Shown: positions 1 through 64,000 of the stretch, piece after piece
How the letters are laid out: the number at the start of each line of letters is the position of its first letter
Position numbering within the stretch: position 1 is the first letter of the stretch
Source: Takakia lepidozioides
Taxonomy: Eukaryota; Plantae; Bryophyta
Reading direction: 5' to 3'
DNA length: 64,000 nucleotides
Assembly (NCBI GenBank): GCA_030704615.1
Contig: CM060731.1
Coordinates: forward strand, 71,238,001 to 71,302,000
Notes under the pieces: model-generated
What the model was told of the DNA's origin: nothing
The model's input: only the letters and a program-made list of their open reading frames with translations
Databases searched by the model: none
Made by a program: the position numbers and the translations under genes

Positions 1-435
1 AATTCGTCATCCCTTAAGAGAAAGCCTCATCCAGTACGGAAAAAAAAAGCATAAAGGAGGAATAAAACGAATTCAAATCCTGGTATTTTTCATCCGACAT
101 GGATGGAAAAATTATAAATAGGATGTCAGTGTCACAACCCCTATGGAGGTAATTCCTCATTCTCTGGTGACTCATCTGATATTGATGAAAGTCAATAAAA
201 GAGGAATGAAAAATTATAGGTCCTTTTTAGCGGTATTTTAGTGTCCACCCAGGTGATTCTTCCGGTATGGATAGAAAACCTTTACAAGTCGGGTGAAAAC
301 ACCTTTTAGAGTCCATCTGGTATAGATGGAAAATCATGAAAAGAACACTGAAGCAACCGGCCAATTCCGAGGAGGGAGACAGAGGGAGAGAGGGGGCAAC
401 AATGAAAAAAAATGGGTTGGGGGGGGGGGGGGAGG

Positions 436-1356
436 GCAGATGGTGGGGTCAGCTACAACACATGTCCAACACCAGATATCCTAAGTTAATTGACTCTATA
501 TCTTGGAAACAGGACCGCCCACCGACCTGTCAAACAAGCTAAGTCCTGGCAGAAGACAGTAGAAGAGATTCTCAAGGACCTGGACCTTGAACCGCAAGTC
601 TTCACCCTGCTGGATAAATCTGACTTAGAGGCTGTAGTGTCCAACCATGTATGTTGCCATGAGATTGTCTGATGAAAATGAAGTTAGGCAGAAAACTTCC
701 CTGCACTTGTTTCCAGTCAGCGACATGGGGGAGGACATCTTGGATGACCTCAAGGGTCTACCCACTCTCGGCACTAGACTGAAATTTAAACTCAGGGCAG
801 GAAGCCTACCTTTGAACAGCAAATAGAAGCAGAGAGGAAACGGAGAGTGCAATTGCCCGTTGTGTGGGCAATCTGAAGACAATATTCATTCTTTGATACA
901 CTGTCCGGGGTTCTCTCACCAAAGAGACTCTATCTTCAAATCTATCAAGGGAATTGTGCATGTACCTCTGTTTACTAACTTTGAAAAAGTCGAGGCTGAG
1001 CCAAAAGCCCAACCCCTTCGCCCTGTCAAACAGGGTGAGCCCTGGAGAAGAGAGTAAAAGAGATTCTCAAGGATCTGAATATGGACCTGCAAGTCTTGAC
1101 CTTGCTGGATAAACCTGACTTAGAGAGTGTAGTGTCCAAAGCCATGTCTGTTACCAGAAAATTGTCCGATGAAAATGAAGTTAGGAATAAAACTTCCCTG
1201 AACCTGTTTCCAGTCTGTGACATGGGGGAGGACATCATGGATGCGCTCAAGGGTCTATCCCACTCTTGGCACCAGACCTAAATTTAAAGTCAAGGTAGGA
1301 AGACTACCTTTGAACAGTAAATAGAAGCAGAGAGGAAAGGGAGAATGCAATTTCCC
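436..1356 (+). mobile_element. 3' fragments of a non-LTR retrotransposon (RTE/RTEX-like), with the C-terminal segment tandemly duplicated (~520-860 and ~1020-1356)
   Basis: Peptides RWWGQLQHMSNTRYPKL and CPLCGQSEDNIHSLIHC (CCHC-like). Near-identical sequence recurs at 23752-24263 (-), 24840-25030 (-) and 36075-37030 (+), and the 24840 copy continues into RT motifs. Many stops. Confidence 0.75.
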
Positions 1357-1964
1357 TGACGTACCTCTGCTGCTGCTGGTGCTTGAAGCGAGCTGGCGCG
1401 GCGAGCGGCTGCGGTGCTGTTGCACCTGCCAGCGGCGCGGGTCCCCGCCGCTGCAAGGCGTCTCTCCCCCGCTCACCGCGACTCTCTCTCTCTTTAGCTC
1501 GTTAGGTCGCGCCTCTGTGCGGCGTTCCTACCACACAAGGGAGAGAGACATCAGCCCGTGCTTGGGGCAAGAAAGAAAGACAGAAAGTGAGGGAGGAGGC
1601 GGTGCTTACCTTGGGCGTTGGAGCGGCGTTGGGGCAAACTCCTTGGGGCCTTGCGACCACCTCGGGCTCAGTAGCAGGTGCGTTTCTCCTCCACCCTAAA
1701 CCCCACTCTCTAAACTACCTCTCTCCCAAAGAACAAACGAAAACGGGATGGGAAAGAGATGCTTGAAGCACTTATGGGAAAAAAAAAAAGCGCGGCGCCC
1801 ACGTGCGATGCCCGGCCGTCGCACGCCTGCGCCCGCCCTTTTTTGAAATGTAAAAATAAAGATTGCGACGGTTGGCCGTCGTTTCTTGCGACCCCCGACC
1901 CCATAAATAAAAAACACGTTGCCCCCAGCGATGGTTGTCCGTCACGGGGTGCGACCCCCAGGTA

Positions 1965-2124
1965 AAAAAAACTCGTCGTCCAATGCGACGCCAGGGTGTC
2001 GCAGGAGGCGACGGCCGGCCTTTCTGGATTTAGGGTTTAGAGCCTTTTGGGTTTCTTAGTTTTTATTTTATTTATTTATTTTTTCATATGGTACTGGGTT
2101 AGGGTGTTTGCTTTTCTTTATGGT
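1965..2124. repeat. Left arm of a long inverted repeat (partner 5889-6035) bracketing the SET and transposase ORFs
   Basis: TTCATATGGTACTGGGTTAGGGTGTTTGCTTTTCTTTATGGT pairs with ACCATAAAGAAAAACAAACACCCTACCCCAGTACCATATGAA, and similarity continues through GTCGCAGGAGGC. Confidence 0.85.
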
Positions 2125-2607
2125 GCTGGGTTTTGGATTAATGGTTTTGGTTGTGGGTCTTGGGGTTAAAAGGATAAACGGTGTAATTAGGATTCACATA
2201 CCCAAAATGTGGTTCAATCTGATAATCGCAAAGCGCTAGGTCTCAACAAATTTTTCCATAGTGTGAGCATCCTAAAGATAGAACGAGAGGAAGGATTAAT
2301 TGTCTTGGGCTCTAGCACCATAGGGATGCTCTGCCTTTGGTTACCAATTTTGAAAGCCCCGAGGCTGAGGCATAGGGGTTTTTTGCCAACGGTTTTTGAG
2401 AAATGAAAGTGTTGGTGGTGTGTGTTAATTAGGATAGGATGGTGAGGAAACATCGACCCATCTCCCTTGAGGATGGGGATGTAGTACCACATATCGATTG
2501 TGGCCCTAGAGCGACCATTTTTCATGGCAAGGAGGCACCCATTGCACCTGATCCAATACAGGTTGCCGGGCACAATCGTAGAAGGGACCGGGGCCAAATT
2601 TCAGGTG

Positions 2608-4108
2608 ATGCTGAGGATGTTGACACTCCGGGATCGAGTCGGGCGCGCCGCGGGTTGCCCCCTCGCGGGCCACCCCGTCCAGCCACGTCCACCTTTGACC
2701 CCCCCCCCCTACAGGATTGAGTGTTGGTGCACTAAGTGTTGGGAACGGATACCGCCGGGCGGCACCAGACCACCGAGGTGGCGACCGCATGTTGTCGAAA
2801 AACATTACAAAAAGAACAAGATTGCGGATGCGGCAAAGATGAGTGGTTTTTCCCACCCCTCTCATTAACATTCATCTAAGGTACATTTAGGTTTATCTAA
2901 TAATATAGTATGATTGGTAAGCATACATGAATCAAAATTACGACATAAGTATTGATGCATCGTTCACTATGCACATTGCAGCCACGACTTGATGCCCAAG
3001 CTCACAATCACATTGCACAGGAGGCATTTCGCGCCGGTCTACTTGCAGAATTTGTGCCAGAGCATGTGCCCGATGTGACCAGTTGGTTCCCCCATAAGCA
3101 TGTAGATGAGATGCGTAGGGTCGAGGGGTGTCGTAGGTGTCGCAGGCGTTATGGCCGGTGACGAGCAGGCCTACCCCCCCACCCTCCAGTTTCCTCAGGC
3201 GGTCCCCCTGATTGTGGCCTCCCCCCCCCCCATCTATTTCTTTGCCTGATCCACCTCCGGTTGTACCTGATCCGGACGTTGTACCCCCGGCTGCACCTCC
3301 GACATTACATCTTCAACCACCTCCACTTTCATCTCCTCCGCCAGCAGTACCACCTCCACCACCACCACCACCACCTCCACCTCCACCTCCATCTCCACGT
3401 GCATGTGCCCCTCGAACCCCTAGGAGGGGTCGGCTTCGCCCTAGGTTTCCTCCCCTTCGGCTTGGGCGGCCTGAGCCGAATCCTCGCCCCCGATGGGAAG
3501 CGCATAGGAGGTTACTGAGGACCGTCCAGCCTCGTTGTTGGGGGAATCATCTCGACCCTCCCACCCCCATCCGAGAAAATGTGGAGTTCGAGTATTGGGG
3601 GAGACGGTATGTTGTGAGAGCCGTTACAGACCCTGCTATGGGTCAGGGTTTATTCACGGTCAATGATATTGTGGTTCCTCCTCGGAGAAACAACATGGTA
3701 GACTTGTTTCCCTACTACGGTCCATACTACACCTCCGCGGAGTTCCGTACATTATGCCTCGAAGTCCCATACATCCTACCCTACATTTTGTGTGTCAACG
3801 GACAGGATGTACGTAGACGGGGGTTGTCTCCCATTGAGATCAGATTTTATGATGGTGACCCCGACATCTTCGGAAATGTTGTTGGGCTGGTCAATAGTTC
3901 TTTTGGTCATCCTAGGAGAACCAATGTAGTATGGGACGAGCGAAGCGATGGGCATGAGAGCTTTTGTGGTCATACGTCAGTATACTGTGAGGGGATGCAC
4001 ATGTTTGTGATGACATGTGCTAGTAGGACTATTAGGGCTGGCAATGAACTATTTGCATTATACGAGTTCTCCCGGGATGATTGGGACCTCCGATTACAGT
4101 GTGAGTGA
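2608..4108 (+). pseudogene. CACTA-borne gene: CxCxxC...H (transposase-associated-like) motif, Pro-rich linker, SET domain (3608-4063). Upstream exons disrupted; SET-containing ORF 3212-4108 open
   Basis: SET motifs in order: MGQGLFTVNDI, PYYGP, DIFGNVVGLVNSS, RTNV, ASRTIRAGNELFALY. Likely intron 2881-2981 (AAG/GT...CAG). Stops at 2866 and 3159, and a frame change in the poly-C tracts. Confidence 0.75.
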
Positions 4109-5177
4109 GATGTGTATGATAGAAATAGGGTTCCTTTGAGACAGGGATCGCGTAGAGAGACATTGTAGATATTCTCATGATGTACTTTGTATACATCCGA
4201 TTAATCGATTGATGTAAATTTTTTTCTTGTTGCTCGTGTGGGTTGTAATTTTGCATATGTGATCTAAACATACTTATGCACATGTGGACCAAATATGAGC
4301 TTGAACCAAGTTGATTCAATGGGTCATTCTAGTGTTGAACGCAACTACGTGCCATAGAGACGGAAAATTGTGTTTCGCCTGCAGATGATTTTTTTTTATT
4401 CCATTTTCAAGCCATATGCTTAATGATAGCATATGCAATGTGCGTGCAAAATTTGGGAGTAAACAAAAGTCATTTGGACCCATAACCAGATTTTGTTCTC
4501 TCATTTGCACTCCAAAGTTGAGTTATCTTCAACTTCATGCACTCTTTACAGAGAGTTCTGCAAAAGTGACCCTAGAAACACACTTATTTTTTTTCCATTT
4601 TTTTTTTGTCCCATTTTTTGCATGGATGTAGTGGTGCAAAGCTCGATGTCACAGAATAAAATAGAGATAAGAATAAAATCATTACGCACCTCAAAACCGC
4701 AATCATATATTTTTTAAATGCAAATATTTATTTTAAATTCATTTAAATTCGATTTAATTCAAAATTGGTGCTAGGGTGAGTGCGTCGTTGGGGAGGTAAT
4801 GTTTTTAAAAATATATATATTTTATTTATTTTTTCTGCTGGATCTTTGTACAGGTGTTGCACACATATTTAAGCACATGTAGGAAAAAATGAAGCTTGAA
4901 CCACATCCGTTTGTTGGGTGCAATGGCATGAGAGGATTTTCTTTCACATTAATAAACAAAAATTGATAGGGTGAATGCGACATTGGGGGGGCAAATGATT
5001 TTGTTTGGGTTTGATACTTTGCATGCGTGTACGTTACGCACATACATGTAATTATTGAATGACATATTTGATGCACACACACATTGAAGGTTGTTGTTTG
5101 CATTTCGCTTATAATGAAGTGTATGGTTGCAAGGACACATTATAATATATGTCCCTATGTTCATTTGTTCGTATCAG

Positions 5178-5813
5178 GACTTTGTCCATCCCTTCCCGGT
5201 CTTTTCTCTTGGCACCCCATCCGAAAACAACCCAAGTACATTAGGCGGAAGCCGTGGGCGAGACGCCGCCCCCACGGTACCGGACGATGATGACGATGTC
5301 AGTAATAGTGACAGTGACAACAACAATGAGCATGGAATTAACCAGGAGGATGTGCAAGCCATGGATGATCTCTTAATGCATCATGTGGGCGCTGATGCAT
5401 CCCATGAAGAGGGAACCCGACCAATCGATGATCCTGAAATGGCCCCCTCAAATGACATGGAGAGGGAGGCGAGCGATCCCTTGTACGAAGGAGCGAAAGT
5501 GAGTCGACTTTCAACAATCTTACTTTTGCTCAATCGTCAAATTCGATTTGGCATAAGTAATGTTGGGATGTCTGCCATAACGCGAACTATTGCAGACTAT
5601 ATCCTTGCTCCACACTTGAAACCCAAGATGCCACAGTCGCGGAAAGAGGCGTGCGAAGTCTTGGACTCTGTAGGGATGGGCTATAAGATTTTTCATGCAT
5701 GTCCATGTGATAAAACCCTATACTATGGAGAGGATTCGCATCTCACCAAGTGCCCAAAGTGCAAGAAAGACCGATATCGGGATGATGTCCAAAGGAAAAA
5801 AGTACCACGCAAG
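5178..5813 (+). pseudogene. CACTA transposase (TnpD/Tnp2) N-terminal fragment; DDE core absent
   Basis: DPLYEGA...GMGYKIFHACPCDKTLYYG...CPKC..DRY...KKVPRK is the characteristic pre-catalytic region. It stops at AAG/ATATAAG, which looks like a mutated GT donor. Confidence 0.85.
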
Positions 5814-5888
5814 ATATAAGCGCCATTCCCTCTCGCATGGAGATTATTAGAGAGTAGTACTCATGCAAGGTCCACAACAACAAGCTAA

Positions 5889-6035
5889 ACCATAAAGAAA
5901 AACAAACACCCTACCCCAGTACCATATGAAAAAAAAAAAAAACTAAGAACCCCCAAAGGCCCTAAACCTAAACCTAGAAAGCACTGCCGTTGCCTCCTGC
6001 GACCCCCCACGCGTCACAAACTGCAACGCGTTTTC
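5889..6035. repeat. Right arm of the inverted repeat, followed by a ~69-bp tandem duplication (6038-6170)
   Basis: Reverse complement of 1965-2124. TGGATTTATGAGGCCGGGGGTCGCAAACGGCGACGG occurs twice. Confidence 0.85.
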
Positions 6036-6600
6036 TTGGATTTATGAGGCCGGGGGTCGCAAACGGCGACGGCCATCCGTCGCCAACTGCGACTTGTTTT
6101 TTTGAATGGATTTATGAGGCCGGGGGTCGCAAACGGCGACGGACAGCCGTCACAAACTGTCACATGTTTTTTTTGTTTTGAAAGAATAGGGCAGCCGGGC
6201 AGTTTGCGACGCCCGGCCGTCGCAGGGGCCTTTTGCCCTTCATGTCACCATGCGACGGCCGGGCGTCGCAAGAAAGGGCTGCGTTGAAAGAAATGGCAAG
6301 AAATGGTTTTTTTTTTCCAGCGTGCGACGACCGGCCGTCGCCAGAAAGGGCTGCCTTCTGCCCTTCGCTAGGGGCGACGCTTAGGCGTCGCATGGAAGGG
6401 CTGCCATTTTCCCTTCATCACTCCGTGCGACGGCCAGGCGTCGCCGCCTGGCCCCGGCGCCAGGTTTCACTCTCGCGGGTTTGGCTACGACGGCTCGGCG
6501 TCGCAAACACGCTCTGCGGGGTTGGCGTCGCACCCTCGGCGCCGCGCGGGCGTGGGGGCGCGGTTGGCGTCGCAAACCCCCCCCCCCATTTGCTGTAGTG

Positions 6601-7957
6601 CATGCTTTCTTTTCTCAGGACCAGGTCAACACCGTTATGGGTCCTCAAAGAGGGAACTCAGGCTACCAGCAGCTTCTTCAAAATATCCTGCTTCCATGGA
6701 TCCATAACCTGACCGCGGGCCCAGATCATGGTTTGTCTAACAGTTGGATTACTTGTTCCAACAATCCCAACCAAGTGATCTACATCACTGATTCCAAATC
6801 AGATCACTTCATGGGGCTGGTGATGAACAAATTAGACCTCTCCAACTATCTGCACCTTTCATCCAGGGCCCCAGCCGTTATCTCTGGTGGACAATTCACT
6901 CTAGTTAGAATCTGTCACTGGTCATCAAAAGACAAGGATATGAATCCTATGGCTCCTCTTGGCCAGCCAATAGCTTCATGGCTCTCTTCTCAATTGTTTC
7001 TATGGGTAGAGGGAGGCCCTCTCATGGGTCTGGTGGTAGACCCTAAAGAATGGTCTTGGGATTTTGAACCCTCCCGACCTTCGTTCTTTAACTATTCAGC
7101 CAAAGCTGCATACCGCTCCACGTTGAAACCAAACCAATGGAACTCTAAATGGGCTGGGCATGGTCTTCAACAAGCTAATTGGAACCTCATCTGGTCTCAT
7201 ATTTGGATCAAGGTCAGACCAACGAAGGTGGCTGCGTTCCTTTGGCAACTCGCTAACAGGGTTCTCAAGGTCGGGGCTTGGTTGTCATTCTCAGAGGCAC
7301 TACTCTGTAAATGCTGCAACCTTGGTATCTCGGAATCAATTGAGCATTGCCTCCTCCTCTGTACCATACCCTCTAAAACTTGGCCTCGACTCCTTCCTGT
7401 TATGCAGATATGGAAACCAGGGTCACCCTCTTCAGTTCAAAAGCTTTTAAATTATGACCCAACCTAGTGTATGATTCCTTTAGGTCTATCGCGTTGTGGA
7501 ATATATGGAAGGTAAGATGCAGTTGGACTCTAAATCACGAGAGAGGTTGTCTCTCTATTTTACTGTCTACAATATTTCATGAGGTCCAAATTGAGGCAAG
7601 AAAGGCTTGGGTCAAAATGCATGGCGACATCAGTAGGGATCCAGAGGCTGAACCTGGGCTTCTCAGGAAATTCCAAAGATCTTGGGGCAGAAACGAGTTC
7701 CTATGCAGCTGCTCTTCGACGTCAAGCTGTCAATGGTCCAAAAGCCCACCAAACTCCTGGCAGTTCGCAGCAGCTTCGTTGCCTTGAATCACCCGAATTT
7801 GAAAGGGAGGTCAACTGGAAACATATTGGTGGGAAGCGCTCCACCAGACTCTGCTTCGACTAGTAGATCTCCATGCAGGCTTCCTCTTTGCGATCGGCAA
7901 ATTTTTTTCCCTTTCACTTAGTTCCGCCCTTGTCTGCCCTTTCTATCTCGTTTAGTT
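6601..7957 (+). mobile_element. L1-clade LINE, 5'-truncated ORF2 end with zf-RVT; 3' UTR interrupted by the Gypsy insertion
   Basis: WSHIWIKVRPTKVAAFLWQL...CKCCNLGISESIEHCLLLC and LWNIWKVRC motifs in ORFs 6481-7467 and 7467-7787. Confidence 0.85.
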
Positions 7958-8375
7958 TGTCATGGTTTTAGTCATGGTTATCTAGAATTACCTACTTCTA
8001 GTTAACTAGGACATTTTAGATATTTATATTTATATTTTGTGTGTTGGGACTTCATTTGGTCTCACATGCCAAGTGAGGTGTCGAGCCTCACTTGAGACAT
8101 GGAGATAGGTTTTCCCCTTGTGAGTGTTGAGGAGGCTCATCTTCTTGTAGTTGAGCCTCCATGAGCTTCTCTCACCTCCATAGCTCTAGGTATTGAGAGG
8201 GAGTGTGTTGAGGGCTTTGTAGGGTGGATTCCTTTAGCAAAGGTGCCCTTGGCTTGACTTAGTTTATGTGATAGAGTGGATTTCACTTGGAAGGACTAGG
8301 GCTTGTTCTTCATGTGATTGCTTCATGCTTTGAGAGCTTTCATTGTCTTCTACTTCTCTCATTTCTCATCTCTTA
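7958..8375 (+). repeat. 5' LTR segment (418 bp), matching 14485-14902; the LTR-like block may extend to TGACA at 9372
   Basis: Direct comparison shows about 3 mismatches. Starts TGTCA. Confidence 0.9.
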
Positions 8376-9419
8376 TCACTACAAGAAGATCACCTTATGC
8401 TTGTGAGTGCGGAGTGTAAGGATTAGTTTTGCACTTGTATTTTAAAGAGGTTGAGAGCTAGGAGAATTTAGCTCTTGTATCACAAGGCTTGCAAGGGGTT
8501 GCAAGGAAAGGTGCTCGAGTATTGCATGCACCAAGGAGTTGGAGAGCTTGAGAAGAAAGCTCTTGAGTCACAAGATTTTGCAAGGATTGTAAGGAGGAAG
8601 TCTTGTGTGTGTGGAAGCATGGATTCTAGGGTTTGAGAATCCTTTGTATGCATCACGGAGTCGATGGTGTGCGTCATGGCTTGCGGAGAGTGACTAAAGG
8701 CTTGTTAGTGCTCATTTCACTATAAGCTAGGGTTAAGCAAGTTCAAAGTGTGGATGTTGTGGAAGAGAAGCCAATGAGCTATATATGCTTGGGCTTGAAG
8801 ACAACAAGGGCAAGCACTTGGAGAGCACTAAGAAGTTCAAGAGGTTTTGAAAGGGAGCATATGAAGAAATCTTCCAATCATGGTGGTGTGGAGCCAAGCT
8901 TAGGGTGCCATTGGAAGGGCTTGGAGAACATGTGGTGGGAAATTCTTGAAGGGAAATCATCATTCAATGTATGCATAGCTTCACCCTAACTATGTAATGT
9001 GACAAGAGGGGGAGGAAATACTTGGCTATTCATGCTCTTGGTAGTGCGAGCTTTGTGGTGGATAGTTGACCAAGCAAGTGGTGCATGTGTGGAGCATGCT
9101 CGCTTGAGTTTGTAAGTTCAAGTTTGAGAAGGGGAGCTCTTGAACTAGCAAGAGGTGAAGGCCTTTGAGATCCATTTGTGTGTGAAGTGGAGAGGTGTTG
9201 ATTCATGTTATGATGAAGGAGAGCAACACATAGGCCAAGAGGTCATGAAACATGCATTCAAATGACCACGGGGAGCACATGGATGATGGATTGGTGCAAG
9301 ACCCCAAATGAGGCATATGGCGTGAGAGTGGGATCCAAGGCGGATTGCTTATGAGCATTATTGTAAGTGACAAACATTGCTCCTACACATTGAGATAATT
9401 TGTGTTGATTTGGAGCAAT

Positions 9420-9650
9420 TGTCACGACGTGAGTTGGCCATTGGACTACAGCCGGATCACCCTACAGATGGCTCAGTGATGCGAACCAAGGCCATTGTGA
9501 CAGACGCGGTCTCTTACGATGTCCTCGTTGGTGGGGCAGTGTTATATCCTATGGGCTTCACCCTGGACTTTTGGGAGGAGTCAGCATCCTACAGGCCTGG
9601 ATGGCAGTGAGGGGATGGTCGTCGTGCACAGCTCCCTGTGATATTCATTG
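9420..9650 (+). pseudogene. C-terminal half of a retropepsin-like aspartic protease
   Basis: AIVTDAVSYDVLVGGAVLYPMGFTLDF fits the D-x-L-x-G C-terminal protease motif. The catalytic DxG and gag are not seen. Confidence 0.55.
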
Positions 9651-10002
9651 GGGGTATTGCGGCTGCCCAGCGGGGCAAGATGCCAACACTAGCCGCCTTT
9701 ACAGCTGCAGTTAGTTGGCTTGGAGAGTTGCTGGAAGGCAATGCTCATGCAAAGGATGTGCCACCTCCAGTAGAGCAGGATGACATGCATGGTATGGCGG
9801 AGTTGCCTGCCATGGTTGCTCACACTCCATTATGGGGTACGAGAAGGATTTGCAGCAGGCTGCTGATGGACGGGTACAACAAGCCTGGGTAGAGGCCTTC
9901 GTACCGTCAGGAGAAGATGAGAGTGCGGTGATTGCACCATGACCACCTCAGTTGTCGCCATTGGACACCACACCTCTTGTGTGGCAGTGCCCGGATGAAG
10001 AC

Positions 10003-10945
10003 ATATGCCTTCTGGACTTGTTTGGCGGGATCAACACTGGATTGGCTGCAGTACTGCAGGCAGGTGTACGAGTTCGACGTTACCTGTATGTGGAGAGGGA
10101 TGAGACTGCACGACGCATCTCACTGCGCCATGTTGCTCAGTTGGTACAACAATACCCTGATTTGTTGCCAGTGTCTGCAGTTCGTGGATACCAACAAGCT
10201 TTGCCAGCAGACATTTCGTTGCTGGGGGCGCAAGATTTGGAGCGGGTTGGCTCCGTTGATCTGGTAGTGGCAGGTTGGCCCTGCCAAGGGCATTCATCAG
10301 CCAAGCATGGCAATGGATTTTGAGACTCGAGGACGAGTCTATTTTGGGAGATGGTGCGGATTTTGCGCCACTTGCAGCTTCATCAAGCTGTATCTCCAGC
10401 ATACATCTTGGAGAATGTGCCACTGATGGGTGATTCTCGGGCTAGGGTGATGGCCAGTGTGCATCAAGTCCGGTCGTGGCTTGGGTCAGCAGTGTTGCTG
10501 AATGCAGCTGCAGTGTGGTCATGGGCTCATCGTCCACGGCTATGGTGGACTAACTTGATGCCACCCGCACTGCTCAAGCGTGCATTTGATGGGGTGCAGC
10601 GGCCAGCACACACAGTGGATAACATTTTGGACACAAGGAGACAGTCTCAACGTGTGAGACACGATGACCGTTCGCCTTTGGCAGTGGTCAACAGGGTGGG
10701 TCAACCACGAGCAGCATTACCTACACTGCTCAGCTTCCCAGGATCCCATGCTTTTCGGGATGGTGGACCTGGCCTCTTGTGGGATAGCCAGTTGCAACAA
10801 TTAGTGGAGCCCAATGCTGACGAGCGCGAGCAGGCGATGGGTTTTACCACAGGTACCACGGCGGTGCCATCTCTTTCTGAGGCATCACGTGTTGGGGCAA
10901 GCAATGGATCTCAATTGCTTGACCTGGATTATCAGTTTGACTATG
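10003..10945 (+). pseudogene. C5-cytosine DNA methyltransferase domain (DNMT3-like, canonical motif order) inside Gypsy pol
   Basis: Motif I LLDLFGG, II YVERD, III ADI, IV DLVVAGWPCQGHS (Cys codon 10282-10284), V SLFWE, VI YILENV, VIII AHRPRLWWTNL, IX EREQAMGF..GTT, X VLGQAMD. One stop at 10321 and one frameshift near 10888. Confidence 0.93.
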
Positions 10946-11368
10946 GCTGAGCAGCGCAGAGTACGGAGTACACTTCCCTTCATGGTCTCCCTGCCTACCG
11001 AGACGGTACAGGCAGCGAGTGGGGGCGAGCAGGTAAGGACCACGAGGTGTAGGCCGCATCCATGGCACATATGGGAGGTGCTCGAGGTTCAGAAGGAGTT
11101 GGCAGCCAAGGCGGCGGTGATGGATCAGGTTGGGGATTTTTCTCGGATTGAGGAGGTCCTCAAGGATGAGATGATGGGGCAGGATGAGACATTGTCACTG
11201 ACAGAGGAGGCAGTGGTCACTGCTCAAGAGGTTGCAGCATAGCAACCACAAGACGCGTCTTCTACCTCTAAGCCTGCTCGACTCAAGGTTGCAGTCACGG
11301 AGGACAACTGAAAGCCTGATGTTGGACCTATAGTCACCGGAGGAGAGAGACGACGTATACGGCGGTTC

Positions 11369-12130
11369 TTGAGGGCTTACAAGAACTGCTTTGCCTTCAG
11401 TTCGAAGGACTTAGGAGCACTGAAGGGTCAAGAGATTCGCATTGAATTGGCTACTGACACGCTAATCTTTTGGAGACCCTATAGATACAGTGACATGGAG
11501 AGGTCCTTGATTCAGATGAGAACTCATGACCTTTGGGAGGCTGGTTTGGTGGAGCTATCTGGGGGAGAGTATGCTTCAGCCACAGTGATGCCAACCAAGA
11601 AGGATGTCTTTGGCAATTGGACGGAGAGACGTATGTGCGGTGATTACCGGCCTGTAAATCGTCAGACCAAGTCCGATAGGTATGCCATGCCAACACCAGA
11701 GGAGATCTTTGATGCCATCGGGTATGCCAAGGTCTTTAGCACGTTGGATTTACGATCCGGATATCACTAGTTGCCGATCAAGGAGGCGGATAAGCAAAAG
11801 ACGGCATTCTGGGGGATCAATGAGCACGGGAAGGATTGCCTATACCAGTGGCGGTTCTTACCATTTGGGCTTAAGAACGCTCCGGCAGAGTTTCAGAGAG
11901 TCATGGACAGGATTCTAGCAGGGGTGGAGTTTGCTCGGTGCTACATAGATGACATCATCATCTTTAGTGCTACGGTGGAAGAACATGAGAGACACCTTCA
12001 GGGGGTATTTGAGCGCTTGAGGGCGCACAGATTGAAGTTACATCCGGGAAAGTGCAAGTTTTTCCACAACCAAATTGAGTATCTGGATCACATGATATAT
12101 CCTGGAGGATTGGGGGTACAGCAGACTAAG
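11369..12130 (+). pseudogene. Gypsy reverse transcriptase
   Basis: RMCGDYRPVN, LDLRSGYH*L, KTAFW, LPFGLKNAPAEFQRVMD, YIDD, KCKFF. In-frame stop at 11768. Confidence 0.97.
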
Positions 12131-12349
12131 GTAGGTCCATTGCACAGGTTCCATGCCCCACGGATGTGAGCCGAGTTCGAGCTTTCTTGGGGTTAGCAAA
12201 CTATTATAGATGGTTTGTTAAGGGATTTAGTGCCATTGCAAAGGCTCTATTCAAGCTGACCAAGGTGGACCAGGAGTGGCAGTGGGAAGATGAGCAAGAA
12301 CAAGCTTAAGGCGAGGTTGACCTCGGCGCCCATCTTGAGACGACCTATC

Positions 12350-12722
12350 AGGGGGCGTCCTTTTTAGTTGCATACAGATTGGAGCATGCTGGGGCTTGGA
12401 GCGGTGCTCACACAGGTGGATGATGAGAGAAGAGAGTTCGTAGTGGCTTATGCTAGCCGCTCAAACAACGTTGCAGAGTCTAAGTATAGCTCATATGAGG
12501 GAGAATGCTTAGCTGCAGTGTGGGCCGTGGCACACTTCAGGTGCTATCTATACGACAATCTCTTCACCCTTGTCACGGATCACCAACCACTCAAGTGGTT
12601 GATAGAGTCAGACAAGCTTACGGGGAAGCTTGCACGGTGGGCACTCATCCTTCAAGAGTATGACTTTCAGGTGGTGCATCGACCGGGTTTGGTCAATCGC
12701 AATGCAGATGGGTTGAGTCGCA
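12350..12722 (+). pseudogene. Gypsy RNase H
   Basis: HTDWS..GLGAVL, VAYASRS, YSSYEGECLA, TDHQPLKWL, RWALILQEYDF, NADGLSR. Confidence 0.95.
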
Positions 12723-13079
12723 ATCCATGCACGAGCCACCAGGATGACACTGGAGCTCGGTGGCATGGTGAGACGGACGAGGAGATGGTGCCCGGATGAC
12801 ATGCATCTACATTTCTGTGTATCTTGGCAGCGGAAGGCCAGGTTGGACCTGCAACAGGGATGACTGTAGATCAAGTGTCTGAGGACCCTGAGGCCAGCAA
12901 TGAGCAAGATGACGCCAAAGATATACATGAGGATTCAGTTGTGTTGGACTACCTCCGCACTGGAGACACTGCAGCCACTATGACTGCCAAGGAGAGGGAT
13001 CGGATCCTACAACGAGGCAAGAGGTTCAAGTGGGAGGGGACACACCTGCTCCGAGTGTGGGAGGATGGTCGAGTGAGGA

Positions 13080-13940
13080 TTGTGCCTCACCCAACACAGC
13101 GGGCACGGTTAGTGCGGCATGCCCATGAGGAGTTGGGGCATTTTGGGGTGCGACGCACTCATAGTCTTCTCCAAGTGGATTGAATTGGTTCCATTGCCTG
13201 ATAAGGCTAGTGAGGGAGCTGCGTATGCATTCTTGGATTGTATGCTTAGCCGATTCGGTGCTCCAGCTGAGGTACTCACGGACCAAGGGAGAGAGTTCTT
13301 GGGGGAGTTTCAGGCTTTGTGTGACAAGGCCTTGATAGAAAACCGCACCACTTCTCGGGATCATCCTGAGGCCGATGGCTTGGCAGAGAGAGTTGTTCAG
13401 ACAATAAAGAGGGGTTTGCGCAAGTATGGCTTGCAGAAGGGACACCTAGGAGATTGGGACCTTCAGTTACCCTGGTTAGCCATGGGCTATAGGTTCAGCA
13501 AGCAAGCATCACTTGCCTCCTTCTCACCATACTTTCTTCTCTTTGGCTGAGAGCCGGATTTGCCTACATCCATTCACAGAGAAGCTGCTACAGTTCTTAA
13601 CCTTGACGATCCGGACGTGTGGGCACGTGCATGTGAGCAACGTGCAGAGTTGTTCAAGAAAGTCATGCCCATGGCTTTCGAGAACCTTGCCATTGCATAA
13701 CATCGTGATACGTTGAGGTATGCTACCATACGTGGTGGGGGCTATCGTCCTGGGGTTTGGAGATTCAACCCTGGTGACTATGTTTATCTGCAGCAGACTG
13801 CTCCTACGACCTTGGATGTGACTGCAGGACGTATTATTTTGAGGATTCGAGAGGTGTTGCCATCAGGAGTCCTGATCTTGGAGGGTCGGGATGGCATGAT
13901 TTGGAAGGACCATGTGCGTAATTGCGCGCCATGTCACCTT
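13080..13940 (+). pseudogene. Integrase with an internal deletion
   Basis: HAHEELGHFG zinc-finger half joined directly (frameshift ~13170) to FSKWIE...TDQGREF...HPEADGLAER. The CxxC pair and first catalytic Asp are missing. Confidence 0.92.
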
Positions 13941-13997
13941 CCAAATGTTGATGGAAGGGTTGACCCAAACCTGGCAGTGGTACCTGCAAGTTTGAGG

Positions 13998-14132
13998 TGC
14001 ATGTTGTGTGGGTCTACTAGAGGGGCAGCCACCATGCTGGTGTGTGATCAATGCTCTAGATGTTGGCATATGAGATGCTTGACTCCACCTCTTGAGATGG
14101 TTCCTGATGAGGATTGGTTATGTCCGCATTGC
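13998..14132 (+). CDS. PHD finger (C4HC3) at the integrase C-terminus
   Basis: CMLC...MLVCDQC..CWHMRCLTPPL..VP..DWLCPHC; all eight zinc ligands are present. Confidence 0.93.
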
Positions 14133-14386
14133 ATTGGATAGTGGGAGTGGATACAACCATGGAAGGCTAACAAGAAATGCAAGGCCAAGCTACTAGGAGA
14201 CCAACACACGAGATCCTGACTCAAGTTCACAGATTGCAAGACGGTAACTAACGATGGGGTTGCTCTTGTATCCGGCCTCTTGGTCTATAGAGTTTGAGTA
14301 CAATAGGGACAGTGATAGAGGACTTAGTACGGCTGTGGCTATTACATCTTGTAGCTATCTGGAGTTAGAGGACCTAACCACCAGCT

Positions 14387-14396
14387 AGGGGGGCGA
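14387..14396 (+). promoter_or_regulatory. Polypurine tract
   Basis: AGGGGGGCGA followed by one T and then TGTGG at 14398. Confidence 0.7.
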
Positions 14397-14484
14397 TTGT
14401 GGTATAGCTTTCTAGGACTGTGTGCTTAGATTGTGTGGTGGACAGCGATGTATGTTGTGGCACGATGCTTAGGTGCACGACAGC

Positions 14485-14956
14485 TGTCATGGTTTTAGTC
14501 ATGGTTATCTAGAATTACCTACTTCTAGTTAACTAGGACATTTTAGATATTTATATTTATATTTTGTGTGTTGGGTATTCATTTGGTCTCACATGCCAAG
14601 TGAGGTGTCGAGCCTCACTTGAGACATGGAGATAGGTTTTCCCCTTGTGAGTGTTGAGGAGGCTCATCTTCTTGTAGTTGAGCCTCCATGAGCTTCTCTC
14701 ACCTCCATAGCTCTAGGTATTGAGAGGGAGTGTGTTGAGGGCTTTGTAGGGTGGATTCCTTTAGCAAAGGTGCCCTTGGCTTGACTTAGTTTATGTGATA
14801 GAGTGGATTTCACTTGGAGGGACTAGGGCTTGTTCTTCATGTGATTGCTTCATGCTTTGAGAGCTTTCATTGTCTTCTACTTCTCTCATTTCTCATCTCT
14901 TAGATTGTGTGGTGGACAACGATGTATGTTGTGGCACGATGCTTAGGTGCACGACA
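14485..14956 (+). repeat. 3' composite LTR: 418-bp copy of the 5' segment fused to a copy of 14425-14482
   Basis: 14899-14956 equals 14425-14482 with one mismatch. The junction has CTTA microhomology. Confidence 0.88.
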
Positions 14957-15464
14957 AGTTACTTTTCAGAGTTCAGAGGTTATCTGAAATCCCAATTTGC
15001 AGCCGGTCCAGGCTCCCTTTCCTACGTACATCCCTGTCTGCACTTCCCCACTTTTCTCCTCCATTGCTTGCTAGATCAATGCTTATTCTACGCTTCTTCT
15101 TCCCCTATAGCAGACGGTCCAGACTACTCTCCTTCTATATGCTGCATGTAATGGGGTTTTCTCTTCATCGCTGTTGTAGAACCCATCTTCCATTGTTGAC
15201 AATCTCCCGTCGCAATTCTTCTCTCTCTGTTGAAAGCTCGCATCTCGTGAGCCAAGCCATAGCTAGGCTCTAGGGGTACCTCTTGAGTCTAAACTAATAC
15301 TTTCATCCACTCGGATGGTTTTCTCGTTGTTAAAAGTATCTCGGGTTTGCCCTCACCGAAAGGTGTGTATGCCTTATGGCCCCACAGGGGTTTATTTTTT
15401 CCCCAGAAATAAATTATCGGGGCTTCATCCCCTTTAAAAAAATAGAAATAGAAATAAAATAAAA
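14957..15464 (+). mobile_element. Probable remainder of the L1 3' UTR with A-rich tail
   Basis: Pyrimidine-rich continuation after the TSD; AATAAA near 15408; tail AAAAAAATAGAAATAGAAATAAAATAAAA. Confidence 0.55.
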
Positions 15465-16264
15465 GCTCTCATTGTTGAATAATTGGGAATTTAAGGCTCA
15501 CGTGTGAGAGGCCTTTTCTCTAGACTTTTGCAAAGTGACAAGGGATCAAGAAGGAAATCCAATATGGGGCACCATTGACTTCCCCACATGCCAGGCCAAA
15601 TGGGCGATCTTGTAAATAACATCTAGAGATGAAAATTTATCATAATGCCAAAATTTTGGGACAAGGCACTTTGAAATGTTATTGTGCACTTACTTACCAG
15701 AGAAATTAGATAACAAATATCACCTCATGGGTGTACTTGGGAAAGAAGCCAAAACATGACAATTTATTCCCCAAATTTCACATAAAAAGCAGCCTAACTT
15801 TTCGGAATTTTGGTCTGATAGTTCTTTAGGTGCCACATAATCAGAGTATGGAGGGCCCGTGTCTCGGGAAATTCAACTCGACTGTGGTGAACCCAACCCA
15901 ATTTTTCCATGCAATTTTGGAATATATTTACAAATTGGGACAGGGATAGATTATTTTGCTATAATCTCCCAAATGCAATGGTAAACCTGCCTACAGTTTT
16001 GACAGGACGTGGATGTAGTAGATATGCACATAAGTATATGGTTCATCCCCACGGATGATTGGGGGTAAAAAGTTACACCCTCATCCATGAGGGCATGCAC
16101 ACTCCTTTATAGTGGGCCCATCAAAAGGCTCGTCATTTAAGGGTTAAATAGAAAAGGAAGAGGGTTCGCTTGTTCGCTCTGGGAGGACTGTTTCTTCCGT
16201 TCAACGGATTCAGCACCGCAGCTCTGCGGACGCCATGCCGTGCGACAGGGCCTTTATATGAGCC

Positions 16265-19200
16265 ATGGCTGCTCCACCCTGCACCCTGCTCTTTGCTGAA
16301 TCCTTCCAGCATGATCGCTTGTGCGAGCACGTTGACGAGGTATGGGCGTGTTGCGTCCTCCCTAGTCTTTCCCTGCTTCACCCTCTCGAGATTTCTTTGC
16401 TTTAGGGTATTCTGGCGCTCGTAATTGCGTGGTTCCTCGAATGTGCGCTTTGAGGAGAGGCACCGAGGCTATGTTCATAATTGAAACCCGTGGAGATTTT
16501 TTTAATGTTATTTCATTGAAGTTGTACGACTGTAGAAGGATGGCACTGGGTTCTGGGTTCTAGGGTTGGGTCAATGTGCTTCCAGCGAGTGTCAGAGTTG
16601 CTATCTACTGCAGTTTAAAGCAATTGTTGGGAGATTTGGTGCATGTGACGCTGGGGTTTAGGGTTTAGTAATCATCAATGGCCATAGTTCTCTCCATTTT
16701 CCATCTTTGGTGAACTACCCAACTTATAGTGGAAAGTAATTTTAGATTTTTTGTCCTCCCCTCTCCCCTCCACGCCCCCTCCTCCCACCCTCTGATGACT
16801 GCAGGAATATTGTCCCCCAATCCTTTTAAAAAATTAGAAGGAGCTATGCGGGTATTCCCACTGTGTCTTTTGCATAAATGGGAGAAGCTGGCGAACCTAC
16901 TTAGAGCCCAAAAGGTAGAGAGTACTTCTGTTTGCACTGAATTATAGCTACCAAAGAATTCGGTTTCCTTCCTTAGTTAATGCTTTTATCCTCCTTCGAA
17001 TTTCTGTAATATGTGAGGTATTTTTCATACAAATCTCCTGATGTGGACAATGAATAATGTTTTTGAAAAACTTGGGGAGGTGTGGCAGGTTCGATTTTCT
17101 GAGCCCGTGGTGATCAGTGCATGTGAAGTGGTTGAGCTGCATCAACCTTCTCTCTGCCCTTCTGTCTCCTTAAGAGGGTTAGTGCTTCTGACCAGTATTC
17201 ATACTTGCATGCTTGCCTGAACTATATGTTTGTGAGGCACATGCTTTTAGACTGTTTGCAATTGAAATCATGCAGAAGGCAACAGTTTGTCAATATCTAT
17301 ATGCATTTGGGACATTGTCAAATTCAGTGGCAGGTATGCTTTTTACTCTGCTGGGGGGGAGTGCAGGATTAGCAGTCCAGAGTCTTGTGCAGTAGAGATA
17401 TATGTGCGCAGTGGAGGAGATTCTCGTTTTCATCACCTTGGCCCAGCCTTTCTGCATTCCCCTGCTGCAAGTGCTCTCCTTGATGTGCAGGTAATACCTT
17501 TTCTGTTTGCTTGTTTCCTTGGTTGCTCGTGATGGTTAGCTGCAGCTATGTCCACTGTTATTGGGTTGAAGCTATGCCCTTACTTCCTCATGCAGTTTGT
17601 ATCAATCTTGACAGTCAACCATTTATTAGGATTGCTGAAAATACTATTCTGGCTCACGTTAAATCCATATTTATCTCTTTAAGTGCAGGCAGCTGTAACT
17701 GAGCATGTGGTAGTGCGAGGCAGCTACCGAGCACTCACGCTGCTAATTTTTGGCAACCTTGCCAGTGAGCTTTGCTCAGACTCTGACTTGGACCGCAATG
17801 TGTCCTTACCTGGCATTGAGCATCTGGGAGAAGCACAACGTGTCCACCCTCCCAAAGTGTCACCGCTGGGTTGCCTCCAGCTGGTGGTGCACCCCAATGC
17901 AGAGCATGTGCAGCTACTGCAGCGCCTGCTGCATTGTGTGGGGAATGAAGATACAGCCCACCACCTGGTGCCAGCTCTCCTGGCAGCAGCAGCTGCCTGG
18001 CATCTATCACAGCAGCATGCTGCCACAGGGGCCCCATGGTGTGCTGCTGCAAAGCCGGGCCTGCTGGATGGCCCAGTTGGGCCCCTTATGGGTGATGTAA
18101 GGCAAGAGCTGGACGAGTTGCAAGAATGGGTGCAGCAGAGAGAAGAGGAGGGCAAGGTGACCACAAAGGACAAGGACGAGCAAGTGCTGCTGCACCTCAC
18201 ACTACGGTGGTTACGGGCTGGTCTAGAGGCTTCACCTGTGCTGCACTCTCCACTCTCCCCTGTACTGTACTCACACTAACCATTTCTCTTCTCTTGTTAG
18301 GGACAAGTTGTGTTTTTCCCTGCTGGATCCCGAGTTGCTGATAGTTCTGCCAAAAGCCGTTTGATTAGGGAACAGTGTCATTCCACTATGGTCAATTATG
18401 AGGGAGGGATAGGCTTGGGCTGGATGTGATTGGGATGTGGTAATGTGTGTAGGAGTGCAACTGACGGGCAGTGTGCTGCAGGTGGAGAGAGTCATAGGGG
18501 CCCTTGCTGCTGCACAGCTTCTCTGCAGTAATGATGGACAGGGGGTGCTACCATTTGTGGAAGCCGGTGGAATGCAGCTCCTACTACAGATAGTGCAGCA
18601 AGTGGCCGGGGCAACTGCACTGCTGTTGTTTGCACTCGCCACCGTGGAGTGTGCATGCCGCCATGGGTGTGCCTGTGAGGCTCTGGTGGCACAGGGTTAT
18701 ACACCACTGCTTATACTCGTCCAGCAACCTCAACGACCACCTGTGGTGCAGCTTCTGGAACGGATCCTGAAACGCCTTCACGTCTTTCAACTGGCCTCTG
18801 CTTTGCAGGTGGTTGCTTGTTACTGCAGTGGTATAATATTCCAGTTCTTCTACTTGAGACAACATTGTTATTGGGAGGTCCAATTATTGTGATTGTGTAT
18901 AATACGAAAGGGGGTGGTACAATACTGTGCGATGATGTTAAATGGCAAACAATTTGTCACTGTCACTTACAAGATTTAATTTGACTAATTCTGTCTTTGG
19001 CAGTTGACTGCCGAGCAACTGGTTGACGAGGGACAAGGAGACGCTACTGACGAGGGTGTTGCCCTGGAAAAAGCAACCTCTCTGTTAAAGCAGCTTTTGG
19101 TAAGACTGTCAATAGGATGCTTTTGTGTTACGTGGAATGTGGCAGGCTTTGGACTGATGTGATTAGCATCCTTGGGGATTTGCTGGACTCGCCTTATTTC

Positions 19201-22200
19201 CCTGGTGGGGTGTGCGGGCTGGAGAAACAGGGTGCGGTTGGTGTCAAGGGGTTCTTGAAGGAGGAGTGGTGGGTGGCCCTTGATGCGGAAAAAAATAAGA
19301 AGGGCTTGTTGCCTTTTGCGGTGTATGGAGGCACTATCACATCAAAGGCGGCTGTTGCACCCCAGGATACTGATCCCGCAGTGCTATCTCTGCTGCAGGT
19401 GTGGTACATTTTTGTCATGACAGTTTTAGGTTGTGAGAGCATGCTTGGTTTCTCACCGTGAATAATGTGCTGATGGGATCCTGAAGGTGCACCCCTCTTT
19501 GTTGGAATGTAGGCGGGACGTTTGCTGCCATCGTTGGCAACATTAATATCTGCTCCCATAATATGGTCATTGCAAGAAGGCCTGACAAATACATGTGCCG
19601 ATTTTGTGGCCGTCGTTCAGACTCTTGTGCTTTATCTTCTCAGCTGCCGCTCAGGTCTGCCCACAACGCTCTGCTACCCTTGGACCTACGTTCGTGCAAT
19701 ACCATTTATTGCTTCCACTTTTATGAAACTGTATTTTGTGAGTCTTTTCCAAGTGTCCATGAGTGGAACACACCTGCTACATCCCAAAAAATTGAAGTTA
19801 AGCTGACTCTAGGATCTGATTACCAAGCCCTTGAACTTGTTGTATCTGAAGCGTTTTTGAAAACTTTGATACTGGTAGGGTGCATGATGTAGCTGTGTTT
19901 TGAGTGGCAGGGTTGTTATTTCTTGCTTCCGATACAAAGGCAGCAACAGGTATGGTAGCAGCCCTGAGACGTATGCAGGAAGTGCAAGATACCGATATCC
20001 CACCCCTACGTCATGCAGCAGCACTCTCCTCCTTGGGATTCCTATGTCATCCTCATCACATTGGCGGGATACTTCATATCAGCCTTTCTGTGGTTGGTTC
20101 TTCCGTCCTGCCTATTGTTTGCTTTATATGAAATCTGTATATAATCTAGTGCTTGTGGTCCTGAGACGGTTCAGGTGGATGCTAGTACTTGTTCTGACCA
20201 AGCTTGATGCTGATTTGCGCAGATCAGTGCAATGGATCGCTTGGTTGGAGCAGATAGAGGATCGGAGGCTGAATTTTGGGCTCTTTGGGACCTTGCTGCT
20301 ATATCAAGGTCCCTTTTATAAGCCTTTCCTTGGTGTATAGTGGGGATTTTGTTGCCGTGTAGGTATATAGGAAGTGAGGAGCAAGTAGATGCTTGAATTT
20401 CATCATAATATCGGTGGTCATTTTGTTGGCTTGATCCAGGATGGAGGCTGGTAGGCAGGCCGTCTTGGTGGTCACATGGTTTCCAGAGGTAATTCAACCT
20501 GACTTCACCTTCCTTTGGCTTGTTTGGGAGGTGCGAGAAAGGAGGTCTGACACCTTCCCTTTCATGTGCAGGTGATGGCAGTGCTCATAGAAGCTCTTCA
20601 CCCTGGATCTAAGCCTGCACCGGCAATGGGTGGGTGCTATTTCCAGCTAGTGTTGTTACAATATTCTGGTAGTTATGGGTCATAGTACGGGCTAAGCAAG
20701 ATTAGGGTTTCCTTGTGCGCAGGAATGGGGGCAGCAGGCCACTTTGCCGCAGTAGTATTGCAGAAGGTGCTCTGGGATACGTCACCCACGACCCTGGTTG
20801 CATGGACACCACATGCCCCAGCTTTGCAGCTTGTCTTGCAGGCAGCTTGCAACTGTGGCCGGTTGCTTGAGTGGGTGGAGGCAGCTGCGATTTATGAGAA
20901 GAAGGGGGCAGTTGGGCTTCTCAAATATGCAGCTGGTCTCAGTGCAATGCAAAATACTAGTGCTGGGCTGCACGCAGATGGTTCTATACACAACAATGAC
21001 AGTCTACGTGATCTGGCAGCTGGTAATGAGCTGCCTACGGTGCTCAGCAAAGGGGTGACCCCTCCCCTGATGCCTGAGTCAGCCATGCGCCCATTGACCA
21101 TTGCTTTGCGTCTCTTGGCATCTGTATCCTCTGATCCGGTATAAGCTCTCAAAAGCCTCCTGTCTTTTGCTATTTCAAATTTGTGTTATTCTACAGTTGC
21201 TTTTCCCAAATGTATTGGTGTGTCCACTGAAGAAGCTGACTGATAAATTACTTTTTATTGGGCTATTTGGAAGGCTGTTGCGGCGGTGCTCTATGAAGAG
21301 GGTGCCATGGGTGTGGTGTATGTTATACTGGAGCACTGTGCGGCAGCTTTGCAAGCGCCTCCAAGTGGTTATGGTAAGCTCTTACCCTATGTAGGACTGG
21401 TTGTTTTCTCCGGTGTTCTTTTTGAATTTGGAGATGAAGCAGGAAGAGTGGTTTGTTGAATGCAGAAGAAGAGGAGGGGGAAGAAGAGGAAGGGAGGGTG
21501 GAGGAGGAGCAGAAGGAGCATGTACTGCTAGTCTTGTTGTTGCCTACCCTCTCACTATTGCTATCCTTGCTTCAGCGCCTTCAGGTCCGTTCCCTATTCT
21601 CTTGTTGTAAGTGGGAGTGAAGCATCCCGACTAACTGTCAGTGGTACCAAACACTGCACTGCAATGCCTACTGTAGCTAGTTGAAGGGTATATCAATTGT
21701 TCCCCGTGATGAAGGCATCATAATTTCCTTGCATGTATAGATGTGATTGATTTGTCTTAGACTATGAGTTTCTAGGTCACATGAGATGGCCTTTCTCTGA
21801 CTCAGGTCGTTACTTGGAGGCATTGCTTGGTCATAATTTCAAAGCTTTTTCTGGTGTTCAGGGTGGTATCCTCTGGCTATGTTATGCTGTACTATGCTCT
21901 TTAGGCCAATGCTTATGGGCAGAGGGTCTCTTTTTGTTTTTGTCTTCTGATCTCTGAGGGCTTTTGTGCAGACTAAGTACTCCTGTGAGAGTTGGACAAC
22001 CCTTGCATGTATCAGACCTTGACAGCTGGTTGGACATCTCTGGAAGTATTTGTGCAGGGGGCAGTGCAAGTATATCGGAACACAAGGCTGGTAGACATTT
22101 TAATACGCCTTCATCATGGTGTCAGGTACCTCCTTTTCAGCTTGTTTTGCATTGCTATGGCTGGGAATTGGTAATGGTTACTGATTGTGGTCAACATGTG

Positions 22201-25200
22201 GGAGTCTGTGGCAGCACAAAAGCAGGGTCGTATGGAACAGTGCCACCATATGCATGGGCAGGGGGAGTGTTAGAGGTGGGAGCTGTGCGCCAGCTGTTGG
22301 CATCTCTGCTGGCTTGCTGGCCCATCTTTGGATGGACCCCTGCACTGTTACCACGACTCCTGGGATCCCACTCGACCTCTCTGCCTGTGGAGCCTGGAGA
22401 AGCTTGCAGTGTGATCTGCCTTTTGGTGCCTATTTTTTCCCCTGATCTATCATTACCGTCAGATTTGTGAGGAGGCCTTCGGCTGTCAAGTAGATCAGGA
22501 TATGACTTTCTGCTCTTGCTCTTTCTCCTCTGGCAAGTGGTGTACTTGCTGACTGACCCGAAAGAGCGATTTCTTCTGCAGGAAGATTTTCTTCCATCAG
22601 AGTGCCCATGCCTCTGTCTGAGCAAAACTGCAGTGAAGGATGTGTATCGAAACATGGCTGTTGGCAGTATGTTGGGGGTGGGGGTGATGACTGACGTGCT
22701 GTGGCATACGCTGCCCACCAATGTGGAAAAAATGCTTTGTGCACTGTCCCCTCATTTGGAGCAGATTGCGCATGTCATTCTACATCTTGCCCCATCTGTA
22801 TGTGGCGTAAACTATTTTTTTGTGTCCTTTTCTGCTGCAGTTCCTCTTTGTGTCCACTTCGCAGGACTAGATTATGGTTGAAGTTCTTAGAGCAGAGTGC
22901 AAACACTCCCTTGGCAATTGCCTATTGCCACACATTTAGAGAGTACAATCGCTTCATTGAGCATGTTTACACTCTCGTGCTTTCTTTACCGGAGAGTTTG
23001 TCACCATACCCTCAATCATATCATATCCATCAATCTTGTGAAGGTTTTGTGTGTCAGGAAGATGGATGTCTTTTAGTTGTTTGTCTACAATGATAATATA
23101 GTTAGCTGGTTTCCTCCATGAACTAGCTATTGTGATTATAGTGCTCTTGACATACTCTACAAAGCTATGGACTTAAAGAGAAATAGAATGTAATAGTGGC
23201 ATTCGGGTGTAGACATGTGAGTTGGTCCAGGAGAGGCTTACGAGCATGTTAGGACGAATCTCCTGGGCAAGTGTGGAGCATGCTGCTGTTTTTGTGCGCC
23301 CTGTGCTCGCCCTTCTTCAACAGCACATCTCAGCGGCCTCAGTTCTTTCTGATATCAATATTCTTCAGGTAGTCATTGCACCAGCTGTAGTTAATTGGGT
23401 TAACCTTGTGGGGTATTGTTGTCATTCTATTTGCTGTCGAGATTGGGTTGGAAGCTTGGTAGCTATGTTGCAGTTGTGACGCGCCTTGGACACATCCTTT
23501 GGGCCAAAAAAAGAAGAAGAAGCAAGACCCTAGCTGAAGCAAGCGTTACTTATAGTGTCGATTCTCCCTGAAGGGCTACTGCCTTCTGTTTGGAGGGTGG
23601 ACACCTTCTAACGGCCGTAACCGAGGCAACGCGGTTGCCCAACCCTCTCCGAAGGACTCAAAAGTCCCCTGGTACCCACATGTTAAGTAGCGGGTTGACC
23701 AAGGTACCCCCCTTTTATGGCTCGGTCGTCCTTTGGTCATGGTAGAGAGATTGTACTCATAAGACGTTGTTTGCCGTAGCCTTGTGGCCATTGACCCCGC
23801 GCCCAGTTTGAGCGGGAACAAAAGGGACAGAACCTACCTCTGTCAGGGGCTGACGTTGGTAGTAAGACTTACCTTGATATATAGAATTAATCTGGGTTTT
23901 CCAGATATCCTCTAGAAATCCCTCACACAAGCATCAATCTGCTGTGTGTGATTTGCCCAAAAACTAGGCCTCAGGAGAGCCTGGGCTTTTGGCTCAGCCT
24001 CGAGACTTTCAAAGTTGGTAAACAGGGGTACAGGCACAATTCCCTTAATAGATTTGAAGAGAGCGTCTCTTTGGTGAGAGAACCCCGGACAGTGTATCAG
24101 AAAATGAATACTGTCTTCAGATTGCCCACACAACGGGCAATTGCACTCTCCCTTTCCTCTCTGCTTCTGTTTGCTGTTCAAAGGTAGGCTGCCTGCAACT
24201 CTCCACATCTTTGCCTTGATCCCACAAGACCAGAGGCGGAACCATAGGCCATCTCTCCACACTGAGAGAGAGAGAGAGTACTGTCATCTGCCTAGACAAG
24301 GCCCCATCATATTTTACAATCTCTCTTTTTAGCTTCAGCTTTGTCTTTACCGGTAGGAAATAGAAATTAGAGACTAAGTAGCCATATTCTAAGTTTCAGA
24401 AAGGTGTATCATTCATTGTGATAGTCAAGTTCTTAATGGACAGGATTATCAAACCAGATTACTTTCCAGCAAATGCCAAAGGAACTGTCTGTTGATACCT
24501 TAGAAGAAAGCATGTCAAGCCATCAACCTACTGATATTTTTTGAAGAGTTTTCCAAACACTTATGGTGAGAAGCCAACCCTCATTTAGAAAGTGTGGAAA
24601 AAGAAAGTCATCAGACATCAGCCACTCCTAGCTATCAAGGCAAAGGTGACGCGTTCCCTGGTCCCATGACAGCCAACCAGCAAACCAACAGGTTAGTGAT
24701 CCCTGTGGAACCCCAGGTATACGGCCTCACCTAGTTGCTATCCATGTCCCATGAGAGACAAAGGATACGGTCCTATGTCTAGATGACAAGCATAGCATTG
24801 CAGCACTTTAACAACAAGATCACTGCAAAAGAGATCGTGAGGAAAACATGGCTTTGGACACTACAGCCTCTAAGTAAGATTTATCCAGCAGGGTCAAGAC
24901 TTGCGGGCTAAGATTCAGATCCTTGAGAATCTCTTCTACTCTCTTCCGTCAGGACCTAGCCTGTTTGACAGGGCAATCCTGCTTCCAAGATATAGAGTCA
25001 ATGAACTTAGGATATCTGATGTTGGACGTGTTTCAGCTGACGCACCCAGCATGCTGATGTGCACTCCTTAAGCACCCCCACTTGAATGGATTCTAGAGAC
25101 TTAGCCTGGTTGGATTTATCAACCCATTATGCAGATGCGTACTCCAAGGCAGGTCTAATAACGCGACAAAGCATGGGTTTTTTGACCTCAGAGTCGATCC

Positions 25201-26960
25201 CTCTGCAGTGGAAAAAATTTGTGAGACCCAGCGCTTTGCGCTTGCCAGTTTGTACAACTTTCTGAATATGTGCATCAAATACGGGGAGGAAAACTCAACG
25301 CTGAGGTATGTGTAGGAAGGGAGGACCGGAATCTCTTGGCTTCCCCACTGCCACTTGAGATCACCGCCTCCCTCTCCTCGGTCGTTGAATGCCACCACTG
25401 CACATTTACTCACATTAGCCTCTAGCCCCCAAAGGTCAAAGTATCTCTTCGTGCAATCAATCAACTCCTGGAGATGGAAGGAGTCTCCCCTATGCCTGCG
25501 AAGTCATCCGCACTCATAAGGGCTGGTATGGTGGCATCACCTACCCTTAACCCCAATCCCTTACTGTCCACGTCCTGGAGGAGTTGATTCATGAAAACAC
25601 TGAAGAGCAGAGGGGAGAGGGTACATCCTTGAGCTACACCTGGTCTATGTCAAAGAAGTTAGACTTCTGTCCATTAACAGTGACACAGCTTTTGGTGTGA
25701 GCATACAAGTTACAGACCAGAGTCGGAGCCATAGTCCGTCTCTCCACACTGTGTCATAAGCCTTTTTGACATCCAAGAAAAATACAAAAGTGGGTTTTCC
25801 TTCTTTTTTCCTTACCTGGATAATCTGGCTTAGAGTGAAGATATGATCCACACAGCCCCTGTTTTGCTGAAAGCCAGCTTGGCAACAACCTCTAGATTCC
25901 AGATCAACCTCGAGAGGAGTACTTATCACTCTGCAAAATATTTTGCCAACTGCATTGAGGAGCGTTATGCCTCGGTAGTTCCCAGTTCTTCTCTGTCACC
26001 CTTCTTGTATAGATTGACAATGACCCCCTGTCGCCAGCAAAAAGGGATCATTTCAGTCCTCCAGATAAGGTTGAAGAGAAGTACAGGGGCCTCTATCATG
26101 GGATCGGCACCGTGCTTGATAAGCTCGTTGACTATGCCATCAGGTCCACCAGCTTTAAATCCGTTCAAATGCTCATTTGCTTCCACAATCTCAGAAGAAC
26201 TAATGGGAGCGTTGTACGCCTCTGAAATATACTCCAATACATCGGGGCTGTCTTGAATCATTGGAACCGTTTTTCCAACTGTGTCCTGCCATTCTTCAGA
26301 GGACCCCTCACTGTTAGACCTAGAAATTCTGTCAAGGATACTGTAGTGGGTTTCAAAGGTTTTGACAATGTCAACCATTGAAGTCACCACTGCACCCTTA
26401 GTAGTCTTCAGCACTTGTACTTGCTGACAGTTTTTCGGCTTGTAAAAACGTTGAAGGGTCAACCAGAATCTCGTCATTTCCACCATGGTGGTTTGAGTTT
26501 ATTTCACTGTATAGCTTGTCCCCGTATAATTTCTTCCGAGACCTTACAAGCTGATTGATATCTTTGCGGACCTGGTAGTACCTAGCCCACAATTCTTTGT
26601 TGGTATTCAAATTGCAGCACTCTGTATAGAGGACTCGTCTTTCAGCTATCTTGAGTTTAATCTCATTGGTCCACCAATTAACAGCTCTACCACAGACAAT
26701 TAGTTTCCTCCCAATGATCTTGTCAGCCACAGAGGAGACGAAACTCGCCCAAGAAGCCACTGCTCTTTCGACTTCATTTCTTGCATTGTCAGAGCGAGAC
26801 TGAAGGTCTTGGATCGAGTGGACAAAAGGAGGGGGAGCATCTTGCAAGGCCTGGACATATTCAGCCTTGACCTCTTCTTGAGAGAGAGAGATTGTACTCA
26901 TAAGACGTTGTTTGCCGTAGCCTTGTGGCCATTGACCCCGCGCCCAGTTTGAGCGGGAAT

Positions 26961-27010
<50 letters not shown>

Positions 27011-30000
27011 TACTCATAAGACGTTGTTTGCCGTAGCCTTGTGGGCATTGAGAGAGAGAGAGAAGAGAGAGAGATGACACCGGCCATAGCCGGCGTAACT
27101 AAGAGCCACTTCACCTTGCGGCTACTGCCCCCTTTCGGGGGTGGGCCCTATATATTAAAAAATATATATATAATAAGAACAAAGGTGCCGTTGTGCCTGC
27201 ATCTAGCAGCGTAGGTGTGGGAGTTTTTGAGTTTTTCTTTGTTACTAATGAGGGCCGTGATGAGGGATCTGATGGAGGTGAGGTGGATTTTTTAAAGCAT
27301 AGGTGGATGGTAGTGGTTGGGGTTTTGAAGTTGTTATGTAGGGCGTCAATGCTATCGGTGTGGATATCTCCTCTGGTTCCAGCTGTGACAACGGTTAGGG
27401 GGCCGTGTGCATGGTAATAATACTTGCAGGAGTGCTGATATGGGCAGGGACATGCTTGTAATGGGTCCATAGTGAAAAGTGCAAGGGACTAGGCTCTTGA
27501 GAGGAAGGAGAGCAGTGACATTTTCTTGTGCACATGTAGGTGGAGCGCATGCTGCAGTGGCTGGCTCACTTGGCAGTGCATCCTGCATCCAAGGTAAGCA
27601 TTGTCAGCTGACTTTGTTGTGGAGCTTGATTATTGTCAGATTCTACTGTTTACAGACGGAAGTAGCTGTGGTAGACTAATGGGAGGGTATGCCACTTTGC
27701 AGGTGGTGCTGTTGCAGGAAGGAGCAGTGCAGGTGGTTGTGGAGGCGCTTGCAGTGCCAGTCACAGCTGCTCCTTGCACAGAAGCAGCTTTCAGATTTGG
27801 GTGGTGGGACTGGAGCTGCAAAGCAATTGCAGCTCTTTGTGACCCTATGATTGCTTTCCTGCCGGCTGCACCTATTGACAGGTGACTCCACTCAGATGCA
27901 TGAAATTGGCCTGACTGTGAGGATCTGTTGCTTCTTAGTTATGTAGTCCTAAGTTCAAAGTCGGTCTGTCAAGTCAATTGCATATGCAAGGCCACATGTT
28001 TAGATGGCCACAGTGAGTTGTCTGTTATCAGCTTGTCTTAGACATGATCTTTGGTCGTGGGAGTGTAGTACTAACAGTTTGAGATGTCTGTGTTGTTGCA
28101 TGACAGACGCATGGCAGAGAACTGCCCAAAGTTCGAGGACTGCTGCGCCATGGCTTCTTCTCTTTTGTCTCTGCTTCAGGTAAGTTACGAGTGCATCCCC
28201 CTTGTATGTTTCTCTTTCTGTGCCGCATAAGATGGCAAAGTATGTCTGGCAATTTAATAGTTGCAGCCTCTTTTTCTGGAGCAAACGTATGACATTCAAG
28301 TGGAACTATTGATTATCATGTACATTCAGGTTCAAGTTGATCAAGCCTATGATACTGAATGTCTAATAGGAATTTTCCAATTATGCTTATTTGCTACACC
28401 CTCAGTTGACAGAAAGAGTTATTAGTGCTCACCTCCAGGGCTGACAGATGTATGGTTCAGGTTTTGCTCTCCCACATCAGTCCTAGTGAGCAGCATCTCC
28501 AGTCACTGGCAACCGTCCGGATTCCCTTTTGCACCTCCTTTTACCCAGCCCTTAGTGCCCTTAGTGTCTTTTGCCTCCATCATGGGTCACGAGCTGGCAA
28601 CGGCACAGGTGGTCCTACGACAAATGGCATGGGCCAACCCAAACGATGGGAGTGTAAGACAATCTCTTTATAATACGAATCCGCAACTTCTAGCAGTGCA
28701 TCCTCTTCATGCTACTTCAGTGTGGCTATAAATTGGACCAGGGGTCTACGCCTCCAACTGGTTTTTGCTGTTTCCAAACCATGCATGATGTTAATGACTG
28801 TATTGTCACAGCATCATGGTATTTAGTCAGGAATGGAAACCAGTGAATAGGAAATCAATGCCTCCTCATGTTCGTCGTAGGTTTGCATGGGCAACTGTGC
28901 ATGATGGAAATGACTGTATTGCTCAAGGAACATGGTGTTTTAGTTGGAAATGGAACCAGTGAATAGGAAATCACTGCTGTGCATCTCCATGTTTGTGAGT
29001 TTGCATGGGCAGCAGAAACTCCTTCTTAAATTTACAAACTGGAGTGGTTCAGTAGTCATGTTATGGATAGTGCTAAGGAGGATATTTTAAGCATCTTTGA
29101 CGATGTTGAAACCTTCTGAAAAAAATTTATGTGGTGCCTTCAGGTGATGCCCTTGGATACGCGGATGGAGATGTTGGGAGTGGCATGGGAGAAATTAGCA
29201 AGCCACGAACTCGGACGAGCTGCCCTTGCTTCAGTGGCTATGCATCAACCTTGCACTCTGCTTGTAGACCCCATAGAGATCCTACCCAGTACCAATGAGG
29301 AGCTTTCAGATTCCATCCCTGCTCGGCCGTCAGAGGGAGGCGATCCGCCCTTGCTCATGTTCTGGCGTAAACTGGCCGATTCGTTGGAAGCTATTGAAAC
29401 TGATAAGCTTGTTCTGGTTGGAGTGGTTCAGAACTCTGCGCTTGCAGCAATTTTGTTGTCTGATGAGGGTAGAAGGTGAGACTGTCTTCATTTAATACCA
29501 CAACACTCTGAACCCTTGTATGACTGGCTTTTGCACTAGGATCAGAGCACCTTCTGGCTATTGCAGTTGGTGGAGAGGCACTAGAGAAGAGAGCAAGAGA
29601 GCACGACGTGTGCACAGTTTGATTCGGCGTGCCATAATCTTGTTACCAGTGACCTCCTGCCTAATTTTCACGAATGATTTAGCTAGACTTGATTGCACAC
29701 TTTTTACTATTGCAAGTTCCTGCTTCTTGAAAGATAGCTGTCCACCATAGCATTGATTCAGTGCAAGTATGGACCACACTAAGGAACATCAAATTTGGGT
29801 ATTGTGTTAAGTATCTGGAACTGCGAAGAGCATTGATGTAACAGTATCTTAGAAGTCCTTCTTATAGAAGGTCTCCCATCGGTAAACATTTGGATCAGAT
29901 TACCTGTTGGTGTTCCCACACCTTTGGCTAGGTTAAGTAGATACAGGCCTAGTGCCCAGCATGGGAAGCTGTTCAAGTAGTCCCTTAGTCCCACTTGGCT

Positions 30001-32700
30001 CAAGTTTGCTTAAGTGGATGGACTGAAGCCCGGCAGTAGTCTACACAAATCTTCTCTTGTTTGTGGCCCTAATCTTCACCTGATCTCTCTGCTGTGCAGT
30101 GTATGTGGTGTGGGGGCCTTGAAGTCTTTCTTTGGAGTAGGCGTGGTGCCCACAGACAGTGCTGGAGCTGAGGACAACTTGCAACCTGTCGTGCATGTTG
30201 CAAGCAGTCTCCAACTGGATGCAACAGAATCTCCTTCACCAAATGGTGCAGGGCTTCTTAGTTCTGTCGCCAAAGCTGTTCGGCAGGAGGTATGTACATT
30301 ATGCTTTTCAAGGCTGTAGTTGTAGCAGATGAGTATCATGACTTGGTAAGGATGATCAATGGTAACTCAAAAGTTGATGGAGCATGTTTTCCTGGTCTGT
30401 GGTCAGACAGCTCCGAAATTCCTTACATGAAATTTGTGTGAACAGGCACATACTGCTGTCACAGCCATGTTAAATATACTCAGAGGAAATCCAACTGAAG
30501 CTAAGGTGGATAATGAGATAATAGCTGTGGTGGAAAATCTTCCCACCCCACGTGCTGTTGCGGAGCGGCGGGCTGAAGCTGTTGCAGCACAAGTGCCTCG
30601 GCCCTTGCATGTTCTGACATCAGACAGCCCAACTGAGGACGTTGAACTGATGGGAATGGCTGCAGACTCATCCATCAGTGATGTAAGGGGGACCATTGTA
30701 TGGGAGTGTCCCACCATGTCGCAGGAAAGGCCACCTGTGGCCATCAGCACATCAAAGAGGAGGCCTATATCTACAATAGAGGTTGCAAGCAAGCGGCACC
30801 GTGGAGAAGCTGGACCGGAGCCACCGTCAAGCCGTGCTGGTGCTGCTTCAAACTCAAGCCGCCGTGACACATTTCGGCAGCGGAAGCCCAACACAAGCAG
30901 GCCACCGTCAATGCATGTTGACGACTATGTGGCACGCGAAAGAACCAATGACTTTCCCACAGGAGGTAGTCCTGCTCCTACTTCTGTTCCTTTGCAGCGT
31001 TCGAATTCCGGTGGAGGAAGACCACCCTCAATTCATGTGGATGAATTCATGGCTCGCCAACGTGAACGTCAGCAATCTTCTGCTCAACCGGTGGCGCAAG
31101 CTTTGGTGGAATGTGGTGGGAATAGAGGTTGCATCGCCTCACCAGAGGCTGAAGAGAACGGTTCTATGCAAGGACTGATAGAAGTACGGACACACACTGC
31201 CCAAGGAACCGCAGACTCCACCGGTATGGGCATGGCTGTTTCAGGCGTGGCCTCATTCTCTGTGGCTGTTGCCATAACCCCCCCTCTGGGAAATCGGGCC
31301 ACACCTTCCTTTAGTGGTGTTGGGGAGGCATCACAGCCTCATTCTGTCAAGCCTCTGCTGCTTGAAAACAACACAGGTTCACAGTCTGCCGCTTCAGACC
31401 TTAACAATTTGGCTGTGAAGCAGTTTGACAAATCTAAGCATATACAAGGCAATGGGGTGGCCACGCAGAAGATGGACAGCAGTAGACAGCCTAATGCAGC
31501 TCGAGCAGTCAAGGGACTTCAAATTGAGACCGGACGTGCTAGAAACAAGACAGCAGACCTGCTACCAGTGCTGTCGCAAGCATTTGACATGGAGGGTGGT
31601 AATCCTATGACTGGCTCCTTGTCAGCAAGGGAGTCTAGGCATTCACCTGGTGTTAGTGGCCCAGTACAAGGATTGGAGGTGACAAATAGTGCAGGCTCTG
31701 GTACTGCTATGCCAACATCAATGTGGGAGCAGCAGAGACCCCTCTCAGATATGGCAATCAATGTGGTTCTTCCTCCTCCTCCCCCCCTTCCACCCAGCTG
31801 GTTGGACCCACCTCTGCGCAGACCAGAACCTATCCTGCTGCCACAATCTGTGCCTCTACACTCTCCACACCAGAATGGTCCTGCCTACACTTACACCCAA
31901 CCTCTGCGGCCACCTTCAGACTTGCAAATGGCAGGTGCCATCCAAGCGACTGGGGGGACGTGGCGCGACGGACCCATCTTCACTGGCCTACCTCACCCTC
32001 CTCCACCCTTGCACGTCCCCATCCAGCACGGGCCCTCTCCTGTCTCAGGGTCCTCATATGGTCCTAGCATGCCATTGGACAGTATGCCAGGCTGCTACCC
32101 GATGACTCACGCTCCTCCAGTTTCTTCGAGTGACCGCAGGTTTGGGAGCTTTCCTGGGCCCTTTCCTGGGCAGGCACAATCCCCCCAGTCTGCGCTTCCT
32201 GCTTCTTCATTTCTGCCACCAGTTCCAGCTGGCAGGCCCCCTTCAACTCACAATATCACAACTCAATCACAACAGCAGGTACCTCGCTCATCACAACCAC
32301 AGCAGCAAGCAGAGGGTTCCCCACACCCGCCAGAGCCAGGAGCATTGCTGCAGCAGATGCTTGCATCTCCAGATGCCATTCAAGTATGTTCTTCTTGCAT
32401 TTTCTGTCTCAAAATCTTAAAAGACAGGGCAGGTTGCCATTCTTTGTGCAAGAACTGTTTGTGTGGTGCTCTGCTGAGCATTGTGCTGGTGTGCTGCCTG
32501 ACAGGCACTTCTGAAAGATCAAAACAAGCTTCGGCAGCTATTGGAGCAGCATCCTAAGCTAATTACTCTCCTTCAGGTATAACTTTACTCTTGCCATACA
32601 CCTGACAGCTCAAAATTTTGTTTGTACACTGCTGCCTGGGATGCTGTAGGATTGGGGTGTAATGCTGTTCCTCATATCTCAGGATAAAACTTTTGTTTGA
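16265..32700 (+). CDS. VIR: VIRILIZER (VIRMA/KIAA1429 homolog), m6A methyltransferase complex subunit; multi-exon
   Basis: Exons 16265-16339 (MAAPPCTLLFAESFQH...VDE), 17089-17177 (VRFSEPVVISACE), 17367-17490, and 17689-18261 (VTEHVVVRGSYRALTLLIFGN) give the VIR_N domain. Exon 30446-32383 has RRDTFRQRKPNTSRPPSMHVDDYVARER. Exon 32505-32576 reads ALLKDQNKLRQLLEQHPKL. The last exon (32683-32700) is tentative. Confidence 0.93.
23752..24263 (-). mobile_element. Internally deleted RTE/RTEX-like LINE copy with complete 3' end, in a VIR intron (23369-27539)
   Basis: WRDGLWFRLW (RT) is joined directly to the CPLCGQSEDSIHFLIHC C-terminus, then the 67-nt 3' terminal motif. (GA)n on both sides. Confidence 0.8.
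24840..26880 (-). mobile_element. Decayed RTE/RTEX-like LINE ORF2 (linker plus RT) in the VIR intron
   Basis: KAGGPDGIVNELIK, QAGFQQNRGCVDHIF, FLDVKKAYDTVWRDGLW, QGCTLSPLLF, SADD, YTYL. Confidence 0.88.
26881..27073 (-). repeat. Two ultra-short LINE 3'-end copies embedded in (GA)n tracts
   Basis: TGTACTCATAAGACGTTGTTTGCCGTAGCCTTGTGG at 26893 and 27009, identical to 23752. Confidence 0.85.
28782..29011. repeat. Diverged ~115-bp tandem duplication in a VIR intron
   Basis: TGCATGATG..AATGACTGTATTG...ACCAGTGAATAGGAAATCA...TTTGCATGGGCA occurs twice. Confidence 0.7.
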
Positions 32701-35700
32701 GGGCCAAACAATGTGAACCTGGACTCTGAACAGGGCTGACGTTTAAAGGAGATCCTTGCCTCTCCATGGTCGTCCAGAAAGCTGAGAAGCAGGAGTCCAG
32801 TGAAGTAGTACTGCAGCTGGTGCTGTAAATGACACCCTCATAAGACAATGTGAAGCATCTCATTTACCTGGAAAGCCCTCTTTCACAAGGCGATGCTGGA
32901 GTCGTTCAGTTTACGTTTTAGTTTCATGAATAAGGTCCACATGCCACTCCTCACTGTCAGGGTGCCAGAATAATCAATCTTGTTTGACAATATTACCATA
33001 TCACCTTCACTGTACAAACTCTTCTTGAAATGAAGTTTGGAATCAAATGTACGCTTTTAAGAGTGTGACGGACAAGTGAAAAATTGCCCATGTGCACCAG
33101 GGCGAAATGGCATTGATGAAGGGTTCGGTCCTGGTCCCGGAGGCTTCTTTGTGTTGGTGTGAACTCATTCGACAAGTTTGTTGGGTGTGGAGTGCAGGAG
33201 AAAATGAGTCAAGGCCCATCATGACACTGATTGCCGAGGGGGAAGGATTCCAGAAAGCGAGCTTACTTGCGAGCTTATTGTCTAATAAAGGTGTGGAGAT
33301 AGTGAATGATGCACTTCTCCGTATGCACTGCTTTCTCATGGTCTGTTTTTAGATTAGCTGTAGGGTTGGTGGGCATGGAATTTTCTCTCAGGCTTGCTTT
33401 CTGCAGCTATTTCAAGGACTAACAGTATTATATGTTCAGGGAAATGCAAGAAGCCAGAACAGGGAGGAATTGATCTGAGGCATACCCCAAGGCTTAAGTT
33501 TGCCAGATTTCTCCATAAGCACCCAAGTAAAATGACAGTTGCTTTCTTATGTGTGTATGGATAAACATACTTCCTACGGTATTCACTGAAAGAGCTTGCA
33601 GTGGGATAAACTCCGCTTAGTCACACAATTTCCAAAGCAAGTGAAGTGCTCGGGGTTCATAGCATTTCTTCCCTCCACGGCAGTTTCCACTGTACAGGAT
33701 GGTGTTTTACAGTACAAATGATTGAAATCTCTCTATTCATGGCAGCAAATGCTGATTCTTATTTGGTACCTGAAGCCTAGTGTATGGCTTTTTAAGATTC
33801 TGTATTATGGTGAGATCCTTTGGAGTCACTGTCATGCTTGATGGACAAGAGTTGAAGTTCATTTCAGGGAGTGCATTTCAAGGCGTGGTTTGTTTATCCT
33901 CATCGATTTGTTATACTGTCACAATACTGTCGACGCCCCAAAGGCTTCGAGGTTCTAACCTAAAATTTATTCTCATCACAGGAGAAGCTTCTGAGATGGA
34001 CTTAAGCATGTAATTATTGTCACTAGATGTGCACTATCTATTCAAGATGGTTGTGCAACCTCTGGAAGTTGGATATGAAAGCACTGTGACTAAGGGATGG
34101 TGGTGGAATTTGACATGGACCATGTGGCGTTTCTTTGATTAGTTCAGAGTCTGTGCAGTCCATTAGCATACATGATATGACTCGTACCAGTAAATCATTG
34201 GCGCAAGTGACTTGAGCAACATTAGAAATCAAGATATGTAGACCTGAAACGCAGTCACCAAGGAAATATTGCAGCTGTAGGTGCATAATACAAATTATTG
34301 CTTGGCTTCATGACAGACGCAACGTTGTGCTCTAGGATACAGCAATATTTAGCCTAGCTATTGCTATCTTTACTCTCAGGATCGCTAGTTTGTATACGTT
34401 ATGAAGATGATCATGAAACGAACATACGAAAAAAAATGCGTTAGTGTGCATACAGCACACACCTAATGCTACCCCGTCCGTCATCGAGCACTTGGTAGCA
34501 GTCCACAAAGGACAAGGTCGTGCAGAGTGCAGAGCCCGAAGCAGCAACGTGGAGGACGTCCGACGCTCATGAGCTGTGCAGTGCAAGAAAACTCGAGCGC
34601 ACCGCTCGTGTGGAAAACCACAGCGAGCGGCTTCCTTCTGCATCTGTCGGAGCGCATGTCCCGAAGTCGGTGGCCGAGGCGCGGTCCTACTATCAGACTC
34701 CAGAGCACGTGAATTTCTCAAATGCCTCAGAAGCAGCACTCCAGGATCTGTAATCGTATCTGAGGAGGTAACAGCTAGCTTCTCTTGTTCAGTCTTATCT
34801 CTTTGCGGTAAAGCGCATGTGGATGGATGCTTTTAGCTCTGTAAAGAGTCCTGGCCTCATCAATCTAGACCTGGACAGGTTTTTTGTGCAGCATTGCAGA
34901 ATTTGACTACAATGCGGCAACATAAGATTGAGTTGCCGGCCAGAGACTGCCTGCCGAGCAAGGAAGAGAACAGAAACCCTGTCGTCTTGTTAGGAAATGT
35001 TGTTCACGCCCTTTGCCGCAGGATTTGTCCAAATTGGAGATGAACTTCTGCAATTGAAAGGTTTCCAGGTATTCCTGCGTACATGCAAGTATTGAAATAT
35101 CTAGCTTCTGTGATCGGACACCCGGCTGTTGCAGCAATGAGCATTCTGGCAGTTGTGAAAGCAGGCAAAGAAGTGTTGCATCAAGGACATTAGCCTCTTC
35201 TTGCTACTATTCACCTGTTTCCAGCTCCCATCCCGTGTTCAAATTCTTCTTCTAGACCTTCCGGCCATTATAATGGTTGTACAGGACGACTTACCATTTT
35301 CCACCAAGATTTGTCGTCAATTGTACACGAGGATGCTTCAATGCAGAGCACCGCACACCAATGTGCATGACGTCAACCAGTCTGGGCCGACGTGAAGATT
35401 ACCTCACGAATAGAGACTTATGTGGACAACTTGCTTCCTATATGAAGAGAGTGCACTCGGACCTCATTTTGACTGGAGAGTTTGTTCTATGCATGACCTG
35501 CCGAATAGAGAGGACAGTAGGACGAAGTGCTTCTGAGATGAGTCCTTCAAATATTTTTTCTTGAAGAGGAAGACATTGCAGTTACTAATTACATCTACTT
35601 GCTAATCATCCAGGTTCAAATCACGTTCCTCCTTGCGTCGGACGCATGTCTCAGAAAATGAAAGTTCTTGGACCGAAGGTGCTTTCATTACCTGATTAAA

Positions 35701-36074
35701 TCACAGCGTCATATTATCTTTGGCAGCTGACAATTGGCATTACATATCTTTTCAATCTCAAGGTTGATATGTTTGAAACTGAGTGGTGCACATTGAAGGT
35801 AGAAAGCCAAAAGTATTGACAAATTTTGAGATGCCTGGATATAGTTTTGAAATGTGGTGTGTTATGCATGTATTTAGTTGTCACAATGATTGTCATGGGG
35901 ATGCTTAGACAGATAAAAAGTCTTCTGAAAGTGTTGGATGTGTAGCCTAATTCCTATAGCTTGTTTGTTTTCATCTTGCCTACTATACTGATCTACCTTT
36001 TGGCATGCAGGTCTATGATCCTTCCTTGGTGCGAAAGGTGACCCCTCCCTCCCTCCCTCCCTCTCTCCTTCCCC

Positions 36075-37030
36075 AAGGTGTAGCACAAGAGGGATTAATA
36101 CTGAAGTTAAAAGGGCGATGTTTTGCAACATTATTAGGCCTGCCTTGGAGTACGCATCTGCTGTGTGGGTCGACAATTCCAACCGTGTTCAGTCTCTAGA
36201 ATCCATTCAGGTCACGGTGCTCAATGAAAGCATGTCGGTGTGTTCTAGAACAGCTAATGGGGCTGTTCAGGGTGGGTTTGGCATGCCTCCCTTAAGCTTG
36301 CAAAATGATAAATTCAAGATCAGATGGTGGGGTCAGTTGAATCGCATGTCTAGTACCAGATACCTGATGCTATTTCTTGGAAGCAAGACCGTCCTGTTAA
36401 ACAGGACGAGTCTTGGTGGAAAAGGGTAGAAGAGATTTTCAAGTATCTGGATATTAGGAAGAGTTAACCCTACTGGAGGAAGCTGACCTGGAGAGGGTTG
36501 TGTCCAAATTCAAGTCTGATGCCCAAAGACTGTCCAAAGAAAATGAAGGTAGGCATAGAACTTCCTTGAAATTGTTTCCAGACTGTGACATGGGAATGGA
36601 CCTGAAGGCTGATCTGAAGGGCCTACCTACCCCTCAGCACTAGACTGAAATTTAAACTCAGGATGGGGAGGCTACCTTTGACCAATAAACAGATGCAGAG
36701 AGGAAAAGGAGATTGTAATTGCCCGACATGTGGGCAACCTGAAGACAATATCCATTTTCTGATACATTGTCCGGGGTATTCTCACCATAGAGTGATCCTC
36801 TTCAGGAACATCAAGAACATGGTTCCTGCACCTCTATTCACCAACTTTCAAAATCTCAAGGCTGAGCCTAAAGCCCTGGCCCTGTTGGGGTCCAACTTTT
36901 GGGCTGCTCACACACAGCAGATTGATGCTTGTGTGAAGGGCTTTCTAGAGGATATCTGGAAAGCCCGAACTAATTGATTATATCAAGGTAAGTCCCACTA
37001 CTGGAGTGAGCCCCCTCACAGAGCTAGTGT
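36075..37030 (+). mobile_element. 5'-truncated RTE/RTEX-like LINE 3' portion (diverged subfamily)
   Basis: IIRPALEYASAVW, RWWGQL, CPTCGQPEDNIHFLIHC. Preceded by a (CCCT)n/CT tract. Confidence 0.82.
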
Positions 37031-37316
37031 CTGTTAACTGTATGGAGTCTATGGCCTCAAGGCTCCAGCAAACAAAGTCCTATGAGCATTGAGTACATTC
37101 TCTCTTAATGACCAGCTGTCACTCACAATGTAACTCTTTTGGATAGTACTTGCCTTTAAAGGCCAATAATATGTTGACAGGAAGGTAAATTGTATTCTGA
37201 AGGGCGCCAATTCTTGAGGTTGTTGGACAACTGGCTGACTTGATGTAGTACATAGGTATTTTCCATAGTTGACAGAACGGTAGACTGCACATGCATGTCT
37301 CTTGTTCCCCACCTCA

Positions 37317-37850
37317 GAAACCAAGGGGCAGTTCCGAAGTGCAAGATCTTACACAGTTGTGCTCCAGGACGTTGTAATGCAATTGGCGCAGGAGCGGCAA
37401 CGAAGAGAAGTTTGCAATTCAAGATTACAGGTCAGGTTTTATTCTCTTCATGCACTCAATGCGCACACACAAGAATTAGATTACTTTTGACAACGAAGTC
37501 TGGAGATTCTTAGGCTTGATTGTCTGCAACAGGAGAGAGAGAACGAACTTCAGCTCTTTTCTGAGGCATTCGGCAGCAAACTCCATGAACTTCGGTATGT
37601 TGGAGGTCCTCTTATGCGTGGAGCTCTTTCTGTAGCATACATCTTTAAGTTGATGGTAGCAGTTCAATGAATGAGATGCATCATCCCCTGCAATTGATCA
37701 GCAGCACAAATTTGACAAAATTGTTCGGGGAAACTTGAGTGCAGCAAGTCAATGAAGGAGTCAATGCTATCTTTCAGAGACGTGAAGGAGGGGGAGTGTC
37801 TTGGAGAGGAGAACTTGAAAGAGCATGAAATCAAAGCACTTGACCTTCGG
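37317..37850 (+). pseudogene. Possible exons of an unidentified coiled-coil gene, perhaps degenerate
   Basis: AG/GT-bounded segments splice in frame: ETKGQF...LAQERQRREVCNSRLQ then ERENELQLFSEAFGSKLHELR. The next segment has stops in all frames. No family recognised. Confidence 0.3.
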
Positions 37851-38611
37851 TAACTTTGTAGTAATTGCGGCTCCTCAACCCTCTTCACCCATCTTTGGGA
37901 TCAACTGAGGGTATCACTATCCTCTATGCAGATGTCAACTATCAAAATGTATAGGAGTAGGACATAGGAGAAGTCTGCATTGTCTACCACTGCAACATCA
38001 GCGAAGACACTTCCATATGATAGCTGATCTGTATGACAAGCCACACTCAGTGGCTGAGTATGGGGGGTACCCACATAGCAAGTACTTGCAATTCATTTCT
38101 GGAGTTGGACGCTGTCTGAGAAAAGCTGGGGAAACAATCTGCGGGTGGATGGATTTACATATGACATGTGCTTCAGACATAATGGCTAATACAGTTTAAA
38201 ATATTCGGAAACTTGCAGTGATGCTGAGGTTTCAGTGGGCTGTACTAATTTGCAATTCCATTCCCATTTCTCACAAACCTAAACTCTCACCTATGGAGGA
38301 ACATATGGATTGGCCAGAAATTTGAAAAAGCAGGTGATATTTGTTTGTTTGTTACATTTTGCAACAATATTAGAAACCCAATTAGAATAGAAATATGAAT
38401 GCCTGGAGTACATTCTCCATTGACTGTTTCAAATATGATCAAAATGGTCTGTACAGATTTCTGAATCTCTAGATGCCCTCACATCAAAGGTAATAAGCCC
38501 CTCAATATCACCAGATACTTAAGAACTAAACAATGCATCATATTTAAACAATTAGGATACCTGCGACTTTACATCCATCAAACCAGTCTCAGAATATTTA
38601 CAGAAAAATAG

Positions 38612-41600
38612 TTAATCATCAGATTCAGGTACAGGATGATCTGTAGAAGCCGGCAAAAATGGCTCATATGTCAAGATGAAAGTAATTAAAGCGGTCAAAC
38701 CCAGGAAGAAGAAGACGATCTCATTTCCTGCAGACATAAAATGCCCATCAGTATCTAATGGTGCATTGCTTATTACTCCCTGCCTGTGTTTACACCATAT
38801 TCTCCTTCCTGTGTGTGCTGAGACTTATTAGCTACATACTTTGCTCTTCTATTTTTAGGTTTACTCTACTGTAACATGCAGAGAGGTTGAGCTCCTTCCT
38901 TCCGACTGGACATGAGAATCATGCAGAGACTGACTTTAGCTTTAGTTTACCAGCTGCAGTGTCCTAGTTATCCACCTGCCAAGAAAACTAAAAAGAAAGG
39001 TGCAAATGACAACGATCTTTTCATGTAAGGTGCTGAAGCACAGGTTTCAGCTGTGGCCAGTCCAATCTGCTGCTTTCATCAGCATAAAAGTTGGGTAACA
39101 ACTTCATGATGAGAGCAACAGCATTCTCATAACCCGTTGCTCAACCCTCTGCTGAATTCCATGAATCAAGAATCTTGGTGCGTACAGATTGCAAGCGGTT
39201 CAAAAGAATACCTGGCAGAATGTTTGTGTCTTGCCGACTTTGTGCCCAGGCAAAACTGCACACCCCAGACTTCCACTTTCATTACGCTTATACCTAGTCA
39301 CAACCTAGATTAGGTCTTCAAAGCAACTGAGCTCTCTCTCCCTCTCTCTCATCCCATAAGCTCTTTGGGCTTCTTGTGGACATAAAGTTTCTTTTTTACT
39401 TGAAGTGTCTCTTACTTGATGATTATGCTCTTCCAGGGCTGTAATACAGAGTAAGGAAGGATAAAACAAAAAGTTTGAGGTGAAGGAGATTAAGCTCACA
39501 GGGATCCGCCGCCTGCTGGTCCCAATGCTTTGAAAAAGGACACCAAACTCATGGACAGCCCATTGGCAGCCCCCTTTTGGTCCTGTGTCTGTTTGAAGGA
39601 AGGCAGCAGACAGATTTTTAGAATTCATTGAGGCTTAATTCTCTTGTGTAAGGTAGCAGTCCTGAATATGACTGTTCAAAGTCACAGTGGTGAGACTCGG
39701 GGGTGCACCAAACTTGCCACCAATCTTGGCAAGTACAGCTGAGACGCCGATGATGTTCCCAGTACATGAGAGCACAACACTCTTCTCTCATTATAAAGAA
39801 TCTTCGGTCAATAACCTCAGTAGCCTCAATAAACTAGTTCTTCAATCAACATATATATCCTCATGCTCCTTCACAAAGGCAATCAGTTGCACAGTTACAA
39901 GATACCCAGTTACAAAATATCTGAGGTCCTTTCACCAGGGGGCACACACATATTCCTATTTATGGCTGGCTAACTTACTGTGTAGAAATCATGAACCTAC
40001 TCTCATCTAGAACTTCAACCTAGTGCCGAATAAGAAAAGAAAGGCAAGAAAGGAATTTTAACATCCAGTGATTTACGGAGCAAGAAAGAAAGAAACCAAG
40101 AAACTATATGACATGGTAGAGTATGGAAAGAAAAATGCCCATAGAGCGAAAGAAAGAGAGGGAGAACATACCACTGCATTATTCAACAAAAGAAATGAGC
40201 CGGTGAGTGTCATCACCTGGTGTGCACAAGTGGAATACTGTCAGAGGGTTGTTCAACATGTTCCACAATCAGATCTTGCAAAGCTCCTTCAATCTCAAAT
40301 CTCTCTGAATGTAAACTAGCTAATGCCAATCTGGTGTATATTCATGTTCTTTGCTCCCCATTCTGTCTCAGGGAGTGGATGCTGAGATTTGTGCTGAGAA
40401 CAAGGATTCAGAGGCAGCAAGAGCAGTTAGACATGGCTGTCAGCTCCTAAGCCCACAACCCCTCACATATGCATGGGTTTGACAAGAAATATGGCAAGCA
40501 GCAAATGCTAATATTTAACATGAAATTTAATCAAAGAAAGGATTAAGAACCTTACAGAGAAAATGCATTTCAAAATCGATGCTAGACATAAGATCACCCA
40601 GAGCATTGCCCCATGAAGGCTTGGTATGAACGAGTATGCAGCTATCAATGGAACAGAAAGCCCCTGTACACAAGGAGGTATTAGAACTTGCAGGGCAGAG
40701 AGTAGGCAATGTAAGGCTGCCTCCTTTTGAAGTTTTACGTGGATTTTACCTGGACACGATCATAGTGACCTCTGTCCGTTTGTGCGTATTTGCGTATCTG
40801 CCTGTTTCTATGTTCTATCCTGCTTTCTTTTGTCCCATATACTCTTTGAGCTGTCCACCAACATCGCTCTTTTTTGTTTCTCTCCCTCCCCACCCAAGTG
40901 GACAATCTCAAGATTCTTTCTTTTTGACACATACATCCAGGTAATATCTTTCTTCTACAGAGTCCACAAACATTTAACAAATTTTCCGTGTGGGTTCAGT
41001 AAGGCATTACTGCTGCTATGCGTGTCACAAAAATAGGTCCAAAATAGTTCGTCACAGGCGCGAAGACCAGAAGCTGAAATAGCAGCATCCCAAAACCTTC
41101 CCAACAGCCCACACATCCCGTGCTTCGTTAGAATAACAGTGGTGACTGAATTGTGCCCAATAAGGGAAAAATCAAAGAGCAAAGTGATTTAATGCCTCTA
41201 GAAATTCCTGTGAGTCTCTGTCTTCATACTTAACCACACACAAGGCACTAACTTACGTGATATCCTCAATGGACAATGGTCACTGTTGTGACATAGGACC
41301 AGGTGCCTATTGTCCATGTACAGTACAAACAGACCAAGATATCAATGCTGTTGCACCAGTTCCTGCGACAGACAATGCCCCAAGCATCTGATAGAGGTCC
41401 CCAAAACAAGTGCTTGGCATGAAGATCCCACATGGAACGCATCAAAGGTAAAACCTCTAATGTCACAGTGGATAGGGCCAAGTTACTGCAATTCATGTTG
41501 ATGGCTTGCACAAATCCTTTCAATGCACTAAAATGTAGTTGCATAAAGAAAAGGTCTGCCTGTGAGAGCATGTACCGGATATAGCAAGTACTTGGCCAAC

Positions 41601-44600
41601 ATCAGTTGTTGTAAAGCTGAGCCCTCCAACTGAAGCTGGGCTGACGCACCACAATGAGAAAATCTGCATGATTAAAATCCAATAAGTTAGTTTGAACAGG
41701 TGCAGATTTCTGAATCTTAATCCCAGGTTGATGAGGCAGGCACTCGTTCGTAAAACATTGATGGATGCAAAGCCTCTACGCCCCCAAGCTTTTCCAGTTG
41801 GAGCCACAGCAAATATCCAGTTAGCTATCTCAATGTCCAAAATGGAGGCTGGAAAGTAGACAATGCTTTGGCTCATGGTTTGAGCTTGATCCTCAAGATG
41901 CTGCATTTGTTGCTGTGCTTGAAGCATTCTAGACAGATAATTTGTAATCCATTCAAAGACACTCGTTCTCTACCATTTTCAACCAAACTACAGAGTTTGC
42001 AGAGGAAACTCCAGCTGCCAGTTCCACAATGTACCCAGCATCAGAAAAACATGTTCAATGTGAAGGGAAGACCTCAGTGTATGCCATGTCATGAAGAGAC
42101 CAGATGCAGTAGACAGCTATGGCAGCCATAACAGGCCAGTTGGTCAGCAGGGACTTTTTCTTCTCCCGAAGTCGATGCTCATCTTCTGGTGGAGCCACAA
42201 TAGTCTCCTTCGTTTGTGATTCTGGACCACTGACTGTTAGCATTCTCTAAAGTTGGTCTGAAATACAAAAGTTGCTTAATAATATTGGCCCTTCATCTAA
42301 TATGTGCAGTGCAGTATATCATCTCAATGACCATTTCAAGGGACTGCCACACTGAAGTGGAGAATTCAAAACATCAAGCTGTGAAGTCTAACTGTTATCC
42401 ACAGCACTTCACAGAAAATGTGCTGTGAACAGAAGCAAGCCCTTACCACTTGAGTGTTCAAGCATATGTTTTGGGCGTATGTCTTGTGGTGCATCCACTT
42501 GGCCACTTTGTGTGTGATCTGAGCTCCAGGTAGTTTGTCCAGAAGAGTCACCAGTTGATTCAACTGATTTTGATCCCCTTCTCGACAGTGTCCGCTGAAG
42601 TCTATCAGACCTGTCGTTACAACTTCCAATAGGAGAACGCAGTGTGGGACAATCTATGCCTTCACAGACAGAAACCGTAAGCTGTCTTCGGGGTTCTCCA
42701 AGCGACTTGCTTCGTGGAAGCTGAGCTGTCGAGGGGGGTTGGCCATTAGACTCAATTTTATCGATCTCCTCTTTGAGCTCATCACTGTCGTGTTTGTGCA
42801 GTGTCTCCTGCAAATACTCTCCCATCAAGCAAATCAGTGGCATGGGGTATAATTAAATAAACGGATGACAAATCCTGAAAATTACAAGTAAGCACATACA
42901 TCTAACCATGCTGGAGGATGGGATGCGAAAGGCTGATATTGTGTACCTATGAAAGTTCGACAAAACTTCCATGAGATGAGACACATCTTTAGAGCAAATA
43001 GAACAGTCAAAGATTGGAGCACTCCATGATACCTTTGCAACCCCAAACCCATTTCTTAATTGAGCACAAAAAAGCACATACAGGGAGCTGGAAGCTGGTG
43101 ATCAAAACTCCAACGGCAAACACACCGTTGCAAAGTGATGGCAACAGATATGGAAATCTGGTAACCACAGAACCCATCCTTACAACGTCAGAAGATATAA
43201 GAACCTCGAGTTTCAAAATATTGCCCAAACTGTGCGAAAGAGGGAGGAATGCAATTTGATAATAATGAAACGAAAGCATGAACGGGACAGCTTACCGTGC
43301 AAACAAAGAGCCCTCAGGAAACAAAGTGGGGTACTTGATAGCAGGCTGCAATGTCACAAGCATACAGCACATATAAGCTGTCTTCTTGGCATCCTCATGT
43401 TTGTTTGTGCATAGCCATGAAGTGGATATTGTGGGCTATGTCCAAAGTCATCTGACATGACCACGATGCTTTTGCCATGCTATTCCTGAGTGCTTCTAGT
43501 GACTGTGCAACTAGCCTCATACTAACCCTAAATTGAAGACGCCCGTTTGTAGTTTACATAGTTGTCCATGTTTGGCAGGCCAATACCAGCTAAATCTTTA
43601 CATAGGGACTAGCATGGGATGACTTATGACTTTCATATCACTGTAGATCCAGGACCTGCACAGCAAATTCAATCACAATCCATTTCATACCTGAGAGAGA
43701 TATCCCCCTAGAACAGGACCAATGATTAGGCCAAGACCCCAGGTTGTGCCAACCTGCCATAAAAAACTTACAAAAGCCTTAGTAATCTATTCCTTGGCAG
43801 CTAAAGGATACCCATTTCCAAGTGAACTTGATTGTTTCAGACTAACTCTACTAAGATACGCCTTGCGACATACATTGGAATTCTGCACTGCCAGGACTGT
43901 TAAGGACATGGAGGTTGTTGGAAACTGCAGTTTGTGCCCTCTAGGTAAATCAGGATCATGCAGTCATCTCATACAATCACGGTTGCAAATCACCTAAAAC
44001 AATGAGATCAGCCGTCTAACAAAATCTCTAAAATATGGCTTTTTTCCGCTCAAACTGGGCGCGGGGTCAATGGCCACAAGGCTACGGCAAACAATGTCTT
44101 ATGAGTACATTCTAAAATATGGTTTTGACATGAGGTATGCACAGGTCCCTCTACCTAATTTTTCAATGCATTGAAGAGGGTTATCTATACACTCATGGGA
44201 GATGCACTTTGGATACATAGAAGATTGCACTTGGGTTTAGATGGGCCTCGGCATAGGAGACACACATGGAATTTCCAACCTATGCATAAGCAAAAGGATT
44301 AGTTTGAACACTAATTCAGATAATATGGGAGACAGTAAGATAGCAAGCAGAGACATGGGAGCACATACAATGGATGCACCAAGGGCTTGATGTTTTTCAC
44401 TGCAAATTTCTGTTGCATATGCCTGCGCGAATCCCGCAAAAGACGTAAATGCAAAAGACACATTTAGTTTGTACAGTCAGAAGCATCCCATTGATCGCAT
44501 GCAACGGGAAGCACATGGGATATTAATCCATCTTGAACAGTGACCATCATTGATAGCAAAAATCAGCTGATGTTATATTATATGGTATCGCTCTAGGGAT

Positions 44601-47126
44601 CGCTTCTACTGAGCACATAAGCTTTCACCTTGGCAGGCCCAAGCATGCCATTGAAGCCTCCAAGTAAGAATCGAGTAGACAGAGCCATCCAGAAGTTTAC
44701 ACTTGCTCCAAACAGGGTATGGAATACGATGCTGCAACACTCATTGCCCAGACCATTTGAAACACAATCAACTCATGTTTCCCAGATGTGTTGCAAGACC
44801 ACATCCGACCACTTTTAAGTAAGACCTCTCAATAGTTTTGGATCATAGGAGATTGAGCAAGGAAAAGCCACCCACCACCCTGACAAGATGCTCAAACAGG
44901 GCAGGAGTCAGGCATCCATTCATCACTACTATAGCAAATTGCAGGTTCAGAATCTAGACTTGACCTTGAGCTCTCAGTGACAAAACATGGATGTACTACC
45001 GCCTCATTGCCACGTGCCATTCTGAAGAAAACCATTTTGGAAACATCAAATCCTAAGAGCTGCACCTGGACGTGTCAATGCTATGATGCAGGAGCATCAT
45101 CTGAGAAAAGGATTTAGTTGTCAAATCGAAAGCCCAGAAGCTAGAATGCCTTATGAAGTAGCTTGACCTTGAAGCTTCAAATTCCTAACCCACAATCAAA
45201 GACAAGAAAAGGTCTTCACTGACACAGAGGCAACGCCTGCAATCATCACAGGCTTTCGCCCATATTTGTCTGCTGCAATGCCCCATGGCACAGAAGTCAA
45301 GCAACGCCCAATCATAAATGCCGCTCCTGCAATCAGGCAATCCTGTAAGTTTCGTTGCTGCTCTGTTGAGTTCTGAGACGGGACTGGTTGCATTAAGATA
45401 AATTGCATCATCCAGTCTAACCAGACCAGAGGAGTTTCACATGATTCCGATTATGACTTGGAACTCTTTTAGGGTGAAAATCGATACATAGCAACCATGA
45501 AATTTTATATGAGTGCTCCAAGTTGAGAATTCATTGGGGTTAACCTGAAGCACTAACTTGACTAACTGGCTCCCCAGGTTGTAAGAACCCATGTCACGAA
45601 CTGATATTAGTACCCTCTCTGCTATGTTTCATAATACGACACCAAAAAAGTAATTGTATTCATAGAGAAGGACAAAGAAAAGCAGCAAAGCTAGATTTTC
45701 ATACACTGCTTAATAACAACTTGAAAATAACCAGATCGGAGTGATTCATGGCCAGCCTCTTGTTAACTACTTACGAAGTATGCCATGACCTTAGAGAAGG
45801 AATTCTTAATACCTATAGCTCCAGCATAGAAGCCAATGTCACTGTCTGATTTGGCAATATGGAAATCTTGTACCTACATCATGACCAATGATACATCTGT
45901 TGTATACCAGGATGAGATCCGAAAGAAAACACTCTGAAGCATTTCTTGTCTATTTTGCTAACAAAGAAAGCAGAATAACACACACACACACCCTCTCTCT
46001 TCTTTCTTTTGGAGCTTCCCACGGACGATATAAAGGACCATTTCATTTCATGCTTGTGGAGGGCCCCTCTCTCTTTCTTGTTTCTTGCTTTCCATTATCC
46101 CATAAGCTCTTTGAGCTTTCCACAGCATTAGACATTATCATTCATTTCTCATGGGCCTCCCATGGATGGTGAAATTTCTTCCTTCTCTTCCTCTCTTTCT
46201 CTCTTTCCCTGAGGACCATACACACAACCTTTACTCTATTGCACATGATGAGGAGTAGAATGGTTCCCCCAAGCTTCATCCACTAACCTGAGACAATATT
46301 TATAGGAGAGACAATGAGAAGAAAGCCACAATGGAGACTTTGTCCATAACAGCTTGTCAAGTCTATCAAGTGAGGAAGTGCAGGACTTACCATGAAGTAG
46401 AGGAAAGGGTACAGAGATGAAATTGGCAATGCTGCCACATATATCAAGAAACATATCCACAAGCTGTTAAGAACCAATCTAACCTGACGAAAACTTCAGA
46501 CCTACAGGCAGCTAGTCACAGAACTTGACAAGAAACATACATTGCAGAATAGGTGTCCAAGAGGTTTCAACTACACACCGCCCTCCGTATTGGTTCCACA
46601 GTTTGGATTGTGGCCATAGACCTCACTCCTGGACGGGAGACAATTGGAGTGAGGGAGAGTAAAAGGGTTAAACGATCATGACAAAACTGAAACCTCGCTC
46701 CAGTACTGCGAACAAGCATGCATTATAGATTAACTGTTTTCGTAGACTTCTGAAGTTCTTCACCATAAGATCATCCGTGTCAGCTGTTGGTCAAACTGGT
46801 TGCAAAGAGTGAGTAGGAGGTCTATTAAAGACACGGTGTGAATGGGAGAAACTGAAACATCCTGTCCTAACGGATCATAACTCAAATAGAGAATGCTTCT
46901 AGAGAGAGAAGATACACAATACACAGATGCCAGTAAAAGGAAGTCCCAACTTCAACACTTGTGCGGGAGAGAGAGAGAGAGTACCGTTGCAGAGAATGAG
47001 AAGAGCCAAAAAAGTAAACTCTTTATAAGGAATGCCTGCATCTTTGCTTCGCAGATATGCATTCTTGCAGGCCGGGCAATTCGGATACACTTTCTTCTGC
47101 AATAGTGGATCCTCCAAGTCCGCCAT
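38612..47126 (-). CDS. ZIFL1: Zinc-induced facilitator-like MFS transporter; multi-exon
   Basis: Spliced peptide: [20 protein letters not shown] / [13 protein letters not shown] / DIGFYAG / [13 protein letters not shown] / RFLLGGFNG / AYATEIC / [17 protein letters not shown] / FPYLLP / [26 protein letters not shown] / [17 protein letters not shown] / FAWAQ / TYEPFL...DD-stop. Exact paralog uncertain. Confidence 0.93.
44043..44110 (+). mobile_element. ~67-bp LINE 3'-end insertion with TSD, in a ZIFL intron
   Basis: Reverse complement of the 23752 motif. Flanked by TCTAAAATATGG at 44027-44038 and 44111-44122. Confidence 0.88.
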
Positions 47127-48610
47127 TCCAAAACTCACTTGTGGCCTCCTTGTGTCATCAATTTGGCCTCCAAAAACTCCCAAAAGCCCTCCACACCTCA
47201 CACACACTCTCTATAGCGGACAGTGCAAATTTCCTTCTAGCATTCCTTCTCTCGTAGAGAACGATTACGCCCGCAACTATACGTCACAGGCAACGTCGGC
47301 ACGAAACGCTAGTGGACGTCATTTCCCCGGCGGCGCCAAACAATCTGAGCCTTGAGGGGGACCAGCCGGTGTCACGTGCATTAAGGGCAGCGTGGCGTTG
47401 GAAGGTCCCAGCGAGGCGGCGCAGATAGAGGACCAGTGTTAGAGGACCAGTGTTTTCTCCCCCAGAATATACCTGGAATATACTTCCTGACAGAAGATGG
47501 GAGGGGGAAGATATGACTGCTCCCGTCCGATTGGCTCTCGATCTGATTATTAAGCGCCGCCAGGGGGAAGGGTGGCAGTGTGCAGCCATGGCGATCCAAA
47601 GCGTCTTGTCTCTTCACCGCTCCGTCTCTCCATCGTTTTCGGCTGCCAGTTTCTGTAGTCCTGCATCATCTTTGCGGGATGTTGCAGGTGGCTTATTATA
47701 TGGAACCCTCAGCGAGAGTTGCGCGACGAGTCGGCTGAGTGGAAACGAAGTGCACAGACTGACATGATGTAGTCTCAAGTGTTTTGATGGTGAAGCGCTT
47801 GTCGCCTAGTTGCAATACTGAAAGGTTGTTGGTTGTGCCAGCTACGATCAACACGGAAGTCTTTCTGCCACATTAGGGAGGTCTTCTCTTCGGTGTAAGT
47901 GTGGACGAGTTCGCAAAAGGTATTAATTCTCCATTTTCTCCGAGAAGACATCACAAACACCCTACGTTTGTGAAATTCAGCCTTTGAAATCGGAAAGCTC
48001 TTCGACCAGTGTGGTTCAAGTTCAGGGACCTTCAAGAGCCTTGAGGTACTTACCGCCTGCTTCGGATTAAAGACTGTACTTGAAGACTTCAATTGGAAAA
48101 CAAAAGCCTGCAGTGCACAATTGTGATCATAACAACTGTTTGTATTTCATCATAATTACTGTCAACACCGGGAACCACCCCAACTACTCGGAATTGCTCA
48201 AAGAGAGGGCAGTACTGCTCCAAGCTGGAAGAAGGAACATTCGTAAGCATGAAGAATTTTGAGTTTTATTCCAAAATCGAGGGCTTCTCTTCTTGGGGCA
48301 TGGAGCAGGAACGTAGGTGAGAAGGGAATGGGGCGGACGCGGGGGCGTTGGTCAGATGAATGTATGGCCTTCGTTGCAGCATCGACACCAAAAATTGGCG
48401 GGGTACATTGTGCCAGTGGTCCTCCCTTTGTGGATACCTTCGGAACCTACTTGTAATTTACATAGCCTTGTTTCCGCGGTGTCGATGGGGCAGGTGTGAC
48501 AGTCACATCGTATTGTTCATCAACCCCAGTGATTGTGTAGTGCAAGAAAGCTCTCTAAATGTTTTTTGCTTGATCTGAACCTTCTTTTTGGACAAAACAG
48601 AGTGAAAAAC

Positions 48611-51600
48611 ATGTCCAAGAAGCCTTCAGAAAAAACGGGGGGTGGGTCTGGGGAGTCAGATGAACTTGAATTACTGAAAGCCAGATGCCTGGCAAAGGAT
48701 CTTGAGGTTTTCACGATAAAAGACAAGATGCATCATCTTGAGGAACGATCTCAGCTCATGGAGCAACACATGGAGCACGTTCACAACTCATCAGCAGAGA
48801 AAATTGAGAAAATGTCAGAGATTATCAACTACCTAACCAGGTATGTACACGGATCAAATTGTACACTTGAGAGAGGGGAGCCCGGGTTTATAGAGATTCA
48901 TCTCAGGGTACTTGCCACCCATGGTTGCCGGACAAAAGGTCCCGAATCAAGTGGTAATCTAATTCCCTGGAGAGCTTATCTATATTTCTATATATCATTT
49001 AAGTTGAACTACCACTAACCCTTGGCCACAACATGAACAAGTCTGTTGATGGTGAGGGCAGATTGATTTCTTGACAGTGGGGAAAATAAGATTTGCAAGC
49101 AGAAAATGTCAATGTTGGTCAACACGTATATGTTGAAACTTCTGCTTGTGTTGACCAACATTGTCAGAGCACTTTCAAATCTTATCTGAATCTTACTTTC
49201 TGCTTGCTCTGCTTGTGAGATGAACTGATAGAGCTCTGTTTGTCTTTTACAGTGAGGGCCACAGCAAAGATAAGAAATTCAAACAAGTAGAGACAGACTT
49301 AGTGAATGCACAGCAAGAATTGAAAGAAATGAAGGAGAATTTCGCCAAAAAGATGATGGACGCAACAAATGCTCATGAATTTTCCTTGCAAAGTATGCAG
49401 TTGCAATTGAATGCTGCCAGCACCAAGCTGAGGGAGATGCACGAGTTCGCTTTGAATAAAAAAGCCCTAGAAGAGGAGCTTGCAAGGTATCACTTCTTAA
49501 TTCTTAGTCTCTTTGCAAGCACTTTCCCAGGTCCATACACGAATATATGCAGTATCTTTCAATCTTCTGAAGTTCATATTCAAGTAACATTTTCAAGATA
49601 GATATGTTGTCAAACAAACTGTACGTAGACCTATCCGAAGGAAATCCATGGTTGTGAAGTGATTGAAGTGCACGGCCAACAACCCTTCATTCTATGCATT
49701 TGAGCACGGAGACTAAAGTAGCCATCCTGTTGGATATAGACTGAAAGAACGACTACTCAAGGAGGAGAGGGACCACGCAGAAGCGTATACTGATCTGGAA
49801 AGGAACTCAATTCTAGAAAAAGATCGGCTGAGAAAGGAGATACTCACTCGCGTAGAAGAAACCAGAAAGGAGATGAACAAAGTTATGGAGGAGCAGCTTC
49901 ATGAGGTACTTCATGATCTATTATCATGTTCTGGTTAGAAGAGCTTGCAAGCAATGATCTAGAACCCAAACGAAAAAGTAATGTGTGGTATCTTCACAGA
50001 TTACTTGCAATGCATAAACCGTGCAATTGGAAGTACGCAAGAGCGGTCAATCTTGCACAGCTTAAGAATGGTCAATCTTGTGTAGTAGATGCTAACACTA
50101 GTATCTGGGCAGACACTAAACTTGGTTCATTAGAAACACATAATGTCAATGGTGTACATAGTTATACAGTATAATTGCTGACCTCCTGAATGAGTATGGC
50201 ACAACTTCTCGAGCGGCATCAACTAACATTCAGCAATATTGAGTAGATAATCTAAGTTCCTTGGTTCGGTTTCTTTTGCAATGTATTGTCTAAATACTTG
50301 GTGGGATATCACAGACAACAAAGAAGACAATATTGGAGAATGAGAAGTTACGGACGGAGGTGGCATACCACACCCATCAGACAACCCTCCTCCTTCATGA
50401 GAATAGGAAACTGCTGGCAGAATTCACCGAAGCCAATCGCTCCCTTATCCTTGCCAAGGAGGTGAAATAAACCAAGTCAATTGCTCCCTTCACCTTTGTT
50501 TGCTCAAGGAATGGAAATTGAAACATGATCCCTAAACTTTACTAGGAAAATTTACATGCTGCAAGTGCTGCTGTCAATTCTTTCAGGCTGAGTGTACAAG
50601 AATAAGAATTTGTGGCATTCCTTTCAGATGACCTTGATGATACTGATACTCAAGAGTTGGGCATGGTGGGTTGAAAGCTGGAAGATGATTTGGCGCGGAG
50701 GAATCACCTGTACCAAAAGGCCACCCGCATTCTGGTCCATAAATTACGCGGTAAATCCCTGGCTTTATTATTAGTTTAGTTCCTTCTCCAGTGTTCTCTT
50801 TGAAGGCACGTGAAGTCAATTTGCCAATTCAAGTTCTTACTTTGTCTCTTGCACTGTCTCGCCTTCTTGGTTTGTCTAAAATTTAAGTTGGAGTCGGGAT
50901 ACTCTTACTAGCCCTCACTCCAGGAGTCTGTATGTAATATGCTCTTATTGGTGATCCTAGCAGAACATGATGGTTGGGGCTCCCGGGTTATATAAAATCT
51001 GAGAGTAAGGAAAGTATCATGTTGATCAAGAGATAGTATCTGTTGCAAGACTCAGTGTATTTAAATCTTTGACATGTCATCAATGTGTGCGCTGTTGTTG
51101 TGTGTTATGTTTGCAGAAAAGCAGCTTTCTAGTAGCCAACAAGAACGAAGGAAGGAGGAGAATAATGAAATTCAAGAGATTCTGATTCGCTCACAGCAGT
51201 TTAAAGCTGCAATCCCAGGCCACCACCAGGTCTACAGCAAAACAATGTATCTCTGTTTGATCTCTCTCAGTTTCTCACATGGGTTCGGCTATCCTACAGA
51301 ACTCGTATGAGTACATGTATGTATAATTGCCTCTTCCCTCTTGATCACTTGAGGTCCTACTTTGCCTGCAGGGTGAGGTTATGTGTTGTGAGGACAAGCA
51401 GGGCACCCGGTAGTGAATGGGTTGTAATCCATGGATCTTGCATTGTTTCTTTCGAAAATAAACGCATGCATTCATTTGCTGGAATTTTACCGGTCCTCCA
51501 TTTACAAATATGCAACATGTGATGCACATATTATCTTAACTAGTCGTTCAGGTTTCAATTCAGCAGTGCAGTTTGTTTCTGATGCTCAAGGAGACATCTA

Positions 51601-52769
51601 ACTTAGTAGAAAATAACCAGCATGCATGTTCTTGTGGATCATCCAGTCCCCATTCTTGCTACCACCAGCTTGTCACCCTAGGGCCTAAGCTCAAAAAAAT
51701 TCTTCTCCCTACCTTGTGGAAGCATAAGGGGTTACATGCAATATACTTAAAGCCCCTTCTTCTGGCAATCTCCTTGAATGATTTCAGTTTTAGAAACATC
51801 ACCTCACCTCATGCCTGAACTGTCTATAAATATTGTCCAAAATGTTGACTTAGTCGAAAACAGGCGGATTTAGTGACATATTCTTTTGGAATGTTCAGCT
51901 GAGAATAGAATGTCACCATGATCACTTGCTGCTTAGATGCAAACTGGCACGCAGATATTTTAGCATACACTTAATGTAAGTGCCCTGACTTCACGATCAA
52001 ATGATTGGTCTGCAAGCAGAAGGGCCCAGCTCATGCAAAAGAGAAGCCACGAGATGATGCGATTAAGTTTCTGTATGCATGTCTGGAAGACATAGAATTG
52101 GAAAGGATGACAAAAGCACCAGCCATGCCCAGGTGTGTGGAGTTCCGCAAAGTCAAAAGTGCTCACAAATTGGAGTTGTGTCGTGTGCACAGTGTTTTGA
52201 TTGTGTCGTCAATAGAAATTCACGTTCATGTCCTCTTTGAAATGGATTCTTGCTGGCCTGATTACTAGCATGTGCACATTTCTGAAGGGTCAGATGCACC
52301 ATAGCACAGGATCTTGCCTGCTAGCCGACATGGTAGCATATGACTAGGACCCAGATTATTACTAAATGTGGCACTGGCCACCTCCTTTTCAAGATGATGA
52401 TGATCCATTTATTTTTCACTGCAGCTCTGAGTTCAGCTCAAACATGATTCCTGAGCTGCCGCTTGACCAGTTCAACCTGGAACAGCGCCAAAATTTGCTG
52501 AAGTGAGTGCAAAATCCCAAGTAGAAAACCAGTGCAGGTTGCTTGTTCAAACACATGTTCGCCACATCCACTTGACCTAAGTTCAAATTGTGTCAGAAGA
52601 GTTTCATATACATAAGCTTGGCCATGAGAAAGCTAAAGTCTCCGCCTCCTGTTTGTGAACAGGAATTTGTTGCGTCTAGCAGTATCATTGCAATCAATGA
52701 CAGCCAACCTGGAGCGAGAAGCCCCCAGCCCATCACTGGCCTACTCTGCGGGGAGCCATGCAGATAAAG
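48611..52769 (+). CDS. CFAP157: Cilia- and flagella-associated protein 157 homolog (coiled coil); multi-exon, 3' end uncertain
   Basis: Spliced peptide EIINYLT / HEFALNKKALEEELAR / DLERNSILEKDRLRKEILTRVEET...EQLHE / TTKKTILENEKL resembles, from memory, the CFAP157 core LE+K..L+KDRLRKEI..RV...ETTKR.I.EN. Confidence 0.72.
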
Positions 52770-53964
52770 GTATGTCATGTTTAGACGAACCATTGTGCTT
52801 CTAGCTCGGCTGGTAATTTCTGAAAATTTAGGAAAAAGTGAATCATGTTCTTGCCAGCAAGCATGCATATTTATCCTTCCGTGCTTTCAACAGACCCCTT
52901 TTCCCTGCCCAGATTACATAGCTTCTAGTCTTAAATAAGGATTCTGCGCCTTGAGGATGCCTGTTCTTGTGTTGAATGAAGATTTGGGCACTAAATTGTT
53001 GCAGAGCAGAGTTGTAGTTGTGCACAGCACTTATTACTGAACCATTGCAAAACCACCAATATGATCTAACATATTGTGTGGCTTCCTGGCACTCTGTACA
53101 AATTCAAGATGATGGGTGTAATTTGGTTTGACCTCACCTTAAATTGATCAGTCATGGACAGCCTCCATTACAAGGGTTTCCAAGATCACATCATAGACAA
53201 CATGCAGGCCATCTCGTTTTGCTTGAAATCACAATTGACCGATAATTGCTGGATGTGCAGGCAAGGCAAAAATACACATGGAGGACATTTTGGCGCTGCC
53301 TATTGACCAAATAATGGATGAGCCTGGTGGTGGCCATCGTGGAAGCTTGTGAATACAAGCACTCTCCTCTCCCCAGAGTTTGAAGCAATTGTTGGCATGG
53401 TAACGTGGGGATAGTTCTCCGATGTACTTCCTATCTGGAGTGAGCCCAACAGTTTACTTTAGCCAAACTCAAAAGAGTCGTGAAATTGTATCACGCCCTG
53501 GACACAATCAGTTTCAAATGTTCCTCTTCACTCTCATGCCGATGGAACAAATACTCTTCTCTCATGAATTTGTCTTCTCTCTCTTCCTTTAGGCATTATG
53601 TCCACAAATCTAGTAAGTAAAAAGCCGAGTCAAAGGCCCTCCTAACCTTGACTCCCATGATGGCACGGTGAAAGATGGCTTTGAACCCGGGGCCATGCAT
53701 AGAGCTAACCCCACCATTCTTATTTTCCTCTTCTAGATTGTGGATTGAGCATACACATGACTGAAATTTTGACATTTGAGGTGCACTTTTGCCTTGTGAA
53801 TCCCTAAATGATCCCTAAATGATCATTCCGAATTGGAAGTAAGGCCCAGGCTTAGCAATAACACTTACATGTTTAGATTTTTAGGAGCCGTTTTTGGTCC
53901 AGCTAAATGAGTGACACCCCAAGTATGAATAGGTGTCCTCATTTGTTCTTGTTGGTTAAGGTCA

Positions 53965-56335
53965 GCAACATGACAGCTGCGTACGAAGACTTTAAGCCAG
54001 ACCAGGATCTCAAGCTAGATCGGGAGGTCTTCACTCAGGCCTTCACGCGCAGTCCCTATCTTGCAGCGGTAGGTCCTTCCGGTCTCCTGTGTGTACTTAC
54101 GCGACTGTTTCTCTCCACAGGACTCTGCTACTGGCTTCTCTCAGCTATTTCACGTTTGCTCCTTTATTGTTGATGGTCGTATCCCTGCCCCAGTGGCCCG
54201 TCTCCGTGGGGCCTCCAGATTGTTGGCTATGAGCAAACCCTTAGGTACTGGCATCCGCCCTATCGCAGTTGGAGAGGTTCTTTACCACCTTGTCAGCTGC
54301 TCACTTTGTCTTCAGTTTCGAGATGCCTTCTCCGGACACCTCTTTCTTCACCAGTTCGGGGTCACCAGTTCGGGGTCGCTACTCCAGGAGGTTGCGAGGC
54401 GGTGGTTCAGGGGATTCGTGCAGCTCTTGATCTTCATCCGGATTGGGTGGTTCTCCAGGTCGACGTCACCAACGCTTTCAACACTGTGTCACGAGCGGCT
54501 ATCTTTTAGGAACTCCGTTCAGCCGAAGGAGATTTCCACCAGCTCATTCCGTTTGTTCGATTATTCTATGCATCCACCTCTCCCCTCTACTATAGTCGTC
54601 CTCGCCTAGGTGAGTGCTCCATCGTTCAGTCCGAGGTTGGGACCCGCCAAGGCGACCCTTTAGGAGGACCTTCGTTTGCCATGGCTCACGTCCGCGTCCT
54701 CGCGACTTTCTTTTGCACAAGTACACTCATCTTGTCTTTTTCCGTCGGTGGCAGACAACACGCACATTGTAGGCCCTACCTCACAGGTACTTTCAACTTA
54801 CCATCATTTTGTCACCCAACTCTCCACCACCCAGTTCACAACGTCCTTCTTGGAAGATGCACTCCACCAGGATGTCACCCACACCGATCTCCTTCCTAGG
54901 CTCGGAGATGTACAGGTAGCATATGGAATCTTGACCAAATGTTTCCTTCAGCGTCCCTCATATCTCTTGCACATTGTTCCACCCAGCCCATATTTCCTAT
55001 ACCTCTTATCTGGGTTTGATAAGTATTACTATCTTCGGGAGATTGTTAGGACCAGGAGCTCTAGAGGGTGCTCAGGGACTTTTGCCACGACAACAAGCCA
55101 CCCTGCCCGTCTCTTTTGGTGGTGTGGGTCTTTTGTCCACTGTCACTACCGCCCCGTCAGCTTTTCTCGGCAGTTGGGCGTTGATTGCGCTAGCCCTCGC
55201 TTCATGATTTCTCTGTGACCATCGTCCCATCCTTATGGACGCTGTTGCACATTTCGACAGTGACATTTTACCCTTCCAGCAGCATCTCCGCTCTGCACGA
55301 GATCTTTTTCCGGTACAAGCGCGAGCATGTCTACCACCATTTGAGCAGTTGGTTGCTTAAGGCCTTGACCATCTTCAGGAGTCCATTTTCGAACGCGCGC
55401 ACCGTCATTCATTTTCCGGCATGCTCTCAAGTGCTTCTTCTAAGTTGCATCGAGCCCGACTTCTATTATGCGCAGGATCCGGAGCAGGGGCATGGTTGGC
55501 AGCACGACCCACTATCGCACATATACGTCTCTCATTATCTATTTTCATTACTGCGCTCCGCCTTCCACTTGGTTTGCCTCATCCTTCAGCATTGGGTCTT
55601 CAGCGCTGCGTCTGTCTTCAGCCCATCGATGACCTTGCCATCTATCTTTTCCGCTATCCATGTGGTGGTGAGCGCACTGCGTCTCATGATATGGTTCGCG
55701 ATGCGGTGACATCTATTGCTCAGGATGCAGGGTATCATGTACTGCGTGAGCAACCACATCTACGACCCACGCTCACGTCCCACTCTACACGTCGTCGTGT
55801 TGACATCGTCCTATCTAGAGATGGTTTGCGTACCCTAGCGGATGTCGTTCTCGCCGACCCCACTCGAGCGGATCTGCTATCTCGCGCAGCTACCACACCA
55901 GGCATGACAGCCACTGTAGCAGCTCAGGCCAATAAACGCGACTACAGCGATCGTCACCCCACCGACAGATTTCTTCCGCTGGCGGTCGAGATATTTGGCT
56001 CATTGCACCTACACTTCGACGATTTCCTGTGGACATGTGCACATCATGCAGCCAAGAGCGGGTCCACTGGCATCCCACATACCTCTGTCCTTGTCACCTA
56101 CTATCGACAACGTGTTTCAGTTGCTTTGCAGAGAGCACAAGCATTATTTATTTTACATCGGGCTGATGTGGCTAGCTCCGCGTCATCTCATCTTCCGCCT
56201 ATGCCTGACACTTTGCCTATCTCCTTGCCTGATCTCCTCTAGGTTGTTGGCTAGGACGGTCACTTTGCTTGAGTAGCTTACTGTAGCTTCTGTTTTCTTC
56301 TCTAGCTGAGTTCTTGTTATAGTTTTTTTTTTTCT
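53965..56335 (+). mobile_element. CRE-clade non-LTR retrotransposon (RT plus restriction-like endonuclease), 5'-truncated and decayed
   Basis: IRPIAVGE, HQFGVATPGGCE, DVTNAFNTVSR, GTRQGDPLG, VADN, then CVC...CGGER..SHD.VRD, RRVDI...ADV, FLPLAVEIFG, RVSVALQRAQA. T-rich 3' end. Confidence 0.85.
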
Positions 56336-56667
56336 TCTCTTGTTTCTTGTTCCTCCCCCCCTTTTTTTAACTTCTCACCCTATGCACGTTCACCCATTGT
56401 ACATGTTGTAAATAATGTCTTATAGGGTTTCATCATCTTTAAGACCTTTTTCTGATTGAGTGGGCAATATCTTTAGGATGCCAGCTAGTGCCAAGTTTTT
56501 GTTTCTCGGCAAGACAGAAGGCCACGTCCACAAGTTCTGGCTAAACCCTAATATATTTTAGCCAAAAAATCACATTATAGCCCAAATAACTATATTGTTA
56601 ATAGTTGAATTATTGAAGGGGAAGAAGAGTTAAATCTCAAAGGGTGTCATATGCCCTCAAGAGTCAT

Positions 56668-57500
56668 CCATGACCAAAAAAAAAAACCCTAACATATTTT
56701 TTATATTTATTCTAATGATCCCTTAGAGCCAATGTAAGGATCTCTTAAATTGGAAAAAAAAAAACTAAATTGGCTAATGTTACGTTCGTTGTAAGGATCG
56801 CTTATAGCGTTCTAAGCCGCTCTAAGGATTTCATAGCGCGGGAAAACAAATCGGTCAACCATGACGAATAAGATAAACCTTAACATATTTCTTACATTTA
56901 TTCTAACAATCCCTTAATATCCTTAAAGCCAATGTAAGGATTTGTTAGATTGGGAAAATAGAACAAGCTAAATTGCTATTTACGTTCGTTCTAAGGATCC
57001 CTAGCGGCTCTAAGGATTTCATACAGCGGGAAAACATAAATAGCTAAATTGCTATTTATATTCGCTCTAAGATCCCTCTAGGGTTTTTTAGAGTGGAAAA
57101 ACAGAAAAAACTAATTTGCTATTTACATTCAATCTAAGTATTACTTAGAGTAAGAAAATAATAATAATAAAATTGCTATTTACATTCGCTCTAAGGATCC
57201 CTTAGAGCCGCTCTAGGATTTTCTACAGCGGGGAAACAGAAAAAGCTAACTTGCTATTTGTATTTGCTCTAAGGATCCTTCAGAGCCGCTCTAAGGATTT
57301 ATTAGAGCGGGAAAACAAAAAAAATCTAAATGGCTATTCATATTTGATCCAAGCATTACTTAGAGCAAGAAAACAGAATAAACTATATTGCTTTTTGCAA
57401 TTGCTCTAAGAATCCCTTAGAGCCGCACTAAGCCGCTCTAAGGATTTCTTAGAGTGATTAAAAAAACAACACATTCACTCTAAGAGTTTCTTAGAATCAC
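56668..57500. repeat. Degenerate tandem array (~75-130 bp units) built on the palindrome CTTAGAGC-C-GCTCTAAG
   Basis: Recurrent TTGCTATTTACATTCGCTCTAAGGATCCCTTAGAGCCGCTCTAAGGATTT...GCGGGAAAACA, about 8 units. Confidence 0.8.
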
Positions 57501-58730
57501 TCTAACGAATTTTTATTGCTGATTGAATTGGTATATCAGATTACGATCAATATTATACATGTCATATTTGATGTATACATATGGATATTATATACTTATA
57601 ACAATATACGAATATGAACTCCTATATCAGAATGGACTGGTTTCAGCCCTGGTTTTCACAAAAAAAAAAAAAATTGTATAGAGATTCGAACCCTTATAGC
57701 TATCCATTATAGCATACAAAATTAGGGCCCAAAGGCCTTAAAGATTAACCATAAAGGTTAAAAAAAATTGGAGATTTTGAAATGTAATATGATAAATAAT
57801 TTGATTGAATGGATTTTGAATTTATTGAAATGATGAAGTCTGAGGTTGAAAACATGATATAATATAGTATTATACATTATATATTTATTTATATTAAAAA
57901 TATTTATTACATATTATATTGTTTATATAAGTTTTTAAATTATTATATATTATATTATATTAAATTCGTTAAATATAAATAGTATATTTGAAGTTTTTTG
58001 AGATGTAATATGATAGATAACTTGATTTATTATATTTAATTGGAATGATGAATCTGACATTGAAAGCATGATATAATTGATAATATATTTTATTTTATAA
58101 TACATAATTACATCATTATGTTTATATATATAATAATAATATTGATTCTTTTAAATAAATATTTTAGTATGTTCATTTATAAAAATATATAAATTTTTAA
58201 GATTTTAAGTTTGAAATATGAAAATGTAATGATAAGAAAGTGATATGAATAATAATTATGTAGTAAGTAAAATAACACATGATTGTAACTGATAATGATT
58301 GATTTATGATAATAGATGGAATGATAATTGACTGGTTGATGGATAGAATGATAGTTGATTTGTAGCGACGTCATTAGATTATAGCTAGATTTTAAAATAC
58401 GTTTATTTTTTTTAAATTTAATATAATATAAATATTCATTCGTTTTTCATATACTTATTTTTAATATATATATAATTCTGATTATAAGTAAATATGTATA
58501 ATCTCTAAGTTGTATATACTATATTGATATCATGCTTGAATATCATATACATTATAGATTATGATGTAACATTCAAGTGGCATAATCACAATGTAATGAA
58601 TTTTGATGATTTCTTGGGAATATAAGATAGTGTTTTTTGTAGTGTGTCAAATATGTTAGAAGAAAAAAAAAAATGAAAATGAAAAAGAAAGGACGAAGAG
58701 AAAAAATGAAGAGAAAGAAAGAAGAGAAAC

Positions 58731-59615
58731 TTCTATTTCGCTGAGCAACTCACATAGAAATACAAAGAACAGAGATAAAGAAGAAAACATAAATAAAGAT
58801 AGAGAGTGAAAGAAAAAATAAATGAAAGGCTACTTAGAAGAACTAGGAGACATTTCTATTTTGCCACAGAATCGAAAGAACAAAGAAACATAAACAAACA
58901 ACAGAAGCAAAGAAGAAAGACAAACGAAGAGGAAAGAAACAAAACGAAAAAGAGAAAGAACAAAGAAAAAGAAAGAATGGAAATTTCTATTTTGCTGTAC
59001 AATTCACACAGAAATACAAAGAATAGAGATCAGAAAGAAACATAAACAAAGAACAAAAAGCGAAGGAAAAAAACAAATGAAAGCTACTCAGAACTAAAAC
59101 TAGGAGACAGTTCATTTAGCCACGGAACCAAAAGAACAAAGCAACATAAACAAACAACAAAAGCAAAGAAGAAACATAAACAAGGAGGAAAGAAACCAAA
59201 ACGAAACAGAAAGAATGAATAAACAGTTCTATTCCGCTGAACAACTCACACAGAAATACAAAGAACAGAGATAAGGAAAAAACATAAACAAAGAATAGAA
59301 AGTGAATGAAAAAAATAAATGAAGGCTACTGAGAAGAACTAAGAGACGGTTCTATTTTGCCACAGAACCGAAAGAACAAAGAAACATAAACAAACAACAG
59401 AAGCAAAGAAGAAACACAAACGATGACAAAGAGCAGAACTCAGAGACAATTCTATTCTACACAAAAAGCTTGCTTGCAGAAAAAAGTGAAAGAAATGATC
59501 CTCGTTCTGTATACTTATAGAGTTTTCAAAGGAAAAAAAGACAACAGAATGAAAGAGAAAAAAGAAGAGAAAGTTCTATTCTATTGAAAAACTCACACAG
59601 AAAGACAAAGAATAG
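58731..59615. repeat. A-rich tandem repeat with ~250-bp period (3 copies plus a partial)
   Basis: TTCTATT..GCTG..CAACTCACA.AGAAATACAAAGAA.AGAGAT at ~58731, 58984 and 59227; partial copy at 59574. Confidence 0.85.
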
Positions 59616-60949
59616 CTAACTTATGAAGGTTTATTTGAAAATGGATGTCGGTGCATTACAAATAGCTGTATGATCGTTTATCGAAGACAAAATCTTGTTT
59701 TAATTGTAATAAATGTTGTCACCTACAAATAAATAGTACATGTGATTCTTAAAGTTGATATATTTATTATAGTTTGTTTTTATTTTCCCCCCTTAGGACT
59801 CCTTAGGGTTGCCCTAAGGAGTCCTAAAGGCAATAAAAAAATAACAATTTGCATCTTTTTATTCGACTCTCTTAATTAATTACAGTAGAAAGAAAAAATA
59901 GATTGAAATACTTAGAATCAGATTGTTACATGTCCAATCTTTAGATGTTTAGAAAATGAAAGTGAGACTCAATGTTGTGTGATAGATCTTTGAATATATA
60001 TATATATATATATATAACATACTTGTTTAAGAGCATGGTGTAGTTATAAGTGACTGGTTGTATAAAAGTTAAATTTTGCATAACATTTTATTTATTTATT
60101 ATTATTAATAATAAACAGGGGTCTGGCCCTGGAAGCTTTATTGGAATTATTTGAAGGGAAAAAAAATTAAAACCCTTAGAGTGCCACAAGGCTGCCATGA
60201 GGCTGATCGCACGGAGACCGTGCCGGATAACTAAGAACAGTAACTGAGAGCCATTTACCTGGGCATCTCCGACCACAGAATTTCAGAGGCGTTTTAGCCT
60301 AAAATATAGAGTTACCAACTCTTACGAAGAGGACTTGCAACTGTTTGATGGAGAGACAAAAGAAAATAAGCCGGCCCAAGTCCAGCGTAGACTATACGAG
60401 CCTTGGGGGGAATAGGGTTGAGCCCTAAGGAGAACGAGCCCTTTTGAAACAAGACACTATGAAACCGTGGCACCAAAGCTAAGACTAAAGTGGCCTAACG
60501 GATATTCCTACGTGCTAGAGAGACAATGCAGATCTCAAGCAGGGATAAGACCATGCTTTGGAGAACTAGTGGGTAAACTGCCATTGGAGGGATTCGGACC
60601 TGTTGGCGATTGTGGACGCCGTTGCAGGAATTATTTTTAATTATAAATATGTGTTGATTTAATTCGTACAGTAATATAACTTTTAATGATTCTAATAAGT
60701 TTAGGTTATGACTAAAAAGATGAATACTAAAAATAACTAAACAAATGATTAAAATATGAAGAACTATTAAATCTTTTATTGCTATGTGCAACTCGTTCTT
60801 GCACTTGAGTCTAGAACTGGTCTAAAAAACCAAAAAAAAAACGAAAACAAAATGGTCTCCTTCTATCTTTCCTGTCGTATACTTACCATAGAGACGAGCA
60901 AAACTTACGGCACCGGACCTACACCATGCTTGGTCTACTTCAGTTATCA

Positions 60950-61690
60950 AGCTAACCTGTTAGTCTCCATCCTCTCCTTGTGTTTGTCCTCACTGCCACC
61001 CAAACAGCTCTCGTCGCTTAGTCTCTCTGGGGTCGGTGTCGCTTCTGTCGCTCTCATTGGTATCTGCCTCCTACACTAGTCAGGATGGATAGCATGGGGC
61101 CTAACTAGTACCAAGTCTAAGGGTCTAGAGGCAACCCGAGGAACCGTGTGAGCAGGGCGGCACAGCAAACCCCGCCCATGGGACACCAGATTAGACAGTC
61201 GGGAGCGGACTTCTTTCTGGCCCACCAAGCTCAAGCTCTAGTCAGGTCCGATGGCAAATCGTGGTTGGAGTAGGTTCCTCGGCGGATCATTCTCCATGTC
61301 CTCCCCGGACCCACTCGGCCTCCAGCCACCTCCCGGACATGCAGCAGGAGGAATCTTGGGAGGACCCCACTGACGCCCCCCGGAGACAATGGGGGAGGTG
61401 CTTCTCTCAATTCCCATTGACTGCACTCACCTGGACGCAAAGGTAGCTGGCCTTCAGGAACGGGGATCCTTGTTCACTTTCCAGGAAAGAAATAAGAGCG
61501 TGCCTCTGTTCGGGAATGGATCACTGCGCACCTTGGAGGATCGGGTGATCTTAAGCAACAATTCTGCCATCCTAAAGGGAGGGGATTCTTCTCAGTGCTG
61601 TTCGAGACCAAAGAAGCTGCTGAGCGGGCTCTGGCTTACAACCCACATCTCCACAGCCACCATGTCAATATTTTCCCCTGGTCGCCTGAC
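60950..61690 (+). mobile_element. Probable L1 5' fragment (5' UTR plus ORF1 DUF4283-like N-terminus), decayed
   Basis: Frame from 61496 reads ERASVREWITAHL...HPKGRGFFSVLFETKEAAERALAYNPHLHSHHVNIFPWSPD, the plant L1 ORF1 pattern. Frameshift near 61490. Confidence 0.6.
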
Positions 61691-61830
61691 CTGGGGAATA
61701 GGAATGGTAAGCTGTGGGCCCCCAGAATTATCACTGTTTCACAGATCTCAGATTAATACTTGTACTTTCTCCCAAATATCGGCACGCTTTCGGCTTTTAC
61801 CTGGGCTGTTTAGCTGTGTTTGATCCAGAT

Positions 61831-63987
61831 ATGTGCACTGATTCACTGAGACAAGAGTCGGCGTCTGGCTGCTTTGGGGATATGAGGGCTCTATGTAAGG
61901 CAGGACGATTGAAACAGGCACTGCACATTTTGAACCAACAAGGCATTTGGGTAGACTCCCATGATTATGTTTGTCTCTTGCAAGAATGCATTAAGATGAA
62001 AAGCCTAGCAGGGGGGAAGCAGGTGCACGCTCACATTATCGAAAGTGGATGCAAGCCAAACATCTTTCTATTCAACACCCTTCTCAACATGTATGCTAAG
62101 TGCGGGAGCTTGGTAGATGCATGCCAAGTATTTCACAAAATGCCTGAACGAGATATGGTTACGTGGAATACATTGATAGCAGGATATGCCAAGCATGGGT
62201 GTGGCAGGGAAGCTCTGGATATCTATGAGAAAATGCAACAGGAAGGGGTGATGCCCAGCAGAGTCACATACATTTGTGTTGTCAATGCGTGTGCCAGCCT
62301 GGCAGATCTGGAGAGGGGCAAAGAGGTGCATTCTGACATCATCAAAGCTAGGGTTATACCAGACGTTATTCTGGAGACTGCCCTTGTTGATATGTATGCC
62401 AAATGCGGGAGCATGAAGAATGCATGTCAAGTGTTTGACAATATTGCCCCACGCAATGTGGTCTCGTGGAATGCAATGATAGCGGGATACGGTCAGCAAG
62501 GGTGTGGTATGGAGGCTTTGAATGTCTATGAGCAAATGATACAGGAAGGGATGATGCCAGATAAGGTCACGTTTATTTCTGTTCTCAATGCATGTGCCAG
62601 CCTGGGAGCCCTGGATAGGGGCATAGCGGTCCATGCTCACATCATTGAAGCCAGAGTCATGCCAGATATCATTCTGGAAACTGCCCTTGTTGACATGTAT
62701 GCCAAATGCAGAAGCATGAAAAATGCACATCAAGTGTTTGATAATATGCCTCAACGAAATGTGGTCTCATGGAATGCGATGATTGGAGGATGCAGTCAAC
62801 ATGGATATGGTAGGGAGGCCTTGCAGATCTATAAGCAAATGCTATGGGAAGGTATAAAGCCCAACAAGGTCACTCTCACCTGTGTTCTAAAGGCATGTGC
62901 CAGCCTGGCAGCCCTGGAAAAGGGCAAGGAGGTCCATGCTGCCATCATCAAAGCCCAAATTACCCTAGATATTGTTCTGGAAACTACACTTGTTGACATG
63001 TATGCCAAATGTGGGAGCATGAAGGATGCACGGCAAGTGTTCGACAACATGGCTCCACGAAATGTGGTGTCATGGAGTGCAATAATAACAGGATATGCTC
63101 AGCATGGCTGTGGTAAGGAGGCTGTCCAACTATTTGAACAAATGCAACAGGAAGGCTTAAAGCCAAACGTTATCACCTTTACATCTCTTCTGTCTGCTTG
63201 TAGCCATGTGGGCCTAGTGGATGAAGGTCATCACTTCTTTCGTTCCATGAGTCGAGATCATGGCCTTGCTCCTACAGTGGAGCATTTTGGCTGTATGGTG
63301 GACCTTCTTGGCCGCGCAGGGCGACTGGTTGAGGCAGAGGACTTAGTTATGAAGATGCCACTCAACTCAGCCGCTGGGGTGTGGGGGGCCTTGCTTGGTG
63401 CCTGCAGAATTCACGGCGATGTGGCTCAAGCAGAACGTGCAGCCAAAGGCCTTCTCAACTGCAATCCACAGGATGCTTCTACTTACATACTGCTATCAAA
63501 TATATATGCTGCAGCAGGCCGTTGGCACGATAGAGCAAGGGTCAGACAAATGATGGAGGTGAGAGGTGTAAAAAAGGACCTAGGCTGCTGCTGCATTGAG
63601 GTAAACAGCCAAGTGCATACATTTGTTGTAGAAGATAAATTGCATCCACAAATTGAGGAAATCCATGCTGAGCTTAAGAGATTGTCTGGGCAGATGATGG
63701 AGGCTGGGTATGTTCCCGACACACGCTTTGTATTGCATGATGTAGAGGAGGAGATGAAGGAATTCTCTCTTTGCCACCACAGTGAGAAGCTGGCCATTGC
63801 TTTGGGGCTCATCAGCACCCCTCCTGGAACTCCACTCTGCATCACCAAGAATCTTCGGGTGTGCGGTGACTGCCACACCGCCACCAAGTTCATCTCAAAG
63901 ATTGTTGGGCGAGCAGTCATTGTACGGGATGCCAACCGTTTTCACCACTTCCAAGATGGGGTTTGTTCTTGTGGCAATTACTGGTGA
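61831..63987 (+). CDS. PLS-class PPR protein with E1/E2 and DYW deaminase domain (organellar C-to-U editing factor)
   Basis: Repeated MYAKCG and SWNAMI P-L-S triplets; WGALLGACRIHG; YILLSNIYA; HSEKLA; KNLRVCGDCH; HHFQDGVCSCGNYW. First ATG at 61831; an upstream exon is possible. Confidence 0.97.
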   Translation: MCTDSLRQESASGCFGDMRALCKAGRLKQALHILNQQGIWVDSHDYVCLLQECIKMKSLAGGKQVHAHIIESGCKPNIFLFNTLLNMYAKCGSLVDACQVFHKMPERDMVTWNTLIAGYAKHGCGREALDIYEKMQQEGVMPSRVTYICVVNACASLADLERGKEVHSDIIKARVIPDVILETALVDMYAKCGSMKNACQVFDNIAPRNVVSWNAMIAGYGQQGCGMEALNVYEQMIQEGMMPDKVTFISVLNACASLGALDRGIAVHAHIIEARVMPDIILETALVDMYAKCRSMKNAHQVFDNMPQRNVVSWNAMIGGCSQHGYGREALQIYKQMLWEGIKPNKVTLTCVLKACASLAALEKGKEVHAAIIKAQITLDIVLETTLVDMYAKCGSMKDARQVFDNMAPRNVVSWSAIITGYAQHGCGKEAVQLFEQMQQEGLKPNVITFTSLLSACSHVGLVDEGHHFFRSMSRDHGLAPTVEHFGCMVDLLGRAGRLVEAEDLVMKMPLNSAAGVWGALLGACRIHGDVAQAERAAKGLLNCNPQDASTYILLSNIYAAAGRWHDRARVRQMMEVRGVKKDLGCCCIEVNSQVHTFVVEDKLHPQIEEIHAELKRLSGQMMEAGYVPDTRFVLHDVEEEMKEFSLCHHSEKLAIALGLISTPPGTPLCITKNLRVCGDCHTATKFISKIVGRAVIVRDANRFHHFQDGVCSCGNYW

Positions 63988-64000
63988 ACCCAGCAATGTG

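Follow-up and report, generated by a model that had tools for sequence, protein, structure and literature searches.

A defective Ty3/Gypsy retrotransposon of Takakia lepidozioides with a DNMT3-type methyltransferase, split repeats and a predicted integration site inside its LTR

A decayed Ty3/Gypsy element

The window, a stretch of 64,000 nt from Takakia lepidozioides, carries a retrotransposon at 7958-14956, arranged in the order A-internal-B-GC-A-B (Table 1); the element is larger than the span of 9420..14141 assigned to it in the original prediction. Its RT-RH-IN order and Ty3-like Pol are those of canonical Ty3/Gypsy elements, and the Pol of a relative has Ty3 Gag-Pol as its top PDB match (E 4.4e-98). 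Pfam searches gave no Chromo match; instead a PHD finger follows the integrase, with CHD4, KDM5B/A PHD1, PHF12, PHF21A and UHRF1 as its best PDB matches. The presumed land-plant host is borne out by a neighbouring PLS-E-DYW PPR gene, whose named best matches are all from land plants. A DYW-PPR tree yielded no well-supported group containing this gene, two PPR starts had no exact match on look-up, and Atlas searches with two other host ORFs returned no match for one and generic ARM-repeat matches for the other.

The copy is dead, as had been proposed, and lacks gag and a portion of the integrase core. In place of the few stops and two frameshifts originally thought to interrupt one polyprotein, we observed five frame changes (near 9843, 10888, 12134, 12307 and 13165) and ten in-frame stops, of which nine are lesions and one, at 11240, is conserved in the family. 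A deletion at about 9422 has removed gag together with the N-terminal protease half that holds the catalytic Asp, and no ORF of 100 aa was found in the 5' leader. Contigs of runs X5 and X7 diverge from the window sequence at 9423/9424, and the homologue alignment begins at residue 736 of P0041. The protease remnant gave no Pfam match in the window; the intact relative L044 matches Asp_protease_2 (E 2e-4). A stop at 10321 and the frame change near 10888 break the methyltransferase, and the integrase has lost about 72 codons at 13165, including the C2 half of its zinc finger and its first catalytic Asp. Because part of the integrase core is deleted, rve (E 1.3e-6, 29 bits) falls under its cut-off of 32.6, and of the profiles originally suggested as a check it is the one that fell short, PF00145, RVT_1 and PHD all being recovered. 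The window copy was probably mobilised in trans.

Table 1. Features of the element in the window
Feature	Position	Strand	Basis or remark
Left target duplication, AGTT	7954..7957	.	sequence; empty-site joint
Repeat A1 (TGTCATG...TCA), LTR 3' part, left end of element	7958..8378	+	415/418 identical to A2
Predicted self-primer and predicted RNA 5' end	8139..8151	+	13-nt perfect complement of 8378-8390
Predicted primer-binding site, directly 3' of the CA of A1	8378..8390	+	complement to 8139..8151
5' leader	8391..9421	+	fused by deletion to mid-protease, gag lost
Aspartic protease, C-terminal half	9422..9640	+	tblastn to relatives
DNMT3-type C5 cytosine methyltransferase domain	10003..10950	+	PF00145, PDB profile, fold
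Conserved in-frame stop TAG-CAA-CCA, end of ORF1 (gag-PR-DNMT)	11240..11248	+	conservation; CAR-YYA consensus (PMC2754532)
Reverse transcriptase, YIDD at about 11942	11561..12135	+	RVT_1, E 1.3e-29
RNase H	12356..12740	+	RT_RNaseH, E 2.7e-34
DDE integrase	13090..13560	+	Integrase_H2C2 (weak), rve; deletion at 13165
C-terminal PHD finger and ORF2 stop	13992..14141	+	PF00628, E 5e-10
Polypurine tract, directly 5' of B1	14387..14396	+	sequence; kept before B in relatives
Repeat B1 (TTGTGG...CACGACA), LTR 5' part	14397..14482	+	sequence; run X1 contigs
Palindrome GACA-GC-TGTC at B1/A2 joint, predicted integrase (att) site	14479..14488	.	conservation
Repeat A2	14485..14902	+	sequence
A2/B2 joint	14899..14902	+	35 nt short of precise A-end/B-start joint; 4-nt microhomology
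Repeat B2 (...CACGACA), right end of element	14903..14956	+	57/58 identical to B1
Right target duplication, AGTT	14957..14960	.	sequence; empty site

The methyltransferase domain and its relatives

In agreement with the original prediction, the C5-methyltransferase motifs are intronless, on the same strand as the other domains and in canonical, unpermuted order (I FGG 10021, IV PCQ 10279, VI ENV 10414, VIII HRPR 10528, IX ERE..MGF 10822, X GQAMD 10895), and Pfam and tblastn place the domain between the protease remnant and RT. PF00145 matches with E 2.8e-12 (47 bits against a cut-off of 22). The family profile retrieves DNMT3A from the PDB at E 1.8e-21, DRM at 1.8e-11 and M.HhaI at 1e-6, and the modelled domain of a relative (pLDDT 94) matches DNMT3A in Foldseek with TM 0.72/0.79. 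Host plant genes of this class are multi-exon, with DUF3444 (DNMT3) or permuted motifs (DRM) (PMC6453930); we rejected a host DNMT3 or DRM gene, since the window domain is intronless and unpermuted and gave no DUF3444 match. A bacterial or phage origin was rejected as well, viral and prokaryotic contigs having only weak MTase matches (17 and 5 loci, short alignments at 22-53%). One relative, L098, sits in a cyanobacterial MAG yet is a whole Gypsy element, and was treated as a contaminant contig.

Relatives were found in Marchantia, Calypogeia, Sphagnum, Closterium, Klebsormidium and the chlorophyte Hariotina. The DNMT lies after PR/gag and/or before RT in 54 of 81 fetched loci, which upholds the earlier view of an integral domain and not a passenger gene; in 21 it lies between RH and IN, the arrangement of a chlorophyte-type clade, and 6 are too short to tell. 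DNMT and RT trees are congruent and follow Klebsormidium, Closterium and the bryophytes. In the suggested comparison with Klebsormidium, both domains group with the K. nitens element, in a PR-DNMT-RT clade with SH-aLRT 96 in either tree; these are quick trees with midpoint rooting only, in which L083 was excluded by a coverage filter and the DNMT rows do not include host DNMT3. Between the two histories first envisaged, persistence in embryophytes or transfer to them, trees that follow the host lineages favour persistence and speak against recent transfer from an alga.

DNMT-bearing retrotransposons were earlier described in dinoflagellates and one charophyte (PMC5890265), and a 2019 opinion paper held that land plants such as tracheophytes lack transposon-encoded methylases (PMC6338049). 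The window element is of the kind of KnitGypsy-Dnmt3 from K. nitens, a Gypsy element with an intronless, unpermuted Dnmt3 (PMC5890265) and, in KFL_009030040, the order PR-DNMT-RT-RH-IN. It differs in having a land-plant host, and the K. nitens gene model and P0223 form one ORF without a stop.

The catalytic Cys, the EN of motif VI, HRxR and motif X do not vary among the aligned domains (21/21), and between lineages the DNMT is under purifying selection (dN 0.13-0.29, dS 1.4 to saturated); for two decayed copies, L004/L019, dN is about equal to dS. Such constraint makes it very unlikely that the domain serves as a DNA-binding or structural module without catalysis, as might be supposed from motif IV, which reads WEC instead of WPC in 78/115 scorable representative matches (139 examined), and from the Klebsormidium domain, which produced no methylation in yeast, a result that its authors call inconclusive (PMC5890265). 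Moreover, SymbioDIRS-Dnmt3, of related type, methylates CG (PMC5890265).

A conserved stop between DNMT and RT

The DNMT had been placed inside pol. In this clade, however, the conserved TAG at 11240, set in a CAR-YY readthrough context, parts gag-PR-DNMT from RT-RH-IN-PHD, so that there is no single polyprotein and the DNMT belongs to the Gag side; DNMT and RT share a frame and would be fused only by the predicted readthrough. A stop followed by CAR occupies the homologous codon in 26 of the 28 sequences in which the marker was found (60 examined), most of the 26 being related copies of one peat-moss-like family, against a background of 3.7% of 13,098 TAG/TAA. The full CARYYA is present in 5/6 distinct lineages, the sixth having CAACCC; the CAACCC of the peat-moss-like family is one letter off the readthrough consensus. 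After the stop, 1047 codons are open in L043, L044 and L098, and annotated or called relatives either end 70-137 aa past motif X or are spliced across the stop site.

The 3' context is like the UAG-CARYYA of TMV type, for which TMV, BNYVV and TRV cassettes gave 32%, 11% and 9% readthrough (PMC2754532). It seems likely that the stop at 11240 is leaky; we found no published description of readthrough at a DNMT-RT stop in such elements. Most ribosomes would then stop after Gag-PR-DNMT while a minority read through, and DNMT would thereby outnumber RT or IN several-fold in the particles. A leaky stop thus predicts where, and how much of, the enzyme is made.

DNMT in such abundance would most likely methylate the new cDNA before insertion, CG being our guess for its target, and copies would arrive pre-marked. 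We think it rather unlikely that the enzyme acts instead on host chromatin or the integration site once the element has inserted. That role would suit the chlorophyte-type clade, where the DNMT is fused between RH and IN (21/81) and could accompany the integration complex with its PHD finger; in the clade of the window element the DNMT is on the Gag side, apart from IN-PHD, and fits particle cargo better. The PHD finger itself probably steers the integrase to chromatin without H3K4 methylation. The CpG o/e of A1 is 0.06 in the window and 0.30, 0.47 and 0.85 in L040, L019 and L098; promoter CpG avoidance as an escape from self-methylation was rejected, low values not being general across these relatives.

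Split repeats and a palindrome inside the LTR

The repeats were rightly described as about 99% identical (A 415/418, B 57/58), but they are not an ordinary LTR pair. Two complete terminal direct LTRs are absent: judged by where its primer site and polypurine tract lie, the LTR is B-GC-A, and this is permuted, the element starting with A and ending with B. The split repeats, the predicted internal att palindrome and the predicted self-priming site had no place in the original prediction. Its suggestion of recent mobilisation agrees with the repeat identity of 99.3% and with an empty-site joint, 7953->14957 with four shared letters, in contigs of runs X1 and X3; this empty site may belong to a LINE paralogue. 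The element is covered by contigs much more deeply than its flanks, a depth that does not measure copy number.

In 5/5 copies with both ends (window, L026, L027, L032 and L040), 4-bp target duplications flank the start of A and the end of B. With TG..CA ends, this is in the canonical Ty3/Gypsy range (4-6 bp); L026 starts with TA instead. The conserved TG..CA ends are those of the halves of the palindrome at the B1/A2 joint, and copies starting with B number 0 among 12 distinct 5' ends. Standard linear integration, with the split layout arising later by tandem insertion or ectopic recombination, is hardly credible beside these observations and an empty site that gives the same limits, common though repeat recombination is and frequent as the A-internal-B form proves (6/11 scorable 3' ends). 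Copies of that form could also stem from later B1/B2 recombination.

The palindrome GACA-GC-TGTC is common to both deep clades. It is kept in L019, L040, L043, L059, L062, L064, L073 and L098, with transition variants in L026, L044 and L049. In run X1 it is nearly invariant, its GC spacer showing one 3% variant against at least 5 A/B joints; all read runs were contigs, which give neither phase nor count of the joints. The joint of the window is a microhomology deletion, that of L032 retains 9 nt of the primer site, L026 has a duplicated local insert and L040 one extra base. This variation is like that of an end-joining scar.

Priming signals lie where standard reverse transcription needs them. 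The 13-nt self-primer complement compares with 10 nt in the best of 232 control 25-mers, and with the complement of at least 10 nt taken to denote self-priming (PMC6317226). A complement is kept with different letters in 4/5 families tested (13, 17, 16 and 13 nt); L040, L044 and L098 share the geometry with other letters, and none was found in L059. The fold of RNA starting at 8139 is no more stable than that of shuffled sequences (z -0.98). In Tf1/sushi and Tcn1 elements, too, the primer site after the 5' LTR complements an LTR stretch, and some have a readthrough stop (PMC10085805, PMC6317226). They differ in having chromodomains, normal LTR ends and a stop between gag and PR, where the window element has a PHD finger, a DNMT, split repeats and a stop after gag-PR-DNMT. 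Troyka, which belongs to animals and has normal LTRs ending in CG (PMC12440569), was rejected as a split-repeat match.

We propose the following cycle. The RNA would start inside A1, and Tf1-like self-priming with polypurine-tract priming would produce a linear cDNA of the usual kind, [B-GC-A]-internal-[B-GC-A], whose ends are ragged. Host end-joining would connect the end of A with the start of B, either in a 2-LTR circle beforehand or after strand transfer. Integrase would cut the palindrome after CA on both strands, leaving two processed CA-3' ends with 2-nt overhangs, to be inserted with a 4-bp stagger. Cutting the 5' LTR site would yield A-internal-B-A-B; a 1-LTR circle, or cutting of both sites, would yield a dead-end A-internal-B.

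A simple circle model with two equal sites also predicts A-B-A-internal-B, which was seen in 0/12 distinct 5' ends, an absence for which that model does not account.

PAT/Ngaro tyrosine-recombinase retrotransposons have the same A...B-A-B split direct repeats. One may therefore imagine a DIRS/Ngaro-like templated route, in which the transcript runs through B2, the internal B/A joint templates circle closure, the A/B joint is inherited and the DDE integrase serves only the last step. Besides the layout, it would account for the missing A-B-A-internal-B form, and in a figure legend the repeat arrangement of the Klebsormidium element is given as 'the same as that of a DIRS' (PMC5890265); that layout is known from the legend sentence, whereas the split repeats of the window are seen directly. 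The published passages on KnitGypsy-Dnmt3 mention neither a target duplication nor an att site, and describe no mechanism of priming or integration (PMC5890265). We regard the templated route as unlikely, given the ordinary primer site after A1 and polypurine tract before B1, and an A/B joint that differs among copies of one family and keeps remnants of both signals, where inheritance predicts otherwise. Our proposal shares with PAT/Ngaro a circular or end-joined intermediate. The window family differs in its DDE integrase, 4-bp duplication, primer site and polypurine tract; no tyrosine recombinase was found in the two ORFs of L044, and neither L044 nor L098 has a further ORF >300 aa.

The predicted cleavage of the palindrome has parallels elsewhere. 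IS30 and IS911 transpose through circle junctions. Foamy virus integrase cuts the palindromic 2-LTR circle joint (PMC1180852), and cleavage of such a joint is reported for HIV integrase (PMC1905944). The window family resembles these systems in having an rve-fold DDE enzyme and, as predicted here, a cut at abutted palindromic CA ends. Their palindrome, however, is the joint of the true ends, whereas here it is fixed inside the LTR, and the true-end joint is unconserved and lies inside the element. We found no published description of integration via an internal LTR palindrome.

Overall, we think it somewhat probable that this defective Ty3/Gypsy copy represents a family with DNMT3 before a likely leaky stop that likely integrates by cutting an intra-LTR palindrome. 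We give an even chance to the broader view of a green-plant-wide Ty3/Gypsy lineage whose integration site has shifted from the cDNA ends to a fixed LTR palindrome, whose retroviral-type integrase routinely inserts end-joined (circular) cDNA, with 2-LTR circles as the usual intermediate instead of a dead end, and in whose bryophyte members a leaky stop brings DNMT3 to Gag level in the particles, where it methylates cDNA ahead of insertion. The end structure means that finders relying on a terminal LTR pair would overlook this Gypsy-DNMT3 family or misplace its limits. It also suggests an internal-att LTR retrotransposon, and so touches the question of whether LTR circles may serve as productive intermediates; and with copies in Marchantia polymorpha the use of the DNMT to the element becomes a question for a genetic model.

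DNMT domain, host and state of the window copy

All six C5-methyltransferase motifs that the original prediction had placed in the element were recovered in canonical order, on the forward strand and intronless. The methyltransferase (DNMT) domain matches PF00145 with an E-value of 2.8e-12 (stop read as X), and the frames downstream of it match RVT_1, RT_RNaseH, rve and PHD in Pfam. With a profile of 21 related stop-free domains, human DNMT3A was the top match (E 1.8e-21), while DRM gave 1.8e-11 and M.HhaI 1e-6. The predicted structure of the domain from one relative (pLDDT 94) has its fold match in DNMT3A/3B (TM 0.72/0.79). Damage to the window copy is heavier than the few stops and two frameshifts claimed earlier: it has five frame changes and ten in-frame stops, gag and the catalytic half of the protease (PR) are lost at ~9422, and ~72 integrase (IN) codons are lost at 13165. 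The repeats of the element are 99.3% alike, yet the coding region between them is heavily damaged, which suggests that this copy was mobilized in trans when already defective.

Intron-rich genes flank the element. Judged from its neighbours the host is a land plant, as predicted, since all named matches among the best 120 listed for the PPR gene are land plants; a quick tree of this gene gave no firm placement. Within the land plants a bryophyte host is the most likely, because liverworts and moss supply the closest named relatives of the element; a lycophyte or fern host is less likely.

Positions of the element and of neighbouring features in the window
Feature	Position	Strand	Remarks
Proline-rich ORF with SET-like tail	3212-4108		by eye; no match in Pfam search
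CACTA-transposase-like fragment	5118-5819		by eye; no match in Pfam search
Inverted repeat	2071-2124/5889-5942		brackets the two preceding features
LINE-like relic, 3' part with zf-RVT	6385-7467		element inserted in its tail
Gypsy-DNMT3 element	7958-14956		
Stretch matching PF00145 (DNMT)	9943-10947	+	
Multi-exon gene, ARM-like repeats and low-complexity tail	about 16235-32557	+	generic ARM matches only; presumably virilizer-like (by eye); a LINE-like relic interrupts it at about 23700-27100
75-bp repeat	23744-23818, 26885-26959, 27001-27075, 44040-44113		four copies, two of them identical; may represent the 3' end of a LINE or SINE
Multi-exon gene	about 39000-47100	-	by eye similar to ZIFL-type MFS transporters
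Decayed non-LTR retroelement-like reading frames	54073-56276		no match in Pfam search
Two degenerate AT-rich tandem arrays	56722-57466 and 58660-59615		units about 70-80 and 240-250 bp
PLS-E-DYW PPR RNA-editing gene	61711-63987		intact, intronless

A stop codon downstream of the DNMT domain

On comparison with its relatives, the stop at 11240 is a family feature and not a lesion. Related proteins either end 70-137 residues past motif X or come from gene models spliced across that place. Among 60 sequences examined, the marker was found in 28, and 26 of these have TAG or TAA followed by CAR at the homologous codon (background 3.7%), the misses being the metagenome loci L023 and L052; the pattern was also seen in further loci beyond the 28 scored. 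Most of the sequences with this pattern are copies of one peat-moss-like family with the context CAACCC, and the full CARYYA follows the stop in five other lineages (the window, L024, L043, L044/L045 and L098). According to the accessible text of PMC2754532, UAG-CAR-YYA is the TMV readthrough signal. After the stop, 1047 codons are open in L043, L044 and L098, and ORF1 of L044 has 1369 codons ahead of it. Given the conserved stop, its TMV-type context and the open frame beyond, ORF1 encodes gag-PR-DNMT, and the reverse transcriptase (RT), RNase H (RH), IN and PHD portion would most likely be made by readthrough. Since a Klebsormidium gene model and the related protein P0223 have no stop and a frame that is continuous from the DNMT on, the split is, in this comparison, the derived state.

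Split repeats and a palindromic joint

The element is laid out as A1-internal-B1-GC-A2-B2. A polypurine tract (PPT) lies immediately 5' of B1. Directly behind A1 come 13 nt that are complementary to 8139-8151 within A, against at most 10 nt for any of 232 controls. Because the PPT stands directly before B1 and this self-primer site directly after A1, the logic of reverse transcription would make the LTR B-GC-A, with B as its 5' part and A as its 3' part. Primer complements with different letters occur in L040 (17 nt), L044 (16 nt) and L098 (13 nt), placed 163-181 nt from the A start, and none is present in L059. In L040, L044 and L098 a TATA-like box, recognized by eye, precedes the predicted primer by 26-29 nt; the transcript would begin at this primer and end within A2. 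Folding of the whole 5' RNA of the window element was no better than that of shuffles.

Copies start at A and finish at B, with 4-bp duplications in 5/5 copies having both ends. The window element is flanked by AGTT on both sides, and contigs from sequencing runs X1 and X3 contain an empty site at whose joint these four letters are likewise shared; this site may be paralogous, because the flank of the element belongs to the tail of a LINE-like relic. At the B-A joint stands the palindrome GACA-GC-TGTC, seen in the window and in eight loci spanning both deep clades, three more loci having transition variants of it, and in X1 the sole listed variant stands at 3%. The A-B joint, by contrast, is variable: it has at least five forms in X1, retains 9 nt of the primer site in L032/L033, is a local duplication in L026, has one extra base in L040 and in the window is shortened by a deletion of 35 nt with microhomology. 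Five of the 11 scorable 3' ends go on B-GC-A and six end after B, and L027 has the layout A-internal-B with a target duplication. B was found upstream of the A start in 0/12 distinct 5' ends, and no tyrosine recombinase was found in the element ORFs examined.

We propose that the product of reverse transcription, primed by the self-primer and the PPT, would be (B-GC-A)-internal-(B-GC-A), and that joining of the cDNA ends would produce the variable A-B joint. If both strands of the palindrome were cut 3' of CA, the resulting ends would be precisely those inserted by a DDE integrase, and the observed A-internal-B-GC-A-B layout would follow; the cDNA ends may be joined either ahead of strand transfer or following it. 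The circle joints of IS30 and IS911 offer a parallel to such cutting. As the self-primer of Tf1 is reportedly not removed, a possible gain from internal cutting would be freedom from dependence on precise cDNA ends. Copies of the form A-B-A-internal-B are absent, for which the proposed mechanism does not account. A further parallel is the foamy-virus integrase, which cuts palindromic 2-LTR joints according to the accessible part of PMC1180852.

Distribution of the family and role of the DNMT

With the stop-free part of the DNMT domain as query, 39 proteins were found, 18 with a species name (15 Marchantia polymorpha, one Calypogeia fissa, two Sphagnum). The DNMT profile adds Klebsormidium nitens KFL_009030040 and five Closterium proteins, reaches the chlorophyte Hariotina reticulata, and matches 528 cluster representatives at E 1e-30 or better. 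In the 81 metagenome loci fetched (the best 80 of 113 relatives, plus L098), the DNMT lies after gag/PR and/or before RT in 54 and between RNase H and integrase in 21, six being too short. The latter order is also seen in Hariotina Gypsy polyproteins (P0189, P0193 and cluster members).

Quick trees of DNMT and RT are congruent. In both, the PR-DNMT-RT elements of Klebsormidium, Closterium, bryophytes and the window form one group (SH-aLRT 96), from which the RH-DNMT-IN elements and Hariotina stand apart; the window element groups with Calypogeia, Marchantia and Sphagnum (support 99 in the DNMT tree). This pattern speaks for long-standing vertical persistence and a single change in the position of the DNMT. 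The Marchantia elements are closer to Sphagnum than to Calypogeia, which may reflect paralogous lineages or transfer from one bryophyte to another. Between lineages the DNMT has dN of 0.13-0.29 and dS of 1.4 or saturated; in two decayed copies dN is near dS.

Several related loci differ in their domains. An adenine-methyltransferase-like C-terminal segment after PHD (query from P0034) was matched in 8/21 RH-DNMT-IN loci (L057, L059, L060, L062, L063, L065, L071 and L077) and in proteins P0033 and P0034, and these eight loci would combine DNMT3-type, DAM-like and PHD domains, unlike the EpiLTRs, described in the accessible text of bioRxiv 10.64898/2026.05.21.726589 as DNMT4-related and with a chromodomain. 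The stretch 6118-11835 of L057 includes a G-patch domain between DNMT and integrase. Motif IV reads WEC, not WPC, in 78/115 scorable representatives (P0320-P0458, 139 examined). L098, a complete eukaryotic Gypsy-DNMT3 element whose ends overlap by 127 bp, lies within a GTDB cyanobacterial MAG, most likely as a binning contaminant.

The Gypsy-DNMT3 kind is known from de Mendoza 2018 (PMC5890265), the accessible text of which mentions DIRS-like repeats in one legend; its Fig. 4c may bear on novelty through ORF or repeat details. Later papers, in the parts accessible, cite that finding as 'streptophytes' (PMC12344493; bioRxiv 10.64898/2026.05.21.726589). According to PMC6338049, transposon-encoded methylases are lacking in land plants, tracheophytes for example. 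In a search outside which most subscription journals and Repbase lay, no publication was found that deals with bryophyte or chlorophyte Gypsy-DNMT3 elements, nor any that describes the readthrough split or an internal att site of this kind. The accessible text of PMC5890265 further reports the Klebsormidium DNMT domain as inactive in yeast, a result called inconclusive.

Among PDB matches, the PHD finger of the element is nearest to those of CHD4, KDM5 PHD1, PHF21A and UHRF1. These fingers read H3 tails unmethylated at K4. Since the DNMT would be made at the level of Gag, its most likely role would be to methylate cDNA in the particle.
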